Sequence record: LC494302.1
Length of the DNA: 64,000 bases
Strand: one strand, 5' to 3'
Shown here: positions 1-64,000 of the stretch, piece by piece
Layout of the letters: every line of letters starts with the position of its first letter
Position numbering within the stretch: the stretch's first letter is position 1
Position numbers and translations under genes: made by a program
The notes under the pieces: model-generated
Databases searched by the model: none
What the model was told of the DNA's origin: nothing
The model's input: the letters and a program-made list of their open reading frames with translations, nothing else

Positions 1-184
1 CACTATTTCAGTACTCACTAATTATAAAAGATGTATATGATCTTGAGTACTACAAAGAGTTAGTAGATATTTTTAAGAATACTCGACTTTCAAAAGATAT
101 TGTGATATTCTGGTATGTTGAGTATGTTACAGAGGAATTGCTAGAAGAATTTCTTCTAAATATGACAGCTATAAAGGAGAAGTT

Positions 185-658
185 ATGTTAGATATTTTAG
201 GAAACATCGACACTGCAAATTATTTTATTCAAGATGCATTGTTTAATACAGTACAACAAGGTTTAGAAGTTCACCACAATGTTTATCAGGGTGATGGATA
301 TTTTGTTGATATTATCGAGACACGTAAAAATACATTTAATGTTAACATTACGACGCTTGGAAGACAGAACATTGCACGAATTTTAGTAAGTAAAGATGAA
401 ATAGTACTGAGATACAGTGCTAAGTTTATGTTGACTTATAAGAAAAAAACTGATATGTTCAGTACTAATTTATTTGATGAGCCATTTGACCTTGAAGATA
501 TTGAAGCTACTTTCTTTACTCAAAGTACTATGGTAAAATACACTGATGTTCAATTTTCTGCTGATGTAATGTCAGAAACATTACAAATGATCAAGGTATT
601 ATTTTATGCATTTGAGCAATTTAGAGAAGAAAGAAACAAGGTTAACAACCACAGATGA
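185..658 (+). CDS. hypothetical protein (FQ-motif paralog family)
   Basis: 157 aa ORF, AAGGAG upstream; C-terminal EATFFTQSTM resembles the motif in neighbouring ORFs. Confidence 0.75.
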   Translation: MLDILGNIDTANYFIQDALFNTVQQGLEVHHNVYQGDGYFVDIIETRKNTFNVNITTLGRQNIARILVSKDEIVLRYSAKFMLTYKKKTDMFSTNLFDEPFDLEDIEATFFTQSTMVKYTDVQFSADVMSETLQMIKVLFYAFEQFREERNKVNNHR

Positions 659-1019
659 ACTAATAGAGGCGATCACTAAGGAGTCAAAATACCATAAAGG
701 GATTCGTCTATACTTTATAGATACTGGTTCGATGGAAGGTACATACATTTATGGTTCACAATCGTTGTCTTATGATGCAATGCCAAATAAACATGTTAAA
801 ATCTTTTTAGGTTCAAGTAATAAAACTTTCTTGACAATTAATGATAAAAACGTTATTATGAATTCGTTGGGTCATGATAAGGTGGAAATTGATCTAAACA
901 CGCTGGAGGATATTGATTTTTTTCAATACGAGTGTTTAGGTGTTGACTTACATGGCATTAGTAGCGATATGATAAAATCATTAATCAAATATTTCGAAGG
1001 TGTTCATAAATGTATCTAA
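606..1019 (+). CDS. hypothetical protein (FQ-motif paralog family)
   Basis: ORF overlapping both neighbours; DIDFFQYECL motif; true start may be downstream. Confidence 0.7.
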   Translation: MHLSNLEKKETRLTTTDELIEAITKESKYHKGIRLYFIDTGSMEGTYIYGSQSLSYDAMPNKHVKIFLGSSNKTFLTINDKNVIMNSLGHDKVEIDLNTLEDIDFFQYECLGVDLHGISSDMIKSLIKYFEGVHKCI

Positions 1020-1507
1020 CTAAATCAATGAAAAATTCATTTGATAAAATTAAGAGTTGTCTTGATGGAGAAAATATTACAAGTGTTACACAAACTGCTG
1101 ACCAAATTCAAAGCAGTTCAAGTGATTGCACTGTTATTTTTGGTTTACATAGTCTGCGTTTATCAATAGTAAATAATATTGACAACACTGCTATTGTAAT
1201 CACACCATGCAATATTCAAAATGAGAATGGTGTATATCTTCATCACATGGGAACAGTATTTCACATTTTCAATTCAAACGAAAACATTGTTAAGGAATAC
1301 AATACTCTTAATATTGATTCAGGTGAATTATTTCAAATGAGTACTTTGTACTCATGTAATTTTACAGATACTTCATGTATTTTGCCATTTTTCTTGGAAA
1401 TTATTAAGAAAATGGAAAATTTAAAACGTGAATACAATAAAGAAATGGTTCCTGAAGCTATATTAAATATTACTAATGCTATAGAGAAGTATAATGCAGT
1501 GACTTAA
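1010..1507 (+). CDS. hypothetical protein (FQ-motif paralog family)
   Basis: 165 aa ORF; GELFQMSTLY motif. Confidence 0.75.
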   Translation: MYLTKSMKNSFDKIKSCLDGENITSVTQTADQIQSSSSDCTVIFGLHSLRLSIVNNIDNTAIVITPCNIQNENGVYLHHMGTVFHIFNSNENIVKEYNTLNIDSGELFQMSTLYSCNFTDTSCILPFFLEIIKKMENLKREYNKEMVPEAILNITNAIEKYNAVT

Positions 1508-1549
1508 TAAAAACGCACATGGAGTGCATTAGAAGATCAAGGATAGATC

Positions 1550-2023
1550 ATGGAGATTAAAACTGTTGAAAATGGGAAAATTGATGACATTTTAGAGTTG
1601 GACGCATTCAAAGTTCATGATATAATGTTTAATGTGAAGGACATTATTCAATGTCTATTTTTGTGTAGCAAGACAATGCATGATTTTTTTCACAACCCAA
1701 ATACTAACGTTTTTATACTAACAATCAGTACTGAAAACTCGTTTATCATGGGTATGCCTATGAGTACAAATGAACAATATATTGATTGTGTTATTCGTAA
1801 TAACGATAGTATTACGCCACAATCTGAAGTACGTAAAAAGAAAAACACCTACACAATCAAAGATGATAAAATTATGATGTGCTGTAGTAAAGGGTTTATA
1901 TTAGATAATTTTATCGTAAAAGACAGTTATCACGACTTTAAAGTATCTGAAAATCAATCCAATGTAGTTCTTTATGCGAGTGACATAGAAAGTCTAACAG
2001 TTAAAGATCCTAGTTTGGAGTAA
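1550..2023 (+). CDS. hypothetical protein
   Basis: 157 aa ORF with AAGGA upstream. Confidence 0.75.
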   Translation: MEIKTVENGKIDDILELDAFKVHDIMFNVKDIIQCLFLCSKTMHDFFHNPNTNVFILTISTENSFIMGMPMSTNEQYIDCVIRNNDSITPQSEVRKKKNTYTIKDDKIMMCCSKGFILDNFIVKDSYHDFKVSENQSNVVLYASDIESLTVKDPSLE

Positions 2024-2025
2024 TT

Positions 2026-2157
2026 ATGTCGAAGAAAGTTAACAATTTCGTACAGAAACATATGAATGAGTTTAATAAACCTCAGACACATGTGGATCGT
2101 AAAAAAGAAATGAAAAATGGTAAAGTAAAACACAAGTCGAGATTTATTCTCGACTAA
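2026..2157 (+). CDS. small basic protein, 43 aa (not in ORF track)
   Basis: MSKKVNNFVQKHMNEFNKPQTHVDRKKEMKNGKVKHKSRFILD; GGAG upstream; resembles recalled small phage proteins of the 'N.VAK...FNK...H.DRKK' type. Confidence 0.7.
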   Translation: MSKKVNNFVQKHMNEFNKPQTHVDRKKEMKNGKVKHKSRFILD

Positions 2158-2163
2158 TTTTTT
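2135..2163 (+). terminator. intrinsic terminator overlapping the 3' end of the 43 aa ORF
   Basis: AGTCGAGA-tttat-TCTCGACT followed by a T-tract. Confidence 0.7.
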
Positions 2164-2180
2164 GTCTAAATTTATGAGGA

Positions 2181-3035
2181 TTGTATATGTTAGACATTTC
2201 AGATTTTCTTAATTTTAAAAAGTATTCAGTACTTGAACATATCAACGAATTTCTGAATTCTACTACACCATTTGGTATCAGTACATCAGATGCATACGAT
2301 GGATATACAATCTTCCCATACAATGACTTTCAAATTTCCGTCAAAAAAGGTTTTACAAAAGAAGTTGCAATTCGTGATGTAGTAATGTATAGCGATTCTT
2401 CTATTTCTTACTGTCATGATGTGAACAAGTTTGAATCTCTTGCAACACCTAATTGTTCATACTACAAATCACATGACACGATGATGTATAAAGAACAACA
2501 TATCAATGGTGTTTCGTTCTATAAAACTAGCAGTGATAAATCATATACATCTAGAGATGATTTTGGAAAATACACATGTACTATGCACACGGATAATGAA
2601 AAAACAAATTACACTCATTCATTCGAGTCCAAATTCCAAGAGAGTGAAGTTTCAAATATCACTATACAAGAACAGGTTTCAGAAGGCATTGTATATCGTA
2701 GCACTGCATTCTTTCGCATGAAAGATATTGCCACAGGCAGACCAATGATGTACAATATTGACATATACATGAAAGGTGATATATCCGAAGTAGTGATTAG
2801 TACTGGTTATCGTGAAAAATATACAGTTACAATGGAATCACCAGATGCATCATTAGTTCATCTCTTTAACAATTTATATACATTCCAATTCGAACTTAGT
2901 TTCGATCCAAATGAATATCAAATATTTGATATATTAAAAAGTAATATTATTAATAAGTTAGAATATTACTACAAGTTAGGTGGTAAGATGTGCATAGTTA
3001 ATACTATGTTACATAACATAAAAGAAACATTATAA
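2181..3035 (+). CDS. hypothetical protein
   Basis: 284 aa ORF, GAGG upstream. Confidence 0.8.
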   Translation: MYMLDISDFLNFKKYSVLEHINEFLNSTTPFGISTSDAYDGYTIFPYNDFQISVKKGFTKEVAIRDVVMYSDSSISYCHDVNKFESLATPNCSYYKSHDTMMYKEQHINGVSFYKTSSDKSYTSRDDFGKYTCTMHTDNEKTNYTHSFESKFQESEVSNITIQEQVSEGIVYRSTAFFRMKDIATGRPMMYNIDIYMKGDISEVVISTGYREKYTVTMESPDASLVHLFNNLYTFQFELSFDPNEYQIFDILKSNIINKLEYYYKLGGKMCIVNTMLHNIKETL

Positions 3036-3051
3036 ATCTGGAGGATTTGGT

Positions 3052-3345
3052 ATGGATACTAAATTCAAAATTATTTTTAAAACTAAGCCGTATATTCCAC
3101 ATACAGCAGAACGTTTTATACCACATGGTGCTGAGGAAATTATTCACCAAGATGGTACTAAGTTATACCTTGTTCCTTGTTCTTATGAACGTGCAGTAGA
3201 AATGTTACTAATGAATGCTAGACTATGCAAAAACAAGTACATTAGTTACCTATACAATGAACATATTTTAGATTTCAATGATGAAAATATGTTCATTCTA
3301 GCAATTGAGGATTTTGATAACTGGTACAATATTATTAAAATCTAA
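3052..3345 (+). CDS. hypothetical protein
   Basis: 97 aa ORF, GGAGG upstream. Confidence 0.75.
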   Translation: MDTKFKIIFKTKPYIPHTAERFIPHGAEEIIHQDGTKLYLVPCSYERAVEMLLMNARLCKNKYISYLYNEHILDFNDENMFILAIEDFDNWYNIIKI

Positions 3346-3356
3346 TGAAAATAATG

Positions 3357-3384
3357 TGAACATATTAGATTCTTGTGATATAAT
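3357..3384 (+). promoter_or_regulatory. extended -10 promoter (GRACA class) within a 10 bp inverted repeat
   Basis: TGAACA-N16-TATAAT with TG extension; ATGTGAACAT (3354-3363) / ATGTTCACAT (3383-3392) followed by a T-tract. Confidence 0.7.
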
Positions 3385-3417
3385 GTTCACATCTTTTTTT
3401 TGATAACGGAGATATAG

Positions 3418-3804
3418 ATGAATACAAGTTCAATCCTAAAAGCAATTGGTGGTGTTTTACTCATTGAAGTAAAAGGTGAACCAAAGCTATGCTGTTTAGA
3501 AGATATGAAGAATACAAAACACTTCAGTACTGGTCAGATTTTCAATGCCATTCGTATTCTAAATGACAAATCCATTGCTGATTATGGAAAAGTTTGGCCT
3601 GTATATCAAAATGCTGATGGTGATATCAGTACTGATTGGAAAACAATTGAGGCGGTACGACAAAGTTGTGAGAGTGATTGGGACTTCATTGTTGAAGTTT
3701 GTGATCAACTACAAGAAGATGTTCCAGAAATTGTCGAACGAAAAGAAGTCCTAGCACGACTTGAAAAATTCCGTCACGGAACACTACAGTATGACACAAT
3801 CTAA
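3418..3804 (+). CDS. hypothetical protein
   Basis: 128 aa ORF downstream of promoter, GGAG SD. Confidence 0.8.
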   Translation: MNTSSILKAIGGVLLIEVKGEPKLCCLEDMKNTKHFSTGQIFNAIRILNDKSIADYGKVWPVYQNADGDISTDWKTIEAVRQSCESDWDFIVEVCDQLQEDVPEIVERKEVLARLEKFRHGTLQYDTI

Positions 3805-3853
3805 TCTGCTTATTAAAAATATCTAATTAACATTATATAAAAGGAATTTAAAA

Positions 3854-4159
3854 ATGGAAGACAATGGAATGAAATTTGATATGTTTGAAGGTGTACCAGA
3901 GTTCGATTTCAATAAACTTGAAAATGGTGAAGAATCAGAACTAGTAAGTGTTACACTAAAATCAGATACCAAAAAGAAATATTCCCCATCAGTTCGTTCA
4001 CGTTCTCAAGAAGAATATGAAACCTTCATTGAGAGTATTCATTACGAAACGTTCCATCATGCAGATGGTACTCCGTATGAAGTTCGTGTTACAGTACTGA
4101 AGCCTGAAGTAAACCCAATGGAAAATCTACGTCCTGTTTACTGCTGGGCAAGCCACTAA
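3854..4159 (+). CDS. hypothetical acidic protein
   Basis: 101 aa ORF, AAGGA SD. Confidence 0.8.
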   Translation: MEDNGMKFDMFEGVPEFDFNKLENGEESELVSVTLKSDTKKKYSPSVRSRSQEEYETFIESIHYETFHHADGTPYEVRVTVLKPEVNPMENLRPVYCWASH

Positions 4160-4166
4160 TAAACCA

Positions 4167-4198
4167 AAGGACGGGATATAATATCTCGTCTTTTTTTT
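4167..4198 (+). terminator. intrinsic terminator
   Basis: AAGGACGGGAT-ataat-ATCTCGTCTT plus T-tract. Confidence 0.75.
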
Positions 4199-4210
4199 GT
4201 CTGGAGATAT

Positions 4211-5059
4211 ATGAAACTTTATCTAATCGTTGACTACAGTAAGGGTTATTATGACTACGCAGAAGAATCTGAAGGGTATTGCTCGTCTACTAATGTCAAT
4301 GTACGCACCAGTAGTACACATGAGCATGAATCTATTACAAACCTAAAAGATTTCATCGCATATCGAGCATTTGAAAAGAATTTCTGTCGTAGTAGATATT
4401 CGAAGTTTGAGTACCCGTTAATTGATGTTCCTGATGAATTGATGTTCCAGTTAATGCTCACTGGAGTACAAGATTATGATTACATCGCGTACAATCACAT
4501 TACTAAGAAAATTTATATCGGTACGTCAACACATGACATTTCTATGTATGCATCATGCCCCGATGATCGAATGAATGATAGAAAATCATACTATAGTGGT
4601 TCAGTTGGTTCAAATGATTCATTAAATGAAAATTTATTCTTTGAGTACGAGTTTGATAATCATCGAGGGAAAAAAGACCGAGAAGATTATTGTACTGAAA
4701 TTGATAGTACCAATGGATATGAAGAAGTGAAAGAAGCGATAATGCCATATATCCTTGACAAGTACTACAAAGATTTTCAGTACTGTAGTAATTTTCTAAT
4801 CCGAAATTCTATCATAATCGGTCGTCAAAGTACTGCATTCTCTAAGTACTACAATGATTCCCCTGTTGCTGAAAATGAAAACTGTAATATTCTCTCAATC
4901 CCACGTGAAGATATGGTATTCATGTTCACATCTTTCATTGAAGATGATGAGTTGTATGTAAAAAACAAGCACAGGTTCATGCCAAGTAAGATTGAGGTTA
5001 TGAGAAGCTTAAGTGCAGATATCTTAACTAATTTCACTGAAAAAACAGAATACAACTGA
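4211..5059 (+). CDS. hypothetical protein
   Basis: 282 aa ORF, GGAG SD. Confidence 0.8.
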   Translation: MKLYLIVDYSKGYYDYAEESEGYCSSTNVNVRTSSTHEHESITNLKDFIAYRAFEKNFCRSRYSKFEYPLIDVPDELMFQLMLTGVQDYDYIAYNHITKKIYIGTSTHDISMYASCPDDRMNDRKSYYSGSVGSNDSLNENLFFEYEFDNHRGKKDREDYCTEIDSTNGYEEVKEAIMPYILDKYYKDFQYCSNFLIRNSIIIGRQSTAFSKYYNDSPVAENENCNILSIPREDMVFMFTSFIEDDELYVKNKHRFMPSKIEVMRSLSADILTNFTEKTEYN

Positions 5060-5085
5060 GACATACCATAAGTTTATGATATAAT
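5058..5085 (+). promoter_or_regulatory. extended -10 promoter (GRACA class) upstream of ncRNA copy 1
   Basis: GAGACA-N16-TATAAT, TGA immediately before the -10. Confidence 0.65.
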
Positions 5086-5087
5086 GT

Positions 5088-5122
5088 AAGGTGACAGCAG
5101 AATATGTTGTCGCCTTTTTTTT
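5088..5122 (+). terminator. intrinsic terminator overlapping the promoter start site
   Basis: AAGGTGACAGCA-gaata-TGTTGTCGCCTT plus T-tract. Confidence 0.75.
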
Positions 5123-5134
5123 AATCCTGAAAGG

Positions 5135-5730
5135 TTCCATATGGAAATGATTAAAGCCTAATCCACTCGAAAAGTAGAGGGTAGATGAGTAGTCCTTTCA
5201 GTACGAACAGCAAATGAAACCCGTTAGATGATGGCATAGTTTGAACCACTCACGGCAATGCGGCTGTATAAAGAACTCCAATAGGATAAAGAGAGTTCCT
5301 CGATAGACATATAAGGATCGCACCTTACCAATTATCTAAGGGAGATTTCATGAGAAATTTGCGGTCGGAATTATACAATATAGTTGCGTCCAAATTTTGT
5401 GAAATCAAATACAAGTACTGGTCATATGGTATTTGTATTATGTGTCGGGATGTTTAAGACCGACGACCGTTGCTACAAGAACCGCGATAGAGAGAAACAG
5501 AGCAACCCGCTTTCGTCTCGTAAGAGAATTCGTGATATGAACTATGTGAAGGCCACCAGCGTCAAACTTTTTTGTTCTTTCCCCTGCGGGGGGATGAAAT
5601 ATGCTCAAGCAAACCCCGTCAATATTAATTAAAAGAAAATAGTACTTGTAGAATTAGACATGCGTAGCATGGTAATTCTACTGATGTTGATGAAATCAAC
5701 GTCACGTATATTCATTGATGTTTCCATAGG
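5135..5730 (+). ncRNA. large structured non-coding RNA, copy 1 (family unassigned)
   Basis: ~600 nt intergenic, GC-enriched; colinear conserved blocks with 60410-61030; compensatory helix GACGA/TCGTC versus AGCGA/TCGCT; 5'/3' closing helix TATGGAAA/TTTCCATA; ends approximate. Confidence 0.8.
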
Positions 5731-5737
5731 AATAATG

Positions 5738-6280
5738 ATGGCATTTATTAGAAAAGAAAAAACTGTTACTTATAAAACTTTGAATTTTGATGATTGCATT
5801 AATCAATCACAAGACGAAGATATCTTTACTGGATATGTGGTTATTAAAGAAAAAGGATGCATTTCTTATATAAAGGAATTGCAAAATGGAATTGAAGTGA
5901 CTTCAGTTAAATTACTTCCTACTCAAAAACCAACAATATCAAAAGCCCAGTATGGTAATTATTTTGAAGAAAGATATAGTAATAATTCAATAAGTGTTAA
6001 GGCTCATATTATTAAAGGAGAACTAGAAGGAGAATATAGAAAATACAACCCACAAGGAAAATGTGTTTGGGTTAAATACTTCAATTCAGGATATGATGTA
6101 ACATCTGAAATTATAGAGTTCTTAGGTTTAAAATGTACCCCTGAGACTATTCATGATTACAAGTTCAATACTGAAGAAGAGTTTAATCTGATGATGCGTT
6201 ACGGTTCACATTTTAAATTTTTATATGAATATAACATTGACAGTAGTACTTTTGATAAGATAGTACACAACTGTCTCTAA
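5738..6280 (+). CDS. hypothetical protein with a MORN-variant-like repeat
   Basis: GELEGEYRKYNPQGKCVWVKYFNSG; start moved to ATG 5738 behind AGGA because the track start (5660) lies in the ncRNA. Confidence 0.65.
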   Translation: MAFIRKEKTVTYKTLNFDDCINQSQDEDIFTGYVVIKEKGCISYIKELQNGIEVTSVKLLPTQKPTISKAQYGNYFEERYSNNSISVKAHIIKGELEGEYRKYNPQGKCVWVKYFNSGYDVTSEIIEFLGLKCTPETIHDYKFNTEEEFNLMMRYGSHFKFLYEYNIDSSTFDKIVHNCL

Positions 6281-6296
6281 CAAAAGGAATTATATA

Positions 6297-6818
6297 ATGT
6301 CGAAGAAGGATGCTTCGAAAAAACATTCAGTACATTTTAGTACTGGAAAAGATAACTGGACAACTCCAAAGGATTTCTTTGAAGATTTGGATGAACTCTG
6401 GGAATTTACACTAGATGCAGCATGTGTCAAAGAAACTGCATTGTGTGATAATTTTTTCACTCCAGAAGATGATTCACTGTCACAGGATTGGGGAAATAAT
6501 ATAGTTTGGTTGAATCCACCATATAGTGACTTGAAAACTTGGTTATCTAAAGCAGTAGATGCATATAATAACGGGGCAACTGTAGTTATTCTTGTACCCT
6601 CAAGAACCGATACAATTGCTTTTCAGGATTATGCTGCTAAAATATGTGATTGTATTTGTTTTATTAAGGGAAGATTGAGATTTGGTATACCAGAAGAACC
6701 CGATAAGAAAACAGATTCAGCACCATTTCCTTCGTGTCTGATAGTACTGGATAAGTACTTAACCACTGCTAAAATCAATTATCTTAAATCTCTTGGGTTG
6801 GTGATGAAGAATTTATGA
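6297..6818 (+). CDS. phage DNA N6-adenine methyltransferase (PF05869-type)
   Basis: WTTPKDFF, FTLDAAC, DSLSQDW, WLNPPYS, LVPSRTDT, FIKGRLRF, APFPS motifs. Confidence 0.92.
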   Translation: MSKKDASKKHSVHFSTGKDNWTTPKDFFEDLDELWEFTLDAACVKETALCDNFFTPEDDSLSQDWGNNIVWLNPPYSDLKTWLSKAVDAYNNGATVVILVPSRTDTIAFQDYAAKICDCICFIKGRLRFGIPEEPDKKTDSAPFPSCLIVLDKYLTTAKINYLKSLGLVMKNL

Positions 6819-7348
6819 AAGAAACATGCGTATTAACTTTTGGACGTGTTAATCCCGTACATCGTGGACATGGTTTAGTTTTTGAAAAGGCCAAAACATT
6901 ACAAGAACAGTACAATGCTGATTTAAAAATATATCTAAGCACCAGTACTGACAATATAAAAAACCCACTCCCACCTGAACTAAAAATGTATTATACAGAG
7001 GGATTCTATCCTTCAGTGCAAGAGAACATCTACACAGAAGACAATCTATTTGATATAATGAGAGAACTGGATGGAAAGTACTTAGATGTTCTTTTCATAT
7101 GTGGTTCTGACCGTATTGATTCTTTTCAAAAAACTCTTGACATGTACAATGGTAAGTTGTATAATTTTTGTAGTATAAAAGCAATTCAAGCAGGTATTGA
7201 CCGTAATGTAAGTCAATATAGCTCAACACAAATGCGTAACTTCGCAAAAAATGAAGATTTTGATAGTTTTCGTGAGTTTTTACCTGGAAATGACGAGGAC
7301 TTAAAAATACAATTATTTGAAGACGTTATAAAATACATGAGGAAATAA
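6815..7348 (+). CDS. cytidylyltransferase-like (HxGH nucleotidyltransferase)
   Basis: TFGRVNPVHRGH, KNPL, CGSDR, SSTQMR motifs as in T4-like phage cytidyltransferase-family proteins. Confidence 0.85.
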   Translation: MKETCVLTFGRVNPVHRGHGLVFEKAKTLQEQYNADLKIYLSTSTDNIKNPLPPELKMYYTEGFYPSVQENIYTEDNLFDIMRELDGKYLDVLFICGSDRIDSFQKTLDMYNGKLYNFCSIKAIQAGIDRNVSQYSSTQMRNFAKNEDFDSFREFLPGNDEDLKIQLFEDVIKYMRK

Positions 7349-7350
7349 TT

Positions 7351-7644
7351 ATGTCAGTACTGTTCAAAACCAATCCAGTACTTTGGGATCAAAATGAGCA
7401 ATCAGGATTTCGTTCCATCCATGTTGAATACAAAGGTAATACTGTAGTTGCAATTATTGCTAACAAAACTCTAGGAAACTGGACTGCACAGGTTGTTCCT
7501 ATGGGATATTCTTACACATCTGATGAGGTTCAATTCCTGGCTGAACTATATCGTCAAGTGCCGTTTATCATTAATGTACTAGAAGGTAATGATACATTAT
7601 CACATGCAGATGTGATTAATTTTCTTGGAAACTTGCATGTGTGA
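7351..7644 (+). CDS. hypothetical protein
   Basis: 97 aa ORF in operon. Confidence 0.7.
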   Translation: MSVLFKTNPVLWDQNEQSGFRSIHVEYKGNTVVAIIANKTLGNWTAQVVPMGYSYTSDEVQFLAELYRQVPFIINVLEGNDTLSHADVINFLGNLHV

Positions 7645-7924
7645 TGAAATAAATCTTACAGGATATTTTTTACAAGAATCAATGATTAAATTTAGTGATA
7701 AATTTTCAGTACTGGATGGTATCGAAATGTGGCATGTCAAACCACTGTTCCACACTTTCAGTAAAGAGCACAAAATGTTATTGACTGAAGCCAGTAAATC
7801 AAATAACATATGTGAAATCAAAATTGGTGTAAATGTCTATAAAGGGATGGTTATCTTTTTTGACAATAACAGCAACTACTTTTATATTGTTAAGGAGCAT
7901 TACGTTGACAAATACAAATACTAA
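7625..7924 (+). CDS. hypothetical protein
   Basis: ORF overlapping neighbours; start uncertain. Confidence 0.6.
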   Translation: METCMCDEINLTGYFLQESMIKFSDKFSVLDGIEMWHVKPLFHTFSKEHKMLLTEASKSNNICEIKIGVNVYKGMVIFFDNNSNYFYIVKEHYVDKYKY

Positions 7925-8519
7925 TACATATTTCCGTTATCTTCGCTTAGGTCTTTCCCTACGTCCGATCCGTGGAAAGTGCGATTCACTCGCTGACCTT
8001 GACTATGCATATGCATTACATCATGAAGGTGTACAGTATGTATTGGGTGATTATGGTGAATTTGAAGAAACAAATGACAGTACTGGAATTAATGCTGGTG
8101 TAGAAAATCTTAACAACATTGCTAACAGTTCTCGCCATGACATTGTGTTACAGATTCAAAACTTTATTGAGCAACACACAGGCAAACGTGTTTGGTGCTA
8201 TGTCGGTACTGATGCACAAATGTCAATTTCATTCGGTAACGATGAAGGATATGTTGCACAGCTTATTATGGATTTTGAATCTGAAGAGAAGTTTTTAGAA
8301 TTCAAAGAAAAGATTATTCAGTCACTTGTTGATATGGGTATCCCCGAAGATAAAATGCCAGAAGTCCAAAACATTGATGAATTTGTTTTGATTCCATCTG
8401 ATGAGAAATATGATGCAATGTTTACTGCTCTTAATATTCCAAGAGTTATTGTGGAGTACTTTGATGATGGTGATGATAGTATCTATATCGATCTAGATGA
8501 CGATGACGACGATGAATAA
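7905..8519 (+). CDS. hypothetical acidic protein
   Basis: probable TTG start at 7905 behind AAGGAG; poly-Asp C-terminus. Confidence 0.75.
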   Translation: MTNTNTNTYFRYLRLGLSLRPIRGKCDSLADLDYAYALHHEGVQYVLGDYGEFEETNDSTGINAGVENLNNIANSSRHDIVLQIQNFIEQHTGKRVWCYVGTDAQMSISFGNDEGYVAQLIMDFESEEKFLEFKEKIIQSLVDMGIPEDKMPEVQNIDEFVLIPSDEKYDAMFTALNIPRVIVEYFDDGDDSIYIDLDDDDDDE

Positions 8520-8524
8520 TGTAC

Positions 8525-8553
8525 ATAGCCCGACATAAGTTCGGGCTATTTTT
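8525..8553 (+). terminator. intrinsic terminator
   Basis: ATAGCCCGA-cataagt-TCGGGCTAT plus T-tract. Confidence 0.8.
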
Positions 8554-8565
8554 GTAAGGGGATAT

Positions 8566-8841
8566 ATGAATTATAAAGTTCTACAATATACATACAGTGT
8601 TTTGTTTGATTTACATCACAATGGAAGATATCTCAATACAATACGAGAAAACACATTCACTCATACTATCTGGATTAATCACTTAATAATGATACGTGAA
8701 TATTTTGTTAATAGTGAGATAATCATTCGTGGTAAAAAACAGAAGATAGAACAAGTTAATAGTTTTGGTGGTAAATTAGTACTATCATTTATAGATAGTA
8801 ATACTAATGAAAGATATAGTATAGATTTGGTGGACATATGA
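8566..8841 (+). CDS. small paralog (TYK array)
   Basis: MNYKVLQYTYSVLFDL N-terminus. Confidence 0.75.
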   Translation: MNYKVLQYTYSVLFDLHHNGRYLNTIRENTFTHTIWINHLIMIREYFVNSEIIIRGKKQKIEQVNSFGGKLVLSFIDSNTNERYSIDLVDI

Positions 8842-9104
8842 ATTATAAAGATTTCCTACTAACATACAAGATTATTCGAGATTTAGCACACGACAATGAT
8901 AGCCCTAGTCTAGAAGACACATGCACTGAAATGATTCATACGATTCGTGGTAAGATTAAAAAAAAATTCAGTACTGTTATTATTAATGACGACCATGCAG
9001 AATTTTCTGATATAATCATTAGACGTGATGGTAAAGTTGAGGTTCAGTACTACACTGATTTTGGATTTACTAGTGTTCCGTTGGAGATATTCCCTTGGTA
9101 TTAA
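8838..9104 (+). CDS. small paralog (TYK array)
   Basis: MNYKDFLLTYKIIRDL; ATGA overlap. Confidence 0.75.
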   Translation: MNYKDFLLTYKIIRDLAHDNDSPSLEDTCTEMIHTIRGKIKKKFSTVIINDDHAEFSDIIIRRDGKVEVQYYTDFGFTSVPLEIFPWY

Positions 9105-9406
9105 ATTTAAATGATATACAATTCACTTATAAGATCCTATATGACTTGTATGATACATACCTTGTTAGTAACAAAATAGGTTCACATAACCCATCTAAAG
9201 AACAACAATTTATTGATTTATATATTGAGTACTTAGATTCTATTGAAAACTATCTCAAAAAGAATTACAGTACTTTTATCGATGGAAATGATAAATTCGA
9301 TTTCTATGGTGTACAATCATATAATGGTATAATCCATGTTCAATTTCAGGAAATAACCGATAGGGGATTTATCGAGATTAAAGTTGTGAAGTTGGTGAAT
9401 TTATAA
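9095..9406 (+). CDS. small paralog (TYK array)
   Basis: LNDIQFTYKILYDL. Confidence 0.75.
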   Translation: MVLNLNDIQFTYKILYDLYDTYLVSNKIGSHNPSKEQQFIDLYIEYLDSIENYLKKNYSTFIDGNDKFDFYGVQSYNGIIHVQFQEITDRGFIEIKVVKLVNL

Positions 9407-9416
9407 GAGGTTACAT

Positions 9417-9728
9417 ATGAATATAAATGATATACAATTCACATACAAATTTTTGTATATCCAATACGCTACGGTTGATGCTGGAGAATATCTCTACAGT
9501 GAAATCTATCGTTCGGTATGGATAAAGTTTTTGGATGAATTACATGAATATTACCATGATTTGTGTATAGTTCGTGATAATAAAATATACAAATTCCGCG
9601 ATATTGTTAGTCATAGCGGTAAGCTACGATTGGAATTAAGTACTGATAGTGATGTTGATTGGATTGGTGTAAATTTACTGGAGTTGGAGAATGAAAAACA
9701 ACTTAAAGGAAATACAAGTATTTTATAA
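9417..9728 (+). CDS. small paralog (TYK array)
   Basis: MNINDIQFTYKFLY; GAGG SD. Confidence 0.78.
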   Translation: MNINDIQFTYKFLYIQYATVDAGEYLYSEIYRSVWIKFLDELHEYYHDLCIVRDNKIYKFRDIVSHSGKLRLELSTDSDVDWIGVNLLELENEKQLKGNTSIL

Positions 9729-9975
9729 ATTCTTATACTTATCATATGTAAAAGATGAGTACTATGAAAGTGTGTATTATTTTTTATGGCAACATTACCG
9801 TACTATAGTAAGAGATTTATATATAGGAAAATCTATCATATCCAATGGTGAAAAATGTATCTGTACGGATGTAGTTAGTTTTAATGGTTCTTTAACACTG
9901 TGTTTCAGATGCGATAATAATAGTGGGTCATTTTCATTAAACGTATATCAGTTAGAAGGAATAAATTTTGAATAA
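9691..9975 (+). CDS. small paralog (TYK array)
   Basis: EIQVFYKFLY ... DLYIGKSII; GGAG SD. Confidence 0.75.
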   Translation: MKNNLKEIQVFYKFLYLSYVKDEYYESVYYFLWQHYRTIVRDLYIGKSIISNGEKCICTDVVSFNGSLTLCFRCDNNSGSFSLNVYQLEGINFE

Positions 9976-10168
9976 ATGTCCATATTGTAACAGTACTCAA
10001 TTAGCTCGTTTCCGTTTAGATTCAGACTGGGCGACTGGTGCTGGTGATTTCTTCCCTATTAATGATGATGCAGAATACACCGAAGAACAGCACAAAGATT
10101 TTGATAAATCATGGCGACCTGACATTGAGTGCATTTATTGCCTTAATTGTGAGCGTGTTCATGACTAA
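9968..10168 (+). CDS. small zinc-ribbon protein
   Basis: CPYC ... CLNC pair. Confidence 0.7.
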   Translation: MNKCPYCNSTQLARFRLDSDWATGAGDFFPINDDAEYTEEQHKDFDKSWRPDIECIYCLNCERVHD

Positions 10169-10424
10169 AGCTGAACTAATAGTTCATACATATAAAATGA
10201 TATCAAGTACTGAGTTATCATATAGTGCAGATAATCCAGTACTGGATTATTTTGTTGAATTATTGAAAGAGCATTATATTGGTAAATCACTGATTCTTAA
10301 TAATATTAATTTCACGGTAAAGGATGTAGCACCTGGAAAAAACGTACTAATAGTATGTGTTACTTCATCTGATAACCCAGTATACCCAATATCAATAATT
10401 TTTGAGATATTAGGAGATTTATGA
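10161..10424 (+). CDS. small paralog (TYK array)
   Basis: MTKAELIVHTYKMI ... EHYIGKSLI; start reassigned from 10038. Confidence 0.7.
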   Translation: MTKAELIVHTYKMISSTELSYSADNPVLDYFVELLKEHYIGKSLILNNINFTVKDVAPGKNVLIVCVTSSDNPVYPISIIFEILGDL

Positions 10425-10711
10425 ATATCATTTTAATGCAGAAAACATATGCTATATTGGTGAAAGATTATTCCATTACTTTCGATTCACAAGAAAGTGC
10501 TCTACATAACCTATACAAAAACGTAACACAAGAATACAGAAATATGTTTTCTGACTTAGTAGTAGGAAGGTATTTCAGTACTAGAAAATACCCAAAACTT
10601 CAAATAGTTGATGTTTCTTTTTATTTCAATGGTCATATTACTATTCATAGTTTAGACCAAGATTCAACAACGTACTTAAACTTTTCATTTGATGAGGTAA
10701 CATTTTTATGA
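10421..10711 (+). CDS. small paralog (TYK array)
   Basis: MQKTYAILV ... DLVVGRYF. Confidence 0.7.
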   Translation: MNIILMQKTYAILVKDYSITFDSQESALHNLYKNVTQEYRNMFSDLVVGRYFSTRKYPKLQIVDVSFYFNGHITIHSLDQDSTTYLNFSFDEVTFL

Positions 10712-10870
10712 GAACAGTATTTTTTATCTGGAGTCTTTTTTCATTGGCAGTACTGACAGTATGTGGGATTTGTTTCCTTTCATCAATTAATACTTGGTAT
10801 ATCAATTTACTATTTCCATTTGTCGGTGTTGGTTTAGGGTTTACTTTGCATAGTGTATGTAAGGATTACA

Positions 10871-11149
10871 ATGAGAACAAATGAAGTACTTATTGCTGAA
10901 ACAATGAAGATGATTTACAATATCACGTCAGCACAGAATATGCCCTATCCAACTAAGTCTTTATTGAGGACTGTGTATCTGGGGATAGTACAGGAGTACT
11001 ACAAATCCAAGCACCGAAGCATTATTAGTGTTTATCGTGATTATGAAAGGATTCGTATTTTATTCTGGAACAAGAATCGAGTACGTTCTGAATGTGACCT
11101 AGTGGACTTTAAATTAGAGAATCTTTATTGCTATAAACAGGGACAATAG
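10871..11149 (+). CDS. small hypothetical protein, probable TYK-array member
   Basis: AAGGA SD; IAETMKMIY. Confidence 0.6.
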   Translation: MRTNEVLIAETMKMIYNITSAQNMPYPTKSLLRTVYLGIVQEYYKSKHRSIISVYRDYERIRILFWNKNRVRSECDLVDFKLENLYCYKQGQ

Positions 11150-11167
11150 TTTAATTCATGATATAAT
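11140..11167 (+). promoter_or_regulatory. extended -10 promoter (GRACA class)
   Basis: GGGACA-N16-TATAAT with TGA before the -10. Confidence 0.7.
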
Positions 11168-11207
11168 AATGGGTAAGGAACAATAATTAACACAAGGAGT
11201 GTGTGAA

Positions 11208-11936
11208 ATGCTTGACCGTATCCGTTTCGCTACAGAGATGGCGAATGAATTAAACATGGCAAATTTCCAAATGTTAACATCAGTAATGGCTGAACATGCA
11301 TGTGCTTATTCTGTAAGTGGTGTGCAGTGTGGTCAGGAGAATATGTTAGCAGATGTTTATAGTGAAGTGCAAAGTAAGCAATATAGTGTAAAGACATATA
11401 AGGATAAGTTTGTTAGTCTTTATATGAACGAAGATATTGCCGAAGACCGTAAATTCACTGATTTTATTATTGAACGCCGAGTATCAGGTGTATCTAATCC
11501 TAATGCATCAAGCGAGGAAGTTTTTGCAGAAGTACTGAAAGATATATACGAAAATGAATTAAAAAGTAAGAATCATTACAATGTACGTGAAACTAACACA
11601 GTGCTCTTGGGATATGATGAAGACGAAGAATACTATTATTTTCGTATGACTGAAGTTCCTTTTGAATATAAATCACCAAGTACTACTGCTGTAAAAGAAT
11701 TTACCGAGAAAAGCAAGAACTACAAGAAACATGAAGGCAACCGTTGTAGTATAAATGGTTATAATGAAGATGGTGTTCATATATATGAATGGGTACATCC
11801 TAATTGCCAGACATACACCCGTTGCTTAAAGAAACGTTATAATTTAGAAGATAATGAATCCTTCTACTTTAAAGTTAAGAAACAAAGTTATACTCGTCCT
11901 GAAGATTCAGAATTGATGGGTATGGTATATTTCTAA
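11208..11936 (+). CDS. hypothetical protein
   Basis: ORF behind promoter and AAGGAG; start 11199 or 11208. Confidence 0.8.
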   Translation: MLDRIRFATEMANELNMANFQMLTSVMAEHACAYSVSGVQCGQENMLADVYSEVQSKQYSVKTYKDKFVSLYMNEDIAEDRKFTDFIIERRVSGVSNPNASSEEVFAEVLKDIYENELKSKNHYNVRETNTVLLGYDEDEEYYYFRMTEVPFEYKSPSTTAVKEFTEKSKNYKKHEGNRCSINGYNEDGVHIYEWVHPNCQTYTRCLKKRYNLEDNESFYFKVKKQSYTRPEDSELMGMVYF

Positions 11937-11945
11937 GGAACTGTT

Positions 11946-12230
11946 ATGGATTTTAACTCACATGCTTGGACATTCGAACAGTATATTTCTTTGTATAATG
12001 AAATATACAATACTGATATGTCATACTGCAATTATTTTAGCAATATGATTGATGAATATTCAAAGGAATTTAATAGTTTATACCTTTATGTGAATAAAGA
12101 AGTTACACATAAGACTATGAATAAAACAGGTACAATTGATGAAATTTCATTTGATACCCGTGGTGTGTATTTCTATATTACATTTTCTGATGATACTCTC
12201 GGTATATACACTTGTAGTGAGTTAAAATAA
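11946..12230 (+). CDS. small hypothetical protein (helix plus beta-rich family)
   Basis: 94 aa; YLYVNKEVTH...GTIDEI. Confidence 0.7.
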   Translation: MDFNSHAWTFEQYISLYNEIYNTDMSYCNYFSNMIDEYSKEFNSLYLYVNKEVTHKTMNKTGTIDEISFDTRGVYFYITFSDDTLGIYTCSELK

Positions 12231-12236
12231 AAATAT

Positions 12237-12261
12237 AGGCCAGCGTTTGCTGGTCTTTTTT
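12237..12261 (+). terminator. intrinsic terminator
   Basis: AGGCCAGC-gttt-GCTGGTCT plus T-tract. Confidence 0.75.
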
Positions 12262-12274
12262 CGCAGGTACAAAG

Positions 12275-12577
12275 ATGCTCAGTATAGATTTAATTAACAG
12301 TACTATCAAAATGTTGGCTGATTTGGTGAGACAATCCAATGGAACTTTATATCCATCAATGTATAAAATGTTTGACCGATACATCAAGGATTGTAACATA
12401 TCATTATATGGACTTGCTGTTGATATAGACGATTACTATGGAATTAATACTTCATATAAAACAGGAATTTTAATTGGTATTAATATAAAGATGGGGTATT
12501 TCCCTTATTACTGTATAGGATTACCAGATAATACTTTGGTAGAATATCCAGCCAGTACTATTAAATTAAGAGGATAA
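12275..12577 (+). CDS. small hypothetical protein
   Basis: 100 aa; INSTIKMLADL resembles TYK-array N-termini. Confidence 0.65.
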   Translation: MLSIDLINSTIKMLADLVRQSNGTLYPSMYKMFDRYIKDCNISLYGLAVDIDDYYGINTSYKTGILIGINIKMGYFPYYCIGLPDNTLVEYPASTIKLRG

Positions 12578-12584
12578 AACTAAA

Positions 12585-13163
12585 ATGAATGTATTAGAAT
12601 TAAGTACTAAGCTGATTAGTATGCGTAATGAGTGGTACGATTGGTTTTATAATGGTACTGATATGGATTTTTCAAAATATCCATTTATGGAATCAGGATG
12701 TGATGCAAGATACCGCTGGTTGAGCAAAGATTGTTCTGGTTTACATATTCTAGTTGACGATAGTGGTCAGGGAATTATAAAAGATTTACTTCAAGTTGAA
12801 CAACTCGTCCATGATAATTGGTGTGATAACGATCCATACCTTGGAAATATGATTTATGTAAGTGAAGATGATTGCATATTCGTTATCCAGCGTCATGGTA
12901 ATTCTATGTTTTATGTAGCAGACAGCAGTACACCAGAAGGTGCAGCAGCCGATGGACTTATGCCTAAGATTGATATATTGGAATTTGGATTACCTGAGCA
13001 CTTCCAGATTAGTACTTTATACGATATTCCACCACTTGAGTTCTTTGAAGAATTTAAATTGTACTACAATGATCTTCAAAAATTGAGTACTGATCGACGC
13101 ATTGAAATAACTGTTAAGTACATGGACGGAACGAAATTAACTGATACGGGGATAGAATTTTGA
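12585..13163 (+). CDS. hypothetical protein (FQ-motif family)
   Basis: PEHFQISTLYD; GAGG SD. Confidence 0.78.
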   Translation: MNVLELSTKLISMRNEWYDWFYNGTDMDFSKYPFMESGCDARYRWLSKDCSGLHILVDDSGQGIIKDLLQVEQLVHDNWCDNDPYLGNMIYVSEDDCIFVIQRHGNSMFYVADSSTPEGAAADGLMPKIDILEFGLPEHFQISTLYDIPPLEFFEEFKLYYNDLQKLSTDRRIEITVKYMDGTKLTDTGIEF

Positions 13164-13849
13164 TTAAAGATTTAGATAGAATTTTATATGTACTAAGGGG
13201 TGTAATTACATTACATCCACAAATCAATCGAATTGAAAGTACATTTCAGTTGGAGTCAAGAGAAACTCCATATTCACATATATCAAATGTAGTTGGTTCA
13301 CTCAGTACTGAAGACTCGTCTTACGATATTTGTGTATGTGAAGTACAACCAAGTTCGGATCTTGGATTTGCTATTTTTGATAAAAATCAAAATCTCATTA
13401 GTATGTTTCAGTGCAATAATCCTTTTTGGAAAACATGCCTGTATCCAGAGTGGGCTATGCTTGATCCAACCAAGAGTACCATTAAAGTTTATGACTCTAA
13501 AAATGATGAAGTCGTTATTGATTTAGATGAGTCAATGTCAGAGGAAGAACACTTTCAGCTAATGATGATGCGTGCTATGCCTGAATACAATGCAATGATT
13601 AACACTGTGCAATACATTAAGGATACCATGCCAGCGTTGCGTACACATGAGTTTTGTCATCCGGTATTGTATGAACATCTAGATTTAGACTTCAGTACTA
13701 TTCAATTTAAAGATAGTGTTAAAAAATATATTCAAGAGAATGTTAAATTTGATTTTATTAGTACTATGAACAATAATCCAAAAACTAATTTTAGGCATCA
13801 GTACAATGAATCTTTGTCTAATGGACGTGATACCAGTTGGTGGAAATAA
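13160..13849 (+). CDS. hypothetical protein (FQ-motif family)
   Basis: SEEEHFQLMMM. Confidence 0.75.
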   Translation: MIKDLDRILYVLRGVITLHPQINRIESTFQLESRETPYSHISNVVGSLSTEDSSYDICVCEVQPSSDLGFAIFDKNQNLISMFQCNNPFWKTCLYPEWAMLDPTKSTIKVYDSKNDEVVIDLDESMSEEEHFQLMMMRAMPEYNAMINTVQYIKDTMPALRTHEFCHPVLYEHLDLDFSTIQFKDSVKKYIQENVKFDFISTMNNNPKTNFRHQYNESLSNGRDTSWWK

Positions 13850-13850
13850 T

Positions 13851-14114
13851 ATGAATATTCAAGATAGATTACAATTACTGTACACACTTGAACAGGCTGC
13901 TTATGATCTTGTTCGAAAAATCTCAGATGAACTACCTAAAGGAACTAAAGTTCGTGTACGTGAGATGAATTATTTTTCTGGAGTAATTGAAGAACAAGTA
14001 CTAACAGTGAATAAAGTAACATACTATGAATCTGAGTTGTCTATTCAGTGTGAATCTGATGATGGATTAATATCATATTATGGAACTGATGTAGATATAG
14101 AGGTAATAAAATGA
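13851..14114 (+). CDS. small hypothetical protein (helix plus beta-rich family)
   Basis: ELPKGTKVRV; start reassigned. Confidence 0.7.
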   Translation: MNIQDRLQLLYTLEQAAYDLVRKISDELPKGTKVRVREMNYFSGVIEEQVLTVNKVTYYESELSIQCESDDGLISYYGTDVDIEVIK

Positions 14115-15253
14115 CCCTTTTGCAAATATATGAAGATTTAATGCACTTATGTAATACAAACGATGCATTCTTTTATGTGGATCATAAAAGTCCTGCTGGT
14201 GGCACGTATCGTGTATTCAGTTATCGTCTAGCATCATACACTGATTTCATGCAACCAAATGCGTTGGAAACCCGTGGCTCTATGTGGGAAATTGATGAAG
14301 AAGGTGACATGATACGTTGTGCAGCACGTACAATGAAAAAGTTCTTCAATGCTTACGAGAATCCTGCTACAATGTTCCCTGCTAACACCACATGCGATGA
14401 CATTGCGGTAGTGATGCCTAAGTTGGATGGCTCGATCATCAGTACTTATCGTGATAATGATGGTGAGATTCGTTGTAAATCACATACTGCATTGTATTCT
14501 GACCATGCGATTAACAGCACTCGACTTATTAACGAGAACCAGAATTTGTATCAGTACATCGACGAAGCGGAACGTTTAGGTTACACAGTTAATATGGAGT
14601 ATACAAGCCCAGAGTACCGAATTGTATTACCATATCAGGTAGAACAACTGTTTGTACTGAACGTTCGTCATCGTGTGAGTGGTGAGTTGCTTTGTGGTAA
14701 AGCACTACGTGATAAGTTTCCATGTCTTGCACAGTACAGTACTAATATGACTGGAAAAGATATTCATCACACTTTTCCGGTACGAAATACCTTCCGTGAA
14801 AGCGTGGAGGAAGTTCATAAAATGCTTGATATTGAGGGTTTTGTGTGCATCCTAAATAATGGGACAATGTGTAAAATAAAGACTGACTGGTACAGTTCAT
14901 TACATCTTACAAAAGATAGTATTATTATTGATTCTCATTTATATGAAGCAGTATTAAATGGTTCAAGTGATGATTTAAAACAATTGTTCAGTACTGATGA
15001 ATATGCTATGCAAAAGATATTAAGAATGGAACAATTGGTATTTTCGTGCTATAATGCATTACAAGATGAAGTAGAAAGCTTCGTCAAGGAACACAAGCAC
15101 TTGGAGCGAAAGGAATTCGCAATGAAGGTTCAGGAGTGTTTAACTAATGAACTGAATCGTCAGGGCTTGGCCTTTGCAATGTATAACAATAAGAAAGTTG
15201 ATTACAAAGAGACTCTTATAAAATACATGAAAATTGTACTAAAGGATTTTTAG
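14111..15253 (+). CDS. rnlA: RNA ligase 1 (T4 gp63/RnlA-like)
   Basis: MKKFFN, motif I PKLDGS, NMEY, EGFV, KIKTDWY..LH. Confidence 0.93.
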   Translation: MTLLQIYEDLMHLCNTNDAFFYVDHKSPAGGTYRVFSYRLASYTDFMQPNALETRGSMWEIDEEGDMIRCAARTMKKFFNAYENPATMFPANTTCDDIAVVMPKLDGSIISTYRDNDGEIRCKSHTALYSDHAINSTRLINENQNLYQYIDEAERLGYTVNMEYTSPEYRIVLPYQVEQLFVLNVRHRVSGELLCGKALRDKFPCLAQYSTNMTGKDIHHTFPVRNTFRESVEEVHKMLDIEGFVCILNNGTMCKIKTDWYSSLHLTKDSIIIDSHLYEAVLNGSSDDLKQLFSTDEYAMQKILRMEQLVFSCYNALQDEVESFVKEHKHLERKEFAMKVQECLTNELNRQGLAFAMYNNKKVDYKETLIKYMKIVLKDF

Positions 15254-15280
15254 TACTATCTAGCCTAAGCACAAGGAGAA

Positions 15281-15538
15281 GTGATGGCTAAACCTAAGTA
15301 TAAAAATGACGGTTCCCTTTCTCCGACTGAGTTCAGGAAAATACAAGAAGAAATCGATGAATTACAGCACAAACGCTCAATGAAAGGTGTGAAGATAAGT
15401 AAGAAACGAATCGAGAATACCTTCGGATGTAGTAGTACTGAATACAAGAAGAAAAGGAAACCAAAAGGTGTTAAGCCGAGAATACATGATGTAACTCGCT
15501 ATACATCGAAACGTGAAAATAAATTTGATCCACTATAA
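15281..15538 (+). CDS. small basic hypothetical protein
   Basis: 85 aa Lys/Arg-rich; AAGGAG SD. Confidence 0.7.
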   Translation: MMAKPKYKNDGSLSPTEFRKIQEEIDELQHKRSMKGVKISKKRIENTFGCSSTEYKKKRKPKGVKPRIHDVTRYTSKRENKFDPL

Positions 15539-15547
15539 GGAGTTCAT

Positions 15548-15784
15548 ATGAAAGTTGAAGTTCAGCATAGTATTGTTCAGGATATGTCAGTAGTTAAATT
15601 TCTTTCTCTGAAAGATTACTTCAGATGTATCAAGTTCCTAGAAGAATCTCAATTACAGTGGACCCCATTAAAGTACAGTTCATCCAATGATACTGCTAGT
15701 ATTCGTTGTGATGAATCTGTACTTGTGAAAATCTCCAAGCGATTTGGAGTTGGGAAATATAATGATAAACAATGCACAAAGTAA
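15548..15784 (+). CDS. hypothetical protein
   Basis: 78 aa; AAGGAG SD. Confidence 0.7.
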   Translation: MKVEVQHSIVQDMSVVKFLSLKDYFRCIKFLEESQLQWTPLKYSSSNDTASIRCDESVLVKISKRFGVGKYNDKQCTK

Positions 15785-16073
15785 TTTACTATATATAAAG
15801 TCAGTAGAAGCTGAAATTAAAAATTCAGTACAAACTATCGTCGATGAAATGATTGACAAATACAAGAGCAATCTTATTGGGAAGAAAGTCAGATGTTGGG
15901 ATTACACATTCAAACACTGGTACGATTCCGAGATTGTGAAAGTTGATGTGAATACTGATAGTAATGGTCTAATTAATGGTATTGCGTATATTGGTGTTTT
16001 AATACGCAAGGGAACACCACAGGAATGGCTAACTTATCATAATATAGAGCATGTTAAATTTTTAGAGGATTAA
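15762..16073 (+). CDS. small hypothetical protein (helix plus beta-rich family)
   Basis: SNLIGKKVRCWDY. Confidence 0.72.
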   Translation: MINNAQSNLLYIKSVEAEIKNSVQTIVDEMIDKYKSNLIGKKVRCWDYTFKHWYDSEIVKVDVNTDSNGLINGIAYIGVLIRKGTPQEWLTYHNIEHVKFLED

Positions 16074-16076
16074 AGG

Positions 16077-17009
16077 ATGCCAACTATCACACTAACAGTT
16101 GGATTGCCTGGGTGTGGTAAAACTACATGGGCAGTGCAAGAGATTAAAAACGCCAAATCCAAGACTATCAACATCAACCGTGATGATATTCGTGAATCTA
16201 TGGCTGGGTCACATGATGCTTACAAATTCAACGATGCTAATGAGCAGTACGTAACTAATTTACAGTTCAGTGCAGCAAATTCAGCAGCAGAGAATGGTTG
16301 GAACATCATCATATCCGATACGAACCTTAAACAACATTTCCGTAATCTATGGAAAGTATGGGCTAAAGATAATGGCTATGATTACAAAGAAAAGAACTTC
16401 TATGATGATTTTGTACCTAATGAAGACCGTGGTGCAGATGTTCATGAATTCTTTAAGATTAAAGAGTTCGTAAAACTTTGCAAGAAATATAATCTCCAGC
16501 GTGAGCGTTCAGTACAAGATAATATCATTGACACTATGGCAGATACGTACTATTATAGTAAAGCATTGCACATTGGTTACTATGGTAATTCACGAGAAGC
16601 TGCTATTATCGTTGATATCGACGGTACTCTTGCTCATAAATGGGGTCGTAATCCTTACGATGAAAGTACTGTTCTTCAGGATACACCTGATGAAGAAGTT
16701 ATTTTGTCTATTATCGCTGAAGCAGTTTTTCATAAACGCAAGATTATCGTCATGAGTGGGCGTACTGAAGGGTGTCGTGCTGATACCGAACAGTGGCTTA
16801 AGAATTGGGGTGTTCCTTACGATGCATTGTTTATGCGAGATATCGATGATAAACGTCCTGATGATGTTGTAAAATTCGACCTGTACATGAAAAATGTGGT
16901 TGATCATTACGATGTTAAAAAGGTATATGATGACCGCGATCAAGTTGTATTCATGTGGCGTAAACTACTTGGGTTGAAAGTTTTCCAAGTGGCTGAAGGA
17001 AATTTCTAA
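16077..17009 (+). CDS. pseT: polynucleotide 5'-kinase/3'-phosphatase (T4 PseT-like)
   Basis: P-loop GLPGCGKTT, INRDDIR, SDTNL; HAD DIDGT, SGR, RPDDVVK, YDDRDQVV, QVAEGNF. Confidence 0.95.
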   Translation: MPTITLTVGLPGCGKTTWAVQEIKNAKSKTININRDDIRESMAGSHDAYKFNDANEQYVTNLQFSAANSAAENGWNIIISDTNLKQHFRNLWKVWAKDNGYDYKEKNFYDDFVPNEDRGADVHEFFKIKEFVKLCKKYNLQRERSVQDNIIDTMADTYYYSKALHIGYYGNSREAAIIVDIDGTLAHKWGRNPYDESTVLQDTPDEEVILSIIAEAVFHKRKIIVMSGRTEGCRADTEQWLKNWGVPYDALFMRDIDDKRPDDVVKFDLYMKNVVDHYDVKKVYDDRDQVVFMWRKLLGLKVFQVAEGNF

Positions 17010-17012
17010 TAC

Positions 17013-17040
17013 AAAAGGGATCATATATTGGTCCCTTTTT
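17013..17040 (+). terminator. intrinsic terminator
   Basis: AAAAGGGATCA-tatat-TGGTCCCTTTT. Confidence 0.75.
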
Positions 17041-17234
17041 CTTTTAAGGTACATTATAGTGAATGTAACAACACAGATGTTATTACGAAAAGACTACTTA
17101 GAAAATATAGAACGATACTATAGATTGTCTTTGTATGAAAATAAGCATAAAAATTATAGTTTTGATAAACTACTAAATTCCAGTACTGATGATTATCTAT
17201 TTTCATCAATGTTTTATGTGAGAGGTTTATTATA

Positions 17235-17495
17235 ATGGATAAATTTCACACAGATATAACACAGATAGGTAATCTTATCAATAGTCTAATTACTGATTTA
17301 GAAGAAAAGTACTTAGGTCGAAATGTATACGTAGAAATGTATGAAACATATGGTGTTATTGATATGATTTATTACAGTGCATTGAAGTGTGAAATACGTT
17401 TAACAATATGTTTGTTTGAAAAAAATACATTCAACAGAAGTACTGCAATTCGCCAAGTTGGAGTTGATGATATAGAATTATACGAGGAACAATAA
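17235..17495 (+). CDS. small hypothetical protein (helix plus beta-rich family)
   Basis: DLEEKYLGRNVYV. Confidence 0.75.
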   Translation: MDKFHTDITQIGNLINSLITDLEEKYLGRNVYVEMYETYGVIDMIYYSALKCEIRLTICLFEKNTFNRSTAIRQVGVDDIELYEEQ

Positions 17496-17746
17496 TGTTT
17501 GAGCAGGACTTAGAGATATTCAAAAGTCATATTGATTACTTGACTATATTAGAAAATGATTTAACTACAAAGTACAAAGGCATTCGTGTTCTGTGCTGGT
17601 ATGATGATTGGGATTATAAACGTGAACTCACGATTGATCGAATTTATTTCAGTGACGGTGTACTAAATGTACATGGTGTAAATGATTTTGGTCATTCATA
17701 TACATATTCTAATAATGCTAAATTTAAAAGGATCTACAATGAATGA
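17495..17746 (+). CDS. small hypothetical protein (helix plus beta-rich family)
   Basis: DLTTKYKGIRVLC. Confidence 0.75.
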   Translation: MFEQDLEIFKSHIDYLTILENDLTTKYKGIRVLCWYDDWDYKRELTIDRIYFSDGVLNVHGVNDFGHSYTYSNNAKFKRIYNE

Positions 17747-18041
17747 ATATTATCATAATTTATTCGATTACATAAAACTAATAGATGATCTTTCTTTTGA
17801 ATTTCTCAGTACTGAAAAAGTTCTTGAACCTCTCTATTATGATTGTATTAGTTCACTATGTTTAGATGAAAAAGAGATATTAGCAAACAACTTACCATCC
17901 ACGGTCTGTACAATCAATGGTTCCAAGGCATTAGTGTGCGAGGTTAATTTTCATAAATCACTTAATACAATTGTTTACAAGTTCGATAACACTTGGGTAA
18001 ATCATGTAACCAGTAATATTAAATCTGTGAGATTTTTATGA
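17739..18041 (+). CDS. small hypothetical protein
   Basis: AAGGA SD; overlap with upstream stop; start reassigned. Confidence 0.7.
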   Translation: MNEYYHNLFDYIKLIDDLSFEFLSTEKVLEPLYYDCISSLCLDEKEILANNLPSTVCTINGSKALVCEVNFHKSLNTIVYKFDNTWVNHVTSNIKSVRFL

Positions 18042-18334
18042 ATATAAAAAAATTATTTGAACAAGTAAATTTATTGTACTGGTGTTCAGACGGGTCAGAT
18101 AAAGAAAATAGTGAAGCTTTTTTAGAATTATTCAGAAATGAAATACACATAATTAGAAGATACTTAATTGATAATAAAACTGAAGTAAAAGTTAGATACC
18201 ATAATGGTACTTTAAAGAATGGTATAATTATTGGATTGATAGTTACACGAATGTCTAGTAATATTAAAGTTGCAGTAAGATTAATGACTGATGATGGTGT
18301 CTACACAATAGAAGCTAGTGAGATTATATATTAA
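18038..18334 (+). CDS. small hypothetical protein
   Basis: 98 aa; ATGA overlap. Confidence 0.7.
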   Translation: MNIKKLFEQVNLLYWCSDGSDKENSEAFLELFRNEIHIIRRYLIDNKTEVKVRYHNGTLKNGIIIGLIVTRMSSNIKVAVRLMTDDGVYTIEASEIIY

Positions 18335-18640
18335 ATGGATATACAAACATTCAATAAACTTAAGTACTATGATGATGGTTTTGCATTAATAATTAACGAA
18401 CTTGATGGAATACCATACGAATATCATAATCAAGTAATGAAGATAATAAAATGTATATGTGAAGAATTAAAAAGTATATTTAAAAATGAATATGTTTATG
18501 ATTTAGGTAATAATAGCAAAAAACTATACATAAAGAAATTCTGGGGAACGCATTGCGGTTTGATGGTCGATTTAGGTTTAAGTTTAGACGATAATTCTGA
18601 ATCATGTTCATTATATATAGATGAAATGCGAATATCATGA
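18335..18640 (+). CDS. small hypothetical protein
   Basis: 101 aa, abuts upstream stop. Confidence 0.7.
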   Translation: MDIQTFNKLKYYDDGFALIINELDGIPYEYHNQVMKIIKCICEELKSIFKNEYVYDLGNNSKKLYIKKFWGTHCGLMVDLGLSLDDNSESCSLYIDEMRIS

Positions 18641-18697
18641 GACGTATCAGAATTCGGTGATATAATTTGATTACATCACCAATAGGGAGAAGTTGAA

Positions 18698-19024
18698 GTG
18701 AATGGTTCGTTTTTAACAATATTAGAAAAGACAACCGAGATGCTTTCTAGCTCGTTAATGCAGATTTTCAGTACTAATAATTTATACAATACCAAGGTGT
18801 TAGATTCAATTAATAATAACTATGTGGTAAGTATATCTGATGAAATATGTCCATTTAACGCGTATTCAATTTATAGTGTAGAAGAGTTTCATATATCCGA
18901 GATTCGATGTGGTTTTGGTGCTTGGTTAGTTCTAAATGAACGTTCAGGGTTGTCTTTATACATCGAAGAAGTTAGTAAATTTATATACAAAGGAGTAGAA
19001 TATGTTAACCCCAATTATTCTTAG
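18698..19024 (+). CDS. hypothetical protein
   Basis: 108 aa ORF. Confidence 0.6.
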   Translation: MNGSFLTILEKTTEMLSSSLMQIFSTNNLYNTKVLDSINNNYVVSISDEICPFNAYSIYSVEEFHISEIRCGFGAWLVLNERSGLSLYIEEVSKFIYKGVEYVNPNYS

Positions 19025-19631
19025 CAGTGCATATGTAATCGGTATTATTATTTCTGGTATGCTTGCATATAACTATAACAGAAGTGTTCTAGGTTATGTA
19101 GTACTTGGTACAGTACTAAGTCCAGTGATTGCCATTGGTCTTCTTGTTATGCTAGGTGAGAAAAATACAAGCTTCTTTATTACTAAAGAACTTGATAAAA
19201 TCACTCCAGCACCAGAAACAGTTATTCCAGAAGTTAAAGAAGAAGTTAAAGAAGTTGAAGTTCAAATGCAAGTTAAAGTGTATAATACACTTGAAGAAAC
19301 TGATCCTAAAGTTGTAGTGAATGTAGTTCCAGTAGTTGAAGATGTGAAACCAAAAGCTCCTAAAGTACAGAAAAATACTAAAACTGCAAAGAAAGCTCGT
19401 TACACTAAAGGTAAGAACAAAGGTAAATCTAAGGATGAACCACAACTAGGTGTTCATGACCATACTGCACAAATTGCAACGGCAGCGACCGCAGCAGCAA
19501 TCGTAACATCACCAATCTACAACAATGATGATTACAGTGATTATAGCCGTCACAGCAGTTCTTCCTCTGATTCTTGTTCCTATGATAGCTCTAGTTCTGA
19601 TTCAAGTTCATCGTCTGGAAGTTGTGATTAA
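19002..19631 (+). CDS. membrane protein with Ser/Asp-rich tail
   Basis: two N-terminal hydrophobic segments; C-terminus SSSSSDSCSYDSSSSDSSSSSGSCD. Confidence 0.8.
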   Translation: MLTPIILSSAYVIGIIISGMLAYNYNRSVLGYVVLGTVLSPVIAIGLLVMLGEKNTSFFITKELDKITPAPETVIPEVKEEVKEVEVQMQVKVYNTLEETDPKVVVNVVPVVEDVKPKAPKVQKNTKTAKKARYTKGKNKGKSKDEPQLGVHDHTAQIATAATAAAIVTSPIYNNDDYSDYSRHSSSSSDSCSYDSSSSDSSSSSGSCD

Positions 19632-19966
19632 TGTCAATGAAACCACTAATTCAACATAATATTTTTTATAGGTCATTATTCAAAATTCAAGATGATTTTT
19701 ATCAGACGTTGAGTAATGATCTTATAGGTAAAACTGTACGATATTCGGAACAATACATCAAACGTATGACAAGTCAGTATATTGACCCTGAATACGAATA
19801 CGAATACGACATTGAACACATTAATCCCAATACTAGAATGAAAATCATTGAGATATTTAAGAATGGGAGAACTATAGGTGCTGAAATTGAGTACTTGAAT
19901 TGTGATTGTTACATAGATACAGAGTTGAGTTTGGATTATCTTGTTTTAGTGGATGATGAGGAATAA
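19631..19966 (+). CDS. small hypothetical protein (helix plus beta-rich family)
   Basis: SNDLIGKTVRY. Confidence 0.72.
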   Translation: MSMKPLIQHNIFYRSLFKIQDDFYQTLSNDLIGKTVRYSEQYIKRMTSQYIDPEYEYEYDIEHINPNTRMKIIEIFKNGRTIGAEIEYLNCDCYIDTELSLDYLVLVDDEE

Positions 19967-19968
19967 TT

Positions 19969-20184
19969 ATGATAACATTTTTTGCAATATATGGATTTGT
20001 AGCATTTGTTACATTTATAACCAACTTTCTAGTACTCAATTGGGGTTGTTTTAAAGATGAAATCATGATTATCATGAATCTCCAAACAGCAGCACTGATG
20101 GCTATTATTTGGCCTATAACGTTAGTATATATTTTTATTTCACTTACCCAAGATATTATTAACAAATATAAGAGAAAGAAATAA
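19969..20184 (+). CDS. small membrane protein
   Basis: two hydrophobic segments with a WP motif. Confidence 0.7.
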   Translation: MITFFAIYGFVAFVTFITNFLVLNWGCFKDEIMIIMNLQTAALMAIIWPITLVYIFISLTQDIINKYKRKK

Positions 20185-20435
20185 TGTTCAACACTGACTT
20201 ATCACATTTGCGATATCTTATGTCTTTGGCTGATGATTTTATAAATGATCTGAAGCCAAAATATATTGGTCAAGAAGTACGATTAATAAACTCCAGAGGG
20301 TATGGAAAGTATATTATTACTGATATGTATATTAGTGGTGGTGAATGGCGTTTTAAAATTAATACTTATCTTAAAGATGGTTCTTTTGCTGGAACACAAG
20401 TTACTAAACACACTAATATTATATGGTTGGAGTAA
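20184..20435 (+). CDS. small hypothetical protein (helix plus beta-rich family)
   Basis: DLKPKYIGQEVRL. Confidence 0.75.
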   Translation: MFNTDLSHLRYLMSLADDFINDLKPKYIGQEVRLINSRGYGKYIITDMYISGGEWRFKINTYLKDGSFAGTQVTKHTNIIWLE

Positions 20436-20437
20436 TA

Positions 20438-21181
20438 ATGAAACACTTCTTAGAAGTAACCGTACCTGATGATAAAGATTTATACATTGTAGGTGATTTG
20501 CATGGTAATGGTAAACTATGGGATGCTACAGTGAAAGAATTTGGTATTACACACAATGATTATGTTTTCAGTGTAGGTGATATTATCGACCGTGGAGAAC
20601 AAAATTCAAAGCTCCTTTTTGAATTTTTGTTCGGAGAAAATCGTTACATGATTGCGGGTAATCATGAGATGATGTGCGTTGATTCGGAAACACTTCGAGA
20701 TTGGTATCATTGTTGGATAAGTAATGGTGGTGATAAATTCCTTGATGAAGTTGGAGGAACAGGCATTCAATTCTTTCGTCAGTACTTAAAGGATCTCCCT
20801 ATGATTATCCAAATCAATCACCGAGGATTGAAGATTGGGTTAGTTCATGCTGGAGTTCCGTTGGAATATACAACATGGGAACGATTTGTTAATGGGACAA
20901 AATCACTTAGTGCTGATATAATTGATAAGTGCTTGTGGGATAGAAAAACATTCGATTATTGTAGAACTAATAATACATATTATGCACCTAAGTTAGATGG
21001 AGTGCATTGTGTCTTTAGTGGACATACAGCAGTTACAGACCCACTCATTTACGGTAATCGTATTTGGATTGATAGTCAGTTCTTGACGGGTGACTTAACT
21101 CTCGCTACTCCACAAAGTGGTGGGATGAGATACTTACGTAAAGAAAAAGATGAGTACTCATTCAATCGTTTCAAAAGGTAA
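20438..21181 (+). CDS. Ser/Thr protein phosphatase (PPP/NinI-like metallophosphoesterase)
   Basis: GDLHG, GDIIDRG, GNHE, HAG, LWDR, GHT motifs. Confidence 0.92.
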   Translation: MKHFLEVTVPDDKDLYIVGDLHGNGKLWDATVKEFGITHNDYVFSVGDIIDRGEQNSKLLFEFLFGENRYMIAGNHEMMCVDSETLRDWYHCWISNGGDKFLDEVGGTGIQFFRQYLKDLPMIIQINHRGLKIGLVHAGVPLEYTTWERFVNGTKSLSADIIDKCLWDRKTFDYCRTNNTYYAPKLDGVHCVFSGHTAVTDPLIYGNRIWIDSQFLTGDLTLATPQSGGMRYLRKEKDEYSFNRFKR

Positions 21182-21186
21182 TAATT

Positions 21187-21456
21187 ATGCATGATGTAGT
21201 TAAAAAATATTTGAATGATAGATATATTATGAAAAAATCTATTAATTCTATCCTAAAAGACCATGCAAATCAAATACGTGAGATTCTATCAAATAAACTT
21301 ATTGGTTGTTCAGTTGAGTTCAACTACAAAAAGAATGTCGTGAAGATTGGAGTTATTAAACGTGTAGTTGCTGTTTATGACCAAGATGTATATGTTGAAA
21401 TAGAATATGATGGTAAATTATCACAATTAAGTACTGAAGATTTAACATTTTTATAA
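21187..21456 (+). CDS. small hypothetical protein (helix plus beta-rich family)
   Basis: SNKLIGCSVEF. Confidence 0.72.
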   Translation: MHDVVKKYLNDRYIMKKSINSILKDHANQIREILSNKLIGCSVEFNYKKNVVKIGVIKRVVAVYDQDVYVEIEYDGKLSQLSTEDLTFL

Positions 21457-21466
21457 GGAAATAGAA

Positions 21467-21694
21467 ATGAAAGTAATTCAAGTTATGGTAGAAAAATACC
21501 AAACTGAAGATGGTCGTATTTTTGATTCAGCTAAACAAGCTGAACACCATGAACGTATTATTTCTGGTGCACGTAAAGTATGTCCTACATGTAATGGAAC
21601 ACAACAAGTACCGTCAGAAGATTACCGCAGCTTTTATGCTTGTCCACACTGTGATGGGAAAGGCTACGTAGAAAAACAAGAGGTATGGAAATGA
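21467..21694 (+). CDS. small zinc-finger protein (DnaJ-type CxxCxGxG)
   Basis: CPTCNGT ... CPHCDGKG. Confidence 0.78.
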   Translation: MKVIQVMVEKYQTEDGRIFDSAKQAEHHERIISGARKVCPTCNGTQQVPSEDYRSFYACPHCDGKGYVEKQEVWK

Positions 21695-22104
21695 AATTGT
21701 ATTGCTTAACTAATATGTACTGCCAAGGTGTCCAAGCTGGTATTCAAGCATTCCATGCTGGTGTTAAACTAATTAAAGAATATGAAGGTACTGCTTTCAG
21801 TACTATTATTGATGAATGGTACTATGAACACGAAACTATTGTAGTACTAAATGCTGGTGGTCATGATAAGTTAAATTCTTATTATAACAACCTTAGCAAA
21901 CAGGGAAAAGTTCCGTTTGCCAAATTCAATGAAGCTGGATTGAATGATGCTATTACCTGTGTAGCAGTACTGTGTACGTCTGAAATGATTGAAGACATGG
22001 CTGTTATGCGTATGAATCTTCCTGCTGGTGATCAACTAATGCAAGTAAAATATGGTGCATTGTTTGACACATTAAAAGCAATCAGCACAATGAGGACCAT
22101 TTGA
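21691..22104 (+). CDS. peptidyl-tRNA hydrolase 2-like phage protein
   Basis: QAGIQAFHA, W....ETIVVLNAGG, FNE..LNDAITCVAV, matching the recalled PTH2-fold pattern. Confidence 0.65.
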   Translation: MKLYCLTNMYCQGVQAGIQAFHAGVKLIKEYEGTAFSTIIDEWYYEHETIVVLNAGGHDKLNSYYNNLSKQGKVPFAKFNEAGLNDAITCVAVLCTSEMIEDMAVMRMNLPAGDQLMQVKYGALFDTLKAISTMRTI

Positions 22105-23303
22105 TGGATTTTCCAGAGAAGTTATTTGTTGCACGTTCCTATGTAAACCACAACCAAGTTGATGGTTTTATTATCGATGCAACAAAATCACATACAAAAG
22201 CGTTTGAAACAAAGAAAGAGAGAGCAGAGTACTGGGCAAAGAAGAACAATCTTCCATCGTTATATATTGACAACGTTCCAACCACGGGATTTTGTGTAGT
22301 TGATAAATTAACAACTCATGCACGAGAAACATATTTCACGATCCGTCACCCAGAAGGATTTGAATTTATGATTAGTGCAAAAAACATGAATGATTTAATT
22401 ATCAATAACGATATAATCAAAGGTGTTTTTGTAGACCCAATGTTTTTCAACAATAACTTAGAATTAATTAATGGTAAAACAAAAACGTTTGCTAAGTTAG
22501 TTGAAAAAGAAAATAAAAAAGAACAACAAAAAGAAACTGTAGCAGGTCTTAAAGTTGGTGATGGTTTCACTTATCTTAAAGAAGATTACTATTACTGCGG
22601 TAAAGTACATGCAATTTGTATAAAGAAAACTAAAGAATTTGCATATCCCGACAAAAGTTCAGTTTATCATTTACTTTTTAACAGTACTCGTGGAACTTAT
22701 GCATTGAATCAACGTTTGGATAATTACAATCTTGAACCTCGTGCACTCTTGAATAAGAAGACTACGGCAGATGAAGAAATTAAACTTGCTAATGAATTTT
22801 GGCAAAGCTATAGAACAAACAGACATAACCCATTAGGTGAATCTAACATTCCAGTACTGGTACACAATAAATCATTTAAAGCAAAAGACCTTAAAATTAA
22901 ATACGAAGAAATAAATGTTGATGATCTTATGAATAATGGACGTTTCAACGAGAACGTACCATTTATGACTAAAGATAATGAACAAACATATCGCGTATTT
23001 TTTGGTGTAAGTAATAATACAACGCGTAGTTATTATGGGCGTAGTGGAGATTATAATATCCATTATAATGATAAATTTGAACGCTTTAGTGCATATCCAG
23101 TTCAAATTGATGATAATGGGATTATGGTAATGGATGTTGATATTAATGAACACTCATCATTTAGTACATGGAATGGCTATCGTTCCCCATTCTTCCCACC
23201 AAATGAACGCAAAACATCAAGCACTCGTTACTACCAAGACAAACCATGTCACGTCCAACTATCAATTAGTAATCCACTTTATATTGGAAAGTATTATCTA
23301 TAA
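22101..23303 (+). CDS. hypothetical protein
   Basis: 400 aa; RHPEGFEFMISAKNM. Confidence 0.8.
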   Translation: MMDFPEKLFVARSYVNHNQVDGFIIDATKSHTKAFETKKERAEYWAKKNNLPSLYIDNVPTTGFCVVDKLTTHARETYFTIRHPEGFEFMISAKNMNDLIINNDIIKGVFVDPMFFNNNLELINGKTKTFAKLVEKENKKEQQKETVAGLKVGDGFTYLKEDYYYCGKVHAICIKKTKEFAYPDKSSVYHLLFNSTRGTYALNQRLDNYNLEPRALLNKKTTADEEIKLANEFWQSYRTNRHNPLGESNIPVLVHNKSFKAKDLKIKYEEINVDDLMNNGRFNENVPFMTKDNEQTYRVFFGVSNNTTRSYYGRSGDYNIHYNDKFERFSAYPVQIDDNGIMVMDVDINEHSSFSTWNGYRSPFFPPNERKTSSTRYYQDKPCHVQLSISNPLYIGKYYL

Positions 23304-23314
23304 AGGAATATACA

Positions 23315-24733
23315 ATGAGCATTTTAGCAATTCTTGAAAGCATTAAAAATACTAGCAGTACACTAGGCAAAAAGGCTATTCTTGAACAAAATAAAGATAA
23401 TGTAACTTTACAAAAAGTACTGAAATATACTCTAGACCCTTCTATCGTAAGTGGCTATAAGAAGCTCCCTGACGCTGATGACGTATATCAACATATGACG
23501 TTAGATGAAGCAATTGATAAGTTAGAATGCATTTACAAGCGTGATGTGACAGGAAATGCGGGGCGTGATTTCATTGCTTCAGTACTGGGTTCAGTATCAG
23601 AAGATGATCAAGAAGTTCTCCGTAAAATGCTTACTAAAAACCTTGATTGTGGTATTCAAGAAAAGAACTGCAATGATGTATTTGGTAAAGGCTTTATTAA
23701 AGACGAACCATATATGCGTTGTTCTTTGATTGACAAAAAGACTGCAAAGAACATCAACTTCAAAGATTATGGTTACGCTATATCAGAAGTGAAAATGGAT
23801 GGTCAGTACTTGAACCACGTTGTCATTAATGGTTCATTAACTTCTACATCCCGTAATGGTAAACTATACGACTTCCTGGGTTGTCGTGATGGTGAGATGG
23901 CAGGTCTTGCTCACATCATCCAAAGTAAAGATGAACGTTTTAGTAGTGGTGTGGTCTTTATGGGGGAAGGTGTAGTACTGGACAATGATGGAGAAACCAT
24001 TCTCCCACGCACTACTGGCAACGGTATAATTCAGAAAGCTGGTAAAGATAGCATCAGTCAGAATGAAGCAATGCGTACTGTATTCGTTCTATGGGATGTT
24101 GTTCCATATGATGCATTTTGTGAAGGTGTATGGGATGTAAAACGTAAAGAACGTCGCGAGATCTTAGTAGATGCAATTAACGAACTCAATAGTGATTTTG
24201 TTCGTATGGTTGGATTCCGTAAAGTTCTAAACATTAAAGAAGCATTTGAGTACAATAGTGAACTAATGAACGAAGGTGAAGAGGGTTCAGTACTGAAATG
24301 TGAAGATGGTATCTGGAAATCTCATACTTCACCTAAGCAGTTGAAAATGAAATTGAAAATGCAACTGGACTTACGTATTGTTGGTTTCAATGAAGGTGAA
24401 GGTAAACGTAAAGGAAGCCTAGGTTCTTTACAACTGGAAAGTGCTTGTGGTTCATTGAAAGTTAATGTGGGTACTGGTATCAAAGAGAAAGATGCTGAAT
24501 GGACATTTAAAACCATTTGGGAAAGAATGCAAGAACTTATTGGTAAAGTGGTTACAGTTGAGTGTAATGACATTGTATTCGACAAGCGTACTGGTGAGCC
24601 ATCACTGTTCTTACCAGTGTTTATTGAATTTAGATTTGACAAAAACACTTGTGATGATTATACTCGTATCTTAGAAATTCGTGAGAGTGCAGTTGAAGTG
24701 TTCTCAAACAGTATTATTGACGCATTAGGTTAA
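23315..24733 (+). CDS. ATP-dependent DNA ligase (T4 gp30-like)
   Basis: SEVKMDG, MGEG, LWDVV, EGSVLK, KMKLK, VTVECN, LFLPVF.EFRFDK. Confidence 0.95.
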   Translation: MSILAILESIKNTSSTLGKKAILEQNKDNVTLQKVLKYTLDPSIVSGYKKLPDADDVYQHMTLDEAIDKLECIYKRDVTGNAGRDFIASVLGSVSEDDQEVLRKMLTKNLDCGIQEKNCNDVFGKGFIKDEPYMRCSLIDKKTAKNINFKDYGYAISEVKMDGQYLNHVVINGSLTSTSRNGKLYDFLGCRDGEMAGLAHIIQSKDERFSSGVVFMGEGVVLDNDGETILPRTTGNGIIQKAGKDSISQNEAMRTVFVLWDVVPYDAFCEGVWDVKRKERREILVDAINELNSDFVRMVGFRKVLNIKEAFEYNSELMNEGEEGSVLKCEDGIWKSHTSPKQLKMKLKMQLDLRIVGFNEGEGKRKGSLGSLQLESACGSLKVNVGTGIKEKDAEWTFKTIWERMQELIGKVVTVECNDIVFDKRTGEPSLFLPVFIEFRFDKNTCDDYTRILEIRESAVEVFSNSIIDALG

Positions 24734-24752
24734 CCATTTATTGGAGGTAATT

Positions 24753-25544
24753 ATGAAATTTGTTGTAACATCTGATGTACACGGTGGGACTGATTACCTC
24801 CATAGTGGTGATTACAGTGATACAGTACTGATTATTGCTGGGGACTTCGATGAAGTTAAACGCAGTCGTTACCGTACTGGTATAGAATCACTATGTAAGC
24901 AGTTTAAGAATGTAGTACTGGTTCCTGGCAATCATGAATATTATGGTTCCAATATCCACAAAACGCATAAAGTACTGTCCGATATGCAAGATGAGATTCC
25001 AAATTTCATCTTTTTGCAAAACAAATTTGTATGGCTGGATGGAGTACTGCTTGTTGGTAGTACTCTGTGGACAGACTTCGATAAAGGTAATTCTTTGACG
25101 AAGTTTGATGCTTGTCAGAAGATGAACGATTACAAACATATCCGTCATGGAACAACATCAGAGCCTTGGCGTAAGAAACTGACACCAGATGATACTGAGT
25201 TTATGCATCACAAAGATAAACAATTTATCAAAAATTCTATTGACACAGTTCGCTTTATGCATGATAATGATTTCAAGGTCATCGTGGTTACCCATCACGC
25301 ACCAAGTTATCAAAGTGTTTCACCAAAATATAAAAATGATTCACTGAATGGTTGTTACTGTTCCGATATGGATCAGTACATTGAAGATTTGGGTGCTGAT
25401 GTTTGGATTCATGGACATGTTCATAGTAGCTTTGACTACCACATTGGTAAGACACGTATCATTTGTAATCCAAGAGGCTATGAATCATACAGTGGAGCTT
25501 GTGAGAATTTTGATTACAATCCTAAATTTGTATTTGAAATTTAA
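24753..25544 (+). CDS. calcineurin-like metallophosphoesterase
   Basis: SDVH, AGD, PGNHEYY, THHAP, HGHVH, CNPRGY. Confidence 0.92.
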   Translation: MKFVVTSDVHGGTDYLHSGDYSDTVLIIAGDFDEVKRSRYRTGIESLCKQFKNVVLVPGNHEYYGSNIHKTHKVLSDMQDEIPNFIFLQNKFVWLDGVLLVGSTLWTDFDKGNSLTKFDACQKMNDYKHIRHGTTSEPWRKKLTPDDTEFMHHKDKQFIKNSIDTVRFMHDNDFKVIVVTHHAPSYQSVSPKYKNDSLNGCYCSDMDQYIEDLGADVWIHGHVHSSFDYHIGKTRIICNPRGYESYSGACENFDYNPKFVFEI

Positions 25545-25556
25545 TGAGAGGATATT

Positions 25557-25940
25557 GTGTCATTAATTTATTTTGAACTACCAGAATATACCAATTATCC
25601 AAGCCGAGTTATTTGCTCAGTTTATAGTAATGCATATCATCACTTGTTAGTGAATAGTAATAAAGCTGTGCATTATTATCGAAATAAAGAACCACGTACA
25701 TTAAAGAATCGTTATGGGTTTGACCCAACTAACACTGAAGTTGAACTCTGTGATCTGTTCGGGGAAGTAATGGTGGTGTTGAAACGAGATATTCATCTTT
25801 TCCATACATACAAACTTAATCAGTACTTTATGGAAACACTGTCTATACGTTCCCATGCTCCGATGATTAAAGTTGATTTGAATTATGTTGATGATAAATT
25901 GAAATATGATTTCATTAATTCACTTGTTTATTTGGAGTAA
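25557..25940 (+). CDS. hypothetical protein
   Basis: 127 aa; GAGG SD. Confidence 0.7.
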   Translation: MSLIYFELPEYTNYPSRVICSVYSNAYHHLLVNSNKAVHYYRNKEPRTLKNRYGFDPTNTEVELCDLFGEVMVVLKRDIHLFHTYKLNQYFMETLSIRSHAPMIKVDLNYVDDKLKYDFINSLVYLE

Positions 25941-25941
25941 T

Positions 25942-26346
25942 ATGAATATACGTTCAGTACGAATATTTTCATTTGTTGATATGAATAAAAAACACTCTTA
26001 TGTTTTTGAAAATGTCAATAAGTTAAATCCTCATACGGCAAAAATGATTGAAACCATGAAGAACTTGAGTTTACATATAGAAGTTTACTATCTTCATGAC
26101 GATTCTGTTTATGTATATGATGATGGATGGTATGACGGTGTGTTTTATGATGACATTAGCACTACTGCTGATTACTACTTTCTAGTGAGTAATCCACTAT
26201 TCAGTACTAAAACTTTGTTTGACATTACCGATACAAGCGTGTATGATACAAGTCATGTTGAGTTACTTAAGTTTGATCCAGTATTATTCAACAAAGAGAC
26301 GGCGTATTGGATGACTGATTTCTTTTCAAATATTCCAGTAAAATAG
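25942..26346 (+). CDS. hypothetical protein
   Basis: GGAG SD; start reassigned. Confidence 0.7.
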   Translation: MNIRSVRIFSFVDMNKKHSYVFENVNKLNPHTAKMIETMKNLSLHIEVYYLHDDSVYVYDDGWYDGVFYDDISTTADYYFLVSNPLFSTKTLFDITDTSVYDTSHVELLKFDPVLFNKETAYWMTDFFSNIPVK

Positions 26347-26348
26347 TT

Positions 26349-26376
26349 TGGACATTTTAAATCTTAGTGATATAAT
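26349..26376 (+). promoter_or_regulatory. extended -10 promoter (GRACA class) of clpP
   Basis: TGGACA-N16-TATAAT, TGA before the -10. Confidence 0.72.
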
Positions 26377-26410
26377 ACTCACAACAACGAAATAATAGAG
26401 GAAATTAATA

Positions 26411-27106
26411 ATGGTTGAACAATTCATGTTTGGTGGTTATGCTAATGGCGAAGTACGTAACATTTCTATTCCTTACGTAGTTGAGAAAGTTAATGGTTCA
26501 GAACGTACATATGATCTAGCATCTCGTATGATGCAAGACCGTATCATTTTCCTTGATACTGATTTCAATGATCAAATGGCACATATCATCAAACAACAAT
26601 TGGTATGGTTAGACTCACAAGGTGATTCCCCTATTACATTCTACATTAGTTCACCGGGTGGTTCAGTACACGCAGGTTTGGGTATTGCAGACGTTGCTAA
26701 GTCTTGTATTTCGCCAATTCGCACTGTAGTAATGGGCTATGCAGCATCAATGGGTTGCTATACACAATCTGTTATTGGGACTAAAGGTTTCCGTTTAGGT
26801 GGTAAACGCTCATACTTCATGTGTCATCAAGTAAGTTCTGGTACACAAGGTCTAATTACAGACCAGAAGATTTCCCTACAACATTCTGATGCACTGAATA
26901 CATTGTTGACCAAAGAAATTGCAGAAGCTGTAGGTGTATCACATGAACAATTACTAAAAGATGCTGACCGCGATTTGTGGTTAAATGCAGAAGAAGCACT
27001 TGAATATGGTGAACATGGTTTCATTGATGGTATTATTCTTGGACCACGTAACGAAGAAGGCAAGTACTTAGTTAAGCGTCGCGGTGGTGTAGAAGAGTGG
27101 GTGTAA
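26411..27106 (+). CDS. clpP: ATP-dependent Clp protease proteolytic subunit
   Basis: IPYVVE, YDLASRMMQDRIIFL, ISSPGGSV, AASMG (Ser), MCHQ (His), DRDLWLNAEEALEYG (Asp). Confidence 0.93.
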   Translation: MVEQFMFGGYANGEVRNISIPYVVEKVNGSERTYDLASRMMQDRIIFLDTDFNDQMAHIIKQQLVWLDSQGDSPITFYISSPGGSVHAGLGIADVAKSCISPIRTVVMGYAASMGCYTQSVIGTKGFRLGGKRSYFMCHQVSSGTQGLITDQKISLQHSDALNTLLTKEIAEAVGVSHEQLLKDADRDLWLNAEEALEYGEHGFIDGIILGPRNEEGKYLVKRRGGVEEWV

Positions 27107-27154
27107 GATAGATTTTGATGCCTCAATATGGGGCATCATCTTTGTGGAGATTAT

Positions 27155-27445
27155 ATGAAAGTACTAGTACGTAATAATACGGAAGTAGCAAATGTATTAG
27201 AAGATTCCGATTTTATTAATGTTGCGTTCGATCAAATTAGTGCAGTAGCACTTGAATTAAAAAATGTAGATGAATCTGAGCGTGTGCTGAATGGTTTTGC
27301 AATTGTACTTGAATTAATGAAGGAAGTACTAATTAAAAAGAACATTAATCCAGTTGATGCGGTTCAACATGCAGAAGCTGTGCGTAAAGAACACGGTACA
27401 TTCTCTGACAAAAAATACATTCAAACTGATGAGGTAAAAGAATAA
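27155..27445 (+). CDS. hypothetical protein
   Basis: GGAG SD; start reassigned. Confidence 0.75.
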   Translation: MKVLVRNNTEVANVLEDSDFINVAFDQISAVALELKNVDESERVLNGFAIVLELMKEVLIKKNINPVDAVQHAEAVRKEHGTFSDKKYIQTDEVKE

Positions 27446-27446
27446 T

Positions 27447-27893
27447 ATGTCCAATGCACAATATAAAGATGGTTATGACGCATACAAAGCAAAAGTAGTT
27501 CTAAGTGCTGAACAGCTAAAAATGCAGCATCCATTATATCGTCAGGGCTATCGTGCAGCACAAGCAGAAGCAATGAAGAAAAATAATGTAACTTTCCCTA
27601 CTACACTATATGATATTCCAAAACGTCCACACATTTTTAAAGCTGAATGGACTGATATTATGGCAGCGACAAAGCGTCCACGCTTTGCTAAATTACACAC
27701 CGATGAAGGTCGCTGGTTGCTAATGGGGATTATGAAAGCAGTTGAGAATCAATCTCATAAGATTGTTCGTTATAAAGATGTTGTTGCTATGGTTGATAAA
27801 GCATTTGACCTTGTACTTCAATATGGTTATGATGAAGGTGTTCTAACTGTTTCTGATTGTGAAAAATATCAGTACACCCCATATCAAAAATAA
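27447..27893 (+). CDS. hypothetical protein
   Basis: 148 aa ORF. Confidence 0.78.
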   Translation: MSNAQYKDGYDAYKAKVVLSAEQLKMQHPLYRQGYRAAQAEAMKKNNVTFPTTLYDIPKRPHIFKAEWTDIMAATKRPRFAKLHTDEGRWLLMGIMKAVENQSHKIVRYKDVVAMVDKAFDLVLQYGYDEGVLTVSDCEKYQYTPYQK

Positions 27894-27901
27894 TATTGTG
27901 A

Positions 27902-27933
27902 AAAGGAATCCTATCATGGGATTCCTATTTTTA
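27902..27933 (+). terminator. intrinsic terminator
   Basis: AGGAATCC-tatcatg-GGATTCCT plus T-tract. Confidence 0.7.
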
Positions 27934-28013
27934 TTGCTGTATATCAATTTTCCATTGATCATATTTTGATCTATATGAGCTAAATACCCAAGGAATCATT
28001 GTTACTAGGGTAG

Positions 28014-28568
28014 GTGAATATGCAGCAATATAATTTAACTGAAGAACAAAGTGATATTTTTTACCATCATATGTTTTTAATTGATGAATTTGCTTTAAAA
28101 ATTAATTCTGAAGCAATTGATATATTGAAGAAATGGTATAGTTGTTATAATAAAAACAAAAAGTGGTATTGGTTTAATAGAAATATAAAATCATTTCTAA
28201 AAACAATCACATACACTGATAGTATTGAGTTAATACATAGTTCTATTGGATATAGTTACTTAACTAAACACAACAGTACTATGATGTTATCAGGGTTTAA
28301 AGTTGAAAGAATTTCCAAATTAACAGGTTTGTCATTAGAAACAATTCTATATGATATTGAGAAAATTTGGAAAACTATAGAATTAATGCATAAAAATATG
28401 TCATTCATATATAGAAATTATGATATATTCACTGATGTACGACAATATCATAATAAACCGTATGTATTGGATGAAAAGTACTATAATCATATGGAAGTTT
28501 GTTCTAAACTCGTTGATGATTGGAATCTAGAGGGACATAATGAAATACACACACCTAAGTATAGATGA
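28014..28568 (+). CDS. hypothetical protein (paralog of next ORF)
   Basis: YHNKPYVLDE versus YADKPFEINE. Confidence 0.72.
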   Translation: MNMQQYNLTEEQSDIFYHHMFLIDEFALKINSEAIDILKKWYSCYNKNKKWYWFNRNIKSFLKTITYTDSIELIHSSIGYSYLTKHNSTMMLSGFKVERISKLTGLSLETILYDIEKIWKTIELMHKNMSFIYRNYDIFTDVRQYHNKPYVLDEKYYNHMEVCSKLVDDWNLEGHNEIHTPKYR

Positions 28569-29064
28569 TACTAATATCTGGTTAGATAACATAATCAAGA
28601 CATTAGAATTAATTAAACTTACATTACAAAAAACTACTGATATTGAAATTAATATTAAACAAGAAATATTAAACTATTATCATAGAAACAAATATAGCAC
28701 GTTTATCTCTAAATTAATTTATGGATTATATGATATTGAAGATATTTGCATCGGTTACAGTACTGGTATTTGCTTCACAGTTAATGGTTTAAAAAATGAT
28801 TTAAATTTCAGACTTTCCGATGAAGAGCAAGATTTTCGTAGATTTTGTGATAATATTATGGATACAGATAAAATTACATTTGTTATTGAATTAAATCAAA
28901 CGTGGTCTACATATGCAGATAAACCATTTGAAATTAATGAAACAGATGTGTTAAACTATATTCGAGTTATGAAAATTCATGATTTGTGTAAAAACGCATT
29001 GTTAAGTATTGGAGCTTATAATGAAACATACGACTTGGTTGAAGATAGCAGAAGTAGTTGCTGA
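28540..29064 (+). CDS. hypothetical protein
   Basis: 174 aa; GAGG SD. Confidence 0.75.
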   Translation: MKYTHLSIDDTNIWLDNIIKTLELIKLTLQKTTDIEINIKQEILNYYHRNKYSTFISKLIYGLYDIEDICIGYSTGICFTVNGLKNDLNFRLSDEEQDFRRFCDNIMDTDKITFVIELNQTWSTYADKPFEINETDVLNYIRVMKIHDLCKNALLSIGAYNETYDLVEDSRSSC

Positions 29065-29500
29065 GGAAAGTAAATGTATTTCACAAAAAGTTGGTTGTGT
29101 TATTGTTAAAAATAACCGAGTATTGAGTACTGGATACAATGGTACTCCATCAAAACAACCAAATTGTTGTGATGTGAATCAACACTTAGTCAATGATGGA
29201 CGTTTTCAAGACTGGGTTAGTGATGAAGCAAAGCATGAACATCATGAGTGGAGTAATATTCATGAAATCCATGCTGAAATGAACGCTTTACTCTATAGTT
29301 CTCCTACTGAACGTCAAGGTGCTACTCTTTACACAACACTACAACCATGTTATACTTGTTCTAAGTTGATCGCAGGTAGTGGGATTTCACGTGTAATTTA
29401 TCTCAAAAATTATCCTCGTACACCACCAGAAGCTATTAAAGTACTGGAAGATGCTGGAATTATTGTTAATTGCATTTATGATAAGGGTCTTGATAAATGA
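29021..29500 (+). CDS. cd: dCMP deaminase
   Basis: KVGCVIV, STGYNG, HAEMNAL, TLQPCYTC, SGISRVIY. Confidence 0.93.
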   Translation: MKHTTWLKIAEVVAEESKCISQKVGCVIVKNNRVLSTGYNGTPSKQPNCCDVNQHLVNDGRFQDWVSDEAKHEHHEWSNIHEIHAEMNALLYSSPTERQGATLYTTLQPCYTCSKLIAGSGISRVIYLKNYPRTPPEAIKVLEDAGIIVNCIYDKGLDK

Positions 29501-29754
29501 CAGTAATAATTATTATTGCTTTTCTAATAACAGTGTTTTTCATTTTTATGTTATATATAGTTGCTATGGATGAACCTAATACTTCTTTTCGAAATTATGA
29601 AGTTCGTTTTTCTGCACAAAATAATAAGTACTATATTGTAAACTGTATACACCGTAGTGAGAAAAGGGTAACAAGTAGATTTGGATTTACCATTTATTAT
29701 AAAGACCGAGTAGAAGCTGATATGATTTGTCAGAAGCTTAATACTGTAGAATAA
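29497..29754 (+). CDS. small membrane-anchored protein
   Basis: N-terminal hydrophobic helix. Confidence 0.7.
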   Translation: MTVIIIIAFLITVFFIFMLYIVAMDEPNTSFRNYEVRFSAQNNKYYIVNCIHRSEKRVTSRFGFTIYYKDRVEADMICQKLNTVE

Positions 29755-29782
29755 AAAAAGGAGCCGTATGGCTCCTTTTTTT
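29754..29782. terminator. bidirectional intrinsic terminator between convergent genes
   Basis: A-tract, GGAGCC-gtat-GGCTCC, T-tract. Confidence 0.85.
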
Positions 29783-29783
29783 G

Positions 29784-30161
29784 TTAACCAGGGAGGTTAC
29801 AATAATACAAATCCCAAGGGTGATATTTCATCGCACCAGTACTCAATTTAATTTTATGAAACTGGAATGATTCGGCAAATGCACTATCGTCAATCTTAAT
29901 ACAAAAAGTGTTTTTGGCTAGAGTTGGTGCAATTTCCAATGCTGTTTTAGATGCATCTAATCTAATTTTATCTTTATCATAACTAGTGATAGTTACAAAA
30001 CGATAAACATTAAAATCAGTATCAATGAGATCGTAAACACAACTAGAACGTTGATTAAAGATGTTCAAGTTATATTTCAATTCACCGTTTATATTAGCTG
30101 CGGTTACACAAAACCCGCCGATATTGAATGGTAGTTTACCTTGTGCTGCGATAGCTTTCAT
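29784..30161 (-). CDS. hypothetical protein, only credible minus-strand gene
   Basis: 125 aa; AAAGGA SD on the minus strand; fills a gap with no + strand ORF; ends at the bidirectional terminator. Confidence 0.8.
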   Translation of the reverse strand: MKAIAAQGKLPFNIGGFCVTAANINGELKYNLNIFNQRSSCVYDLIDTDFNVYRFVTITSYDKDKIRLDASKTALEIAPTLAKNTFCIKIDDSAFAESFQFHKIKLSTGAMKYHPWDLYYCNLPG

Positions 30162-30371
30162 ATTTTATTTCCTTTTTTAAATATAAGTATGAAATATATT
30201 TGTTTTTTACATCAGATGCACCATGAACTAGTTGACAAAACATCAGTGGTATGATATGATCTGTTATAAACTGTACACCTTAAGTTTTATTTTTAAAAAT
30301 TTGAGTTAAGTACAGAAAAAGTTTGACTTAAGTGTTTAAGTACTATATTATTTATATCTTCCTAAACAAAA

Positions 30372-30995
30372 TTGAGGACTTGTTATATGAAAAGACTATG
30401 GCTTGAAGTGATACAAGCAGCAATGTTTCTATTGTTAATAAATTTTCCAGCCAGTGCTGGTATTGAAAGTAAAAATGTGATAAAGTATAATCCTGAAACC
30501 CGAAATGTATATTTCATATCAGATATTACAGATGGGTCACTCAAGAGAATGATAGAGTTGTATGATAAAGAACACTATGATACCATCACAATTACATCTC
30601 CTGGTGGTGATTTTGATGCAGGTATTCGAATGGCAAACTTTGTTAGAGACAATGGGATAAATTTAATTGTTTCTAGGTATTGCAATTCAGCATGTACTGT
30701 GGTATTCTTTAGTGTATCTCCCGAAAAGCGATATATGACAAATCGCTCAGTACTGGGTCTTCATAACATTTCGATTAAAAGTAATGTTACTGATGGTGAT
30801 AATTCATTTGTGTCTGTAAGACAGCTATCAACTTTTACCGAAGAAATGGCAACAAAGGTAGGTTTCCTTTTTTCACTATATGCAGCAAATGGAATCCCAC
30901 CAGAAGTTCTATTTAGAGTTAGTCGTTCTCGTGGTGAAGATGTTGTAATATTAACAAAACCAGAACTGGTTTTTTACGGTTCAGTCAAACAATAA
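30372..30995 (+). CDS. exported ClpP/crotonase-fold protein (COG3904-like)
   Basis: signal-peptide-like N-terminus; ITSPGG, CNSAC, LGLH. Confidence 0.7.
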   Translation: MRTCYMKRLWLEVIQAAMFLLLINFPASAGIESKNVIKYNPETRNVYFISDITDGSLKRMIELYDKEHYDTITITSPGGDFDAGIRMANFVRDNGINLIVSRYCNSACTVVFFSVSPEKRYMTNRSVLGLHNISIKSNVTDGDNSFVSVRQLSTFTEEMATKVGFLFSLYAANGIPPEVLFRVSRSRGEDVVILTKPELVFYGSVKQ

Positions 30996-31065
30996 AAATA
31001 ATTAAAATAACAGGATGATTATGATGTACTTCCTTTGTTATTAATTATATTGAGATTATATAACT

Positions 31066-31326
31066 ATGACAAACATCCAAAACTTGACATCTATTATTTT
31101 TTATGCTACTGTAGTAATGTATGCTACAGTTATTTTTCTAACAGTTTTCATTTACAAAGATTATCGTAATGGCTTTATTGATCCAACTACAATGAAGTTC
31201 AATTCAAAATTCGAAGCAATAATTTATTATGTACTATCAACTTCATACTTGGTGTGCCTAATGTTGTTAGGAGCACTAATTTATATCTTATACACAACAT
31301 TATTTGCAATTGGAGCTATTTTATGA
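31066..31326 (+). CDS. small membrane protein
   Basis: two hydrophobic segments. Confidence 0.65.
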   Translation: MTNIQNLTSIIFYATVVMYATVIFLTVFIYKDYRNGFIDPTTMKFNSKFEAIIYYVLSTSYLVCLMLLGALIYILYTTLFAIGAIL

Positions 31327-31916
31327 CCTGTATTATTGCACACACTGACGGAGTAAGTTCTTTTATTGCTGGCGATAAGTTAGGAAGCAATGGATTTACA
31401 AAAACTGTTCAAACTGAGCCAAAGGTATTCGAGAAAGAATTTATCAAGTTACATGATGATGGACTAACTAGAACTAAAGAAGTAATGGCATTGGGTTATA
31501 CTACATCATTTCGTATGGGTCAGTTGTTAAATTATAACCTTAATTTACCTGAACAAGCTGCTGGTCAAACATTTTCACAATATTTGGTTCTTAAAGTTAT
31601 TCCAATCATTCGTCAAATGTTTAAAGAAGAATGGGGTTCACGAGATGCATCACAAGATGTAGGTGGTGGACAATTTATCATTCTCCACAATCATACAATC
31701 TATGAAGTTCAAGAAGACTTTTCAGTACTACAACCTAAAACAAGAATTACCGCAGTAGGTAGTGGGACATATCATGCAATTGCAGCAATGCAAGCATATA
31801 TTGAAGTTGAGAACGAATCTAAAAAACCACTACACGAACGTATCAAATCAATTTTTAAAATTGTTAGTGATAATGTAACAAGCGTAAGCGAAGAGTTTGA
31901 TGTTTTAAAATATTAA
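31323..31916 (+). CDS. Ntn-hydrolase (HslV/proteasome-beta-like) protein
   Basis: start MTCIIA behind GGAG (N-terminal Thr nucleophile), AGD, KVF, SFRMGQLL, AVGSG..HAIAAM. Confidence 0.75.
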   Translation: MTCIIAHTDGVSSFIAGDKLGSNGFTKTVQTEPKVFEKEFIKLHDDGLTRTKEVMALGYTTSFRMGQLLNYNLNLPEQAAGQTFSQYLVLKVIPIIRQMFKEEWGSRDASQDVGGGQFIILHNHTIYEVQEDFSVLQPKTRITAVGSGTYHAIAAMQAYIEVENESKKPLHERIKSIFKIVSDNVTSVSEEFDVLKY

Positions 31917-31943
31917 AAGTACTAATATTATAAGAGAGAATAG

Positions 31944-32138
31944 ATGATGGCATACACAATTTATGAATGGGTTTTGAGTTTTTTTATAGTTTTTTCTATT
32001 GTTGTAATTTATAACAATGCTAAATGCTTATATAGGGACTTGAAATCCAATGGTTATCACAAAGATAATAATTTTATGTATGCCTATCATATTGGAATCA
32101 TTCTGTTATTATCAATATATTTAATTGTTTTTTTATAA
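31944..32138 (+). CDS. small membrane protein
   Basis: two hydrophobic segments. Confidence 0.6.
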   Translation: MMAYTIYEWVLSFFIVFSIVVIYNNAKCLYRDLKSNGYHKDNNFMYAYHIGIILLLSIYLIVFL

Positions 32139-32141
32139 GGA

Positions 32142-32900
32142 TTGAATATGATATCAGAAAAATTTATAAGAAATGAAGGTAAAAAGCGATTACTGATTAT
32201 ATCAGGTGCAGGACTTTCTGTTGAAAGTGGTATGGAACCTTTTCGATTTGATGATGGTTTGTGGGATACATTTAAAATTAATGATGTATGTAACATTGCG
32301 AGTTTAACTACAAAATATCATGTTGTTCATTCTTTCTATAATACATTACGTGTAAAATTGGGACAATGCGAACCGAATGCAATGCATTATTTTATAAAAT
32401 CGTTAGAAGATCAATATGGTGATTGCTTCCTTCATATGACTTCTAACATGGACGATCTTTATACTCGTATTGGTGGTCATGAGCTTAAACTTCATGGAAA
32501 CTTGTGTGAAGTTATTGAAAATTATAGTATCAATTCCGATGATTATAATGTTATTAACTGCGGATACGAACCATACATACCAAAACATGATGTTTTTGCT
32601 AAACCAAATGTAGTAATGATTGGAGAATATCATCGTTATGTTGATGGTATTCGCTTACCAATTTACGAAGAACGAAATAATGTGTTGAAATCTCTTAATG
32701 AAAATGATACAGTTATTGTAATTGGTAGTAGCGATACAGTACTGGTATGGTCGAGATTAGCAGCAGCATTGCCATGTTATAGTGTTAATGTTAACATTCG
32801 TAAAAATGATAATGATTTTTTGTTTAATGAAAAAGTTATCAAGCCAGCAACCAAAGCAATACCGCATCTAGAGACTATAATTAAGGAACGTATGAAATGA
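32142..32900 (+). CDS. Sir2-family NAD-dependent deacylase
   Basis: SGAGLSVESG..FR..DGLW, TSNMDDL, LHG, KPNVV, IGSS. Confidence 0.9.
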   Translation: MNMISEKFIRNEGKKRLLIISGAGLSVESGMEPFRFDDGLWDTFKINDVCNIASLTTKYHVVHSFYNTLRVKLGQCEPNAMHYFIKSLEDQYGDCFLHMTSNMDDLYTRIGGHELKLHGNLCEVIENYSINSDDYNVINCGYEPYIPKHDVFAKPNVVMIGEYHRYVDGIRLPIYEERNNVLKSLNENDTVIVIGSSDTVLVWSRLAAALPCYSVNVNIRKNDNDFLFNEKVIKPATKAIPHLETIIKERMK

Positions 32901-33448
32901 GTGTTAAAGAAGTTCCCTTTGGTGAATATGGCACACGTGCAAATTTTGTATTTTGTTATTTCTTTGCAAGAAAATGCAACCCTTACAAAAACTATGAGTT
33001 GAATGATATACCAGAAGTAAATTTAGTATTACTGCAATTACGATGGGATGGTCTTCTTGGTGGATGTGGTGGAACCGTAGAAAGTACTGATATCTCACTA
33101 GAAGATGCGTTGCGTCGTGAAGTTCAAGAAGAAATGGATTACAATATTTTTGTTTCCCATCTTCGACCACTCAAAACTTTTGAAATTTACCCAGGTGCAA
33201 ACAGTCATAGTTTTAGCTATGAAGTGAGCTATGACGAGTTGAAACACATTAGAGATGGATACACTAATGCTAAACATGCAAGTGCAGAAGTTGCTGGTGT
33301 AAATTTATGTCATATTTCTCGTTATTCTAAGGGACAAAATCGAGAAGCGGGATATAATAATCTTATGACACAGAACTTCATCGGTACAGCAAAACAAGAA
33401 TTGGAGTATCTGGTTCAAAAAGAAAACTTACTAATTAGTTATCTATAG
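32897..33448 (+). CDS. Nudix hydrolase, NUDT16-like
   Basis: LQLRWDGLLGGCGG...DISLEDALRREVQEEM Nudix box; C-terminal FIGTAKQEL. Confidence 0.85.
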   Translation: MSVKEVPFGEYGTRANFVFCYFFARKCNPYKNYELNDIPEVNLVLLQLRWDGLLGGCGGTVESTDISLEDALRREVQEEMDYNIFVSHLRPLKTFEIYPGANSHSFSYEVSYDELKHIRDGYTNAKHASAEVAGVNLCHISRYSKGQNREAGYNNLMTQNFIGTAKQELEYLVQKENLLISYL

Positions 33449-33457
33449 GAGTTTAAC

Positions 33458-33778
33458 ATGTCTTACTCAATGTTTTTGGATGATATTCGTGATGCAAATC
33501 TATATTATCCAAACCAAGATATGGTGGTATGTCGTGACTTTAAAAGTGCATGTGAATATGTTATTGAAAATGGAATTCCAGCATTTGTATCATTCGACCA
33601 TGACTTGGGTGATGTGAGCGAAGACGAAAAGACTGGATATTCTTTTGCTAAGTTTCTTATTGATTATATGTTTGATAATAATATTAAAGAACCGTTTGAG
33701 TACTTTGTTCACAGTAGTAATCCTGTTGGTAAAATTAATATTGAAACATACTTAAACAATGGATTTAACGCATTATGA
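33458..33778 (+). CDS. cyclic-phosphate-processing receiver (cREC)-like domain protein
   Basis: FLDDIR, VSFDHDLG, TGY, VHSSNPVG. Confidence 0.78.
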   Translation: MSYSMFLDDIRDANLYYPNQDMVVCRDFKSACEYVIENGIPAFVSFDHDLGDVSEDEKTGYSFAKFLIDYMFDNNIKEPFEYFVHSSNPVGKINIETYLNNGFNAL

Positions 33779-34077
33779 TTCAAACACACATCAAAAGTCT
33801 TATTTGTACTGTTCTGTTAGGTGCAGGAGTTCTTTGGTTCGGACAGTATCACGAGAACACTAAGCGTACCAACATTCACTACAATACCGCAGAAGTTGTT
33901 AGTTTAGGACAATGTAGCGAGTCCAAATGTTCATTTATGTATAAAACCCAAAATGGTGAAGTACGTAATGGACTATCAAGAGAACCAGTTTCAATTGGTC
34001 AACTTGTTTACCAGGAGTGCTGGGAAGAAAAGGTTCGAGGTTCACGTTGCTATGTTGAATACGAACCAAATATGTAA
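33775..34077 (+). CDS. membrane-anchored hypothetical protein
   Basis: N-terminal TM helix; four Cys in the soluble part. Confidence 0.7.
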   Translation: MIQTHIKSLICTVLLGAGVLWFGQYHENTKRTNIHYNTAEVVSLGQCSESKCSFMYKTQNGEVRNGLSREPVSIGQLVYQECWEEKVRGSRCYVEYEPNM

Positions 34078-34137
34078 TAATCCGAGTCAATAACATTAGT
34101 CGAGTACAAGGATGTACTCATAACTCAAGGATGTTTT

Positions 34138-35577
34138 ATGAAAAAATATACAATTGACACAAACGTACTACTATCTGACCCTAATGCATCTATTGCTTTT
34201 GATGGTGCTACAATCATTCTACCATTTACAGTACTGGAAGAATTGGATTCAATTAAGAGTCGTAATGTAGATGTTTCACGCGATGCTCGTGTTGCTATTC
34301 GTAACATTGAAGCAATTATTGCAGATGCATCACATGATGAGATTAGTAGTACTGGTGTTAATATTGCTGATGTTCATACCAATATGAATCCTGATAGCAA
34401 ATTGTTTGTTATTACAAACGAAGAAGCTGAAGCACTAATTCGTACTAAAGGTTCAGAAGAGAAAGTTCAAACCCTTCTCAAAAGCACAGTACCTGATGAT
34501 AAAATCATTCTGGTAGCTTTAGCAACAGAATCAGTACTGGTAACTCGTGATATCAACATGCGTATCAAAGCACTAAGTTATGGTGTCGAGGTACAAGATT
34601 ATCGCCATGATATTGTTATTGGTGATAGTGATTTGATTCACATTGGTCAACACCATTTGGAAATTAATTTTTGGGAAGTATATAGCAACTTAACCAATAC
34701 TAATATTCAATCCGAACAAGTTGGTCGTCGTTTGTATCATTACATTTCTAAAAGCTTGATTGAACATTTGCTTCCACAAAATCTATGCATCGGTGATTAT
34801 CTATATGATGATGCAGACGTATTATTTGTGTACGAAGGTCAATCAGCAATTGAGGAAGATGATGGAACACTAACACCAGAAGATATTTTGGTATTCCAAG
34901 ATATTGGACAATCAGTAGCTTTACGTGCTAAAGTATGGGATATTAAAGCAAAGAATATCCAACAAGCACTCGCCATCAACAGTATTCTCGATCCTGATGT
35001 ACATCTAACAGTACTGCTAGGTTCTGCTGGTACTGGTAAAACACTAATTACGATTGCTACTGCATTAGAATTAGTACTGGAAAAACGTAAATACGACCGA
35101 ATCATCTTCTCTAAAACTCAAGACTCACAGTTTGAAGATATTGGTTTCTTGCCAGGTTCAGAAGCAGAAAAAGTGATTCCATTCTGTGGAGCCGCAATTG
35201 ACGCGTTAGAGTTTCTTCATAAAGATGATGCTAACCCACAAGGTAGTATTGAAGAGATTATGAAACGTAATGTTATTCAATTTAAAGCACTAAACTTTGT
35301 ACGTGGACGTTCATTCACCAACACTATTCTAGTAGTTGATGAATTCCAAAACATTACACCTGCACAAGCCAAAACAATCTTGACACGAGCAGGATTAAAC
35401 TGTAAAGTAGTAATTATGGGTAACTTGAGTCAGATTGACAGTAAGTTTATTAGTCCTGTTAACAGTGGTTTGACATATGTAACTGAGAAGTTTAAAGATT
35501 GGGCAGGTTGTCGTGTCATCGAACTAGAAGGTGTTGTTCGTTCACCACTTGCAGAATTTGCTGAAGAAAATATGTAA
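34138..35577 (+). CDS. phoH: PIN-PhoH protein (PhoH2/YlaK-like)
   Basis: N-terminal PIN (IDTNVLL, EELD, DDKI, TRDINMRIKA); GSAGTGKT, GFLPG, RGRSF, DEFQN, GNLSQID, RSPLA. Confidence 0.93.
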   Translation: MKKYTIDTNVLLSDPNASIAFDGATIILPFTVLEELDSIKSRNVDVSRDARVAIRNIEAIIADASHDEISSTGVNIADVHTNMNPDSKLFVITNEEAEALIRTKGSEEKVQTLLKSTVPDDKIILVALATESVLVTRDINMRIKALSYGVEVQDYRHDIVIGDSDLIHIGQHHLEINFWEVYSNLTNTNIQSEQVGRRLYHYISKSLIEHLLPQNLCIGDYLYDDADVLFVYEGQSAIEEDDGTLTPEDILVFQDIGQSVALRAKVWDIKAKNIQQALAINSILDPDVHLTVLLGSAGTGKTLITIATALELVLEKRKYDRIIFSKTQDSQFEDIGFLPGSEAEKVIPFCGAAIDALEFLHKDDANPQGSIEEIMKRNVIQFKALNFVRGRSFTNTILVVDEFQNITPAQAKTILTRAGLNCKVVIMGNLSQIDSKFISPVNSGLTYVTEKFKDWAGCRVIELEGVVRSPLAEFAEENM

Positions 35578-35585
35578 TATTGTAT

Positions 35586-35614
35586 GGGACATAATGTCCC
35601 ATACATGATATAAT
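35586..35614 (+). promoter_or_regulatory. extended -10 promoter (GRACA class) with a perfect 10 bp inverted repeat over the -35
   Basis: TGTATGGGAC-ataat-GTCCCATACA then TGATATAAT. Confidence 0.72.
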
Positions 35615-35645
35615 GTTGTTATCATAATACAGAAGGAGATATAAA

Positions 35646-35834
35646 ATGGCTAAACAACCTAAGAAAAAAGAACCAGTAGCAAAAGTTAAGAAAGAGAAAG
35701 TTATTCAATCTAAAGAACAACGTATGTACGAACAACGTAAGAGTGAAACCCTATCCGGTCTACAAGCTCTACGCAAACAAGGTGTACTAACTCGTGCACA
35801 GTACCGTGAACTAGTAGCTCAGAAAGGTTTTTGA
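35646..35834 (+). CDS. small basic protein
   Basis: 62 aa; AAGGAG SD. Confidence 0.78.
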   Translation: MAKQPKKKEPVAKVKKEKVIQSKEQRMYEQRKSETLSGLQALRKQGVLTRAQYRELVAQKGF

Positions 35835-35938
35835 TTCATTTGAAGACATATTGTGGAGTTCTTAATAAATACTTTTATAAGAATAATAATACTTTTTATT
35901 AAATTAAAAAGAACTCCATGTGTTATTTCAGTTTTTCG

Positions 35939-35964
35939 TCCCTGTCTTTTGGCAGGGATTTTTT
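35939..35964 (+). terminator. intrinsic terminator
   Basis: TCCCTGTC-tttt-GGCAGGGA plus T-tract. Confidence 0.75.
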
Positions 35965-36060
35965 ATATCTATATCTTGACAAAAGGAACAAATCATGAGA
36001 ACATGTATTAAAGGAAGAATGACTTTCCATTAGGTTATTTTAACTTAAAGGAGATTTCAT

Positions 36061-36618
36061 ATGTTTTTTGACCAAACATTTACGTTGTATCACGATTCTG
36101 GTAAAGTTGAGATTATTGATAATCTGTTAGAGTACATTGCGGAACATGACGGTATAGACCGTTTCCACAGTAAGATGAAATTCGATTTAGCTGAATTCAA
36201 CAAAAAGAATCGTGAAACATTTTGGAAGAACCGTTTCTATTACGAAATGTTTCCAGAAAAGTTTGTGGGTTATTATCTTTGTACTGAAAAAGGATTACTT
36301 GTATCTCCTGATTTACTTATGGGTGAATACATGATACTCTATAATGAGTACTGGGAACATAAACGTAAAGCTCGTGATACGGAATGGCGACATAAGCGTT
36401 CGTATATGTACAAACATAACCACTCCCGATACAAGCGTCCTAAGACTCAGCAAGAGCGTCGTATGGCTTGTGCAGTACTGAAGGATGAGGGGGAACCTGA
36501 TATACGTGGAAGACGTAAGATGCGTTCATTACCATCGTATTGGGACGATATCAGAACAAGACATAGTACTGGCTGGAAATACAGTACTAAACGTAAACAT
36601 CAATACAAAGGGAGCTAA
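36061..36618 (+). CDS. hypothetical protein with basic C-terminal domain
   Basis: LPSYWDDI...GWK..KRKHQY; AAGGAG SD. Confidence 0.8.
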   Translation: MFFDQTFTLYHDSGKVEIIDNLLEYIAEHDGIDRFHSKMKFDLAEFNKKNRETFWKNRFYYEMFPEKFVGYYLCTEKGLLVSPDLLMGEYMILYNEYWEHKRKARDTEWRHKRSYMYKHNHSRYKRPKTQQERRMACAVLKDEGEPDIRGRRKMRSLPSYWDDIRTRHSTGWKYSTKRKHQYKGS

Positions 36619-36636
36619 TGCTCCCTAATTTTATAG

Positions 36637-36975
36637 GTGAACTTTATGAACAAAATTGACGTTACTGTAGTGATTGGTTATATTGAAATTGAACCGTGTG
36701 GCATTGATACCTTTATTGACACTCTTAATAAGTATCGTGCTGAATATAACGGTCCCATTAGTCTTTCACCCGACGGTGGTTACGGCGGTTTTCATGGATA
36801 CAATGTAATTTGGACCAGAGAAGAAACTGACGAAGAATATAATACACGAATTGAAGCTGAATCTAAAAGATGTGAAGAAATTGAACGCCAAGAAATGAAA
36901 CACTTAATGAACAAGAAATCATTAAGTACCGAAGAGAAATCTAAACTGCTAAAATACATCAAGGATTACATGTAA
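36637..36975 (+). CDS. hypothetical protein
   Basis: 112 aa; REETDEEYNTR. Confidence 0.75.
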   Translation: MNFMNKIDVTVVIGYIEIEPCGIDTFIDTLNKYRAEYNGPISLSPDGGYGGFHGYNVIWTREETDEEYNTRIEAESKRCEEIERQEMKHLMNKKSLSTEEKSKLLKYIKDYM

Positions 36976-37625
36976 TGAAAAATGTAACTCAAGAAAAGAT
37001 TCTGTACCTTGCAAAGTACAATGGTGGTTTCAATATCATTAGCCGTGAGTACAGTGGCAATTTGGCTAAGTTGATTGACAGTTTGTTAGAATTTGATTTC
37101 ATTAAATGGGAAACTAATGAACTTTGGTACGAATATGCTGGTCAGAAATGGGAAAGTGATTATGATAATGCAATACATTCATACACTATCACCAAAGCAG
37201 GTGAAGTTCGATTAGCCATTATGCGTTGTGCATATACTTACAAAAATCATAAAGGTGAAGAAAAACATATTCGCAGAAATGAAGAGCTATTACTTCTCAT
37301 GGAAGCAGCAAAAGTTACAATGCATGATTTGTTCCACCACCCACGTTGGTATGAAAATTTAACAAAAGCAGAGTACAAAGCTTTACGTTACATTGATGAA
37401 CAAAACAACACCCCAGTTGAAGTTAATGTTGTTAGTGATGATGAACTAAGCCTCAAAAATGTATTTGAAAGTACCAGTACTGAAAGTATTACAGACATTT
37501 CTGTACAGATGGCACTAAAAGCAATGGAACTTTTCAAGACACAATATGAAGGACACAGTGCTGAAGAAGTAGAGCGTGAGTTCATTACACGCGTACAGAT
37601 TGCATTGTTCCAATCGAAAAAGTAG
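36975..37625 (+). CDS. hypothetical protein
   Basis: 216 aa; TAATG overlap. Confidence 0.78.
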   Translation: MKNVTQEKILYLAKYNGGFNIISREYSGNLAKLIDSLLEFDFIKWETNELWYEYAGQKWESDYDNAIHSYTITKAGEVRLAIMRCAYTYKNHKGEEKHIRRNEELLLLMEAAKVTMHDLFHHPRWYENLTKAEYKALRYIDEQNNTPVEVNVVSDDELSLKNVFESTSTESITDISVQMALKAMELFKTQYEGHSAEEVEREFITRVQIALFQSKK

Positions 37626-37637
37626 GATGATGTGCAC

Positions 37638-37666
37638 TTGACATGTTCGCTTTGCAATGCGATAAT
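37638..37666 (+). promoter_or_regulatory. sigma70-type promoter
   Basis: TTGACA-N17-GATAAT. Confidence 0.6.
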
Positions 37667-37756
37667 ATGAGTTCAGAAGAGATGGAACGTGAGTTCCTTA
37701 CTTACATGAATGTTAAACTAGCCAAATGGCGTAAATCAATTCAATAGGTATTTTAA

Positions 37757-38728
37757 ATGAAAACTAAAATTATTTCTGAACAAAAAATTGGCAATACTAC
37801 AGTACTGAATCTTGAAGTTCAAGGTCTTAGTAATGTTCGTTCTCTTACGGTTTGTACTCAGAGAGATGATTTGACTGATTTCTATAGCTCAGAATACATG
37901 TCAGAAGAACCTTGGGATATGGGATGGTTGGACGGTAGTAGTTATATCAGTTCACGTTATAGTTTTGGTTCTCATGAAAATATTGAACAATTAAAAAATG
38001 AGTATATTAAACTCAGTGATACTATTGAAATGAAAGAAGAAGATTGTGTAGAACTTTTCATTTTTGAATTCGATGCCGGAAATGGTAATTCATTACTAGT
38101 AAGTAATATTGAAGAACATTTAATGTATCATGAAATTGAAGATGTAGATTTTGAAAGTATTAAAAATGTTGTTCATATGGTTGGTGGTAGTATTACTGAT
38201 GATTCAGATATCGGTCATAATATTTCACTGTGCTTAATTTCTCATCCAAAAACTCGTGGTTTTAAAGTTCCACAAGATGAAACTTACGTGTCTGAAACTG
38301 CTGATGAAGGAATTTATCCTTGGAATGATTATGTAGAATACTATGGTCATTTCTGTTCTGATACAAAAGAACTGAAAAAAGGCGAACAATATTTTGATAT
38401 GTTCCGTGCTGCACAGCGTTTAGTACTGAATAATACTGAACTATTTCCTGATCGCGGCGAAGAAAATATGATTGATATTATCTTCAAGAACTACGATTAT
38501 GTACAGAACATTCCTGATAATGTACATTTGGAATATGTTCACGGTTCTTCAAACAAATTCTATAATATTGAATTGAATGCTCCAGTGTGTGAAGTAATTA
38601 TTGAGTACGGTGCTATTGGTAAAACCAGTACTACAGATGGTGAAGAATTCGAAACTATTGAAGAAGCACGTAAGTTCTTCGAGAAGAAAGTAATTTCTAA
38701 AATTAAAAGTGGTTATAGCCCAAAATGA
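37757..38728 (+). CDS. acidic protein with C-terminal WGR-like domain
   Basis: SNKFYNIEL...VIIEYGAIGK.....F...EEA.K..EKKV.SKIKSGY. Confidence 0.78.
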   Translation: MKTKIISEQKIGNTTVLNLEVQGLSNVRSLTVCTQRDDLTDFYSSEYMSEEPWDMGWLDGSSYISSRYSFGSHENIEQLKNEYIKLSDTIEMKEEDCVELFIFEFDAGNGNSLLVSNIEEHLMYHEIEDVDFESIKNVVHMVGGSITDDSDIGHNISLCLISHPKTRGFKVPQDETYVSETADEGIYPWNDYVEYYGHFCSDTKELKKGEQYFDMFRAAQRLVLNNTELFPDRGEENMIDIIFKNYDYVQNIPDNVHLEYVHGSSNKFYNIELNAPVCEVIIEYGAIGKTSTTDGEEFETIEEARKFFEKKVISKIKSGYSPK

Positions 38729-38739
38729 GAAAAAATATC

Positions 38740-38973
38740 ATGAAAAATATATTCATTACATTAACAATATTTGTATCCATTATTCTCTGTGGTTGTGCTC
38801 CTAAAGTTGATGAGATGGATGCTGAAATCATCCGTCAAGGTTTAACAAAACTAAATCACCAAGGAACACTATACGCATGTCATACTATGCGTCATGGGCA
38901 AGATCTTAATCTCATGTGCAGGAAGATTGTGAATCGCAAACGTCTTAATACTGTTCCGAAGGATGCACAATGA
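38740..38973 (+). CDS. putative lipoprotein
   Basis: hydrophobic leader ending in lipobox-like ILCGC. Confidence 0.6.
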   Translation: MKNIFITLTIFVSIILCGCAPKVDEMDAEIIRQGLTKLNHQGTLYACHTMRHGQDLNLMCRKIVNRKRLNTVPKDAQ

Positions 38974-39140
38974 AAGAAGTAATTGACTACAAATGTAAAA
39001 ATTGTGGCAAAGATAAGGGTAAGCATTCAGTACAAGGAATGGCTTGCCCGAATCCAGGTCGTGGTAATTTCAGAGGGTTCAGTACTGAAAAGTCTTACGA
39101 ACCGGATCATACCAAACCTGTAATGGGTTATAAATTATGA
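38970..39140 (+). CDS. small Cys/His protein, 56 aa (not in ORF track)
   Basis: MKEVIDYKCKNCGKDKGKHSVQGMACP...; AAGGA SD; ATGA overlaps at both ends. Confidence 0.65.
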   Translation: MKEVIDYKCKNCGKDKGKHSVQGMACPNPGRGNFRGFSTEKSYEPDHTKPVMGYKL

Positions 39141-39496
39141 GTGATTATGTAGCATTTCTTCATCGCTTTGGAGAAGCTAAAGAAAAACATATTATCCGTA
39201 TGCCATTATATGGTGAAAAAGACTGGTACAAAAGTACTATCAGTGTAGGTGCATTTCGTGACCGTGAAGCTGGATTCTTTCTGGGTAAGAAACATGAACG
39301 AGAGGTACTTTGCTCACTGTGGCGTTTGGATGAATGGGATAGTGAGAACGTAAGAACTGCTGAATCAATGCTGGCTATTGTTGGTATTGCGAACTATCAG
39401 CACCCATATGACCTATTACCTACATTTGAACATGCTTCTTTGTTTGACTTTTACAAAGCAGTAGGGTATGATTATAAAAAGAAACGTTACATTTAA
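39137..39496 (+). CDS. hypothetical protein
   Basis: 119 aa; FYKAVGYDYKKKRY. Confidence 0.78.
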   Translation: MSDYVAFLHRFGEAKEKHIIRMPLYGEKDWYKSTISVGAFRDREAGFFLGKKHEREVLCSLWRLDEWDSENVRTAESMLAIVGIANYQHPYDLLPTFEHASLFDFYKAVGYDYKKKRYI

Positions 39497-39541
39497 TATC
39501 AGTACTGTCATAGTGGCAGTACTTTTTAATTGGAGATTACT

Positions 39542-40156
39542 ATGACTACATCGGAAAAGTACTGGTGGATTTTGGGTCATCCTAAATTCATAAACAAAGA
39601 CATGGTTCCAGCTAGGATTGATATAGAACCTCATGATGTGTGTCCAATGACAAATCGAATTGAAGATTTTAAAGCATTGAATACAAAGACTCAATTTTGG
39701 GTAGAATTTCTTTCACCAATGTATATTGAGCAAGACGACGAATGGGTACAAGCACATGATTATCAATTGGATTGTGGTGGTGATACGTATGAAGAGGCGA
39801 TTGATAAATTATACAAAAATGTGCTAAACACATGTGGTGATTACACCCAACAAGAAGCAGATAACACATTTAATAAGATCCATGCATTCAAATCTACTCA
39901 ATCAATTTTTAATCCTACTAAAACTGTTTGGGAGGAACGACACAGTTGGAGTTCATGTGTAATCGATGAAGAAACCAAAGAAAAAATCATCGATGATATA
40001 AAAAATTTAAAAAATACGATAGAAGCCTTGCGTGAATTCATAATGTCTTGTACAATAGAACAAAAGAAAGAGGCAAAGATACATTTGGAGAGTGAAGAAT
40101 GTAAACTTTGGGTTCTAGAGAAATCTATTGAAAAGGGTATAGACTTAGACTTATGA
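39542..40156 (+). CDS. hypothetical protein
   Basis: GGAG SD; DCGGDTYEEAI. Confidence 0.78.
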   Translation: MTTSEKYWWILGHPKFINKDMVPARIDIEPHDVCPMTNRIEDFKALNTKTQFWVEFLSPMYIEQDDEWVQAHDYQLDCGGDTYEEAIDKLYKNVLNTCGDYTQQEADNTFNKIHAFKSTQSIFNPTKTVWEERHSWSSCVIDEETKEKIIDDIKNLKNTIEALREFIMSCTIEQKKEAKIHLESEECKLWVLEKSIEKGIDLDL

Positions 40157-40521
40157 ATAGTAAATTGGAGAAACTAATAGAAGAATTACGCCAGATGCCA
40201 CCTATTGAACAAGTAGGAAATTACAAACGGTATCGTGTTATTGCTCGTGCACTTGATAAAAAAGGTAGAGTACTGGCAACTCGCACAAATTCTTATACAC
40301 AGACTCACCCAGTACAGAAGGGTTTCGCCATTCGTGCTGGGCGACCGCAAGGTGAGTTTCTTCATGCTGAAATTTCATGTTTACTGGCTGCTCGTGCTGA
40401 TGTTCATACTTTACTGATTGCACGGATAAGTAAAGATGGAATTCCTGTTCCGGCTAAACCATGTGAAATTTGCTCATTAGCAATAAAAGAATATGGGGTG
40501 AAAGAGATTATCCACACATGA
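40153..40521 (+). CDS. cytidine-deaminase-fold protein (second deaminase)
   Basis: LHAEISCL and AKPCEIC zinc motifs. Confidence 0.82.
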   Translation: MNSKLEKLIEELRQMPPIEQVGNYKRYRVIARALDKKGRVLATRTNSYTQTHPVQKGFAIRAGRPQGEFLHAEISCLLAARADVHTLLIARISKDGIPVPAKPCEICSLAIKEYGVKEIIHT

Positions 40522-40749
40522 AAATTGAAAGATATGCTAAGCATACTGTTGGGTGTGTAAATGATATATTCTATTATTATATTTTTGCACCTGAACTACG
40601 TTTTCAAATCACAACATTCAATGATGGCAGATTTAAAGATACAAACTTCCTCATAACCGACTTAGCAAAGTATGCGAATACAGAACATTTTAATCATTTA
40701 GTATTTGTGTACTGTATACCAAACCCAAATAAAAAGTAGGAGATTAAAA

Positions 40750-41109
40750 ATGGCTAAAACAATTTCTTTAAAAAATGAAAATGTAGGACAACGCAAAGAT
40801 GGTTTCTTTGGTTTTTCTTGGACAACATTATTCTTTGGACCGTTCCCTGCATTGTTTCGTGGTGACTTTATTACGTTCATCGGTGCATTTGTAATTTACT
40901 TCATCCTCAACGCAGTGTCATTTTGGATTGTGGGTACAATTGCAATGGTTGTATGGGCATTTCTTTATAATAAGTACTACACAGTGAATCTCATCAAGAA
41001 TGGGTATAAATTCAATGGCACACATGAAGAAAATGCTGAAGCTGCAATGGCTTTGCAAATTGATTTGAATAAAAACAACACAGTTGATAAAAATAAAGAT
41101 CCTGAATAA
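40750..41109 (+). CDS. membrane protein (DUF2628-like)
   Basis: GFSWTTLFFGPFPALFRGD, hydrophobic core, YNK.Y...LIKNGY. Confidence 0.7.
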   Translation: MAKTISLKNENVGQRKDGFFGFSWTTLFFGPFPALFRGDFITFIGAFVIYFILNAVSFWIVGTIAMVVWAFLYNKYYTVNLIKNGYKFNGTHEENAEAAMALQIDLNKNNTVDKNKDPE

Positions 41110-41328
41110 ATGGAAAAATACGATATAATTTACGATTATTATGGTAAGGCTTATATGAAGTGTGGGCGTTATGTTGAACTCTCTAATAGAGAATCAATAG
41201 ATCCCCACACTCTTATAACAATTCATAATTCGTACTATAAAAAAGTTACAATAGCTAATTTTGCAACATACGTAAATAATCCTTTATTTCCTTACATTAT
41301 TCAGTACTACTGTAGAGTTATCAAATAA
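41110..41328 (+). CDS. hypothetical protein
   Basis: 72 aa, abuts upstream stop. Confidence 0.55.
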   Translation: MEKYDIIYDYYGKAYMKCGRYVELSNRESIDPHTLITIHNSYYKKVTIANFATYVNNPLFPYIIQYYCRVIK

Positions 41329-41339
41329 GGTAAAAAGAA

Positions 41340-41750
41340 ATGTTAGCTGATGAATTTATGTCACTAAGTATCAAGATATTTGATATACTAGGTGATGAAA
41401 CAGATTTCAATCTAAGCGACAAAGATATCCCATTGGAAGATGGTGGATACTTTTTTGCGATTGGAACTACGTATAATCTAGATCTTTCAAAGCCTATCAG
41501 TGATGATAGTGATTATAATGCAACAACATATTTTGATTTCCAGCTTGATGGACATAAAGAGCGTTTACTAACGTACAGACGTAAAGGTAGTTTCAATAGA
41601 ACCGAGATTACAATAATGGATTTTGAAAAACGCATTGAACTAGCTAAGAAACATCCATTCATCAGTACTCATACATTTAATAGACTAATCGATCTATTAG
41701 ATAATTATCCATATACAATCCGAGGGTCGTTACGTTTAAATGCAGAATGA
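41340..41750 (+). CDS. hypothetical protein
   Basis: 136 aa. Confidence 0.7.
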   Translation: MLADEFMSLSIKIFDILGDETDFNLSDKDIPLEDGGYFFAIGTTYNLDLSKPISDDSDYNATTYFDFQLDGHKERLLTYRRKGSFNRTEITIMDFEKRIELAKKHPFISTHTFNRLIDLLDNYPYTIRGSLRLNAE

Positions 41751-41925
41751 AATCTTCAAAAAAGAATACGATGGTGAAAGTCTCTATGATATTCAAAGAG
41801 ACGTACATGAAGCCTTCGATTCAAGATTTAACCCATTAGCTGAACAAATCCCACAAGATGAGTTTGGTTTTCAGGAAGGGACGTTCACAGTGACTATTAC
41901 ATGGAGTCCAGATGAGACTAGCTAA
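41740..41925 (+). CDS. small acidic hypothetical protein
   Basis: 61 aa; GESLYDIQRDVHEAFD. Confidence 0.7.
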   Translation: MQNEIFKKEYDGESLYDIQRDVHEAFDSRFNPLAEQIPQDEFGFQEGTFTVTITWSPDETS

Positions 41926-42026
41926 ACTTGTCATAGGTTGTAGTGCAATTGCTGCATATATGATTTTTTCAGCCCCAACCAATGTATTACTGTTAATTTG
42001 GGCAGTTGTCATATTAGCAGTACTTT

Positions 42027-42049
42027 AAAGCACCCTAGTGGTGCTTTTT
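42027..42049 (+). terminator. intrinsic terminator
   Basis: AAAGCACC-ctagt-GGTGCTTT plus T-tract. Confidence 0.78.
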
Positions 42050-42084
42050 CTATTTGTGCAAATAAAAACCAATGTGACTTTTCC

Positions 42085-42126
42085 TTGATATAGGTCAAGA
42101 GAAATAACCTGTTCTGACGCTATAAT
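42085..42126 (+). promoter_or_regulatory. class II FNR-type promoter of nrdD
   Basis: TTGAT-atag-GTCAA (42085-42098) centred at -41.5 relative to the start predicted from TATAAT at 42121-42126. Confidence 0.6.
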
Positions 42127-42187
42127 GTTGTCTGGTGATATTAAATATCTTCACCCCCAGATGATTTCAAAATACAAGGAATGTACA

Positions 42188-43993
42188 ATGCAATTAGATA
42201 AATTATATACTGACGTAACGAATTTCCTCAATCAGAGCAATACTGATCTTACCAACGAAAATGCGAACAAAGATGCGAAATGCGTCAATACACACAGGGA
42301 TTTACTTGCAGGTATCCTATCTAAGCATTATTCACAAGATGTTATTCCAAATGAGCTAATGCAGTGGCATAATGATGGTTATGGTCATATTCATGATTTA
42401 GACTACTATATCAGCCCATTAACCAACTGTTGCTTAGTTAACTACCCAGATATGCTAAAAAATGGATTTACCATTGGTTGTGCCAAAATTGAAGAACCAA
42501 AGAGTTTTAGTGTAGCATGTACAGTACTGACACAGATTGTACAAGCAGTAGCTAGTTCCCAATACGGCGGTCAATCGTTGGCTCACATTGATGTCGGTTT
42601 AGAACCTTACGTTCAAAAGTCATGGGATAAGCTGTTAGAAAAACAAAAGAAATATAATCTAAGTGATGAGTTCATTGAAGAAGAATTACGAAAAGAAGTA
42701 TACGATGGATGTCAAACATTACTTTACCAGACTAATTCAATGATTAGCACTAATGGACAAGCTGCATTCATTTCTCTTAGTTTAGGGCTTAATACTTCTA
42801 AATTTGGTAAATTAATCACTGAACAGTACTTAAAAGTTCATGAGAATGGTTTAGGTAAAGATAAGATTACTCCAGTGTTTCCTAAAGTAATTTTCTTTTT
42901 ACAAGATGGTATAAACATGAATACCAATGATAGTAATTATGACCTTAAACAGTTAGCTATGCGTTGTGCATCAAAACGAATCTACCCAGACTTTGTTTCA
43001 GTTCCATTAAATCACAAAGTGACGGGAAGTAGTAGTACTGCTGTAACACCGATGGGCTGTCGTTCATTCTTAGGAAAATGGGAAGATTCAAATGGAAATG
43101 AACAATATAACGGTCGTTTCAATTTAGGCGTAGTTTCTATCAATTTACCTCTAATTGCTCTTGAGAGTGCTTCTGATGGAGAGTTTTTTGATAAGATAGA
43201 CGAGCACATGAATATTGCATATCGTGCTCAGATGAACCGTGTGGAGCGTTTAAAAGGCACTAAAGCGAAGCAGAATCCAATTTTGTTCATGGAAGGTGCA
43301 TTAGCACGTTTAGGTGCAGAAGAAACCATTGACAAGCTATTTTACAATGGTTATGCTAGTATTAGTATTGGTTATGTTGGTCTTGTTGAATGTTCAGAAA
43401 TCCTCACTGGTTCTATCAGTAAGGAGTTTTGTATGTCAGTACTGAATTATATGAAAGTAAAATGTGATGAGTTCAAAAAAGAAAGTAATATTGCTTTTAG
43501 TCTATATGGAACTCCAGCAGAGTCGCTTTGTTATAAATTTGCACGTTGCATTGAAGCAAAATATCCTTCAGTACTAAAACGTGATTACATCACAAATTCC
43601 TTCCATCAACCAGTATGGGTAGAAAGTTCTCCATTTGATAAATGGAGTTATGAAGAAGGGTTTGCTTACCTAAGTAACGGTGGAAACATCAGTTATGTTG
43701 AATCTCCAAACTTAGCAAACAACATTCAAGCACTTGAAACATTAGTTAACTATGCGTACACTAAGATACCATATTTTGGTATTAACCAACCAGTTGACCA
43801 TTGTTATGAATGTGGCTTCCAGGGTGAGTTCAGTGTCGATAAACATGGTTTCCACTGTCCTGTATGTGATAATCGTAATGAGAAGACAATCTCAGTGATT
43901 CGTCGTGTTTCTGGGTACTTGGGTAATCCTTCTTCGCGTGGCTTCAATAAAGGCAAGCAACAAGAGTGTTGCGAGCGTATTCAGCACAAATAA
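42188..43993 (+). CDS. nrdD: anaerobic (class III) ribonucleoside-triphosphate reductase
   Basis: HIHDLDY, NCC, QYGG, VFPK, PMGCRSFL, FNLGVVSINL, YGTPAES, TNSFH, CxxC...CxxC, RRVSGYL; start reassigned to ATG 42188 behind AAGGA. Confidence 0.96.
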   Translation: MQLDKLYTDVTNFLNQSNTDLTNENANKDAKCVNTHRDLLAGILSKHYSQDVIPNELMQWHNDGYGHIHDLDYYISPLTNCCLVNYPDMLKNGFTIGCAKIEEPKSFSVACTVLTQIVQAVASSQYGGQSLAHIDVGLEPYVQKSWDKLLEKQKKYNLSDEFIEEELRKEVYDGCQTLLYQTNSMISTNGQAAFISLSLGLNTSKFGKLITEQYLKVHENGLGKDKITPVFPKVIFFLQDGINMNTNDSNYDLKQLAMRCASKRIYPDFVSVPLNHKVTGSSSTAVTPMGCRSFLGKWEDSNGNEQYNGRFNLGVVSINLPLIALESASDGEFFDKIDEHMNIAYRAQMNRVERLKGTKAKQNPILFMEGALARLGAEETIDKLFYNGYASISIGYVGLVECSEILTGSISKEFCMSVLNYMKVKCDEFKKESNIAFSLYGTPAESLCYKFARCIEAKYPSVLKRDYITNSFHQPVWVESSPFDKWSYEEGFAYLSNGGNISYVESPNLANNIQALETLVNYAYTKIPYFGINQPVDHCYECGFQGEFSVDKHGFHCPVCDNRNEKTISVIRRVSGYLGNPSSRGFNKGKQQECCERIQHK

Positions 43994-44001
43994 GGTAAAT
44001 T

Positions 44002-44334
44002 ATGGATTTAAAGCCAATTGTGGTTAACAAATACAAAGAACCGTATGATGTGTATATTGGACGTGGGTCTAAATGGGGAAACCCATTTACCCATATTAAA
44101 GATAAACAAACCAAAGCCGAGTTCATTGTTAGTACAAGAGAAGAATCAATTGAAAAATTCAGAGAATACATTATTGAACGTATTTCTTGTGGAGAAGTTA
44201 AGATTGATGAATTACTTGAACTCGCAGGGAAACGCCTTGGTTGTTTCTGTAAACCAAAATCATGTCACGGCGATGTTCTTGTCGAAATAGTGAGTGCAAT
44301 ATTAGATGAATTACCAGACGATAATCAAGGATGA
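44002..44334 (+). CDS. DUF4326 protein
   Basis: DVYIGRGSKWGNPF ... LAGKRLGCFCKP..CHGDVL. Confidence 0.88.
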   Translation: MDLKPIVVNKYKEPYDVYIGRGSKWGNPFTHIKDKQTKAEFIVSTREESIEKFREYIIERISCGEVKIDELLELAGKRLGCFCKPKSCHGDVLVEIVSAILDELPDDNQG

Positions 44335-44776
44335 TTTAGTAAATGGAGAGGGCGTTCGCTGCTCTTTATTTGTTAGTGGGTGTTCGCACGGATGTGATGG
44401 TTGCTTCAATGAAGAAGCATGGGATTACAGAAGTGGTCAATTGTTCAGTACTGAAACAGTTGAGATTATACTACAGGAACTAAAAAAACCATATGTTAGT
44501 GGTTTGTCACTTCTAGGCGGCGATCCATTAATGAAAAAGAATATAGATGAAGTTTTAAATCTATGCAAAGTAGTTAAAGAAACTTATCCTAGTAAAACTA
44601 TTTGGTGCTGGAGTGGGTATACTTTAGATGAGATTATGAAAAATCATGCTAAAGATATACTTCAGTACTTAGATGTATTAGTTGATGGTAAGTTTATTGA
44701 GTCCGAAAAGAATTTAAAATTACCTTTCCGTGGTTCAAATAATCAAAGAATACTATATAAAAATAAAGATTTTTAG
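44306..44776 (+). CDS. nrdG: anaerobic RNR activating enzyme (radical SAM)
   Basis: NGEGVRCSLFVSGCSHGCDGCFN, LGGDPL, DGKF, FRGSNNQR. Confidence 0.95.
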   Translation: MNYQTIIKDDLVNGEGVRCSLFVSGCSHGCDGCFNEEAWDYRSGQLFSTETVEIILQELKKPYVSGLSLLGGDPLMKKNIDEVLNLCKVVKETYPSKTIWCWSGYTLDEIMKNHAKDILQYLDVLVDGKFIESEKNLKLPFRGSNNQRILYKNKDF

Positions 44777-44779
44777 CAT

Positions 44780-44802
44780 AAGCACCCGTTGGGTGCTTTT
44801 TT
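44780..44802 (+). terminator. intrinsic terminator
   Basis: AAGCACCC-gtt-GGGTGCTT plus T-tract. Confidence 0.8.
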
Positions 44803-44810
44803 ATTATGTA

Positions 44811-44818
44811 TATAAATA
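44811..44818 (+). promoter_or_regulatory. T4-type late promoter
   Basis: exact TATAAATA between a terminator and a large structural-type gene. Confidence 0.7.
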
Positions 44819-44852
44819 CATTAACTAATATCTAATTTATAAGGGATATATA

Positions 44853-47549
44853 ATGTCAAAGAAAATATATGGTGGCTTAGATGTCACACATAATGTGACA
44901 GTTAATGGTAAAAGAACAATTCAAGGAATAAATGAACAAGTTTTTGATTCCAACGGTAACTTGGAATTAGATACTTATTCCAGAGATGAAGTACTAGATA
45001 TAGTAAGTATGATGCCAATCTCCCATTATGGTTCACAAAACTATCTACCTGCGGGTGTTTCTGGGGATTTCAATGGTGCATCAGAAAACCAGTCACAACG
45101 TAGAAATAAAATTTTATTAGAAAACGATGGTACACTAGTACTTTTACGTAGTGGGACAAACGGTAGTGTTGAGGGATTATTTTATTCATATTTGGCTAAC
45201 GCATTATCAGTTGATGACATGAGCCGTACAATTAACACTAGTCGTCAATACAAGCCTGGGTTTTTTGGTTCAAATAGAGTTGCGATTGGTTTATACAATA
45301 CTGATCCAAATATTTTACTCGGTAGATATATTGATACTTCTAACAGTACTAATGGTTTGTTCATATCAATTACCAATGGTACATTAGATGATAAATTGCA
45401 TACTGGTTTTTTCGTTAACCAAGCAGATATATCACCTGAAGGTGGTATTGAATATGCTATGATGGCAGAAGATGGTTCTATATATGTTTTTAACGTACTT
45501 AATGAAAATAACCAACTACAATTAGTTGTTGTTAAAGTTGTTTATAATATAAGCAATGGTACTTATACTGCAACTCGAATTACTGGATGGACTACTAAAA
45601 CATTTTATAACACGACATATTCTGCACAAAATAATATGGTTATTACTAATCAGGTAACATCAACAAATATTGCTGATAAACCTTATGCTTATGTCCCACA
45701 AAATCTACGCGGTATTGGGATTTACATGACATCAATTGATTTATATGTTGCACAGCAGCCAGGAACGCAGAATTTCCGCTTTAGAATGAACGGGGACGCT
45801 TGGTTTACAATGGCAACATATAATACACGTCCACAGCATAGTTACAGTTTTGTGTTCAATATGAGTACTAAACAATGTACATTAGATGCGGGTAATGATA
45901 TTGGTTCATACCAAGCACCATTAGTTATAACGGATACAGGTTCAGCATTAGTTCCTACTGGTAACGTTTTAAATAACGATCCATTGTATAACCATGCAAA
46001 TGCAAGGAACATTTACAGTTCTTATTTTTATTTAAATTCAGGTGAAGCATTTTGTACTGCATGTCCAAACTTAGCAGAACCATTACTTATGCAAAAAGCT
46101 AAGTTTCCTATTCAAATAGTTTATAGTATGCTGAATGTCCGTGCTGTACTTTCTACTGACTTCAAAGGTGGCATAGTTCGCCCGTCTTTTGGTTCAGCGG
46201 TTGGTTCATTTATTAATGGTGTAGAATTACTACCAGATAACAGTACTAAACAATATTCACGTGCATCAGGTAGTGGTGGATTTAGACCATCATATGCAGT
46301 TCATAAAAGTACTCCTAATTTTACATTTAAATCATTATCTTTAGGAACAATACAAGGTTATGAACCTACAGTTGAACGTGCTAATGTTGATGATAATGCA
46401 AATAATAGAATTTTTATTAGTAGTATTTCTGGGTCAACTGTCACAACCAATGGTGGTATTTTTATGGTTGGGCAACGTTATTCACAATCATTATCCTATG
46501 ATAAAAACTTAAATGGCACAGGAATTATAAGCGTTACACAATCAGTACTGGACAATTTTAGAAATACTGAATATGCCAAAGTTCTAAGTGATTGGAATTT
46601 ATCAGCACAAGCATACCGTGATATGACACTATTTGTTCCACAACAAACAGACATTCCAGCTTTTGTTATGTTGAGTACAATTACTAATGATTATAGAAAC
46701 TATATTAGAATTGCTGAAGTTAATGTCAATACTAGAGTTGGTAATATTACATCTATTACATTTAAGCGTTTAGTACTTGAGAATACGTATGGTGATAACT
46801 TTACACCAACTGGGAATGGTTCGATTGCATCTTCTTCTGTTGGTTTGACAATATATGATGGTGGTTCATTCTACTTCATTGGTGGTTCTGACCCATTATC
46901 ACATCCAACAATAGGTAATACTGCAACTCATCAATTTAGAGCATATGTAACTAAATCAACTGCACAATTTACAAGTTTTATAATTACTGGATCTCATGCC
47001 AGTTATGAACAAGGAAGTCAACCAGCAGCATTACCTGGTATTGGTTTTGGAATTTTTGAACCAATGGATTACTCAAATAAAATGACATTCAAAAAATATG
47101 GAACAACGATTGCAGACTATAATAACTGGACTGCACAAGGTAGCCCAATTAACGTAGTATCCCAGGACGTTGCTCAAGGGTTTATTGTATATTTTACAGA
47201 GGAAACACCAGTTATTCTTTCAGGTAAGTCATTTTCACTACCAGTTTCAAATATTGATTTGAGAACTATTAAGTCTAATCCAGCAAATACAACATTTTAT
47301 GTATATGTTAAATTGGAACAAGGATTGGCAAACTATTACATAACTACTGATGTTATTTCTGAAACAGGAACAACTGCATATAATATTTTTTGGATAGGTA
47401 CAATTCAAACTAATGCAATTCAAATCGAAACAATTAATATACAAAAACGTTCCCGTTTAGATATATTTGGTGCTTCACTTGAATCAGCAGGTTCATCGTT
47501 CCCAGTTAGCTACGGTCTACCATCACAAACAGGAACCATAAACTGGTAA
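44853..47549 (+). CDS. large putative virion structural (fibre/baseplate-type) protein A
   Basis: 898 aa, G/S/T/N-rich, late-type promoter; paralog of 48165-50894. Confidence 0.75.
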   Translation: MSKKIYGGLDVTHNVTVNGKRTIQGINEQVFDSNGNLELDTYSRDEVLDIVSMMPISHYGSQNYLPAGVSGDFNGASENQSQRRNKILLENDGTLVLLRSGTNGSVEGLFYSYLANALSVDDMSRTINTSRQYKPGFFGSNRVAIGLYNTDPNILLGRYIDTSNSTNGLFISITNGTLDDKLHTGFFVNQADISPEGGIEYAMMAEDGSIYVFNVLNENNQLQLVVVKVVYNISNGTYTATRITGWTTKTFYNTTYSAQNNMVITNQVTSTNIADKPYAYVPQNLRGIGIYMTSIDLYVAQQPGTQNFRFRMNGDAWFTMATYNTRPQHSYSFVFNMSTKQCTLDAGNDIGSYQAPLVITDTGSALVPTGNVLNNDPLYNHANARNIYSSYFYLNSGEAFCTACPNLAEPLLMQKAKFPIQIVYSMLNVRAVLSTDFKGGIVRPSFGSAVGSFINGVELLPDNSTKQYSRASGSGGFRPSYAVHKSTPNFTFKSLSLGTIQGYEPTVERANVDDNANNRIFISSISGSTVTTNGGIFMVGQRYSQSLSYDKNLNGTGIISVTQSVLDNFRNTEYAKVLSDWNLSAQAYRDMTLFVPQQTDIPAFVMLSTITNDYRNYIRIAEVNVNTRVGNITSITFKRLVLENTYGDNFTPTGNGSIASSSVGLTIYDGGSFYFIGGSDPLSHPTIGNTATHQFRAYVTKSTAQFTSFIITGSHASYEQGSQPAALPGIGFGIFEPMDYSNKMTFKKYGTTIADYNNWTAQGSPINVVSQDVAQGFIVYFTEETPVILSGKSFSLPVSNIDLRTIKSNPANTTFYVYVKLEQGLANYYITTDVISETGTTAYNIFWIGTIQTNAIQIETINIQKRSRLDIFGASLESAGSSFPVSYGLPSQTGTINW

Positions 47550-47560
47550 AGGATTACATA

Positions 47561-48148
47561 ATGGCATATAAAATAAGAGCAGACCTTAAGGCAATGCAAC
47601 AAGTAACAGTTCAGGGTAAAAGTACTGGTCTTGGTGTATTAGGTAATAATATGACTTATTACCCAACAAATTCAAATGGGGAATGTACATTCCCCTCTAT
47701 TACCAAAGATGAAGTTAACTTTATTGTCAATGGATTACCACTTACACAATACGGAGAATTGTATGATGACGCTAGTCTAAATATTACTTCATCAGGCTAT
47801 AGTCTTACATTTAACAGACAGATACCATCATTTATTGGTGGTTATCTTTATAAATTTCCAGCAGTTTCTATTTTTGCTTCAACTGTTTCATCTGGAACAC
47901 AAACACAATACGTATATGCAACGTTAGTTCTCGGTGAACCAATTTATAAAATATCACCAACACAAATACAAGAATCTGAAATTATAATGTTTATTGGAAC
48001 ACTGACCGTTGGTACAAGTGGTATTACAAATATAAACATTAATAAAGTATCCAGATTTAGTACATATAGACCTAGTGTTACACAAAAAGGTTCTTCATTC
48101 CCAGTCAGTACTGGAAAACCATCAGAAACTGGTACAATTGGTTGGTAA
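47561..48148 (+). CDS. short putative virion protein sharing end modules with the flanking paralogs
   Basis: C-terminus KGSSFPVSTGKPSETGTIGW versus AGSSFPVSYGLPSQTGTINW. Confidence 0.75.
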   Translation: MAYKIRADLKAMQQVTVQGKSTGLGVLGNNMTYYPTNSNGECTFPSITKDEVNFIVNGLPLTQYGELYDDASLNITSSGYSLTFNRQIPSFIGGYLYKFPAVSIFASTVSSGTQTQYVYATLVLGEPIYKISPTQIQESEIIMFIGTLTVGTSGITNININKVSRFSTYRPSVTQKGSSFPVSTGKPSETGTIGW

Positions 48149-48164
48149 ATTAAGGAAAAGAAAG

Positions 48165-50894
48165 ATGTCATCAAAACGAATTATAGGAAGTGCCGAGATC
48201 CTTGGGAACTTGGCAATTGGACAAAGGTACGCTATGCGTACTTTTAATGGAACCTCACCGAATGCCAATACTGGAATTGTTCAATATCCAATATATAAGC
48301 GTTCAGAAGTTCAAAGTATTTTAGATATGTTGCCTATATCACGTGTAGGAGAAATGGATTACTTACCATTAAACGTAAGTGGATCGTATGAAGGTGCTAC
48401 ACCTATGTCAAGTGACCAAGTAGTTCAGCCAACAATTATTGAAGATGATGGAACCGCCGTTGTTCTGCGTAGCGGAACCAATGGTAGTACTAAAGGTTTT
48501 TATTATTCATTTATACGAGATCTCCGAAATATAACTATGATTTCACAAGAAAGTGTTATTTCAACCAATTCAATGTATAAACCTTCAATTATGAGTAGTA
48601 CTGAAAATATTAAGTATTTTATTGGCTCTAATGGTTATGAGATGCTTGGATGTTTAAGTACTGAAGATAATTATATTTTTACTATAACCAATGGCACATT
48701 TAACGAAATATCACATATTCATGCTAAAGTTCCAAGTACTTCTTTTGGTAATGATATGCCAATATATACACATATTGTTGGGACAAAGGTTTATATTTGG
48801 TGTAAAGATAAAAGTGTTTCTAATTTAGGATTAGCACTTTCAATTTATACAGTAGAGCTAAGTGATGTGAAAGCAAGCTCAATGGCATCATTAACAAAAG
48901 TTACTGGGTTATCAGGTCAAACTGTTCGAAACACAAGTTATTCTGCATCTAATAACATAAGAGTGTTCGATAAATTATATAGTGTTGGTACTAGCTCGGA
49001 TTCATTATTCGAAGTTACATCACCAGTATCACGTGTAGAATTTTCAGACTATACAGACTTTAACATTCAAGCCAACGTTAGTCCTGATTTATCAAAAATA
49101 CGTGTAACTTTATATCCAACACATCGAATGGTTACACCTTTGTATATTTCAACAGTTTATGGTACTGGAATAAGTTTTGTTTATAATATAAACTCAAAAT
49201 CTATGTCACTAGATGGTAGTGCTCGTGCACCTGCAACTGTTTCATATAATAATGGATTTCAAGTTTCTAACCCATTTGAAATTAATATGGTCAACTTCAC
49301 AGGGACAACTGCTGCTGGTGTATTAGGAAACGCAGGTGGTTTATGTCAAACTAAAGATGGTTTGGTATTTGCATCTAAATTTAGATGGAGTTCAACTGAA
49401 TTTTATGGTCTACAACGATATAAGGTTAGTGGGACACCGTTTGATTCATGGGTTGCCAGTACTAGAACCGCAAGTAACGTTATAAATGCAAACGTTTTAC
49501 CAGTTTTTGGTAGTGCTGTTGGTGCAAACCTTTTAGGTGTACGTTTCATCGATAATAGAAAAATATTATTAGCATGTTCTGGTACGTATGATGATGTAAC
49601 ATATAATTATAATAATACTGTTTTTTCTGAAATAGGTTCACAACCAACATATCAATATAACTCAGTTCAAAATAATACTACATTAAATGGTTTTGCACCA
49701 CAATCTAATCGTAAACAAATAGGCGATGATTTTACATACACTGCTATGATTTCTCTTGTTGATACCGATGGTAGTGTTAGATGCTATGGAACATCATTCA
49801 TTGAAGGTGTATATAAAACAAGTGGTGGATTATTAAATCCAGATACTTTAGAATTTGATGAAACATATACAATAGAACCAACGGTATTAGAATCATTAAA
49901 ACAAGATATTTTTGCTAATATAGGAAACTCTGGCATTGTTGGTACACTATCTGGACAAATTGTATTATATTATGTACCTGATAATACTTTTTCTAAATCC
50001 ATCGCAGTAGTTTCAGCATATAATCTTAACAATAACCAAGGTTATGCAATCTATGCCGAAGTTGATGTTGTATTATCTGGAACTAACATAACTTCAGCTA
50101 CATTGGTGAGTACTAGATATGAGACACTTAGTTCTGTTACAGGAATTATTACTGAAGCATATATGAAACGTTGTACTGGTCTAACAGTTGCAAAATATTC
50201 AGGATTTGGTTACATTGGTGTTGATGCTGTTCATCAATTTTCACAACCAGGTAATGCACAATTTAAGATGATGATAGCTAAAACAGTAGATGGTGTCATA
50301 ACATCAAATCGTTTTTTATCATCTAGTTACATCCAACTTGGTGCAGCATATCAACATGGTGTTATTCCTGGTGTTGGTTTTGGATATTACAATTTTCAAG
50401 ATTCTGACTATCAAACCAAATCTGTATTCAGCGTTTTTGGTACAACATCTGCTGAAATGGATGGTTTAATTAGCGGAAATGGTAGCGTTAAAGAAAAGAT
50501 TGTGGTAGTATCACAAGACGTTGCACAAGGATTCTCAGTGTACTTTACACGTGAAGTTCCGGTGTTTTTAGGTGGAATTTTCGACAGACTACCTATACAA
50601 AGTGTTGATTTAAGTACTGTAAAAAGTAACCCAGCTAATACTACGTTCTATTTGTATATACAAATGAACAGGAATACTAAGAAAGCGTCATATGTTATTA
50701 GTACTGAAACAATTGATGAATCTTTAACTAGCACTTACATTGGTAAGATAGTTACTGGAACTTCAGGAATAACTTCAATTGATACAGAAAAAGTAACTCG
50801 TTTTTTGACATATCGTCCAAGTACAACGAAACGTGGTTCAGCGATACCTGCCAGTACTGGTGTACCATCAGGTCCAGGTACACGTTGGAAATAA
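48165..50894 (+). CDS. large putative virion structural protein B
   Basis: start reassigned behind AAGGA; DDG..VVLRSGTNGS and VVSQDVAQGF.VYFT.E.PV shared with protein A. Confidence 0.75.
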   Translation: MSSKRIIGSAEILGNLAIGQRYAMRTFNGTSPNANTGIVQYPIYKRSEVQSILDMLPISRVGEMDYLPLNVSGSYEGATPMSSDQVVQPTIIEDDGTAVVLRSGTNGSTKGFYYSFIRDLRNITMISQESVISTNSMYKPSIMSSTENIKYFIGSNGYEMLGCLSTEDNYIFTITNGTFNEISHIHAKVPSTSFGNDMPIYTHIVGTKVYIWCKDKSVSNLGLALSIYTVELSDVKASSMASLTKVTGLSGQTVRNTSYSASNNIRVFDKLYSVGTSSDSLFEVTSPVSRVEFSDYTDFNIQANVSPDLSKIRVTLYPTHRMVTPLYISTVYGTGISFVYNINSKSMSLDGSARAPATVSYNNGFQVSNPFEINMVNFTGTTAAGVLGNAGGLCQTKDGLVFASKFRWSSTEFYGLQRYKVSGTPFDSWVASTRTASNVINANVLPVFGSAVGANLLGVRFIDNRKILLACSGTYDDVTYNYNNTVFSEIGSQPTYQYNSVQNNTTLNGFAPQSNRKQIGDDFTYTAMISLVDTDGSVRCYGTSFIEGVYKTSGGLLNPDTLEFDETYTIEPTVLESLKQDIFANIGNSGIVGTLSGQIVLYYVPDNTFSKSIAVVSAYNLNNNQGYAIYAEVDVVLSGTNITSATLVSTRYETLSSVTGIITEAYMKRCTGLTVAKYSGFGYIGVDAVHQFSQPGNAQFKMMIAKTVDGVITSNRFLSSSYIQLGAAYQHGVIPGVGFGYYNFQDSDYQTKSVFSVFGTTSAEMDGLISGNGSVKEKIVVVSQDVAQGFSVYFTREVPVFLGGIFDRLPIQSVDLSTVKSNPANTTFYLYIQMNRNTKKASYVISTETIDESLTSTYIGKIVTGTSGITSIDTEKVTRFLTYRPSTTKRGSAIPASTGVPSGPGTRWK

Positions 50895-50898
50895 ATTT

Positions 50899-50939
50899 AA
50901 AGCTCGTCTATTGACGGGCTTTTCTTTTATGTGTATAAT
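50899..50939 (+). promoter_or_regulatory. terminator hairpin containing the -35 of a sigma70 promoter
   Basis: AAGCTCGTC-tatt-GACGGGCTT plus T-tract; TTGACG (50911-50916)-N17-TATAAT (50934-50939). Confidence 0.75.
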
Positions 50940-50961
50940 TGAATAAAAATAGGAGGAAATT

Positions 50962-51528
50962 ATGGTCAAAACTTTATTACCACCACCAAAACGTCACAAA
51001 ATCAAAGAAATGAAAGAACAACGTACATTAAAGATGTACAACAATTTAGTTAAGTTACTGTGTAAAAGTCCATCGCTCAAAGCAGAGTTTAAAACTGATG
51101 ATGACCGTAAAGCACTAATTGAGATGAAATATATGCTCAGTAAAATGTCCTTTTACAAATTTGTAAAAGAATACGCATCTGACCCATTTAGTCCTCGTTG
51201 GAGAGCCAAACCAAGAGAGTATTTTTACGGTGGTTCATATACAGATCGCATTCAAGACACAGTGATGGGAGTTGAATTTGAAATCGATTATGAGCCGAAT
51301 GGTGAGGAAATCTTGCAGATTGAGAAACGTTTACCAAGTGAAGAAGAAATTTATGTTTATGCAAGAAAACTTTCAAATTACAGTTCAAGAATTACTCTAG
51401 GCAATTTAGATTCATTAATTATTTTCTATACACGTGTTGGTGTAGATAAGATGGTAACTAAACTCAATGAACTTTCATTACAACAAAAACAGATTAATGC
51501 ATACAAAGACATTACTGATTTATACTAA
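50962..51528 (+). CDS. hypothetical protein (tandem trio member 1)
   Basis: DDDRKALIEMKYMLSK; AGGAGG SD. Confidence 0.8.
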   Translation: MVKTLLPPPKRHKIKEMKEQRTLKMYNNLVKLLCKSPSLKAEFKTDDDRKALIEMKYMLSKMSFYKFVKEYASDPFSPRWRAKPREYFYGGSYTDRIQDTVMGVEFEIDYEPNGEEILQIEKRLPSEEEIYVYARKLSNYSSRITLGNLDSLIIFYTRVGVDKMVTKLNELSLQQKQINAYKDITDLY

Positions 51529-51534
51529 TGAGGA

Positions 51535-52056
51535 ATGGATATGTTTTTTGGATCAGTTGGAAAACAAAACAGTACTTTAATTTGGCATGAAATTATCTTC
51601 AAAATTATATCTAAAAGCTACTCACTAAAGGATATTATCACCACAGATAATGATAGACGTATCCTGTTAGATGCAAAATATAAATTGAGCAAACACCCTT
51701 TACTTTCTTTAATCATTGATTACGTTAATGATTATGAATCTAGTCGTTGGAAGTGGGAAGACGGCGGTTTATTTCGTGGAAAAACATTCTACGGTGCGGA
51801 ACGATATGTTTTCAGTGATGCATCAAATGGCGTTAAGTTTGTTATTAGAAACTTTAACTCCAAAGAAAATGATTATCTTGAAAGTGGAGTGAAAGTATAT
51901 ATCGATAATAATAGCAATGTCCTAACATATGACGAATCACTAATTATGTTACAAATAATGCGTGGTGTTGAAGGTGTAAGAAACAACCTTACTAAATTGA
52001 AAATCCAGCAAAATGATATACATAATAGACAGAAAATTAAGGGTTTATATAAATGA
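51535..52056 (+). CDS. hypothetical protein (tandem trio member 2)
   Basis: DNDRRILLDAKYKLSK. Confidence 0.8.
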   Translation: MDMFFGSVGKQNSTLIWHEIIFKIISKSYSLKDIITTDNDRRILLDAKYKLSKHPLLSLIIDYVNDYESSRWKWEDGGLFRGKTFYGAERYVFSDASNGVKFVIRNFNSKENDYLESGVKVYIDNNSNVLTYDESLIMLQIMRGVEGVRNNLTKLKIQQNDIHNRQKIKGLYK

Positions 52057-52562
52057 TTTCATTTTTCAAAAAGAAACAAAAAGTTGATGAAACAGGATTA
52101 GAATCGTTTCTATGGACTCTTATCATCAAAAAAAGTCCATTGATAAAAGAATATGCTATCAATGATGCTAATAGAAAAACTATCATTGAATACAAATACG
52201 AATTATCAAAATGTGATCCAATCGTTTATCACTTTGCGAAGTACTGTTCAAAAAATTTATCGGATATCACAATAGACCATGAGTCAGTTCCAATGAGCTT
52301 TCCTTATGGTGATTGGGTAGATACTTTTGATATTTTTGATGGGTCCAATGGATTCAGTTTCTTTTACTCGTCAAATAAAGCAAATGTTCGTATTAAAACA
52401 GAGATAGGTTGGGCACAGCATAGCTCAAATAAAGAAGATTATAATTTACTAGCTGACGTATACCGAAGTGTGAAGAATTCAAAGGATATTGATGAAAGAA
52501 TTAAAAAGCAAAATCGTATTTCTTTATCACTTGAAACATACAAGTCAAAGTATGGTGGTTAA
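52053..52562 (+). CDS. hypothetical protein (tandem trio member 3)
   Basis: DANRKTIIEYKYELSK. Confidence 0.8.
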   Translation: MISFFKKKQKVDETGLESFLWTLIIKKSPLIKEYAINDANRKTIIEYKYELSKCDPIVYHFAKYCSKNLSDITIDHESVPMSFPYGDWVDTFDIFDGSNGFSFFYSSNKANVRIKTEIGWAQHSSNKEDYNLLADVYRSVKNSKDIDERIKKQNRISLSLETYKSKYGG

Positions 52563-52564
52563 CG

Positions 52565-52966
52565 ATGACTACAGTTGATGATATCTACAGCACTATACGC
52601 AATATGAGTACAGATAGAAAAGTATTTGGTGATAAAGAAAAATCTAAGTGTTATGGTATTGATTCTTTTGATATAATTTCTTATGAGTACAACACGAGTG
52701 GAAATAGTTCACTGAATATCGTCTGCCCTCGTGACCCAGAAAATAATTTTATGTATGTTGAAATTAATAATGATGGAATATTTTTTACAAAAGTTTTTAA
52801 AGGTGGAATTAATTACGAACCAATTGAATGTATGAATGAAGAAACTTTCTTTCAAGAAGATACAATTATCAATTTAGGTTTTAGTTTTGATGATTATAAA
52901 ACATTAGAACATGACTTTAATCGTTATTATAACGGTTTCTTAAAGGAGTTAACAATTTATCTATGA
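52565..52966 (+). CDS. hypothetical protein (FQ-motif family)
   Basis: MNEETFFQEDTI. Confidence 0.72.
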   Translation: MTTVDDIYSTIRNMSTDRKVFGDKEKSKCYGIDSFDIISYEYNTSGNSSLNIVCPRDPENNFMYVEINNDGIFFTKVFKGGINYEPIECMNEETFFQEDTIINLGFSFDDYKTLEHDFNRYYNGFLKELTIYL

Positions 52967-54195
52967 ATAACCAATATGTTGAACAAACAATAGTGAAACA
53001 CTTGGCTGGGTCACAAGCCTACGGAACCAGTACACCTGAAAGTGATACTGATTATCGTGGTATTTTTCTTGCTAATAAAGAATTTATTCTTACGCCATTC
53101 TATAAGGTCAAAGAAGTAGCTGATAAAAATGAAGAAGATACTAAATTCTATGAGTTAAATCAGTATTTAAAATTATACACTGAAGCCAACCCTAATATAT
53201 TGGAATCACTATGGGTCGAACCAGAACACATTGTAGAAAGTACTGAGATTTATGACTATCTTCGTTCATTTAACCAAAAACTTCTTAGTTCTAAGATTGC
53301 ATTTTCATATACTGGATATGCATATAATCAGATTAAGCGTATGACAAATCACCACGGTTGGATGGATAAAGAGCGTATTGCTGAAAAACGTTTAAATGAG
53401 ATTTTAGAAGAACACCCAGTCGATGAGGTTCTTGCGTGGATGTATGATTCATTTCCACAATATCTTGTTGAACGTTTAGATACATCGAACTTACATCCAT
53501 TTAATGCTAAAAAGATTGATTTTGAAAAATATATGCGTGATACGTCATTGCAGTTAGTTTCGAAAAATCCATTAAAGCAATATCATTTTGTAAAATTAGT
53601 GCATAACTACACTACTGACAAAATTCTAGATCGTGATTTCAATTTATTGAATTTTAATAATGGCTATGAACTAATTCATTACGGAGAAAACATTTTTGCG
53701 ATTATTAAAAATCCGAATGAAAGCACTATCAACGGTGATGGATCATTGCGTTATTTTTCTAAAGAGCGTAGTACTGAAGAGTTGAAAACTAAACCAGAAC
53801 TAATTGTCAAATTTAACGAAAAAGAATATCAGGAAAATAGTGAGAATAGGAAAAGTTATCATAAATGGAAAGAAAATCGTAATGCCAAACGTGCTATTTT
53901 AGAATCACAACACGGATACGATTGTAAACATGCTATGCACACAATCCGACTTTTGAATAGTGCAGAAGAAGCATTACAAAGTGGAATTATTCAAGTTAAA
54001 CGACCAGATGCACAAATGTTGATGGATATTCGTAATGGTAAATGGAAGTATGAAGAAGTATTAGAATATTTCGATGATAAAGTACAATACATTCGTGATG
54101 TTCTATATAAGAAATCAGTACTTCCTAAAAAACCAAACATCAAGTTAGCATCAAAAATTATCATTGATATTAGAGAAATGCAATGGTATAAGTAA
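52963..54195 (+). CDS. Pol-beta-superfamily nucleotidyltransferase (PF10127/RlaP-like)
   Basis: AGSQAYGTSTPESDTDYRGIF, ANPNILESLW, GYA..Q, GYDCKHAMHTIRLL. Confidence 0.87.
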   Translation: MNNQYVEQTIVKHLAGSQAYGTSTPESDTDYRGIFLANKEFILTPFYKVKEVADKNEEDTKFYELNQYLKLYTEANPNILESLWVEPEHIVESTEIYDYLRSFNQKLLSSKIAFSYTGYAYNQIKRMTNHHGWMDKERIAEKRLNEILEEHPVDEVLAWMYDSFPQYLVERLDTSNLHPFNAKKIDFEKYMRDTSLQLVSKNPLKQYHFVKLVHNYTTDKILDRDFNLLNFNNGYELIHYGENIFAIIKNPNESTINGDGSLRYFSKERSTEELKTKPELIVKFNEKEYQENSENRKSYHKWKENRNAKRAILESQHGYDCKHAMHTIRLLNSAEEALQSGIIQVKRPDAQMLMDIRNGKWKYEEVLEYFDDKVQYIRDVLYKKSVLPKKPNIKLASKIIIDIREMQWYK

Positions 54196-54272
54196 CATAT
54201 ACAAGTGTAATGGTACTAAAAATGCCATTACACTCAATAAATACTCAATATAAATTAACACAAGGATTAAGT

Positions 54273-54900
54273 ATGGCACAACAAATTTTCACAGATATCC
54301 ACACTACCGGAGTTATTAAATTTCAAAATAATTTTTCAGGTGCAACTGGTGTAGACATTAAAAATGATGGTTTTAACATTGTCAGTACTCGGATCTATTG
54401 ATGGTGAAGATAGTTCTCTTAGTGATTCTGTGATTGCATCATTCGGAACTAATAAAAACAGTTCTTTTATTATATCTGGATGGACTGGAATGACTGATTC
54501 TGAAAATAATGTTAAGATAAAAGCTAAATCTACTAACGAGAATCATGAAACAGAATGGGTAACATTATATGATAGTGCAAGTAATAAGTTATATAATGTA
54601 CTAAGTTCTAATAACATTTTAATTAATCCACTGTCGGGTAATGCTGTTTTTAATATTAATTTATCTGATAGAAATACTACTATTTCGATTGGTGCGGCTC
54701 CTACTGAAGTTTATTCAATTACCATCCTATTAACACAACAAACAGGTTCAAACCTAGTTAATTGGGGTTCTAATGTTAAATGGTCATATAACAGACCAGT
54801 TGTTCTTTCTTATGAAATTGGCGAAAAAGATATTATTTCATTAGAAACATATGATAAAGGAGTTACATGGTACGGTGCATTAATTAGAGCAGGAGTATGA
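54273..54900 (+). pseudogene. structural-type gene split by an apparent +1 frameshift (54273-54401 and 54364-54900)
   Basis: ATG 54273 has an AAGGA SD; downstream piece lacks an SD; C-terminal TILLTQ.TGS..VNW...VKW...LS....DII...YD.G.TWYG module seen in phage structural proteins. Confidence 0.6.
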
Positions 54901-54901
54901 T

Positions 54902-57691
54902 ATGTTAAACAATAATATTGATAATATTGTACAACTTCTTTATGGGCATCACAAATTTATTGAAAGAAATACTGGTGATACAATAGACCCAACAGTACAA
55001 CATTATGTGGTGAATAATCAGGGTGTTTTGGCGAACAACCGTCATTTTATTAACTATTCTGCAATGGAAGGTCAACCAAACGGTGACGGGACAACAGAAG
55101 GTCAAAGTCTATTAATTTTAGGATACATTTATGCGTATCTGGCAACAAATGATCCAATGTTTTTAGATAAAGCCAAATGGTACTGGGATGCATATCATCA
55201 GTACTTTTATGCTGGGCGTGAATTACCAGACCCACCAACCCCACTGCAATGTAACTGGATAGTTAATGCCAAAGAACCGATTTTGGCTAACTGGCCTTTA
55301 GCTGATGATGGATGGCCTACACATGGTGGTTTCAAGGGTGTAGAATTTACATTTACAAATGGACAATGTAAAATACCACATGGTGCACCTTATTATGGTC
55401 AGTTCTTGGATAAAGTAACATTTGCATTCAAAGGTGCTTTAGCATGGAACCAAATAAATGCGTCAGTAAAAGCATTATTACCAGATGGTAGTGTTGATTG
55501 GGATACACCAGGTGAACAATATGATGTTGACTGGATTATCGATTTCATGGGTAGAAAAATCGACTGGGATGGTAATATTTTAGCAGAAGGTTTTGACGAA
55601 TCTGAAAAAGGAACTGTTCAATTAAAGAATACAACAATTAATGGTGTATATAAATTAAATTTTGCAAATCGTCAACCAGTAGAATATGGTGGTGTGATAA
55701 TTCAACGAAATGAAATGCAACACAACCGCCCTCTTCATGTTCCAATTGATTTGGAATTTGCTGATAACGCATCAGATGCAGAATTATGGTTTAGTGATGC
55801 TTCTTATTTGTTATATAAAATAACAAAAGAAAGAAAACATTATTTGGGTTGGAAATGTTCACTACTAACGTGTTATGCTTATGGTGATATTGACTCCAGA
55901 GATAAATTTTTCAGACAAAGTACAATTGTAACCACACCATTCACTGATGGTATTTCCTATGAATATTTTTATCCAAGTGATGCTATTGCTAAGTTTGGTA
56001 GAAATTCTCTAGGATATATTACTATCAGGCAAGACCAAAGTGCACAAAGTACTATGGAACAACAAGCTATTTGGTTCAGGGTCAATGCTGATTCTAAATT
56101 ACTTGTAGACTATGGTGGTGTATGTGATGATGGTAAGCCGTTATCATTTAAACCAGTACTGGAATTGTCAAAAACAAAAAATGACCATGATGTTGTTCGT
56201 TATCGTTGTGGCTTACCGGAAAGTAAAGACCAAAATATCACACATTCATTAACACCTTTAAGTGCATTTGTTAGAGAAAAGAAAGCAGATGGTTCCCCTT
56301 ATATAATTGCTGATAGTAGAATTGTTGTTCCTTATGGTGCAGCTACGTCCGAAATGATATATAGTACTGATATATTAGTTACACGCCGCGATACCATTAA
56401 TCAGTTAGTTTGTGGTGAAGATGATGGTGCTGTTATTGGATTTTGGCTATTAGCAACAAATAAGTCTGAAGTTAAATCTTTTACCTATCGTTCATATGAA
56501 GATGATTACAATATAAGAATTGTAGATGATAATGGTTGGAGATGGTGGTGGATGATTCCTGCAACACACGGGGAATGGACTACAATCACACTAAGTTCCG
56601 ATACATTACGTTTATCTGGGTATCAGCCAAATCATCCAAGTTCTGACCCAAGACCAGATGCACCAGTTTATAGTGAACTAGAAGATATTACTATTTTACC
56701 TGATACAACCCCAGTAGATGGTGTTGCTGCAATAATTGATTGGTATTGTATTAATGACATTCCAGAATTATACACGGATGCTGACGGTGATGACTATACT
56801 ATGACATTTTCAATAACAATTGCAGGTGAATCACCATATACTGCACAGTTAGGGGATTGTGTAATCAAGGATTATTTGTTAAACTCATTGCATTACACAC
56901 CAGGAACAATACCATTTTCTAACATCACTGACCCGTATGCGAACCAGTATTCAGGATGGCGTGGTTTACCGTATCCAGGTTATCAATATCCTGTGATATA
57001 TTGTTTTAAAGACCAGCCGGTAGATAACACACGCTTAGGAAACATGTTAAGCTTTATGAAAGATTCCCAAACATGGTTTACTCAACAATTCGGTACTGTT
57101 GGTCCGTGTGCACAAGCATATGTTTGGAACCGCTGGGATAACTTAAAATATGGTGAACCAGATACATTTACTATGCTACATTGGGGTGATCAAGCATGGA
57201 GTGGGTATGAACCACGTGCGTTCTTTGGGGCTGCCAGAGCATGGCAAGAACTCGCAGAGAGAGGAATTGAACCACCAGCAGATCTTGTTGAATTTTGTGA
57301 GAATTGGATTCACTTTTTAATTCAATTTCAAAAAGATAATGATGGTCGTTCACCAACAATCTTCAATAAAGATGGCACAGTTGAAGGTCCAGATTGGGAC
57401 TTTACAGGTCATATGTGTGGGTTGTGGTTAGCTGGGGCTTGTGCTGCTGGATTGGCTGGATGTAAAATAGAAGGTCTAACAACACTCGCTGATAACTTAG
57501 TTCTCGAACTTCAAAAGAATTATGTTATTGTAAATCCAGGTTCACCAATGAATGGTTCATGGAGTCCAGCAGTTAGAGAAGGTACTGATAATGGTATGTT
57601 TTTTGGTTTCTGGGCAGGTGAGATTATGCGTGGATTGGGATTATACTCAATGTACCGCTTAAACACACCAAATCGTTTCCGTGATTTATAA
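54902..57691 (+). CDS. GH8-like (six-hairpin) glycoside hydrolase with inserted beta-domains
   Basis: GTTEGQS and DNASDAELW match recalled GH8/BcsZ motifs TSEGQS and NSASDGDVW; Trp-rich insert. Confidence 0.65.
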   Translation: MLNNNIDNIVQLLYGHHKFIERNTGDTIDPTVQHYVVNNQGVLANNRHFINYSAMEGQPNGDGTTEGQSLLILGYIYAYLATNDPMFLDKAKWYWDAYHQYFYAGRELPDPPTPLQCNWIVNAKEPILANWPLADDGWPTHGGFKGVEFTFTNGQCKIPHGAPYYGQFLDKVTFAFKGALAWNQINASVKALLPDGSVDWDTPGEQYDVDWIIDFMGRKIDWDGNILAEGFDESEKGTVQLKNTTINGVYKLNFANRQPVEYGGVIIQRNEMQHNRPLHVPIDLEFADNASDAELWFSDASYLLYKITKERKHYLGWKCSLLTCYAYGDIDSRDKFFRQSTIVTTPFTDGISYEYFYPSDAIAKFGRNSLGYITIRQDQSAQSTMEQQAIWFRVNADSKLLVDYGGVCDDGKPLSFKPVLELSKTKNDHDVVRYRCGLPESKDQNITHSLTPLSAFVREKKADGSPYIIADSRIVVPYGAATSEMIYSTDILVTRRDTINQLVCGEDDGAVIGFWLLATNKSEVKSFTYRSYEDDYNIRIVDDNGWRWWWMIPATHGEWTTITLSSDTLRLSGYQPNHPSSDPRPDAPVYSELEDITILPDTTPVDGVAAIIDWYCINDIPELYTDADGDDYTMTFSITIAGESPYTAQLGDCVIKDYLLNSLHYTPGTIPFSNITDPYANQYSGWRGLPYPGYQYPVIYCFKDQPVDNTRLGNMLSFMKDSQTWFTQQFGTVGPCAQAYVWNRWDNLKYGEPDTFTMLHWGDQAWSGYEPRAFFGAARAWQELAERGIEPPADLVEFCENWIHFLIQFQKDNDGRSPTIFNKDGTVEGPDWDFTGHMCGLWLAGACAAGLAGCKIEGLTTLADNLVLELQKNYVIVNPGSPMNGSWSPAVREGTDNGMFFGFWAGEIMRGLGLYSMYRLNTPNRFRDL

Positions 57692-57692
57692 C

Positions 57693-57752
57693 TTGACATA
57701 GAAAAAGTAATTATGTATAATCAGAGAACTTCATATGGAGTTCTCTTTTTTT
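57693..57752 (+). promoter_or_regulatory. consensus sigma70 promoter overlapping an intrinsic terminator
   Basis: TTGACA-N17-TATAAT (57693-57721) then AGAGAACTTC-atat-GGAGTTCTCT plus T-tract. Confidence 0.8.
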
Positions 57753-57765
57753 ATAAGGTGATAAA

Positions 57766-58185
57766 ATGTTAAATGAACGTATTAAAAATGCACTACATGT
57801 ATTGAACCAAGAAGTAAATTCTATTGATAAAAGTACTGACCGTTATAAAGTAATGCATGAAATCAAACAAGAATTGGAATCTATTAATAAGGGAGAATGG
57901 TGGTATCTTCAGCCCGAATATCAAACTCGTGAATTAAACGATGTTGAAAAAGAAATTGTCAAATTCATCACTACTCGTTACTGTGATACATCAGAGAATG
58001 AGGTATCAGCGAACTTCAATCTTACTAAATTGGAAGTCGAAGAAAAATTCAATTTTGATTGGCTTGATTGGATTGAAATGGTCATGGAACTAGAAGAAAA
58101 ATTCAATGTTGAAGTTGATGAAAAGTTCGAGAATAATGAAACGAAGCTGTATGAACTAGTAGAACATATTCAAAAAATGTTGTAA
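57766..58185 (+). CDS. acyl-carrier-protein-like protein lacking the phosphopantetheine Ser
   Basis: FDWLDWIEMVMELEEKFNVEV aligns with ACP [21 protein letters not shown]; ~55 aa N-terminal extension. Confidence 0.75.
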   Translation: MLNERIKNALHVLNQEVNSIDKSTDRYKVMHEIKQELESINKGEWWYLQPEYQTRELNDVEKEIVKFITTRYCDTSENEVSANFNLTKLEVEEKFNFDWLDWIEMVMELEEKFNVEVDEKFENNETKLYELVEHIQKML

Positions 58186-58238
58186 AACTATACAATTGTA
58201 TACTCTAAATAATATCATCAACTATAGGAGATATTATT

Positions 58239-58613
58239 ATGAGTATGTTAGAAATAATTGTTTCAAAAATTCTTATTCCATTTTGGAAACCAATTTCTTT
58301 TGTATTATTAATTGGCGGTTCAGCTTATGCTGGTTGGGAAGCTAATACTTATTACAGTGGATATCAACAAAGCATAGAGCAACAAATAGCTAAAAAAGTT
58401 GATACCGCCTTGGATAAAATGCAACAAGAAAATGCAAAAAATTACCTTGAAACTAAAAAAATCATGGAAGATAATGCTAAAGTTATTGAAACAAAGGTTC
58501 CTTTTATTGTAGAACGTGAAGTTTATAAGAATGTATGTTTAGATGAAGATGGTGTAAAAGTACTGAATGAACTAAAACAAAATTCTCAAGCAGCGAGGAA
58601 TAAATTCAAATGA
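58239..58613 (+). CDS. i-spanin (Rz-like)
   Basis: N-terminal TM helix, coiled coil, VEREVYKNVCLDEDG; overlaps a lipoprotein gene. Confidence 0.72.
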   Translation: MSMLEIIVSKILIPFWKPISFVLLIGGSAYAGWEANTYYSGYQQSIEQQIAKKVDTALDKMQQENAKNYLETKKIMEDNAKVIETKVPFIVEREVYKNVCLDEDGVKVLNELKQNSQAARNKFK

Positions 58614-58918
58614 AAAAATTATTAGTTCCGTTTATTTCTTTTTTAATTATAAGTGGGTGTGCCGAACAAGTAAAACTACAATCCCCTGCACCAATTAAAC
58701 AAGAAATTCTGTTAGAAAGATGTGATGATGATACACCTCTACCACAAAAAATTATGATTGACAAAAATGGTTTTAAAGGTTATGATGGTGCAGAAATTCT
58801 TAAAGTACTTACTCGTTGGGATGCAGTCTACAATGAATGTGCTTTAAAACATGACGCATTGATTAAAACTATTCGTGATTTACAAGGTAAAGATATTAAA
58901 ATCAATATCAAGGAATAA
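58610..58918 (+). CDS. o-spanin (Rz1-like lipoprotein)
   Basis: lipobox ISGC, LLERC..PLP, YNECALKHDALI. Confidence 0.72.
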   Translation: MKKLLVPFISFLIISGCAEQVKLQSPAPIKQEILLERCDDDTPLPQKIMIDKNGFKGYDGAEILKVLTRWDAVYNECALKHDALIKTIRDLQGKDIKINIKE

Positions 58919-58919
58919 A

Positions 58920-59531
58920 ATGAACAAATATCATGTTTACTATACGACAAAATTATCACTTCTTGAAGAATTAAATCAACGAAGTACTAAGATGAAACGC
59001 TACACTTTAAATGGTATTACTTTTCGATATTTCCCACAAAAAGTTCTTACTTTTGTTAAGAATCCAAAATGCGTGGCATGTGGGATTGAAGCTACTGAAG
59101 TACGCATTGAACGTTCATTATGTTCTGATCCAGTATATGGTAAACCACATTTAAATGTATATGCTGTATGTGGTCTTTATGAAGTTTTAATGACAGTTGA
59201 CCATAATCATCTGGCATCTAAGGGTGGACCTGATTTAGAGTCAAACTTTAATACTATGTGCTCCAGATGTAATCAACTACGTTCGAATAAAACTGAAACA
59301 GTTGATGAGTTTCTTGAAAAAGTTAAAGGTCGTAATCTTCTCCAAGAACATATGAATAATTTCTTTAATGTACAAAAAAAGAAAAATAACATTGACAAGT
59401 CGAAACTACTAGAAGAACGTAGGTTACGTCAAGAATTATGGGAAACCGATCATCTATGGCATGTTCGAGAGTTTGGTCGTCATATGAAAGCTTTGAAAAA
59501 AGAACAGAAGAAATTGAATAAACATGATTGA
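58920..59531 (+). CDS. HNH endonuclease-like protein
   Basis: CVACG ... TVDHNHLASKGG...NFNTMCSRCN; start reassigned behind AAGGA. Confidence 0.8.
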   Translation: MNKYHVYYTTKLSLLEELNQRSTKMKRYTLNGITFRYFPQKVLTFVKNPKCVACGIEATEVRIERSLCSDPVYGKPHLNVYAVCGLYEVLMTVDHNHLASKGGPDLESNFNTMCSRCNQLRSNKTETVDEFLEKVKGRNLLQEHMNNFFNVQKKKNNIDKSKLLEERRLRQELWETDHLWHVREFGRHMKALKKEQKKLNKHD

Positions 59532-59572
59532 TATGATATTATAAGGACTTGAGTATTCAAGTCCTTTTTTTT
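59514..59572 (+). promoter_or_regulatory. promoter overlapping an intrinsic terminator
   Basis: TTGAAT-N17-TATTAT with TG extension, then AAGGACTTGA-gtat-TCAAGTCCTT plus T-tract. Confidence 0.65.
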
Positions 59573-59583
59573 GGAGAAAATAA

Positions 59584-59940
59584 ATGAAATCTAAAATCTT
59601 TTTACCACAATTAATGTGGCATCTAGCAGAGTTAGATGAAAATGATGAATTTACTGACTATGGTGCATGGGATGACAGTACTGAAACTTTTAAACCAGAT
59701 GTAAAATATAAAATCATCTACAATGAAAGCAAAGGGCACAGAAGGTGGACTGAAGAATTTGATCTCGTATTTCTTGACATGAGCACAAATAAGTTTTATC
59801 ATTGTACTTATGAACGAGGTTTAACAGAAGATAGACCAGTACAACCATTCAGTAATGAAACTGATGGTGTTAAGTGCAATGAAGTTTCTGTAACCAGAGA
59901 AGAAATTATCACTTATCGAACTTTGTGGAAATATTTGTAA
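59584..59940 (+). CDS. hypothetical protein
   Basis: 118 aa; GGAG SD. Confidence 0.78.
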   Translation: MKSKIFLPQLMWHLAELDENDEFTDYGAWDDSTETFKPDVKYKIIYNESKGHRRWTEEFDLVFLDMSTNKFYHCTYERGLTEDRPVQPFSNETDGVKCNEVSVTREEIITYRTLWKYL

Positions 59941-59941
59941 A

Positions 59942-60340
59942 ATGCTTAAAGAATTAGATTTTTCAAACTTAGAAATTATCAGTGCTGTAAAAAACATTTC
60001 CGATATGGGAGATGAGAAAGCAGTTCTTGTTACTATTACTTTTGTAAAAGAAAAAGATAGCTATAGCCATTTAACTGGTATTGAAGAACTAATTCATAAA
60101 ACCAATCTTGAGAATGATGGTAAACTCATCAAGCTTCAGGCTTCATATACGCAAAAAACGTCAAATTTTATAGACCTAAATAATGTAGTCAAGGTGGTAT
60201 ACAATCATCCTGAACACACATATAGGAACACGACAAGAAATGAAAATGTTGCTAACGATTCGAATATTATCGAAGATGTTGAATTCATAAACACAATTTT
60301 TGATCGTTGTTCTAAGGATTTAAAAAAAGTATACATGTAA
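59942..60340 (+). CDS. hypothetical protein
   Basis: 132 aa. Confidence 0.75.
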   Translation: MLKELDFSNLEIISAVKNISDMGDEKAVLVTITFVKEKDSYSHLTGIEELIHKTNLENDGKLIKLQASYTQKTSNFIDLNNVVKVVYNHPEHTYRNTTRNENVANDSNIIEDVEFINTIFDRCSKDLKKVYM

Positions 60341-60341
60341 T

Positions 60342-60369
60342 GGGACATTATATGTTCCAATGATATAAT
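60342..60369 (+). promoter_or_regulatory. extended -10 promoter (GRACA class) upstream of ncRNA copy 2
   Basis: GGGACA-N16-TATAAT; imperfect inverted repeat TGGGACAT/ATGTTCCA. Confidence 0.72.
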
Positions 60370-60409
60370 GTATATAGAAAATGACAACGGACATTGAAAA
60401 ATGGACACT

Positions 60410-61030
60410 GAGAACCTACTTCTCTTGAAAATGTAAAGGATAGATGAGCTTTACCGTTGTAGCGAACAGCAGAAGAAACCTGTTAGAGTACTGGCATTCA
60501 AACAAACACGATGTAAGACCACGAATCACGGCGACACGGCTGTATAAAGAACTCCGATAAGCATACAGAGAGTTCCTAGATAGATGTATAAGGTTCGCAC
60601 CTTACCAGATTTGCTAAGGGAGTTCAAGGATAGCGGACGCAATTTTTACAAGAAAGTTGCGTCCAAAATTTGAGAACAAGTACTACTTTGATCGAATAGA
60701 GTTAGTACTGAGTGCTGTTGATGAAAAGACCAGCGACCGTTGCATATGACTGCGATAGAGAGAAACCGAGCAACCCGCTTTCGCTCTCTAAATTTTGGTA
60801 CAAGAAAGATCCGTCCAAAATTTGAGAAATTCGCAATTCGATAATATCCGATGCCATCATCGTCAAGAGAGACTTAATTGTCTCTTTTTTATTACCTTCA
60901 TTCCCCTGTGGGGGGATGTAATAGTCCTCAACAAATCCCGTCAAGTTTTTAAAGTACATTATCATTTTCAGAAGGAACTAGTTTACGAAGTAAACGCAGT
61001 GACTTCTTGAGTTACGAGAGAACGAAGTGA
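60410..61030 (+). ncRNA. large structured non-coding RNA, copy 2 (family unassigned)
   Basis: colinear homology with 5135-5730; multiple hairpins; no credible ORF; ends approximate. Confidence 0.8.
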
Positions 61031-61459
61031 ATGAGTAACACAACGAAAATATCCGATAAATCCGAATTAACACAAATGTTATTCAAAGAATATTTTGAGT
61101 TTCAGATAAAAGACGAACATCAATTACCACAGCAATATTTGAAAAGAATTAAAGATCCGTCAGTAATTACTAAAGAAACTAATTTTTATAATAGTATTTT
61201 GGATTTCGTTAAATCAGTTCATACAACAAGACCTATTGTAGTTTTGTTTTTTGATAAATCTATTCCTTTAGTAGTTCCTGAAAATGTATTTTTTATTTCA
61301 GAAACTGATTTAAATAATCAAAGTACTGTAAGTAGATTAAGAAATTGCTTACTTGTAGTATGTGATTCTTCTTTGTATAATAACAGAATACTATGGGATA
61401 GAAGTAAACGCAATGCAGTTTCTGAAATGAATCCTGAAATTACCTTTATTATTAACTAA
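61031..61459 (+). CDS. hypothetical protein
   Basis: 142 aa. Confidence 0.7.
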   Translation: MSNTTKISDKSELTQMLFKEYFEFQIKDEHQLPQQYLKRIKDPSVITKETNFYNSILDFVKSVHTTRPIVVLFFDKSIPLVVPENVFFISETDLNNQSTVSRLRNCLLVVCDSSLYNNRILWDRSKRNAVSEMNPEITFIIN

Positions 61460-61491
61460 ATAATAAGAGAATAACTCTAAGGAGAGATATT

Positions 61492-61932
61492 ATGGAAGAT
61501 ATTAATGATTTACGACACGTAATGGACTTTATCGGAAGTACTGAAGAAGATAATTCGTATGATGAAGTACTATTAACTTTTATTGAAAATAGTTTGTTTT
61601 TAAGTTCTGCTGCACATAACTGGCACTTACAATGTCATTTTTATACAAAGCATTTACAATTAGATGAACTATATAAAGAATTACCAGAATATGTGGACGC
61701 ATTTGTTGAAGGTATCATGAATAATCGTGGTGCTTTACAAGTTGGAACTGGTAATAGTTATCGTTTTACACCAATTGAAGATTGTGTACCAATTCTTGAA
61801 GAATATGTTGAGCAATGTAGAGCAATTCATGATATGCTTGAAGAATCAGGTGATTACGGCAGTGTAAACACATTAGAAGATATTATGAGTTTTGTTGAAG
61901 GAACACTTTACAAACTTAAAGTTTTACAATAA
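61492..61932 (+). CDS. Dps/ferritin-like protein
   Basis: AHNWHL.....KHLQLDELY..L.EYVDAFVE; YKLKVL C-terminus. Confidence 0.82.
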   Translation: MEDINDLRHVMDFIGSTEEDNSYDEVLLTFIENSLFLSSAAHNWHLQCHFYTKHLQLDELYKELPEYVDAFVEGIMNNRGALQVGTGNSYRFTPIEDCVPILEEYVEQCRAIHDMLEESGDYGSVNTLEDIMSFVEGTLYKLKVLQ

Positions 61933-61939
61933 AATATAT

Positions 61940-61969
61940 GGAGAGTCATTGTGACTCTCCTTTTCTTTT
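61940..61969 (+). terminator. intrinsic terminator
   Basis: GGAGAGTCA-ttg-TGACTCTCC plus T-tract. Confidence 0.8.
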
Positions 61970-61980
61970 GGAGAAATAAA

Positions 61981-62598
61981 ATGAAATCTCATGATTTAGC
62001 AAAATTACTACTATCTCAACCAAATCTAGAAATTTATCATTATGATGCAGAGAGTGACTTGCATTATCAGAATTTTGATAATAAATTAATGGTCACCCCA
62101 TCTGGCATTTTCACAACGGTAAAACCCACATCAGTTTCTGAAAATGTACTTACACCATACGAAACCCCGCTCTTGGGTCATGTACAAATTTTCTTTAAGG
62201 ATGGTACTATTACTCCAAAATTGGAGGGTTCATCTATTCAAACTGTTCTTAACTTAGAATCTGGGTTGATATTTAACATTCCTTATGAAAAGCCAATTGT
62301 TTTATTAGGTAAAAATCAATCAGCACCATCAGGGAATCAAAATGCTGTTTGGTATACACCCGATGATATTGATTTCATTTCAGTACTGACAGAATATGAT
62401 CCTAATACTTGGCATGAAACATGGGAAAATATGTCATATGATGAAGCAATTGAATGTGGTAAAAATTTAGCCAAAATGTTATTTCCACAAAAAGAAGAAC
62501 TTTCACAAGAACAAATTGATTCATTTTCTAAAGATTTTCCTGATTCTGAATTCAATGTAAAAGTATCACCTTCTATGATTGATAAAATTGAAAAATAA
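61981..62598 (+). CDS. hypothetical protein (paralog of 63334-63918)
   Basis: MKSHDLAKLLLSQP...VTPSGIF...YTPDD. Confidence 0.8.
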   Translation: MKSHDLAKLLLSQPNLEIYHYDAESDLHYQNFDNKLMVTPSGIFTTVKPTSVSENVLTPYETPLLGHVQIFFKDGTITPKLEGSSIQTVLNLESGLIFNIPYEKPIVLLGKNQSAPSGNQNAVWYTPDDIDFISVLTEYDPNTWHETWENMSYDEAIECGKNLAKMLFPQKEELSQEQIDSFSKDFPDSEFNVKVSPSMIDKIEK

Positions 62599-62604
62599 AA
62601 GAGG

Positions 62605-62964
62605 TTGAACATGAGTGATTACCGCGTAACATCTGGACTAATGGCCCGTCTTATTGAAGCAGTTCCTGAAGATGATTATGAAGCTATTTCAGATCGTCTT
62701 TTTGACGCAGATTCTAAACTCCATATTACATATGATGGTGCATTGATTTACAGTACTGATATTGATATGTCTAGTTATGAATTTGAGATTTCTTTTGGTA
62801 ACAAACTAACTACTGAAGAATTCGCTCAAAAATGTGAGCGTGAAGGGTTGTGTATTGATATTAGTTCAGTTCAGCCATATACATCACTGTGGTATGATGG
62901 TGCTGATAGTCCAATGTCTACTACATCTTTACAGGATTTTCTAAATGCAAATCAAAAAGATTAA
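62605..62964 (+). CDS. hypothetical acidic protein
   Basis: 119 aa; GAGG SD; YNGADSP-like WYDGADSP. Confidence 0.75.
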   Translation: MNMSDYRVTSGLMARLIEAVPEDDYEAISDRLFDADSKLHITYDGALIYSTDIDMSSYEFEISFGNKLTTEEFAQKCEREGLCIDISSVQPYTSLWYDGADSPMSTTSLQDFLNANQKD

Positions 62965-63337
62965 ATTCCACCAGCATTGTTCTATACATGAATGTGATGA
63001 TTGTGGTATACAAATGAGTGACATTTATACAGTTTCCTGTAAAGGTTTCAAATTCACTCACGGTGAACCTGCTTATTGTTATGGTACAGAAGAAGGTGAT
63101 ATCGAAGTAGTACTGAAAGAATTGTTCCAATACTTGCAAAGTGTAGGTCATGATGTTACAATACCCACATATTATGAAGATGATTATGATGCACATGTAG
63201 AAGAAAATACATATTATAATCAATTCGTTTATGGTAATGGTTTTATCACATACCTACATGAGAATGGTATTGAGGTAAAAACTAAGTACACCAGTGATGA
63301 TTATGATGATGATAATTCTATGGAGATTGAAGATTGA
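62945..63337 (+). CDS. hypothetical protein with possible zinc site
   Basis: HECDDCG ... H..AYC. Confidence 0.7.
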   Translation: MQIKKIKFHQHCSIHECDDCGIQMSDIYTVSCKGFKFTHGEPAYCYGTEEGDIEVVLKELFQYLQSVGHDVTIPTYYEDDYDAHVEENTYYNQFVYGNGFITYLHENGIEVKTKYTSDDYDDDNSMEIED

Positions 63338-63918
63338 AAGCAAAAGACTTAGCAGCACTGTTGTTGCAGAATCCTGAAATGGAAGTGTATCATGAGCACA
63401 TGCACATTGATGACATGTGTGACGCTTACTATTCACCAGAAAATGTGTCTGGTATTGAAATTACCCCTAGTGGAGTATTCATCAGTACTGAACGTATTGA
63501 TTATAATTCCCAGCAAGAAATCAAAACTCCACATAATAAACCTCGCATTGGTACAATTGACCTAGTATTTCATCAGGACCGTTTGGTGGAATATGATGAA
63601 GACGATGGTACTACCCGAACTGATGTTGAGAATGTTGTTTTTCGTTTTTATAATGCATACGAAGACCCAACTACTGGAGAAGATTTCTTCCGTGAGCTAT
63701 TAGAGGATGGAGAAGTTTATGGTCAGGATGGTACGGTTTTTGTACTGGACCCTAACTATGAGCCAGATCACAATACATGGCAATTCTATACACCAGAAGA
63801 TGTAATGGAAGTTAAAGTACTTATCGATATTGACGATAAATGGAATCCTATGTATACTTCAATGACATATGAAGAAGCCAAAGAATACTTCGTTTCTAAA
63901 CTAAACATTACAAAATAA
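63334..63918 (+). CDS. hypothetical protein (paralog of 61981-62598)
   Basis: MKAKDLAALLLQNP...ITPSGVF...YTPED. Confidence 0.8.
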   Translation: MKAKDLAALLLQNPEMEVYHEHMHIDDMCDAYYSPENVSGIEITPSGVFISTERIDYNSQQEIKTPHNKPRIGTIDLVFHQDRLVEYDEDDGTTRTDVENVVFRFYNAYEDPTTGEDFFRELLEDGEVYGQDGTVFVLDPNYEPDHNTWQFYTPEDVMEVKVLIDIDDKWNPMYTSMTYEEAKEYFVSKLNITK

Positions 63919-64000
63919 TAAGGATTCACAAATTTATGAAAATTGTTGCAAGTGCATGGATGAAACTACCAGATGGTACAACTGCTTTTGAAGAATATGG

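Follow-up and report, generated by a model that had tools for sequence, protein, structure and literature searches.

A conserved FNR-type palindrome upstream of the anaerobic ribonucleotide reductase operon of Rak2-like jumbo phages suggests control by the host oxygen sensor

Escherichia phage SP27 (Asteriusvirus, a Rak2-like jumbo phage with a 347-kb genome) carries genes for an oxygen-sensitive class III ribonucleotide reductase, and the DNA in front of them raises the question of whether a lytic phage lets the FNR protein of its host decide when this enzyme is made. The locus was analyzed within a 64,000-nt stretch of record LC494302.1 (here referred to as the window). The operon and its immediate surroundings contain the following features:

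42027..42052, plus strand: intrinsic terminator, an 8-bp GC-rich stem (42027-47) followed by a T run
42085..42098, no strand assigned: FNR-type palindrome TTGAT-ATAG-GTCAA (TTGATATAGGTCAA), 9/10 to TTGAT-N4-ATCAA, the proposed host FNR operator
42176..42181, plus strand: Shine-Dalgarno sequence of nrdD, AAGGAA
42188..43993, plus strand: nrdD, class III anaerobic glycyl-radical ribonucleotide reductase, 601 aa (Pfam and SP27 annotation)
44002..44334, plus strand: gene for a DUF4326 protein, 110 aa, overlapping the start of nrdG (Pfam DUF4326, 6e-24)
44306..44776, plus strand: nrdG, radical-SAM activase of NrdD, 156 aa (Pfam)
44780..44806, plus strand: intrinsic terminator that ends the operon (-11.9 kcal/mol, z -3.2)

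The Pfam matches identify a class III reductase operon, with a glycyl-radical domain in NrdD (NRDD 1.3e-166, Gly_radical 1.2e-22) and a radical-SAM activase in NrdG (Fer4_12 2.9e-53, Radical_SAM 6e-9). The most likely start of nrdD is the ATG at 42188, behind AAGGAA at 42176-81, as in the SP27 annotation; an in-frame ATG at 42125 was rejected because indels of relatives between the two ATGs are not multiples of three. The upstream terminator (-10 kcal/mol, z -3.3), annotated as such in phage G17, ends the preceding group of genes and separates the nrdD unit from it. Rak2-like phages have also been reported to carry a class I reductase (PMC5259590). In Eneladusvirus, a GrcA/YfiD-like glycyl-radical gene lies immediately 3' of nrdD and probably forms one operon with it; the host yfiD gene is FNR-activated (PMC3688515).

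The palindrome lies between the upstream terminator and the operon, 22 nt 5' of a TATAAT sequence, and consists of TTGAT (42085-42089), ATAG (42090-42093) and GTCAA (42094-42098). The sequence thus bears out the first-pass annotation, which had described a 9/10 box centred at 42091.5 and following a terminator. Taken alone, the SP27 match is not significant. This AT-rich genome has a 9/10 site roughly every 5.8 kb, and counts of sites with no more than one mismatch are 17 for the window (9.9 ± 3.0 expected) and 60 for the whole 347-kb genome (35 for a reversed-pattern control). This frequency weakens the case for FNR and is what favours a chance match without function. The significance of the site therefore comes from its conservation among relatives.

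Conservation of the box upstream of nrdD in relatives had been named as a check on the proposal, and TTGAT-N4-[AG]TCAA was found in 21/21 Rak2-like genomes examined (20 that were compared plus one found independently, the 371-kb contig L070), 90-104 nt before the ATG of nrdD. The comparison drew on GenBank and IMG/VR records and covered Asteriusvirus, Alcyoneusvirus, Eneladusvirus, GAP32- and CBB-sized contigs and metagenome lineages; recorded hosts of the named isolates are Escherichia, Salmonella, Klebsiella and Erwinia, and one Yersinia phage is also included. The match to the FNR consensus, 9/10 in SP27, is 10/10 in many relatives, among them CMSTMSU, the RaK2 type, the GAP32/CBB-sized contigs and Eneladusvirus. 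Among 16 non-redundant genomes, the ten positions that specify FNR either do not vary or are A/G, and they hold 1.9 bits each, compared with 0.56-0.91 bits in flanks and spacers, while the central N4 varies. The flanks have diverged almost past alignment; those of Eneladusvirus cannot be aligned with SP27, and its box is nonetheless perfect. Furthermore, there are only 1-3 perfect boxes per 350-kb genome, one of which always precedes nrdD, and the remaining ones examined (in SP27 and RaK2) all lie within genes. Against this retention in randomised surroundings the chance explanation has a negligible probability, and we regard it as effectively already refuted by the comparison. The box is absent from the nrdD genes of T4-like phages, which evidently run without it, a point that counts against the FNR reading.

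Which protein reads the box? On comparative sequence grounds, we consider control of nrdD-DUF4326-nrdG by host FNR the probable answer, with a rough probability of 0.68. Both half-sites always read TTGA/TCAA with a leading T, the signature of FNR and not of CRP (GTGA). In addition, no CRP/FNR-family helix-turn-helix protein was found to be encoded in five complete phage genomes, in a search whose positive controls worked. The host nrdD promoter is itself bound by FNR (PMC3688515; PMC2892513), and the same two sources agree with the annotation's statement that E. coli nrdDG is FNR-activated. The proposed wiring to host FNR thus gains from footprinting across relatives, from the FNR-specific half-sites and from the lack of a phage-encoded family member in those five genomes; the exact promoter geometry that came with it is ambiguous.

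CRP, whose sites are related to those of FNR, had been raised as an alternative reader of the box, in which case the operon would follow carbon status. The Eneladusvirus box does have a central TGATCTAGATCA in common with an ideal CRP site. However, the discriminating base of each half-site is T and not G in 16/16 non-redundant sequences, the box has 3-4/10 mismatches to TGTGA-N6-TCACA, and there is no physiological ground for linking an oxygen-sensitive enzyme to cAMP; we consider this cross-recognition highly improbable. If the box instead served another protein, be it a phage regulator whose fold is not recognised or a different host factor, it would set the timing of nrdD independently of oxygen, and its likeness to the FNR consensus would be convergent or coincidental. 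No function is known for more than 80% of the genes of these phages (PMC7247149), which makes an unrecognised DNA-binding protein conceivable. Such a regulator would nevertheless have to read exactly the positions that FNR reads, leaving the central N4 free. As the site is unique in each genome, it would also have to be dedicated to a single operator. The failure to find a CRP/FNR-type helix-turn-helix protein in the five genomes searched speaks against it as well, as does the correspondence between the regulated genes and their host counterparts, which are exactly the FNR-controlled ones. This second alternative appears unlikely to us.

If host FNR is the reader, the box at 42085-42098 would make transcription of the operon dependent on anoxia. 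Under anoxic conditions, [4Fe-4S] FNR dimers that the infected cell already contains would occupy the box and bring in RNA polymerase. In the presence of oxygen, FNR would be monomeric and inactive, and the oxygen-sensitive glycyl-radical enzyme would not be made, dNTPs being supplied by the class I reductase of the phage instead. Two candidate promoters for this response, P1 and P2, lie between the box and nrdD:

42099..42104, plus strand: -35 position of P1, a degenerate GAGAAA that shares 4/6 positions with the GGGACA -35 of the phage itself
42121..42126, plus strand: -10 hexamer of P1, TATAAT, with a predicted start near 42133
42142..42147, plus strand: TAAATA, T4-type late promoter core (P2), exactly 43 nt after the box
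42150..42155, plus strand: conserved TTCACC, containing A42153, the predicted P2 start
44811..44818, plus strand: TATAAATA, a perfect late promoter of the T4 type before the next gene (898-aa protein), given for context only

P1 is of the sigma-70 type, with TATAAT and no usable -35 in SP27. A start 7 nt 3' of TATAAT (42133) would put the box at the class II position of -41.5, by far the commonest activating position of FNR: most FNR-activated promoters have their site at -41.5 ± 4, with -41.5 in 19/23 and a few near -61 (PMC3688515). A promoter scan listed no sigma-70 promoter at P1 because the -35 position reads GAGAAA/AGAGAA. The usual promoter class of the phage is GGGACA-N17-TGATATAAT, from which the SP27 P1 departs, as expected for an activator-dependent promoter. 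The TATAAT is invariant in Asteriusvirus, Alcyoneusvirus and the lineages L016, L019 and L044, reads TATTAT or TATTTT in L059, pEa47, L018 and L017, and is missing from Yen9-04 and L020, where the box is still perfect. In L016, L019 and L044, a complete GGGACA -35 of the phage type is combined with an extended -10, and P1 in these lineages may therefore fire without an activator. This apparent self-sufficiency, like the missing -10 in Yen9-04 and L020, is a difficulty for FNR control, and the former would suit regulation by another protein. For the first-pass geometry, the box in SP27 would lie at -41.5 if transcription starts at 42133, and a usable -35 is lacking there, while the -10 is missing or degenerate elsewhere; a class II arrangement on the TATAAT promoter is thus partly supported, as one of two geometric readings.

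The second reading places the box relative to P2. In 16/16 sequences the box and TAAATA are 43 nt apart, even in lineages with a compensated indel elsewhere: box to TATAAT is 22 or 23 nt and TATAAT to TAAATA 15 or 14 nt, and the total is constant. The box-TAAATA spacing is therefore better conserved than the box-TATAAT spacing, and a constant sum around a shifting TATAAT points to a constraint between box and TAAATA. From the geometry of T4 late promoters, P2 would presumably start at A42153, 6 nt after TAAATA, which would put the box at about -61.5, fitting the class I position in which the alpha subunit would be the sole contact; the box is in helical phase with the predicted starts of both P1 and P2. 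The late-type assignment of P2 is based on a core that is invariant, precedes genes and is depleted five-fold in the window (28 copies vs 134 ± 12 expected), although the full T4 octamer is matched at only 6/8 positions. Six of the 20 plus-strand TAAATA copies in the window lie 28-41 nt upstream of start codons, and the perfect TATAAATA at 44811..44818 indicates that promoters of this class are in use in the phage. Both a gp55-like gene and an ATAAATA motif have been described in Rak2-like phages (PMC5259590). Each genome contains a single copy of the composite (box, 40-46 nt, TAAATA), located at nrdD in every case, and no other late-type promoter in these genomes has an upstream FNR-type box according to the same search. 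Across IMG/VR, a scan for box-N43-TAAATA returned at least 115 matches, mostly attributable to chance; among the matches listed, only L070 has nrdD following.

The two spacings bear on which promoter would respond. One version of the FNR reading holds that FNR binds and only P1 responds, with TAAATA an independent, oxygen-blind late promoter whose constant distance to the box would have a different origin. Favoured by the frequency of -41.5 among FNR promoters, by the TATAAT that Asteriusvirus and Alcyoneusvirus keep invariant and by the missing -35 in SP27, it has to contend with the fixed 43-nt sum and with the two lineages that retain a perfect box without the P1 -10. We hold it as a possible, tentative version. 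FNR at -61.5 could also activate the late promoter of a gp55-like sigma through alpha, joining an oxygen sensor to a viral holoenzyme. We know of no precedent for FNR acting on a late-type holoenzyme. Large lytic phages often alter the host RNA polymerase, and T4 ADP-ribosylates alpha; such modification could block activator contacts. We regard this hybrid as rather doubtful; if it were true, the conserved 43-nt distance in all Rak2-like jumbo phages would be its signature. The fixed distance would also be compatible with a phage-specific protein that activates the late polymerase, which belongs among the other-protein explanations. Four wastewater metatranscriptome runs, whose RNA contigs were mapped to 41000-46500, gave scattered contigs of 100-320 nt on nrdD, nrdG and neighbours and none across 42068-42273, and are uninformative for start, strand and oxygen response.

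Several other readings of the upstream region were tried and dropped. RNAalifold gave no consensus pairs for a structured 5' leader, and shuffled sequences fold as well as the SP27 leader (z +0.5); a GGTGA...TCACC inverted repeat in the leader is not conserved. In a weak test against an idealised consensus, the best match to an NrdR box has 5-8 mismatches, no fewer than expected by background in windows of 150 nt, compared with 3 for the E. coli box by the same measure. Capture of a host promoter was rejected by inspection, the E. coli nrdD upstream region having no sequence or architecture in common with that of the phage. A wider phage FNR regulon was also set aside, the other perfect boxes examined being intragenic and the composite motif unique; a relaxed search for class II-like composites added only a few scattered matches.

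We found no prior report, and FNR control of a phage nrdD is not mentioned in the literature surveyed, including jumbo-phage transcriptomes and the phAPEC6, Sharanji and CBB papers. Should host FNR control hold, an entire clade of giant lytic phages that infect enterobacteria of gut and plants would sense oxygen through the sensor of the host and choose the oxygen-dependent or the oxygen-sensitive dNTP pathway accordingly. It would also be a clear case outside the cyanophages of a lytic-phage metabolic gene under a host environmental regulator. This would bear on phage replication in the anoxic gut as opposed to aerated laboratory cultures, and several of these phages have been proposed for therapy. 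Phage Sharanji grows on E. coli K-12 MG1655. The link between box and late promoter further raises the question of whether bacterial class I activators are functional on a phage-remodelled RNA polymerase.

The arrangement at nrdD resembles several known systems in part. T4-type late promoters (TATAAATA, gp55-like sigma) likewise have TAAATA about 40 nt 5' of the start codon and avoid it elsewhere, and those preceding structural genes in the window are of the same class as P2; unlike in TATAAATA, the two bases before the nrdD TAAATA are not TA. In the host, the main nrdDG site was reportedly placed by Roca and co-workers in 2008 at about -64.5, near the -61.5 reading for the phage. The nrdDG promoter of E. 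coli and Salmonella, controlled by FNR and NrdR, serves the same enzyme pair from an upstream FNR-type site (PMC2892513). It has two FNR-like sites and NrdR boxes, compared with a single FNR-type box and no significant NrdR match in the phage, and the phage NrdD is of the short T4-like type (601 aa), unlike that of the host. PhoB boxes before cyanophage pstS/phoA also put a metabolic gene of a lytic phage under a host environmental sensor (PMC10976474); the regulator, the signal (phosphate vs oxygen) and the hosts differ, and the nrdD box is known by comparison only. The closest counterparts of the P1 reading are the E. coli class II FNR promoters (narG, nirB, dmsA, yfiD), which likewise combine a TTGAT-N4-ATCAA-type site at -41.5 with a consensus TATAAT and a poor -35, and whose products, like that of phage nrdD, are useful only without oxygen (PMC3688515). 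Unlike them, the phage box lies in a lytic jumbo phage genome before a start predicted from sequence, and a second, better-kept spacing ties it to a T4-late-type core.

The 2.9-kb nrdD region of the window matches Escherichia phage SP27 (LC494302; Asteriusvirus PBECO4), a 347-kb member of the Rak2-like jumbo phages, at 100% identity, and 21 other records of Asteriusvirus at 96-99.6%. The region is organized as follows:

42027-42052: intrinsic terminator, upstream of the box
42085-42098: FNR-type palindrome TTGATATAGGTCAA (the box)
42121-42126: TATAAT, -10 element of the candidate sigma-70-type promoter P1
42142-42147: TAAATA, core of the candidate late-type promoter P2
42150-42155: TTCACC, after TAAATA
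42176-42181: Shine-Dalgarno sequence AAGGAA
42188-43993: nrdD (Pfam NRDD, 1e-166; Gly_radical)
44002-44334: DUF4326 gene, between nrdD and nrdG
44306-44776: nrdG (Fer4_12/Radical_SAM)
44780-44806: intrinsic terminator, 3' of nrdG
44811-44818: perfect T4-type late promoter TATAAATA, belonging to the next gene

A longer nrdD reading frame from the ATG at 42125 was rejected because the indels that separate relatives in that stretch are not multiples of three. Only its position suggests that the DUF4326 gene, which overlaps the start of nrdG by 29 nt and is conserved in Asteriusvirus, acts in the anaerobic reductase system. Further upstream, a hydrophobic 38-codon ORF without a Pfam match (41912-42029) ends inside the terminator stem; phages G17 (as G17_00428) and ph0011 have it annotated, whereas the SP27 record does not. 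An AGTACT palindrome (42018-42023) lies just 5' of the same terminator and is conserved in Asteriusvirus relatives.

The first-pass annotation proposed host FNR control from a box at -41.5 and the lack of a recognizable -35 element. Its coordinates and arithmetic were all correct: the box is centered at 42091.5, which is -41.5 if transcription starts 7 nt past TATAAT (42133), and the -35 position reads GAGAAA/AGAGAA, the site being absent from a promoter scan. By itself, the SP27 match is weak evidence; the window contains 17 sites with at most one mismatch (9.9 ± 3.0 expected), and the whole genome 60, compared to 35 for a reversed control.

We gathered nrdD upstream regions from GenBank relatives and IMG/VR contigs, and the box proved conserved. 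TTGAT-N4-[AG]TCAA lies 90-104 nt 5' of the nrdD start codon in all 20 Rak2-like genomes compared, a set comprising Asteriusvirus, Alcyoneusvirus (RaK2, RCIP0023, KP13-7), Eneladusvirus (fHe-Yen9-04, pEa_SNUABM_47), GAP32- and CBB-sized contigs and several metagenome lineages. It was also present in a 21st genome, a 371-kb contig recovered by a pattern search independent of NrdD similarity. Many boxes are perfect (10/10), including TTGATTTAAATCAA in RaK2, TTGATCTAGATCAA in the Eneladus and GAP32 types and TTGATATAGATCAA in CMSTMSU. When 16 non-redundant sequences were aligned without gaps, with the box as anchor, information content was 1.9 bits at each of the ten specified positions, against 0.88 bits for the 40 nt upstream and 0.56-0.87 bits for the spacers, and the flanks of the Eneladusvirus box cannot be aligned with SP27. 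Perfect boxes are rare in these genomes of ~350 kb (one in SP27, two each in RaK2 and fHe-Yen9-04, three in pEa_SNUABM_47); one stands upstream of nrdD in each of the latter three, and all remaining copies that were looked at are intragenic. All 37 T4-like phage nrdD loci compared (35-48% protein identity) lack a site with one mismatch or fewer in the ~120 nt around the start. Conservation, the contrast in information content, rarity and absence at T4-like nrdD together argue that the box is a clade-specific signal under purifying selection, and a chance match is effectively excluded.

TTGAT and TCAA are exactly the bases that do not vary, and each half-site without exception opens with T, which sets FNR sites apart from CRP sites (GTGA). 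Binding by host CRP, the alternative raised in the first-pass annotation, is therefore very unlikely, as a CRP reading of the box also carries 3-4 mismatches in 10. A search of five complete genomes of the clade for proteins of the CRP/FNR HTH families, with working positive controls, detected none; a reader of this type would thus be host-encoded. The recorded hosts are Enterobacterales. In E. coli, nrdDG is both activated and bound by FNR (PMC2892513, PMC3688515), and FNR-activated promoters mostly have their site at -41.5 ± 4, with a few near -61 (PMC3688515). We estimate a probability of roughly two in three that the nrdD-DUF4326-nrdG operon is under host FNR control. Against this, T4-like phages manage nrdD without a box, and a possible phage modification of RNA polymerase could block activator contacts. 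That some other protein of the phage or host reads the palindrome instead seems rather unlikely.

The usual promoters in the window have the form (G)GGACA-N17-TGATATAAT; their -35 is unusual and their -10 extended. They are often nested in or adjoining terminator hairpins, so that a single short gap stops and restarts transcription:

3346-3417, 5060-5125, 11150-11207, 18641-18697, 26347-26410, 35578-35645, 60341-60370: regions with promoters of the GGGACA-N17-TGATATAAT class

P1 of SP27 has neither GGGACA nor TG, which would suit activator dependence. Also counting against FNR control, P1 looks self-sufficient in three lineages; GGGACA and TGATATAAT occur directly 3' of the box in L016, L019 and L044. 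RaK2 has TGATATAAT at P1, and the -10 is TATTAT in L059, pEa_SNUABM_47 and L018 and TATTTT in L017, with a covarying CCCC-N7-GGGG hairpin immediately 5'. A credible -10 is absent at P1 of fHe-Yen9-04 (TTGAAT) and L020 (TTTTTT). The hairpin, (A/T)ACCCC-N7-GGGGT(A/T) with one covarying pair and then a T-rich run, lies between the box and the -10 position in L017, L018, fHe-Yen9-04 (L052), L059, L011, L020 and the 371-kb contig (L070), which represent Eneladus, GAP32 and CBB-type lineages. Although situated within the nrdD promoter spacer, it probably serves as terminator of the upstream gene. As an NrdR box it scored no better than background; NrdR boxes and conserved RNA structure in the leader were searched for and none were found.

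The distance from the box to TAAATA is exactly 43 nt in 16 of 16 sequences. Where TATAAT lies 23 rather than 22 nt from the box, it lies 14 rather than 15 nt from TAAATA, which leaves the total unchanged. TAAATA is five-fold depleted in the window (28 copies on both strands, 134 ± 12 expected), and 6 of the 20 plus-strand copies are intergenic, 28-41 nt 5' of start codons:

27981, 42142, 44813, 54238, 58206, 61457: intergenic TAAATA copies in the window

One of them belongs to the perfect TATAAATA at 44811, and others lie upstream of tail-gene operons. A late motif, ATAAATA, and a gp55-like sigma factor have been reported for Rak2-like phages (PMC5259590). The two bases preceding TAAATA vary. 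From its depletion, its placement before start codons and the reported motif, we read TAAATA at nrdD as the putative core of a T4-type late promoter, P2. T4 late promoters start transcription 6 nt past the core. Should 42153, the conserved A in TTCACC, be the P2 start, the box would be centered at -61.5, the canonical class I position, where an activator contacts the alpha subunit only (PMC3688515). A box followed after 40-46 nt by TAAATA is found a single time in each genome, in every case at nrdD. Another FNR-like sequence, TTGCTGTATATCAA (27934-27947), with a single mismatch that falls in the core, stands 33 nt 5' of the intergenic TAAATA at 27981-27986, upstream of a gene at 28020; the spacing is one helical turn shorter than at nrdD, and the proximity is probably due to chance.

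We propose, inferring FNR binding, start sites and oxygen response from these sequence facts, that under anoxia host FNR dimers would occupy the box and aid RNA polymerase in starting the nrdD-DUF4326-nrdG transcript. FNR could act at P1 (class II), P2 (class I) or both, because the two -10 elements are 21 bp apart on the same helix face; that it drives the late-type P2 is possible but doubtful. With oxygen present, the box would be empty and the oxygen-labile enzyme would not be made. In Eneladusvirus, a GrcA/YfiD-like glycyl-radical protein of 120 aa is encoded directly 3' of nrdD, and its gene is also annotated in UE-S1 and ph0011:

L052 3417-3776: Yersinia phage fHe-Yen9-04 g132, 120 aa, mostly glycyl-radical domain (Pfam Gly_radical, 1e-17)

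This protein is similar to GrcA/YfiD, a spare part in the host, and could restore NrdD that oxygen has cleaved; host yfiD is FNR-activated (PMC3688515).

Short contigs 90-100% identical to window positions 41000-46500 occur in four wastewater metatranscriptome libraries of one study (X2, X4, X5, X6), so close relatives were present in the sewage RNA or DNA preparations. Chance hits dominate among the matches listed in an IMG/VR-wide motif scan. A relationship to the host nrdD promoter was considered and rejected, as inspection showed no sequence relatedness between the two. No account of FNR sites at phage nrdD promoters came up in full-text literature searches, and the published descriptions of phAPEC6, Sharanji and CBB are silent on any such site. 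The fixed coupling of the box to a late-type promoter may be new. The closest analogues are the class II FNR promoters of E. coli and the cyanophage auxiliary genes under host-regulator control (PMC10976474).

Follow-up and report, generated by a model that had tools for sequence, protein, structure and literature searches.

What does the 929-aa protein encoded at positions 54902-57691 (+ strand) do for the phage that carries it, and on what does it act? The window (the whole stretch of DNA that was analysed, 64,000 nts) comes from Escherichia phage SP27, a 347-kb jumbo myovirus of the genus Asteriusvirus, with which the region agrees at 100% identity; the protein is annotated there as "putative tail fiber protein". 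An AGGAG Shine-Dalgarno sequence at 54891-54895 precedes the ORF, which is no chance reading frame, since it has 270 homologs at E ≤ 1e-3 (best E = 0) and is matched by phrog_2871 "tail protein" at E = 0 (1510 bits). The ORF belongs to a three-gene unit with the following features:

54249-54256, + strand: TATAAATT motif in the 77-nt gap ahead of the three-gene unit, a putative late-type promoter element
54273-54401, + strand: 42-aa ORF, first gene of the unit, overlapping the next ORF by 38 nts in another frame (phrog_29689)
54364-54900, + strand: 178-aa small "tail fiber" protein and proposed adaptor, corresponding to phi92 gp140 (matched by phrog_32568 "tail fiber protein" with E 3.8e-119)
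54595-54897, + strand: conserved C-terminal domain of the adaptor (residues ~78-178), the constant part common to all partners and the proposed docking surface
54902-57691, + strand: 929-aa tail protein of the phi92 gp141 family, a predicted split (alpha/alpha)-barrel with two beta-rich inserts
57723-57746, + strand: terminator-like hairpin (10-bp stem and T run), 32 nts past the stop codon of the 929-aa gene

The hairpin is probably the 3' end of the unit. At the other end, the preliminary description had placed the motif at 54248-54255, one base off its actual position. The window contains 20 copies of TATAAATT where 14.9 would be expected, a number that 11 of 100 shuffles also attain; because this is not above chance, the motif by itself is no evidence for a promoter. 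The T4-type TATAAATA is depleted (2 copies versus 12.7 expected). The late promoter reading therefore has no statistical support. The neighbouring 939-aa ORF was also compared with the 929-aa protein, and no paralogy was found.

The protein is homologous over its full length to phi92 gp141 (57% identity over 99% of the length), PVP-SE1 gp050 and the rV5-like "lateral tail fiber protein with glycosidase domains" (phrog_2871; 31% identity for the rV5-like proteins). The term "Glycosidase" is the label given to the phi92 gp141/PVP-SE1 gp050 family in a review table (PMC5380687), and a GenBank note by the BASEL annotators on JeffSchatz bas55_0025 labels the family in the same way. No family in Pfam, NCBIfam or CAZy matches the 929-aa protein. 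Its presence on the virion, as supposed in the preliminary description, is borne out by the phAPEC6 ortholog gp314c (99.9% identical), for which virion mass spectrometry yielded 8 peptides and 13% coverage (PMC7247149); since this ortholog gave virion peptides, the SP27 protein is taken to be virion-borne as well. The phAPEC6 ortholog of the 42-aa ORF, gp315c (4.66 kDa), was likewise found in virions, with 69% coverage (PMC7247149). The gene itself is no discovery: identical proteins have already been deposited as tail fibre or tail protein, and one ortholog is proven to be part of the virion. With the 929-aa protein, SP27 has its own copy of a mobile and highly conserved phage tail module, of which phi92 gp141 is the named member. 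A 2026 cryo-EM paper on phi92 nowhere mentions gp141, and our literature search on six-hairpin phage proteins and on SP27 found nothing useful.

The genomic setting of this module differs among phages. In SP27 it is isolated, distant from the baseplate cluster and surrounded by non-structural genes, whereas phi92 gp141, which has the small fibre gene gp140 upstream as in SP27, is followed by an N4 gp65-like neighbour that the SP27 module lacks. The isolation of the SP27 gene could be read as a sign of an assembly factor or of a protein of capsid or tail "hairs" with no role in host recognition, and two further observations agree with this: phAPEC6-type phages bear hair-like appendages of unassigned composition (PMC7247149), and the partner in an E. 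coli prophage begins with a tail-tube-like domain. We nevertheless regard such a role as extremely improbable. The protein is found in virions, as the phAPEC6 ortholog indicates; in phi92 and rV5-like phages the pair of genes lies within the baseplate/fibre cluster; and in the podovirus Philippe it stands where the phage's only fibres are encoded. The same holds for the Yersinia podovirus phiR8-01, in which the adaptor and the big gene are the sole fibre genes, at the position of gp17.

The preliminary description had also coupled the 929-aa gene to a structural-type gene, and this survives closer inspection. Only 1 nt separates the stop codon of the 178-aa gene (54364-54900) from the ATG of the 929-aa gene, which makes coupling of the two plausible, and a homologous small fibre gene lies directly upstream in every pair inspected (phi92, phiR8-01, swi3, JeffSchatz, Philippe, phAPEC8, rV5_ev146, Vibrio phages and the E. 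coli prophage). In phage records, the adaptor and the 929-aa family occur in similar numbers (515 versus 531) with the same taxon profile. The C-terminal domain of the adaptor matches the C-terminus of the 560-aa prophage partner (BLASTP E 2e-14), and an alignment of partners has 12 invariant residues from Q125 to G171. The N-termini of the partners vary: T7 gp17-N (PF03906) in phiR8-01, Tail_spike_N (PF18668) in the rV5-like JeffSchatz, and a lambda tail-tube-like domain (PF16461) in the siphovirus-type E. coli prophage. No known anchor domain was matched by the N-terminus of the SP27 partner.

We propose that the 178-aa protein anchors the 929-aa protein to the virion, a contact that we infer from gene order, co-occurrence and the fusions of other partners. 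Direct fusions of adaptor and enzyme were sought among relatives with extended N-termini, and none of those examined was such a fusion. The arrangement fits the branch-on-anchor design of known fibre sets, as the T7 gp17-type anchors and the "Tail_spike_N" anchors of CBA120 TSP1 and G7C gp66 are exactly the domains present on the phiR8-01 and JeffSchatz partners. Unlike in the T7, CBA120 and G7C sets, however, anchor and large head are here encoded as two polypeptides, and a dedicated conserved domain of 100 aa is proposed as their joint.

The fold of the head was predicted with AlphaFold2, which gave a model of the full 929 aa with pLDDT 89.9 and pTM 0.83. According to DSSP, this model has 11 long helices (residues 6-22, 65-82, 85-102, 291-308, 311-327, 709-730, 769-786, 793-812, 836-851, 859-872 and 904-919), which are distributed over the gene as follows:

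54902-55216, + strand: barrel helices 1-3 (residues 1-105), with TTEGQS at nts 55091-55108 and E66 and Q68 beginning helix 65-82
55217-55756, + strand: beta-rich insert A (residues ~106-285), strands within 120-274, beta-sandwich/CBM-type matches in Foldseek
55757-55900, + strand: barrel helices 4-5 (residues 286-333), with DNASDAELW at nts 55763-55789 and D292 beginning helix 291-308
55901-56971, + strand: beta-rich insert B (residues ~334-690), strands within 352-656, Trp-rich stretch at ~541-552
56312-56833, + strand: sub-domain (residues ~471-644) that occurs independently in other tail proteins
56972-57688, + strand: barrel helices 6-11 (residues 691-929), with conserved Q723, D746, W766, Y769, R772 and E907

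The helical barrel had been expected from the letters alone and is supported by both AlphaFold2 and Foldseek; the single long beta insert that was thought to interrupt it turned out to be two (residues ~106-285 and 334-690). The supposition that the insert is CBM-like stands, as the Foldseek matches of the inserts include tandem CBM22 (probability 0.95-0.97), CBM11 (probability 1.0) and other beta-sandwich sugar-binding domains. Insert B is probably composed of more than one beta-sandwich domain. Its sub-domain is matched by phrog_23426 "tail protein" (residues 478-622, E 1.6e-26), and in three relatives (P0232, P0245 and P0264) the match is confined to profile positions ~471-644.

In Foldseek searches with the full model, GH48, GH88, GH116 and C5-epimerase were matched at probabilities of 0.97-1.0. 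Residues 690-929 were modelled separately (pLDDT 93.3) because the matches of the full model were dominated by multi-domain beta proteins (EngBF, Vip3 and CBM22). Among the 50 best PDB matches of this C-terminal part, 49 are (alpha/alpha)6-barrel enzymes, nearly all of them carbohydrate-active (GH48, GH76, GH88/105, GH8, GH116 and epimerases), with E-values of 2e-3 to 5e-2 and TM-scores to the query of at most 0.57. The predicted models thus confirm the fold class as six-hairpin, (alpha/alpha)6-type, a fold whose absence would have told against a glycanase; it is a generic class that carries no family-level assignment. No right-handed parallel beta-helix is present in the model, and no beta-helix tailspike is among the top structural matches. 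The usual phage head is a beta-helix, which also forms the catalytic domain of beta-helix tailspike depolymerases, whereas the SP27-type head is predicted to be an alpha-barrel with beta-sandwiches. Free-standing barrel relatives were absent from the best 150 of 385 clusters in a representative search of 1.84 billion proteins, all of which were large proteins or short partial matches.

Within this fold, the preliminary description had singled out the GH8/BcsZ family and read the protein as a possible endo-beta-1,4-glucanase on the virion that cuts the (pEtN-)cellulose of the biofilm matrix. The motifs on which it relied are all present in the ORF in the order given (TTEGQS at residues 64-69, ATND at 81-84 and DNASDAELW at 288-296). 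For comparison, the BcsZ sequence (368 aa) was taken from an E. coli chromosome and a GH8 alignment was built from its homologs. BcsZ (GH8, PF01270) and GH48 have the (alpha/alpha)6-type barrel that is predicted for the SP27 protein, and the Glu in a T-(S)-E-G-Q-S context at the start of the second helix and the Asp in an A-S-D context at the start of the fourth are candidate counterparts of BcsZ residues. Taken piece by piece, and only so, both motifs align in the right order to the catalytic-centre residues of BcsZ: E66 falls on E55 (residues 40-112; 6.8% probability, pairwise E 0.005) and D292 on D116 (residues 280-335; 7.8%, E 0.004), but these pieces were picked post hoc and their probabilities are just 7-8%. 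The spacing of E66 and D292 after subtraction of insert A resembles that in BcsZ. GH48 and GH8 belong to one clan; GH48 gives the best Foldseek E-values, and the GH8 structures 4q2b and 6g09 are among the matches.

At the level of sequences and profiles, however, the similarity is not significant. There is no Pfam hit to PF01270 even at E ≤ 1, and no GH8 chain was matched in PDB sequence/profile searches at E ≤ 10. An hhalign comparison of a 35-sequence family profile with an 18-sequence BcsZ profile gave a probability of 0.5% (0.3% against BcsZ alone), level with the 0.3% of an unrelated trehalase used as control, with a sensitivity that is limited because the BcsZ profile is shallow (homologs all ≥60% identical). 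Neither whole nor piecewise did hhalign align the catalytic-base region of BcsZ to the 929-aa protein, and the position that would match that region is without a conserved acid: residue 770, in the Y-x-x-R stretch 769-772, is Gln in 48 of 68 relatives. BcsZ is without beta inserts, while the SP27 barrel is split by inserts of ~180 and 355 residues. In the fold searches, GH48, GH76 and GH88/105 rank ahead of GH8, and the superposition of GH76 and GH88 is at least as good, with better TM-scores than GH8. With Pfam, NCBIfam, PDB sequence/profile searches and hhalign all negative, the GH8 identity was rejected. Cellulose fares no better as the target, and nothing points to it. Phages whose Gram-negative hosts differ widely carry members of the family that are 43-57% identical, and conservation is equal in those infecting Stenotrophomonas, Vibrio and Yersinia. 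Close relatives have also been isolated on E. coli K-12, which is not known to make cellulose. Taken together, a cellulose-cutting GH8 enzyme is very improbable, and the cellulose/GH8 label should not be propagated.

We also examined which residues the family preserves, counting conservation in 68 close and 35 deep relatives. The Glu of TTEGQS had been described as a retained catalytic residue, and its retention is confirmed: E66 is found in 68/68 close and 32/35 deep relatives. Similar values were obtained for Q68 (68/68 and 33/35), D292 of NASDA (68/68 and 33/35) and W296 (68/68 and 31/35), yet E294, equally invariant in the close set, is kept in just 19 of the deep relatives. D746 and E907 are conserved carboxylates in the C-terminal half. 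The polar conserved residues lie at the N-terminal ends of the barrel helices, the place at which (alpha/alpha)6 enzymes keep their catalytic residues. Judging from the helix positions in the model, the conserved residues would cluster in a single pocket, lined by the near-invariant E66/Q68, D292/W296, R367, Q723, D746, R772 and E907.

Such a pocket need not cleave. Many phage fibres bind without cleaving, and the barrel and beta sandwiches might form a lectin-like platform on which the polar residues hold a sugar, as would befit a protein for which no enzyme-family match reaches significance and no clear conserved second carboxylate can be assigned as base by homology. A purely non-catalytic receptor-binding protein is, in our view, unlikely, though it deserves more weight than the other alternatives: E66, D292, D746 and E907, together with Gln, Arg and Trp residues, are near-invariant down to 20% identity, a pattern typical of active sites, and among the 50 nearest structural neighbours of the C-terminal half, 49 are enzymes. 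The same neighbours raise the question of another chemistry on the same fold, namely that of a lyase, a GH88/105-like unsaturated-uronyl hydrolase or an epimerase, with an acidic polysaccharide of the envelope as substrate. The matches include GH88 (4q88), GH105, the polysaccharide lyase 5noa, the glucuronyl C5-epimerase 4pxq, cellobiose 2-epimerase and sulfoquinovose isomerase, with TM-scores that equal or exceed those of GH48; but none is matched at the sequence level, and the matches reflect the generic barrel, which leaves this reading improbable.

The distribution of the family bears on its target. Relatives are found in myo-, sipho- and podoviruses of Escherichia, Salmonella, Vibrio, Erwinia, Yersinia, Pseudomonas and Stenotrophomonas. 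Conservation across such hosts is unlike that of fibres tracking variable O-antigens or capsules. The two-gene module moves between at least seven phage lineages at ~45-57% identity, a behaviour uncommon among receptor-binding proteins and one that suggests a conserved target. The podovirus phiR8-01, the one relative whose receptor context has been mapped, uses the LPS inner core (PMC6950378). From this one relative and a review table, the LPS inner core is our best current guess for the target.

Some relatives are fused to other tail components, either to a P2 baseplate protein I (gpI) domain (P0067) or to N4 gp65-like NCTSP domains (P0116 and P0141); in phi92, the NCTSP-like gp142 is the gene directly after gp141. 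The N4 gp65-type NCTSP or "glycan deacetylase" fibre (phi92 gp142, bas55_0034) and the SP27 family belong to the same fibre loci, and both are conserved and directed at glycans (PMC8594841, PMC8669472). They are, however, different proteins, and the NGR dependence of Vequintavirinae has been attributed to the N4 gp65-type fibre. The 929-aa protein has no Pfam hit to PF23844/PF23845 (N4 gp65-like NCTSP N-terminal domain and TIM barrel), and JeffSchatz bas55_0034 has no similarity to it. A link between the SP27 protein and the N4 "glycan deacetylase" fibre with its NGR receptor was therefore rejected, the latter being an unrelated, NCTSP-type protein.

The reading that we favor, with moderate confidence, is that of a receptor module that is docked through an adaptor, binds and probably cleaves glycans, and is directed at a conserved glycan of the envelope other than cellulose. 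The adaptor would plug into the tail of each phage with its variable N-terminus and hold the 929-aa protein with its constant C-terminal domain. The beta inserts may then bind a surface glycan, and the barrel pocket would bind, and probably hydrolyse, a glycosidic bond in a conserved glycan of the Gram-negative envelope, so that the virion is brought to the outer membrane. In a giant phage such as SP27, the module would be one among several host-recognition devices.

A bolder version of this proposal is that the proteins form an undescribed family of carbohydrate-active enzymes, in which a six-hairpin barrel, interrupted by binding domains of its own, is combined with a universal plug-in adaptor for myo-, sipho- and podoviruses and cleaves or grips the LPS inner core or another pan-Gram-negative glycan. 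We consider this rather doubtful as a whole. If true, the module would be a host-independent "last-step" device, in marked contrast to the depolymerases described to date, which are serotype-specific. The family is present in more than 500 sequenced phages; knowing the structure or the ligand of a single member would serve to annotate every one, and might partly explain why phi92-, rV5- and PVP-SE1-like phages infect so broad a range of hosts.

The ORF at 54902-57691 (+) encodes a 929-aa protein annotated in Escherichia phage SP27 as 'putative tail fiber protein' and in other records as 'tail protein' or 'tail formation protein'. Its translation confirmed the ORF and the motifs TTEGQS (residues 64-69), ATND (81-84) and DNASDAELW (288-296), from which a preliminary description had proposed a GH8/BcsZ-like, possibly cellulose-degrading glycanase. 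SP27 is classified in genus Asteriusvirus, species PBECO4, and is a jumbo myovirus of 347 kb. Window positions 54000-58200 correspond to positions 240000-244200 of LC494302.1 (identity 100%), and the same region is 98-99.5% identical in ~20 relatives (121Q, PBECO4, phAPEC6, G17, Sharanji and others). The G+C content is ~33% throughout the window, and a search for tRNA genes within it found none. Based on upstream ORF coupling and a downstream hairpin, the gene belongs to a unit (54273-57691) comprising a 42-aa, a 178-aa and the 929-aa ORF.

Features in and around the unit (window positions)
44853-47549 and 48075-50894: adjacent ORFs of ~900 aa, both phrog_3573, with no Pfam domain and no relation to the 929-aa protein
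50962-52562: three ORFs in tandem, 169-188 aa each, assigned to the related families phrog_18641 and phrog_7868, which suggests a small paralog array
52963-54195: RlaP-like nucleotidyltransferase, 410 aa (PF10127, E 3e-16; phrog_388), directly upstream of the tail module
54249-54256: TATAAATT
54273-54401: 42-aa ORF
54364-54900 (+): 178-aa ORF, sharing 38 nt with the 42-aa ORF but read in another frame; the stop of the 178-aa ORF lies 1 nt ahead of the 929-aa ATG
54891-54895: AGGAG ahead of the 929-aa ATG
54902-57691 (+): 929-aa ORF
57693-57721: perfect sigma-70 consensus (TTGACA, 17 nt, TATAAT; 12/12), followed at once by the hairpin
57723-57746: terminator-like hairpin (10 bp plus T run), 3' of the 929-aa gene
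57766-58185: acyl-carrier-protein-like gene (weak Pfam matches only), just downstream of the hairpin
58239-58613: Rz-like spanin, downstream of the 929-aa gene
58875-59531: HNH endonuclease, downstream of the 929-aa gene

The TATAAATT element, previously placed one base off, is indeed present upstream of the unit, but its count in the window (20 copies vs 14.9 expected) is not significant. Across the window, the T4-type octamer of late promoters, TATAAATA, is far rarer than expected (2 copies vs 12.7), and all 100 of 100 shuffles of the window contained at least 2 copies.

Pfam and NCBIfam searches with the 929-aa protein gave no match and PDB sequence searches no relative; in PHROGs it falls into phrog_2871 'tail protein' (E=0). 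A search of 5.8 billion proteins yielded 270 homologs, the best 120 of which (identity 41-100%, most across nearly the whole length) come from jumbo phages, prophages of E. coli, Enterobacter and Pseudomonas, and marine bacteria. Homologs occur in 531 of 50,697 phage records, with identities of 57% in phi92 (gp141), 54% in phAPEC8, 45% in T7-like podoviruses such as Yersinia phage phiR8-01, 43-45% in Erwinia Felix-O1-like phages, 43% in both Rosemountvirus and Seoulvirus-type jumbo phages, 34% in Vibrio phages and 31% in rV5-like phages; a homolog is likewise encoded by the N4-like phage Philippe of Stenotrophomonas. The prophage version was found in only one E. coli genome out of 5,426 complete ones. 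A search of 1.84 billion representatives matched no more than 385 clusters; the best 150 of these are large proteins or short partial matches, with no free-standing cellular barrel relative seen. Residues ~471-644, including the Trp-rich stretch, also stand alone in other tail proteins, and some relatives are fused to P2 baseplate protein I or N4 gp65-like sheath domains. Since phi92 gp141 is listed as 'Glycosidase' in a review citing Schwarzer 2012 (PMC5380687) and an rV5-like ortholog as 'lateral tail fiber protein with glycosidase domains' by the BASEL annotators, the 929-aa protein is a member of an already known family.

An AlphaFold2 model built on a 68-sequence alignment (pLDDT 89.9, pTM 0.83) contains eleven long helices (6-22, 65-82, 85-102, 291-308, 311-327, 709-730, 769-786, 793-812, 836-851, 859-872 and 904-919) split by beta-rich inserts at ~106-285 and ~334-690. 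In structure searches against the PDB, the helical part matched GH48 cellulases, GH88, GH116 and glucuronyl C5-epimerase (probability 0.97-1.0), and the beta parts matched CBM22, CBM11, EngBF and Vip3 sugar-binding domains. The CBM-like character proposed for a single Trp-rich insert thus holds, but there are two inserts. When residues 690-929 were modelled separately (pLDDT 93.3), (alpha/alpha)6 enzymes made up 49 of the 50 best matches; GH48 gave the best E-values (~2e-3) and GH76 and GH88/105 the best TM-scores (0.54-0.57), with GH8 structures 4q2b and 6g09 ranking lower (0.38-0.49). The models thus support the six-hairpin fold class, in line with the helical barrel suspected earlier, but no single family. 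Among predicted viral structures, the protein matched relatives that carry a tail-fibre annotation and come from Klebsiella, Alteromonas, Pseudomonas and Erwinia phages.

GH8 membership is not supported. A phage-family profile compared with a profile of 18 relatives of BcsZ (GH8 endoglucanase, taken from an E. coli chromosome) gave a probability of 0.5%, and against BcsZ alone 0.3%, equal to a trehalase control. Two pieces compared apart, both chosen post hoc from the originally described motifs, aligned E66 with BcsZ E55 (residues 40-112, 6.8%) and D292 with D116 (residues 280-335, 7.8%), which gives a lead but does not amount to proof; the family may be distantly linked to enzymes of the GH8/GH48 type. 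E66, Q68, D292, W296, R367, Q723, D746, R772, E907 and E294 are each present in 68 of 68 close relatives and, among 35 sequences reaching down to 20% identity, in 32, 33, 33, 31, 34, 35, 29, 32, 31 and 19, respectively. Catalytic residues of six-hairpin enzymes lie at helix starts. In the model, E66, D292, R772 and E907 are each among the first four residues of a barrel helix, and we infer that they may line one pocket.

The proposed virion location is borne out by phAPEC6, whose gp314c (99.9% identical to the 929-aa protein) was found by virion mass spectrometry (8 peptides, 13% coverage) and counted by its authors among three putative tail fibre proteins; gp315c, the ortholog of the 42-aa ORF, was also in virions (69% coverage; PMC7247149). 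The 178-aa ORF is absent from the phAPEC6 annotation and therefore could not be scored. Its predicted product belongs to phrog_32568 'tail fiber protein'. The C-terminal ~100 residues of this product resemble the end of the protein encoded just ahead of the homolog in an E. coli prophage (E 2e-14), and likewise that of phi92 gp140, phiR8-01 g043 and the swi3 counterpart, each of them also encoded directly upstream. The C-terminal domain is present in 515 phage records, whose taxon profile equals that of the 929-aa protein, and the gene encoding it immediately precedes the large gene in every pair inspected. The partner's N-terminus is a T7 gp17 N-terminal domain in phiR8-01, Tail_spike_N in rV5-like JeffSchatz and lambda tail-tube-like in the prophage; a domain search recognised none in SP27. 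An adaptor that combines a constant socket with a plug specific to each lineage would be expected to show such a pattern.

The prophage partner (8319-10001, 560 aa) lies in a siphovirus-type prophage with no other tube gene evident, and the N-terminus of this partner scores just over the cut-off for PF16461, the lambda tail tube family; in this prophage the large protein might thus sit on the tail tube as a decoration. For records MG065646.1 and MG065645.1 ('Campylobacter phage D1' and 'A145', 137 and 146 kb), the percent identity to the 178-aa query equals that of rV5-like and phi92-like coliphages; the two records may be misnamed or list the wrong host.

BASEL and Sellner et al. tied a 'glycan deacetylase' fibre to the NGR glycan; this fibre is of the gp142/bas55_0034 type, not of the 929-aa family. 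The N4 gp65-like gp142 is the next gene after gp141 in phi92. Both phi92 gp142 (11877-14036) and JeffSchatz bas55_0034 (8588-10660) contain Calx-beta, N4 gp65-type NCTSP_N and TIM-barrel domains, so the BASEL 'deacetylase' fibre is related to N4's tail sheath protein. In a 2026 cryo-EM study of phi92, gp141 goes unmentioned and no protein is assigned to a short, thick 'fiber II'.

Nothing points to cellulose as the target of the 929-aa protein; what stands of the initial reading is the fold, the location in the virion and a possible role directed at glycans. On balance, we lean slightly towards a virion-borne, adaptor-docked, glycan-directed module. The only receptor clue for the family comes from phiR8-01, which has no fibre genes other than those for the adaptor and the homolog of the 929-aa protein, and which uses the LPS inner core and infects only strains without O-antigen and outer core (PMC6950378, review table). 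Because this is a single data point from a review table, the inner core is a tentative and rather doubtful candidate for the family's target; such a receptor is consistent with how unusually well the family is conserved from host to host.

Follow-up and report, generated by a model that had tools for sequence, protein, structure and literature searches.

Repeated replacement of the phosphopantetheine serine in an acyl carrier protein-like family of Rak2-like jumbo phages

In this study, we analyzed a gene of Escherichia phage SP27 located in a stretch of 64,000 nucleotides from sequence record LC494302.1 (in the following, the window, to which all positions refer). By fold and descent, its product is a member of the acyl carrier protein (ACP) superfamily, in which a tryptophan takes the place of the serine that bears the prosthetic group. 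Judged from the aligned sequences, the serine site is close to unconstrained in the half of the family to which SP27 belongs, and the family-wide novelty coinciding with the release of the serine is Trp102 and not the tryptophan at the serine site itself, Trp99. It is likely that the protein is a cofactor-independent binding protein with ACP fold. The more far-reaching reading, an ex-carrier that became a cofactor-independent binding module and most likely an apo-ACP look-alike acting on host clients, is tentative, and as a whole statement we hold it with somewhat less than even confidence; the host-decoy step considered by itself is rather doubtful.

Positions 57000-59000 of the window are identical to SP27 (LC494302.1), an Asteriusvirus with a genome of 347 kb, and the same region is 99% identical in 121Q, PBECO4, phAPEC6 and about twenty further jumbo coliphages. 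The open reading frame at 57766..58185 (+) encodes 139 amino acids and is annotated in SP27 as hypothetical gene EO157G_4820; residues 2-139 of the protein matched the profile of PHROG 18343 with E=2.6e-61. Database records name the genes of this family variously as hypothetical, acyl carrier protein, acpP or D-alanyl carrier protein. The following features were located in and upstream of the gene:

57693..57721 (+): sigma70-type promoter, TTGACA-17 nt-TATAAT, matching the consensus at 12/12 positions
57723..57753 (+): 10-bp hairpin followed by a T run, likely the intrinsic terminator of the upstream tail-fibre gene (terminator scan)
57755..57760 (+): Shine-Dalgarno sequence AAGGTG, read from the sequence, 5 nt before the ATG
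57766..58185 (+): coding sequence EO157G_4820, PHROG 18343; dN/dS 0.17-0.40 versus other Asteriusvirus orthologues
57766..57930 (+): N-terminal domain, residues 1-55, with helices 4-18 and 23-41 and a linker (model, alignment)
57934..58179 (+): ACP four-helix domain, residues 57-138 (phmmer, Foldseek, TIGR00517, BLASTP, alignment)
58057..58104 (+): D98 and helix II (99-113), counterpart of the ACP recognition helix (model, alignment)
58060..58062 (+): TGG codon, Trp99 at the position of Ser36 of E. coli AcpP (all alignments to ACPs)

A consensus sigma70 promoter and a helical N-terminal extension had been proposed in an earlier note made from the letters of the window, and both were confirmed, the promoter by the complete match at 57693-57721 and the extension by the two helices of the AlphaFold2 model. 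Perfect sigma70 sites occur twice in the 64-kb window including this one, with 0.37 expected by chance. A similar promoter is kept upstream of the gene in ph0011 and A4; the vB_Ec-M-J gene is devoid of it and starts 11 nt after the nucleotidyltransferase gene. The hairpin (RNA fold −13.8 kcal/mol, z = −3.2) sits between the −10 box and the start codon, beginning two bases past the −10 box, and the cassette of promoter, hairpin and T run is common to SP27, ph0011 and A4. We infer that the hairpin stops read-through from upstream, while a transcript born at the promoter, with its start about 7 nt past the −10 box, would lack the full 5′ arm and thereby escape. A scan of the leader against Rfam revealed no known RNA element. 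Public RNA runs contributed contigs from low-depth wastewater metatranscriptomes alone, which carry no information on strand or timing.

The assignment to the ACP superfamily, as already suggested in the earlier note, was borne out by sequence, profile and fold matches. In a phmmer search against PDB sequences, 59 of 60 among the matches listed were acyl carrier proteins (best 3gzl, E=3.3e-4), and the alignment placed the D-W-L-D of the phage protein over the D-S-L-D of the Plasmodium ACP. BLASTP against E. coli AcpP from MG1655 aligned the phage segment FDWLDWIEMVMELEEKFNVEV with 48% identity over 31 residues. The NCBIfam profile TIGR00517 matched with E=1.1e-5 and 25.2 bits (cut-off 70.45), PF00550 with 12.1 bits (cut-off 20.8) and PF14573 with 17.9 (cut-off 32), while two PHROG families named 'acyl carrier protein' were found with E=1.2e-7 and 3.4e-6. 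Since all ACP profile scores stay below the curated cut-offs, the protein has to be regarded as a divergent ACP-fold domain and not as an AcpP orthologue. An AlphaFold2 model calculated from 13 family sequences reached a mean pLDDT of 83.7 and a pTM of 0.66, and Foldseek against PDB and the AlphaFold DB matched residues from about 57 to 138 with ACP structures (TM by target 0.70-0.78, probability 1.00).

Compared with E. coli AcpP (b1094), the SP27 protein has the same four-helix fold, with a TM by target of up to 0.78; D-x-L-D at the beginning of helix II, the acidic residues and F50 are also common to both. In the alignment W99 corresponds to Ser36, D98 to D35, D101 to D38, E104 to E41, E110/E111 to E47/E48 and F113 to F50, so that the acidic recognition helix II is present. 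The SP27 protein differs from AcpP by Trp for Ser36, Trp for Thr39, a longer loop between helices I and II, and a helical N-terminal domain of 55 residues. The TGG at the Ser36 position, which had been read from the window before, is indeed the codon of residue 99 at 58060-58062, and with Trp at this residue the canonical attachment of 4′-phosphopantetheine is impossible, as had been claimed. Because of the missing serine and the sub-threshold profile scores, the names acpP, acyl carrier protein and D-alanyl carrier protein are unsuitable for this product.

Trp99 is real and fixed in its clade. TGG was found at the site in more than 20 independently sequenced phage genomes, and D-W-L-D-W with codon TGG was present in 9/9 distinct sequences, comprising the SP27-type group and a second group (vB_Ec-M-J, Ecwhy_1, fEgEco12 and others); these two Trp sublineages are about 72% identical to each other. 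The closest relatives with Ser encode it by TCA, which differs from TGG at two nucleotides, and no variant was seen at 58060-58062 in four public runs. An isolate or sequencing error was therefore ruled out by the number of genomes, the second sublineage, the two-step codon distance and the uniform runs. Conservation of the Trp in orthologues, on which the earlier note had made its proposal depend, holds for the whole clade of SP27 and vB_Ec-M-J but not beyond it, as its nearest outgroups in Asteriusvirus, A4, ph0011 and P0008-P0011, have Ser (TCA).

Protein searches together with tblastn of phage genomes yielded 41 distinct family members, with full-length homologues in Asterius-, Alcyoneus-, Mimas- and Eneladusvirus. 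D-S-L-D is found in CBB, GAP32 and XbC2 (Mimasvirus), in BF and fHe-Yen9-03/04 (Eneladusvirus), in Kaldavass and Munch, and in two metagenomic contigs. Among Asteriusvirus, Alcyoneusvirus and metagenomic sequences the residues at the site are:

Ser: Asteriusvirus A4, ph0011 and several metagenomic sequences
Thr: all Klebsiella Alcyoneusvirus (RaK2, K64-1)
Asn: Turkey5
Arg: P0014
Glu: P0016
Asp: P0018 group
Trp: SP27 and vB_Ec-M-J groups

A maximum-likelihood tree divided the family into two halves with a support of 99/99. Clade A (Mimasvirus, Eneladusvirus and Munch-like phages) comprises nine sequences and about 10.4 substitutions per site, obtained by subtraction, with zero changes at the Ser site. 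Clade B (Asteriusvirus, Alcyoneusvirus and metagenomic relatives) comprises 17 sequences and 10.87 substitutions per site, with six changes at the Ser site. Under equal rates, the location of all six changes in clade B has P of about 0.02, and zero change in clade A at a site of average rate has P of about 3e-5. The unchanged Ser across clade A thus indicates strong constraint, as expected for a working carrier. In clade B, the rate at the Ser site is about 0.55 of the mean site rate. The Trp clade has a single origin and is nested among Ser-bearing Asteriusvirus (support 94/89 and 96/94).

Conservation in the rest of the protein follows the same division. D98, D101, E104 and E110 as well as R26-Y27 are kept in clade A and clade B alike. 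Conservation of Ser99, Leu100, Glu111 and Thr127 is confined to clade A, and only clade B has Trp102, Ala9, Leu10, Glu16 and Ser23 as invariant residues. Trp102 occupies the position of Thr39 of E. coli ACP, three residues past the Ser site, and several clade B lineages have a second Trp beside it, at residue 99 in SP27 and at residue 100 in RaK2 and P0015.

ACP is among the most connected bacterial proteins, with functions in fatty-acid, lipid A, biotin and lipoate synthesis and with SpoT, IscS and MukB as binding partners. In the earlier note, the Trp was put forward as a possible mimic of the prosthetic or acyl group. On this view, Trp99 would stand in for the arm (phosphopantetheine or acyl), and the protein, mistaken for holo- or acyl-ACP, would tie up partners requiring the arm, such as SpoT and IscS. 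This would fit the retention of the Trp in both sublineages across a dS of about 0.8 and the clustering of aromatic residues where helix II begins in clade B, W99 or W100 being present in some lineages and W102 in all. However, the neutral chance of retaining TGG is about 0.1 as roughly estimated from dS, which makes the retention weak evidence, and the invariant aromatic residue is W102 and not W99. Moreover, sister lineages have S, T, D, E, N or R at the site with the remainder of the protein conserved. With seven residues including W accepted in the same subfamily and about half the average rate, the position looks unconstrained and Trp does not appear to be selected for. SpoT and IscS, named as partners for such a mimic, are poor candidates as well, since both depend on a modified Ser36: apo-ACP is not bound by SpoT (PMC3896788), and binding of IscS is lost with the ACP variants S36T, D35N or D38N (PMC13343975). 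Imitation of the arm by Trp99 is thus quite improbable, and this claim of the earlier note is not supported.

The release of the serine also raises the question of whether the gene is a decaying, functionless remnant left after loss of an oxygenase partner. In clade B, the residue that was formerly critical varies freely, and ACP profile scores for TIGR00517 fall from CBB (E=3e-13) over SP27 (1e-5) to RaK2 (0.15). On the other hand, none of the genomes examined has a disrupted reading frame, clade B has acquired new invariant residues, and the SP27 gene has its own consensus promoter. The dN/dS values of 0.17-0.40 given above show constraint on both domains; comparison of the two Trp sublineages with each other gives a ratio of 0.21 at a dS of 0.81, again with both domains constrained. 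Purifying selection in both domains means that the gene is functional, and decay is hardly credible. As the Ser is dispensable in the SP27 branch, the protein must act in another way, probably by binding a partner.

In all genera, the gene ends a block opened by an RlaP-type nucleotidyltransferase (PF10127), and an i-spanin/o-spanin pair follows immediately downstream. In SP27, A4 and Turkey5 a tail-fibre module (54210-57691 of the window) lies between the nucleotidyltransferase gene and the ACP-like gene; vB_Ec-M-J and ph0011 have no tail-fibre module at that place, and in vB_Ec-M-J, P0016 and P0018 the ACP-like gene directly follows or overlaps the nucleotidyltransferase gene. In clade A and RaK2, the gene begins before the preceding one, which encodes a 187-aa protein (PHROG 21561), has ended; the overlap measures 29 nt in most cases, but 4 nt for RaK2 and 17 nt for the P0015 contig.

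This neighbour is probably a 2OG/Fe(II) oxygenase, as suggested by its residue motif, predicted secondary structure and embedding neighbours. Its identity between genera is 55-64%, far above that of the ACP-like protein, and in an alignment of 26 sequences H90-x-D92, H158 and R169/R173 are invariant, an H-x-D...H...R pattern characteristic of 2OG/Fe(II) oxygenases. The model (pLDDT 89.8, pTM 0.86) is beta-rich. All named clusters among its neighbours in a protein-atlas embedding were 2OG/Fe(II) oxygenase families (PhyH, 2OG-FeII_Oxy_3, Kdo hydroxylase, WelO5, HalD), with scores of 0.81-0.85 that count as leads only; comparison with Pfam and PDB sequences gave no match. Some records label this protein oxidoreductase.

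By tblastn, the oxygenase-like gene was found in none of the Escherichia phages of the collection, and neither the SP27 window nor the contigs with Glu or Asp at the site contain it. Profile comparison of the small genes upstream in SP27 gave no sign of a diverged oxygenase. All Asteriusvirus-like clade B genomes examined are without the gene, and all replacements of Ser other than Ser-to-Thr are in genomes without it, while some Asteriusvirus lacking it retain Ser. Since RaK2 with Thr keeps the gene, the loss of Ser and the loss of the oxygenase-like gene are well correlated but not strictly linked. The Ser-bearing jumbo-phage relatives (CBB_163, GAP32_159, Serratia phage BF_0158, Yersinia phage fHe-Yen9 g153/g156, Salmonella phage Munch gp181) agree with SP27 in full-length homology, the two domains, the R-Y motif and the place between the RlaP-type block and the spanins; they differ in having D-S-L-D and the overlap with the oxygenase-like gene, whereas SP27 has D-W-L-D-W and no such gene. 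No AcpS-type transferase was detected in Rak2-like phages by tblastn with E. coli AcpS. Neither the ACP-like protein nor its oxygenase-like and nucleotidyltransferase neighbours matched a defence system in PADLOC. In one annotated relative genome, the first 50 kb encode nearly exclusively hypothetical proteins.

From this arrangement it is possible, although still rather unlikely, that the protein serves a phage enzyme as an adaptor or as a regulatory or stabilising subunit, a part that ACP plays in some host complexes; this is the main alternative to the reading given at the outset. The enzyme would be the oxygenase-like protein in clade A and perhaps the RlaP-type nucleotidyltransferase in Asteriusvirus, and there would be no action on host clients. 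Translational coupling with the oxygenase-like gene in clade A argues for such a role, as does the abutting RlaP gene in genomes without the oxygenase, where the two genes overlap by 4 nt in L021 and are separated by 1 nt in L022 and by 11 nt in vB_Ec-M-J. The family-specific N-terminal domain points in the same direction together with the clade-specific invariant residues. This domain is conserved at least as well as the ACP domain, and in the Foldseek search structural matches were obtained for the ACP domain only and none for the N-terminal part. As it is conserved and has no counterpart in host ACP, a dedicated phage partner fits at least as well as mimicry. Against an adaptor stand the tail-fibre module, which separates both genes in SP27, A4 and Turkey5, and the separate promoter of the ACP-like gene. 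Furthermore, the whole block is syntenic in all these phages, which makes adjacency weak evidence, and the only fusion is found in one unverified, fragmented record. This fusion of nucleotidyltransferase and ACP-like protein (432 aa, phage CMSTMSU) was judged to be an assembly artefact because the record is flagged as unverified and the neighbouring genes are fragmented. If the protein were only the subunit of a phage enzyme, the result would be of local interest for the annotation of jumbo phages.

The position immediately upstream of the spanin pair, which is invariable, also suggests a virion-associated or assembly protein, or a role in lysis with the spanins. A CTAAATA motif before the spanin genes is conserved in all clade B genomes, which we take to resemble a late promoter of the T4 type, and in CBB and Munch a terminator lies between the ACP-like gene and the spanins. 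With a motif of their own and a terminator in relatives, the adjoining spanins do not imply co-transcription, and neither co-transcription nor a lysis role is supported. The Eneladusvirus homologue was detected by virion mass spectrometry in three Erwinia phages, where its place beside the spanins was noted (PMC7760394), but this detection is weak, with 3-5 counts and 8-15% coverage. In phAPEC6, which is about 98% identical to SP27, the 62 virion proteins include the tail fibre gp314c and not the ACP-like gp313c. As the promoter of the SP27 gene is in addition of the early type, a structural or lytic function is very improbable.

Apo-ACP and Ser36 mutants of E. coli ACP share with the SP27 protein an ACP fold without prosthetic group; apo-ACP, however, is the host's own unmodified protein, while the phage protein is about 25% identical, has an extra domain and a putative binding role. 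Apo-ACP inhibits glycerol-3-phosphate acyltransferase more strongly than holo-ACP, and growth stops (PMC3896788). MukB binds apo-AcpP, and its ATPase is stimulated equally by apo- and holo-AcpP; partner interfaces of ACP centre on acidic residues of helix alpha2 (PMC8602292). Because MukB accepts apo-ACP and apo-ACP inhibits the acyltransferase, the decoy idea stays a candidate. Structural and regulatory ACPs (complex I ACPM/SDAP, ISD11-NFS1-ACP, MukB-AcpP) resemble the proposed state in that the ACP fold acts as a binding subunit instead of a shuttle, and chains of such systems occur among the sequence and fold matches. In mitochondrial ACP subunits, the acyl-phosphopantetheine arm forms part of the interface, an arm that the SP27 protein does not have.

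Taken in order, the proposed course of events would be as follows. The ancestor of the protein would be a true carrier of Rak2-like jumbo phages that bore the Ser, and use of the prosthetic group would have ceased. In clade B, W102 arose, and the Ser site then changed at least six times. Trp99 may be one of several tolerated residues and no key to the mechanism. The protein would act purely by protein-protein binding, using the acidic helix II, the clade-specific Trp and the N-terminal hairpin. It would be produced early from the host-type promoter, although a sigma70 promoter of its own is present in part of the genus only, which speaks against this argument. As a permanent look-alike of apo-ACP it could fill the basic docking site of clients that tolerate the apo form, i.e. 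the glycerol-3-phosphate acyltransferase PlsB, MukB or AcpS, with disturbed lipid synthesis, nucleoid handling or ACP maturation as the outcome. In a more specific and unlikely version, W102 and possibly W99 would serve as a hydrophobic plug that replaces the cofactor arm, and docking of the protein on these clients by its acidic helix would shut down the synthesis of phospholipids, the action of condensin or the maturation of ACP. If true, the SP27/121Q/PBECO4 group would take over the host via the ACP interaction hub, a strategy not described in the literature searched.

In this literature, phage 'acyl carrier proteins' are annotated with no function described, and there was no paper on the function of the PHROG 18343 family or on a serine-less phage ACP. 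The family represents a natural experiment: clade A keeps the Ser together with its oxygenase-like partner, while the other half needs no Ser and yet stays under selection. This contrast between the clades separates the carrier role from the binding role of the ACP fold, and the residues that occur naturally at the site (S, T, D, E, N, R and W) provide ready constructs for asking whether phages use the ACP docking surface against their host.

Notable sequence elements flank the ACP-like gene on both sides, and upstream of it a promoter and a terminator are interleaved:

Window 57693-57753: interleaved promoter and terminator
Window 58189-58202: perfect 14-nt palindrome TATACAATTGTATA
Window 58203-58214: motif CTCTAAATAATA (core CTAAATA), with equivalent positions in the related loci L002-L006, L021 and L022

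The upstream tail-fibre gene has a terminator hairpin that begins 2 bases past the -10 box of the promoter of the ACP-like gene, so that RNA initiated at this promoter would be without the full 5′ arm. This cassette is also kept in phages ph0011 and A4. A second perfect TTGACA-N17-TATAAT, the only other one in the 64-kb window, lies at 7137-7165.

Downstream, the palindrome follows the stop codon of the ACP-like gene and precedes the CTAAATA motif; vB_Ec-M-J, ph0011 and A4 do not share it. The motif itself is located about 25 nt 5′ of the i-spanin start codon and is conserved in Asteriusvirus, RaK2 and metagenomic relatives, and it is a candidate late promoter for the spanin pair.

Two further sets of genes lie in the neighborhood of the ACP-like and nucleotidyltransferase genes:

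L006:3441-4001 (RaK2 ORF008), L007:3412-3978 (CBB_162) and L016:4001-4558: gene for a 187-aa protein (PHROG 21561)
Window 50962-52562: three tandem paralogous genes of unknown function (two PHROG 18641, one PHROG 7868)

In Alcyoneusvirus, Mimasvirus, Eneladusvirus and Munch-like phages, the PHROG 21561 gene overlaps the ACP-like gene from the immediate upstream side. Its product, probably a 2OG/Fe(II) oxygenase, has an invariant H-x-D...H...R pattern and a confidently predicted beta-rich structure and is recognized by none of the Pfam models. It was not found in any Escherichia jumbo phage, and weaker homologues occur in Acinetobacter phages. The tandem trio, with cross-hits between both families, is placed upstream of the nucleotidyltransferase gene, and in its place clade A phages (those retaining the Ser) carry two PHROG 10375 paralogues downstream of that gene.

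In two relatives, the nucleotidyltransferase gene is annotated as part of a joint CDS or appears split:

L027:731-2029: annotated 432-aa CDS of phage CMSTMSU (MH494197.1)
L021:3774-5004: seemingly split nucleotidyltransferase gene on the metagenomic contig with the Asp-type protein P0018

The CMSTMSU CDS comprises the C-terminal part of the nucleotidyltransferase and the ACP-like protein. Since the record is flagged as unverified and the genes beside the CDS are fragmented, this is probably an assembly artefact instead of a natural fusion. In L021, where the gene appears to be split, the tblastn match falls into two pieces and the called gene has just 287 aa; its stop and the ACP-like start overlap by 4 nt.

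Two candidate mobile or exchangeable elements lie around the locus:

Window 58920-59531: HNH endonuclease gene, immediately 3′ of the spanin pair
Window 54210-57691: tail-fibre module (63-aa and 178-aa ORFs, 929-aa tail protein)

The HNH endonuclease gene, likely a mobile element, occurs in Asteriusvirus, RaK2 and Munch-type genomes, but CBB, GAP32, XbC2 and BF lack it behind the spanins. In SP27, A4 and Turkey5 the tail-fibre module is inserted between the nucleotidyltransferase and ACP-like genes, but vB_Ec-M-J and ph0011 lack it at this position, so it seems to be a host-range cassette that is mobile or can be exchanged.

Follow-up and report, generated by a model that had tools for sequence, protein, structure and literature searches.

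A predicted large structured RNA gene carried in several diverged copies by Escherichia phage SP27 and related jumbo phages

Introduction

To our knowledge, elaborate conserved folds are found in very few bacterial and phage RNAs of more than 500 nt (the rRNAs, RNase P, self-splicing introns, OLE, GOLLD, ROOL, and few others), and several such large RNAs have proved to be ribozymes or unprecedented RNA-only assemblies. Folded transcripts of comparable length also serve replication: in ColE1, a promoter gives rise to RNA II, a folded transcript of ~550 nt with G-run and C-run elements, which primes DNA synthesis through a persistent RNA–DNA hybrid; in phage T4, promoter-dependent origins are found at several sites per genome. 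The pRNA of phage phi29 is ~170 nt long, single-copy, and confined to phi29-like podoviruses with protein-primed genomes. A phylogenetically covarying pairing of its loops joins separate molecules into a ring (see Ding et al. 2011, cited in PMC12286853). ROOL and GOLLD are phage-borne RNAs of ~600–800 nt that form RNA-only cages and whose function is unknown (PMC12286853); in ROOL, a covarying kissing loop regarded as "tertiary" proved to be intermolecular (PMC12286853). Long, unexplained non-coding transcripts are also on record for a related jumbo phage of Pseudomonas, PA5oct, in which RNA-seq revealed ncRNA001–004 (236–619 nt), with ncRNA004 measuring 619 nt (PMC7318152).

The present analysis concerns a 64,000-nt stretch of the genome of Escherichia phage SP27 (LC494302.1; genus Asteriusvirus, species PBECO4; genome 347 kb), corresponding to positions 186001–250000 and referred to here, over its whole length, as the window. 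SP27 is placed among the Rak2-like jumbo phages. The G+C content of the window is ~33%, and its ORFs lie nearly all on the plus strand. A preliminary description, made from the letters of the window, had proposed that two intergenic gaps hold diverged copies of one large structured RNA, with the second copy at 60410–61030.

Results

Location and Parts of the Two Copies

Two gaps without ORFs and of the same size class occur in the window, as the preliminary description had stated: one of ~690 nt (60341–61030), bounded by ORFs 59942–60340 and 61031–61459, which holds copy 2, and one of ~680 nt (5060–5737), which holds copy 1. In a pairwise alignment the two copies show 75% column identity, with long identical blocks in a common order and indels between them, so the claim of shared, ordered blocks is borne out. 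The coordinates first given for copy 2 fall slightly short: the element reaches from the promoter at 60342 to ~61040, and its 3′ end oversteps the start codon at 61031. When a covariance model of the central domain (CM R1) was run on the 64-kb window, copy 2 scored 128.9 bits and copy 1 scored 99.9 bits, with the third-ranked match at 14.8 bits (E=0.16). The proteins encoded on the flanks of copy 1 and copy 2 belong to different PHROG/Pfam families, mostly uncharacterised, in agreement with the earlier remark that the neighbours are unrelated. The parts of the two copies are as follows (positions in the window).

60342–60369, plus strand: predicted promoter of copy 2, with −35-like GGGACA (60342–60347), a 16-nt spacer, and extended −10 TGATATAAT (60361–60369)
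60376–60411, plus strand: putative variable 5′ leader, 3′ of the predicted start and ahead of the first conserved helix; low conservation
60412–60607, plus strand: 5′ domain with P1–P6, an invariant GAUGAG, and an invariant ACCA; drawn from helices and covariation
60416–60443, plus strand: P1
60448–60463, plus strand: P2
60466–60470/60539–60543, plus strand: P3
60480–60483/60528–60531, plus strand: P4
60549–60575, plus strand: P5
60590–60603, plus strand: P6
60604–60607, plus strand: invariant ACCA, end of the 5′ domain
60635–60664, plus strand: peripheral module M1, hairpin GGACGCAA...TTGCGTCC with an ACAA-type loop, from sequence and alignment; its motif recurs as M2
60679–60709, plus strand: P8 hairpin, AGTACTA...TAGTACT; 11/11 pairs changed on both sides
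60691–60697, plus strand: 5′ strand of pseudoknot PK1, AUCGAAU, which is the P8 loop
60710–60835, plus strand: central domain with P9, P10, P11, P12, and M2; highest conservation, region of the CM R1 match
60734–60743, plus strand: invariant CGACCGUUGC in the central domain
60751–60755/60831–60835, plus strand: P11
60758–60783, plus strand: P12, with invariant loop ...GCAACCCGCUUUCG
60793–60820, plus strand: module M2
60836–60842, plus strand: 3′ strand of PK1, AUUCGAU, partner of 60691–60697; found by covariation scan
60850–60864, plus strand: P14 hairpin, ending in the first invariant CGUCA; conserved, with little covariation
60867–60893, plus strand: optional hairpin GAGAGAC-UUAAUU-GUCUCUC-UUUUUAUU with a U-run, resembling an intrinsic terminator; read from the sequence
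60894–60946, plus strand: 3′ domain, with a pyrimidine tract, P15, GAUG, and the second invariant CGUCA
60902–60915, plus strand: P15, UCCCC-UGU-GGGGG
60939–60943, plus strand: second invariant CGUCA
60971–61039, plus strand: 3′ extension of two hairpins, overlapping the ATG of ORF 61031–61459
60971–61006, plus strand: hairpin GAAG..[GUUUAC-GAA-GUAAAC]..CUUC of the 3′ extension
60981–60995, plus strand: GTTTAC-GAA-GTAAAC, inner part of that hairpin
61011–61039, plus strand: hairpin GUUAC..GAACGAAGUGA..GUAAC of the 3′ extension
5058–5085, plus strand: predicted promoter of copy 1, GAGACA-N16-TATAAT with TG
5058–5730, plus strand: paralog copy 1, with its core at 5154–5622
5421–5427 with 5535–5540, plus strand: PK1 of copy 1, GUCAUAU with AUAUGA

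Every hairpin named in the preliminary description is found in copy 2 (60635–60664, 60679–60709, 60867–60893, and 60981–60995). The terminator-like hairpin at 60867–60893, which a simple scan did not flag, has a counterpart at this position in about two-thirds of 45 family members and is missing from copy 1; its U-run is found mainly in the jumbo-phage copies. The 3′ extension consists, in 28 relatives, of a GAAC..GUGA motif and a hairpin with 9/9 pairs covarying, and the version in copy 2 is rearranged and ends at ~61040. The succession of a hairpin and ACCA at 60590–60607 suggested a tRNA-like reading, which was rejected: the loop varies among members in sequence and in length (4–7 nt), and a loop of variable length means that the hairpin at 60590–60603 is not a T-arm.

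A Conserved Fold on the Plus Strand

Structure statistics were obtained from an alignment of 45 full-length representatives, each <96% identical to the others. RNAalifold predicts from this alignment a structure of 69 pairs in 15 helices. Standard pairs fill 97.6% of its cells, vs. 37–45% when the 3′ partners are slid by 1–3 columns, and both partners are changed in 448 cells, vs. 41–82 after sliding; none of 500 shuffles reached the observed value on any measure. A covariation scan outside the RNAalifold structure revealed one antiparallel run, between the P8 loop and the strand just 3′ of P11. In the resulting 7-bp pseudoknot, PK1, both partners are changed at 7/7 pairs, and 100% of cells are paired. 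Addition of PK1, hairpin P6, and one isolated tertiary pair to the 69 pairs gives an 81-pair structure, in which 97.1% of 3535 cells are paired (39–44% slid) and 548 cells are double changes (45–84 slid), with 0/500 shuffles reaching these values on five measures and compensatory changes at 50 of the 81 pairs. The covariation check on homologs that the preliminary description had called for turned out in favor of the RNA. Folded as a single sequence, copy 2 has a minimum free energy z of −3.7 relative to its own shuffles.

The orientation of the fold can be read from the wobble pairs. The helices contain 255 G-U cells vs. 19 A-C cells, and 97.6% of cells pair when the alignment is read as the plus strand vs. 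89.8% as the minus strand; the excess of G-U over A-C assigns the fold to the plus strand, the same strand as the promoter. These observations bear on the view that the conserved blocks are a DNA-level element (a protein-binding or recombination site) or an overlooked gene for a small protein. Hypothetical CDSs are annotated here in SP27 and other records, sequence conservation is high, and a 25-nt motif, ATAGATCCGTCCAAAATTTGAG, recurs in the 45-member alignment with a highly conserved sequence, as might be expected of such an element. Neither a DNA site nor a reading frame, however, accounts for compensatory changes at most pairs or for the strand-specific asymmetry of G-U and A-C. The spacings between invariant anchors are spread over every class modulo 3, and 18 of the 45 members have no open frame on either strand across the most conserved part. 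The annotation itself is inconsistent, with none, 1, 2, 3, or 6 CDSs at these loci depending on the record. Frames shift among members, stops occur in many of the members, and tblastn similarity arises solely from conservation of the DNA, so the protein-coding reading was rejected; the hypothetical minus-strand CDS within copy 2 in the SP27 record is best seen, from these sequence comparisons, as an artefact. The DNA-element or protein-gene explanation is thus largely refuted, and we assign it next to no weight.

Selection on RNA structure, as originally proposed, in a large RNA that has only itself and its promoter in common with copy 1, is strongly upheld by covariation in 45 homologs, the strand-specific G-U pairs, the lack of a conserved frame, and a conserved promoter. 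Comparative sequence evidence of this kind makes it almost certain that the locus is a gene for a structured RNA.

Invariant Nucleotides and the Possibility of Catalysis

More than 100 nucleotides are invariant, and these lie in junctions and loops, largely outside the helices. Unpaired sequence that is invariant to this extent speaks for an exact three-dimensional architecture, be it a catalytic site, a surface that binds protein, or an interface for assembly. Some of the possible long-range contacts involve such positions. The second invariant CGUCA may pair with the 5′ GAUGAG, a tentative contact because its pairs never vary. Likewise, the positions of a putative long-range closing helix (5′ UGA with 3′ UCA) and of the GAUG/CGUC alternatives are invariant across the alignment, which leaves these pairings tentative.

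An active site would be expected if the transcript were a ribozyme that processes itself or another nucleic acid, with the invariant junction nucleotides forming the catalytic center. The level of conservation is that of RNase P and self-splicing introns, the invariant positions, mostly unpaired, occur alongside a pseudoknot and multi-way junctions, and the repeated GAUG and CGUCA sequences permit alternative pairings, all of which suits a catalytic RNA. However, the ribozyme and intron families of Rfam 15 gave no match even at E up to 10, and neither flanking exons nor a conserved substrate is present. The core of the hammerhead is an invariant CUGANGA...GAAA, and the hammerhead-like GAUGAG...CGAA of the SP27 RNA departs from it at hammerhead-invariant positions: the equivalent of U4 is an A that is paired in P1, and the equivalent of A13 varies (A, C, or U), so that the hammerhead reading of GAUGAG...GAA was rejected. 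A ribozyme is, on this evidence, an unlikely explanation.

Distribution and Genomic Settings

By blastn, the element is present in 72 phage records, all of them from jumbo phages (310–386 kb), at 4 or 5 places per record. The listed hosts are Escherichia, Klebsiella, Salmonella, Erwinia, Yersinia, Cronobacter, Pectobacterium, Serratia, and Xanthomonas; Xanthomonas is represented by two jumbo phages, and the remaining phages and islands belong to Enterobacterales. Further loci were collected by pattern scans of IMG/VR, metagenomes, and bacterial genomes, with chance matches removed by nhmmer. Besides many metagenome contigs, these include homologs in Serratia fonticola (complete chromosome), Serratia sp., Enterobacter chinensis, Enterobacteriaceae RIT714, three MAGs, and two E. 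coli chromosomes. The bacterial copies occupy AT-rich, ORF-free gaps of 1.3–1.6 kb that adjoin a large serine recombinase or a tyrosine integrase; a recurrent order is serine recombinase, RNA, and a convergent cI-type repressor gene, with a cro-like gene beyond. In E. coli LR-29-1, the copy lies in an unannotated gap of a ~10-kb island inserted beside ffs. The same island holds a candidate defence system, PDC-M45. No tRNA or tmRNA gene was detected by ARAGORN in the 64-kb window, and tRNAs are found near only 2 of 42 related loci, >3 kb away.

The dispersal of several copies over a genome of 350 kb would be understandable if each were a replication origin at which a lasting hybrid of the structured transcript with DNA primes synthesis, in the manner of ColE1 RNA II or the T4 origins. 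The size is near that of RNA II, conserved C-run and G-run elements are present (60903–60916), one bacterial copy adjoins ParB-like genes, and the promoter is similar to a class that phage CBB has upstream of its DNA-synthesis genes (PMC5259590). Against this stand the blastn search of 72,556 PLSDB plasmids, in which no match was obtained, and the maintenance of tertiary structure and a pseudoknot across unrelated backbones, which exceeds the needs of a primer. Downstream of the element there is no conserved AT-rich unwinding element and there are no iterons, and in copy 2 a gene follows directly on the 3′ side; neither copy coincides with an inflection of the cumulative GC skew, which is weak evidence for such phages. 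An origin of replication at each copy is accordingly quite improbable.

Predicted Promoter, Putative Transcript Ends, and Probable Independence of the Gene

Both copies are preceded by promoters of one class, as the preliminary description had it: GGGACA or GAGACA, N16, and TATAAT, each with TG. The promoter of copy 2 has 10/12 matches, with TG, and places the inferred transcription start near 60376. About 10 promoters of the class TG(G/A)GACA...TGATATAAT occur on the plus strand of the window. Within the family, TGnTATAAT (at least 5/6 matches) is present upstream of 41 of the 45 members, with a −35 element of the TGAAAC/TGGGACA type. This class resembles the "divergent RpoD-like" promoter of the related phages CBB and GAP32, which combines TGAAACG with a normal −10 (PMC5259590).

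At copy 1, the terminator of the upstream gene (5088–5116 and a T-run) overlaps the predicted transcription start. The wider surroundings of the RNA speak for a transcription unit of its own. In phage Hallingskeid, the neighbours on both sides of the RNA are on the opposite strand, and the RNA is convergent with the next gene (ParB or cI genes) in Serratia fonticola and Enterobacter chinensis. Several phage copies have, 3′ of the conserved region, a hairpin between an A-run and a T-rich tail (AAAAAAACCAGC...GCTGG); this hairpin is read from its sequence as a two-way terminator. Among the contexts compared, no protein family is common to all neighbourhoods of the RNA. A membrane protein of 257–327 aa, encoded downstream in 10 bacterial and prophage loci, was considered as a partner and rejected; it is missing from the jumbo phages and is therefore not a general partner of the RNA. 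Given its own promoter, the antisense and convergent neighbours, the putative two-way terminator, and the lack of a common neighbour family, the element is very probably a stand-alone RNA that would act in trans.

An alternative is a cis-acting leader, i.e., a giant riboswitch or processive antiterminator that controls read-through of the internal terminator-like hairpin. In the SP27 window both copies lie upstream of co-oriented genes, copy 2 contains the hairpin and U-run at 60867–60893 and covers the next start codon with its 3′ extension, and a switch could arise from the alternative pairings of GAUG and CGUCA. A leader should nevertheless precede related genes in a consistent orientation, and the genes downstream of the copies are unrelated, the Hallingskeid neighbours are both antisense, and the next gene is convergent in S. 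fonticola and E. chinensis; the hairpin to be read through is itself missing from copy 1 and from about one-third of the members. As a general explanation the leader has a low probability. For copy 2 in particular, which has no clear terminator ahead of the next gene, the 3′ extension over the start codon and the internal terminator-like hairpin mean that the RNA may be co-transcribed with, or influence, ORF 61031–61459. The hairpin at 60867–60893, if it is a functional terminator, would truncate transcripts ahead of the conserved 3′ domain.

Paralogs within a Genome

The preliminary description had counted two diverged paralogs. The divergence stands, but the count was too low: BLAST finds four copies in SP27, and some relatives have 5. 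Two of the SP27 copies are inside the window and a third is near 325.2–325.8 kb of the genome. A tree built from the 45 cores places copies of the same genome in different clades, with different phage genera in each clade, which indicates that the duplication is old and that each lineage has been retained. Old, retained paralogs fit the earlier suggestion of sub-functionalisation, although they are not proof of it. The hetero-oligomer formation suggested alongside it gains no support: PK1 is the only long-range pairing that might be intermolecular, and the three SP27-type paralogs that could be read have three different PK1 sequences; if PK1 is intermolecular, such paralog-specific sequences argue for self-specific rather than mixed pairing. 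The copy in the E. coli island nests within a jumbo-phage clade, beside a copy from a 357,154-bp contig, and this placement indicates that the gene has moved between virulent phages and bacterial islands.

Searches for Known Relatives

At gathering thresholds, Rfam 15 gave 0 matches in the whole window, and at seven bacterial loci its sole matches were a TPP riboswitch and STnc450, neither of them within the element. With the limit relaxed to E of 10, both copies returned only chance matches to snoRNAs and sRNAs, far below threshold; 5–6 diverse relatives searched at E up to 1 gave nothing relevant. The Rfam 15 covariance models of ROOL, GOLLD, OLE, raiA, and HEARO did not match. The PA5oct ncRNAs were considered as homologs and rejected (nhmmer E > 0.8; no CM R1 match inside any of them). 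A faint local resemblance to the repeated module was seen in PA5oct ncRNA004.

No description of the RNA family was found in the open-access and bioRxiv literature, including a search with invariant strings and two large catalogues of candidate RNAs; the same literature yielded no RNA-seq for any of the carrier phages. The genome papers for phages Sharanji and fEgEco12 make no mention of non-coding regions. A phage RNA catalogue of 2023 contains motifs of 29–151 nt only, and fragments of the SP27 RNA could be among them. Within Rfam 15 and the open-access and bioRxiv literature, the family is apparently undescribed.

Discussion

The observations as a whole are best explained by a stand-alone non-coding RNA gene of ~0.65 kb whose fold would act in trans, perhaps as a particle-type cargo; we put the probability of this combined reading at roughly 0.55. 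Its steps can be laid out as follows. Host sigma-70 RNA polymerase would initiate at the extended −10 promoter, and the transcript would fold into at least 17 helices and a 7-bp pseudoknot, with its >100 invariant nucleotides placed in the junctions and loops of that fold. The folded RNA would then work in trans, neither as a leader for its neighbours nor as a DNA site. The fold would be the functional unit, a compact RNA particle that either assembles by itself or recruits protein, as in ROOL and GOLLD, and phages and integrative islands would carry the RNA as accessory cargo with an effect on a host or rival-phage process during infection.

The components of this reading differ in firmness. 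The sequence comparisons establish homology, distribution, and paralogy, the fold and its strand, the lack of coding, and the conserved promoter, whereas transcription by the host polymerase, action in trans, assembly or scaffolding, and a biological role are inferences. That the RNA operates as a particle or scaffold is a tentative proposal made by analogy, and it is favored because ROOL and GOLLD are the closest precedents. More speculative still, and doubtful as it stands, is the idea that the RNA belongs to a new self-assembling or catalytic class of large giant-phage RNA, in which PK1 would be intermolecular, as in ROOL, and through its paralog-specific sequences the four RNAs of one genome would form separate, non-mixing particles. 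If so, each kind of particle would have its own part to play in the takeover of the host or in conflict with defence systems, and such a role would explain why copies have been captured by defence-type islands and prophages.

Several aspects of the family make it worth pursuing. Four old paralogs per genome constitute a natural experiment in RNA specialisation, and the passage of the gene from virulent giant phages to islands or prophages of bacteria, or the reverse, may be a sign that it takes part in phage–host or phage–phage conflict. The carriers include cultivable E. coli phages, such as Sharanji, which is grown on K-12 MG1655, so that genetics and biochemistry should be straightforward. 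In phage annotations these loci are either empty or filled with spurious "hypothetical proteins", and with a covariance model the annotation of dozens of genome records would be corrected.

Among described systems, those at some distance share individual traits with the SP27 RNA. It resembles ColE1 RNA II and the T4 origins in combining a promoter with a folded transcript, in occurring at several sites per genome, and in its G-run and C-run elements; it differs from them in that it is on none of the PLSDB plasmids, has far more conserved tertiary structure, and lacks a downstream unwinding element. With the phi29 pRNA it shares a similarly clean covarying loop pairing, PK1, whereas the pRNA is single-copy and ~170 nt long, and nothing ties the SP27 RNA to packaging.

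The likeness to GOLLD lies in a large ornate RNA of phages and prophages, composed of well conserved and variable parts, with unknown function (PMC12286853); the SP27 RNA is shorter (~650 nt vs. >800), occurs without tRNA arrays and in other hosts, and has no Rfam match. From ROOL it differs in giving no match to the Rfam model, in being rarely near tRNA genes, and in having 4–5 diverged paralogs per genome; the carriers of ROOL are rumen and Lactobacillales elements, and those of the SP27 RNA are the Enterobacterales phages and islands and the two Xanthomonas jumbo phages. Of the traits that characterise ROOL and GOLLD, a frequent location beside tRNA arrays is not seen, and the large stand-alone RNA gene of phages and prophages is, both in the jumbo-phage records and in the integrase-adjoining copies. 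Like ROOL, the SP27 RNA is ~600 nt long, has many helices and pseudoknots, occupies a stand-alone phage or prophage gene, and has no known protein partner; both RNAs also have a covarying long-range loop pairing, which in ROOL is intermolecular (PMC12286853). The family is new in that it has no detectable relative, but RNAs of its kind, large and ornate and carried by phages, have precedents in ROOL and GOLLD.

Repeated Motif and Three-Way Covariation

Copy 2 of the RNA contains two instances (window 60635-60676 and 60793-60826) of a ~25-nt motif, (U)ACAAnAnAG(A/U)U(C/G)CGUCCAAAAUUUGAG, which the other family members have at one of two positions or at both; conservation of its 3' strand is far above what pairing alone requires. 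Three columns of the A3 alignment of the RNA's homologs (517, 529, and 541; window ~60759, 60770, and 60781) covary, such that two purines (A/G) of the repeated GRGAG...AGRGC both track a single pyrimidine (U/C) of CUUYCG, a pattern in the aligned sequences that points either to a base triple or to two helices that form as alternatives.

The SP27 record annotates a hypothetical protein within copy 2:
60702-60959, -, EO157G_4880

Records of other phages carry from zero to six small CDSs at the RNA's locus, differing among records, and these CDSs, like EO157G_4880, are probably artefacts. Two genes downstream of copy 2 lies a gene for a DUF5856 protein (window 61492-61932), which PHROGs labels a "starvation-inducible transcriptional regulator." For copy 1, the gene two positions downstream (window 6297-6818) encodes a Dam-type DNA adenine methyltransferase.

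Bacterial, Prophage, and PA5oct Loci

The copy in E. coli LR-29-1 (locus L109; NZ_AP027515.1 ~3,472,900-3,483,600) resides on a ~10-kb island inserted next to ffs. Besides hypothetical genes and an integrase that IS3 has split, the island has a set of three genes: in PADLOC, two of the encoded proteins (dual-OB and DUF488) match PDC-M45, a candidate defence system, and the DUF4326 gene has no hit. In prophage-type copies, a long inverted repeat (for example, CCAAAGATAAATTA...TAATTTATCTTTGG) overlaps a TTGGTATAAT element located 9-10 nt before the conserved core (L105:4140-4200, -; also upstream of the core at loci L038 and L053); the repeat may serve as an operator or form a hairpin in the 5' part of the RNA, and a second TGAAAC-type promoter lies ~88 nt upstream.

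Near the RNA, the following loci encode members of a protein family (257-327 aa, no Pfam family) that has hydrophobic segments at the N terminus:
L108:127-987
L109:21259-22032
L044:6290-7273
L090:5039-5899
L100:7312-7986

Judged from these segments, the protein is probably a membrane protein. Its gene lies downstream of the RNA, in the same orientation, at 10 bacterial or prophage loci, which have three different integrase types, and the family is absent from the jumbo phages; protein and RNA may travel as a cassette.

Among RNA-seq transcripts of Pseudomonas jumbo phage PA5oct (L110:1117-1735 and L111:764-999), ncRNA001 and ncRNA004 have a AAGGAUGAUGCU stretch in common, and a UAUAGAUUCCGU...GAAAGUUGA stretch of ncRNA004 faintly resembles the RNA's repeated module; neither resemblance was significant by nhmmer or covariance model.

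Promoters of the Window and the Start of Copy 1

A recurrent promoter class on the + strand of the window combines TGATATAAT with TG(G/A)GACA or TGGACA ~13 nt upstream:
1618, 3376, 5077, 11159, 15047, +, promoter-class sites
18658, 20914, 26368, 35606, 60361, +, promoter-class sites

TGnTATAAT occurs 18 times in the window (9.2 expected), 16 of them on the + strand. At copy 1, the promoter abuts a strong predicted terminator:
5088-5116 (region 5077-5124), 12-bp stem followed by T8

This terminator begins 3 nt past the -10 element, and therefore transcripts from the promoter would start within its 5' arm. Such a layout, found also in Salmonella phage 7t3, may terminate transcription of the upstream gene while the RNA's own transcripts escape. 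The recurrent promoter class is similar to the TGAAACG promoters, termed "divergent RpoD-like," that have been described in phages CBB and GAP32 (PMC5259590).
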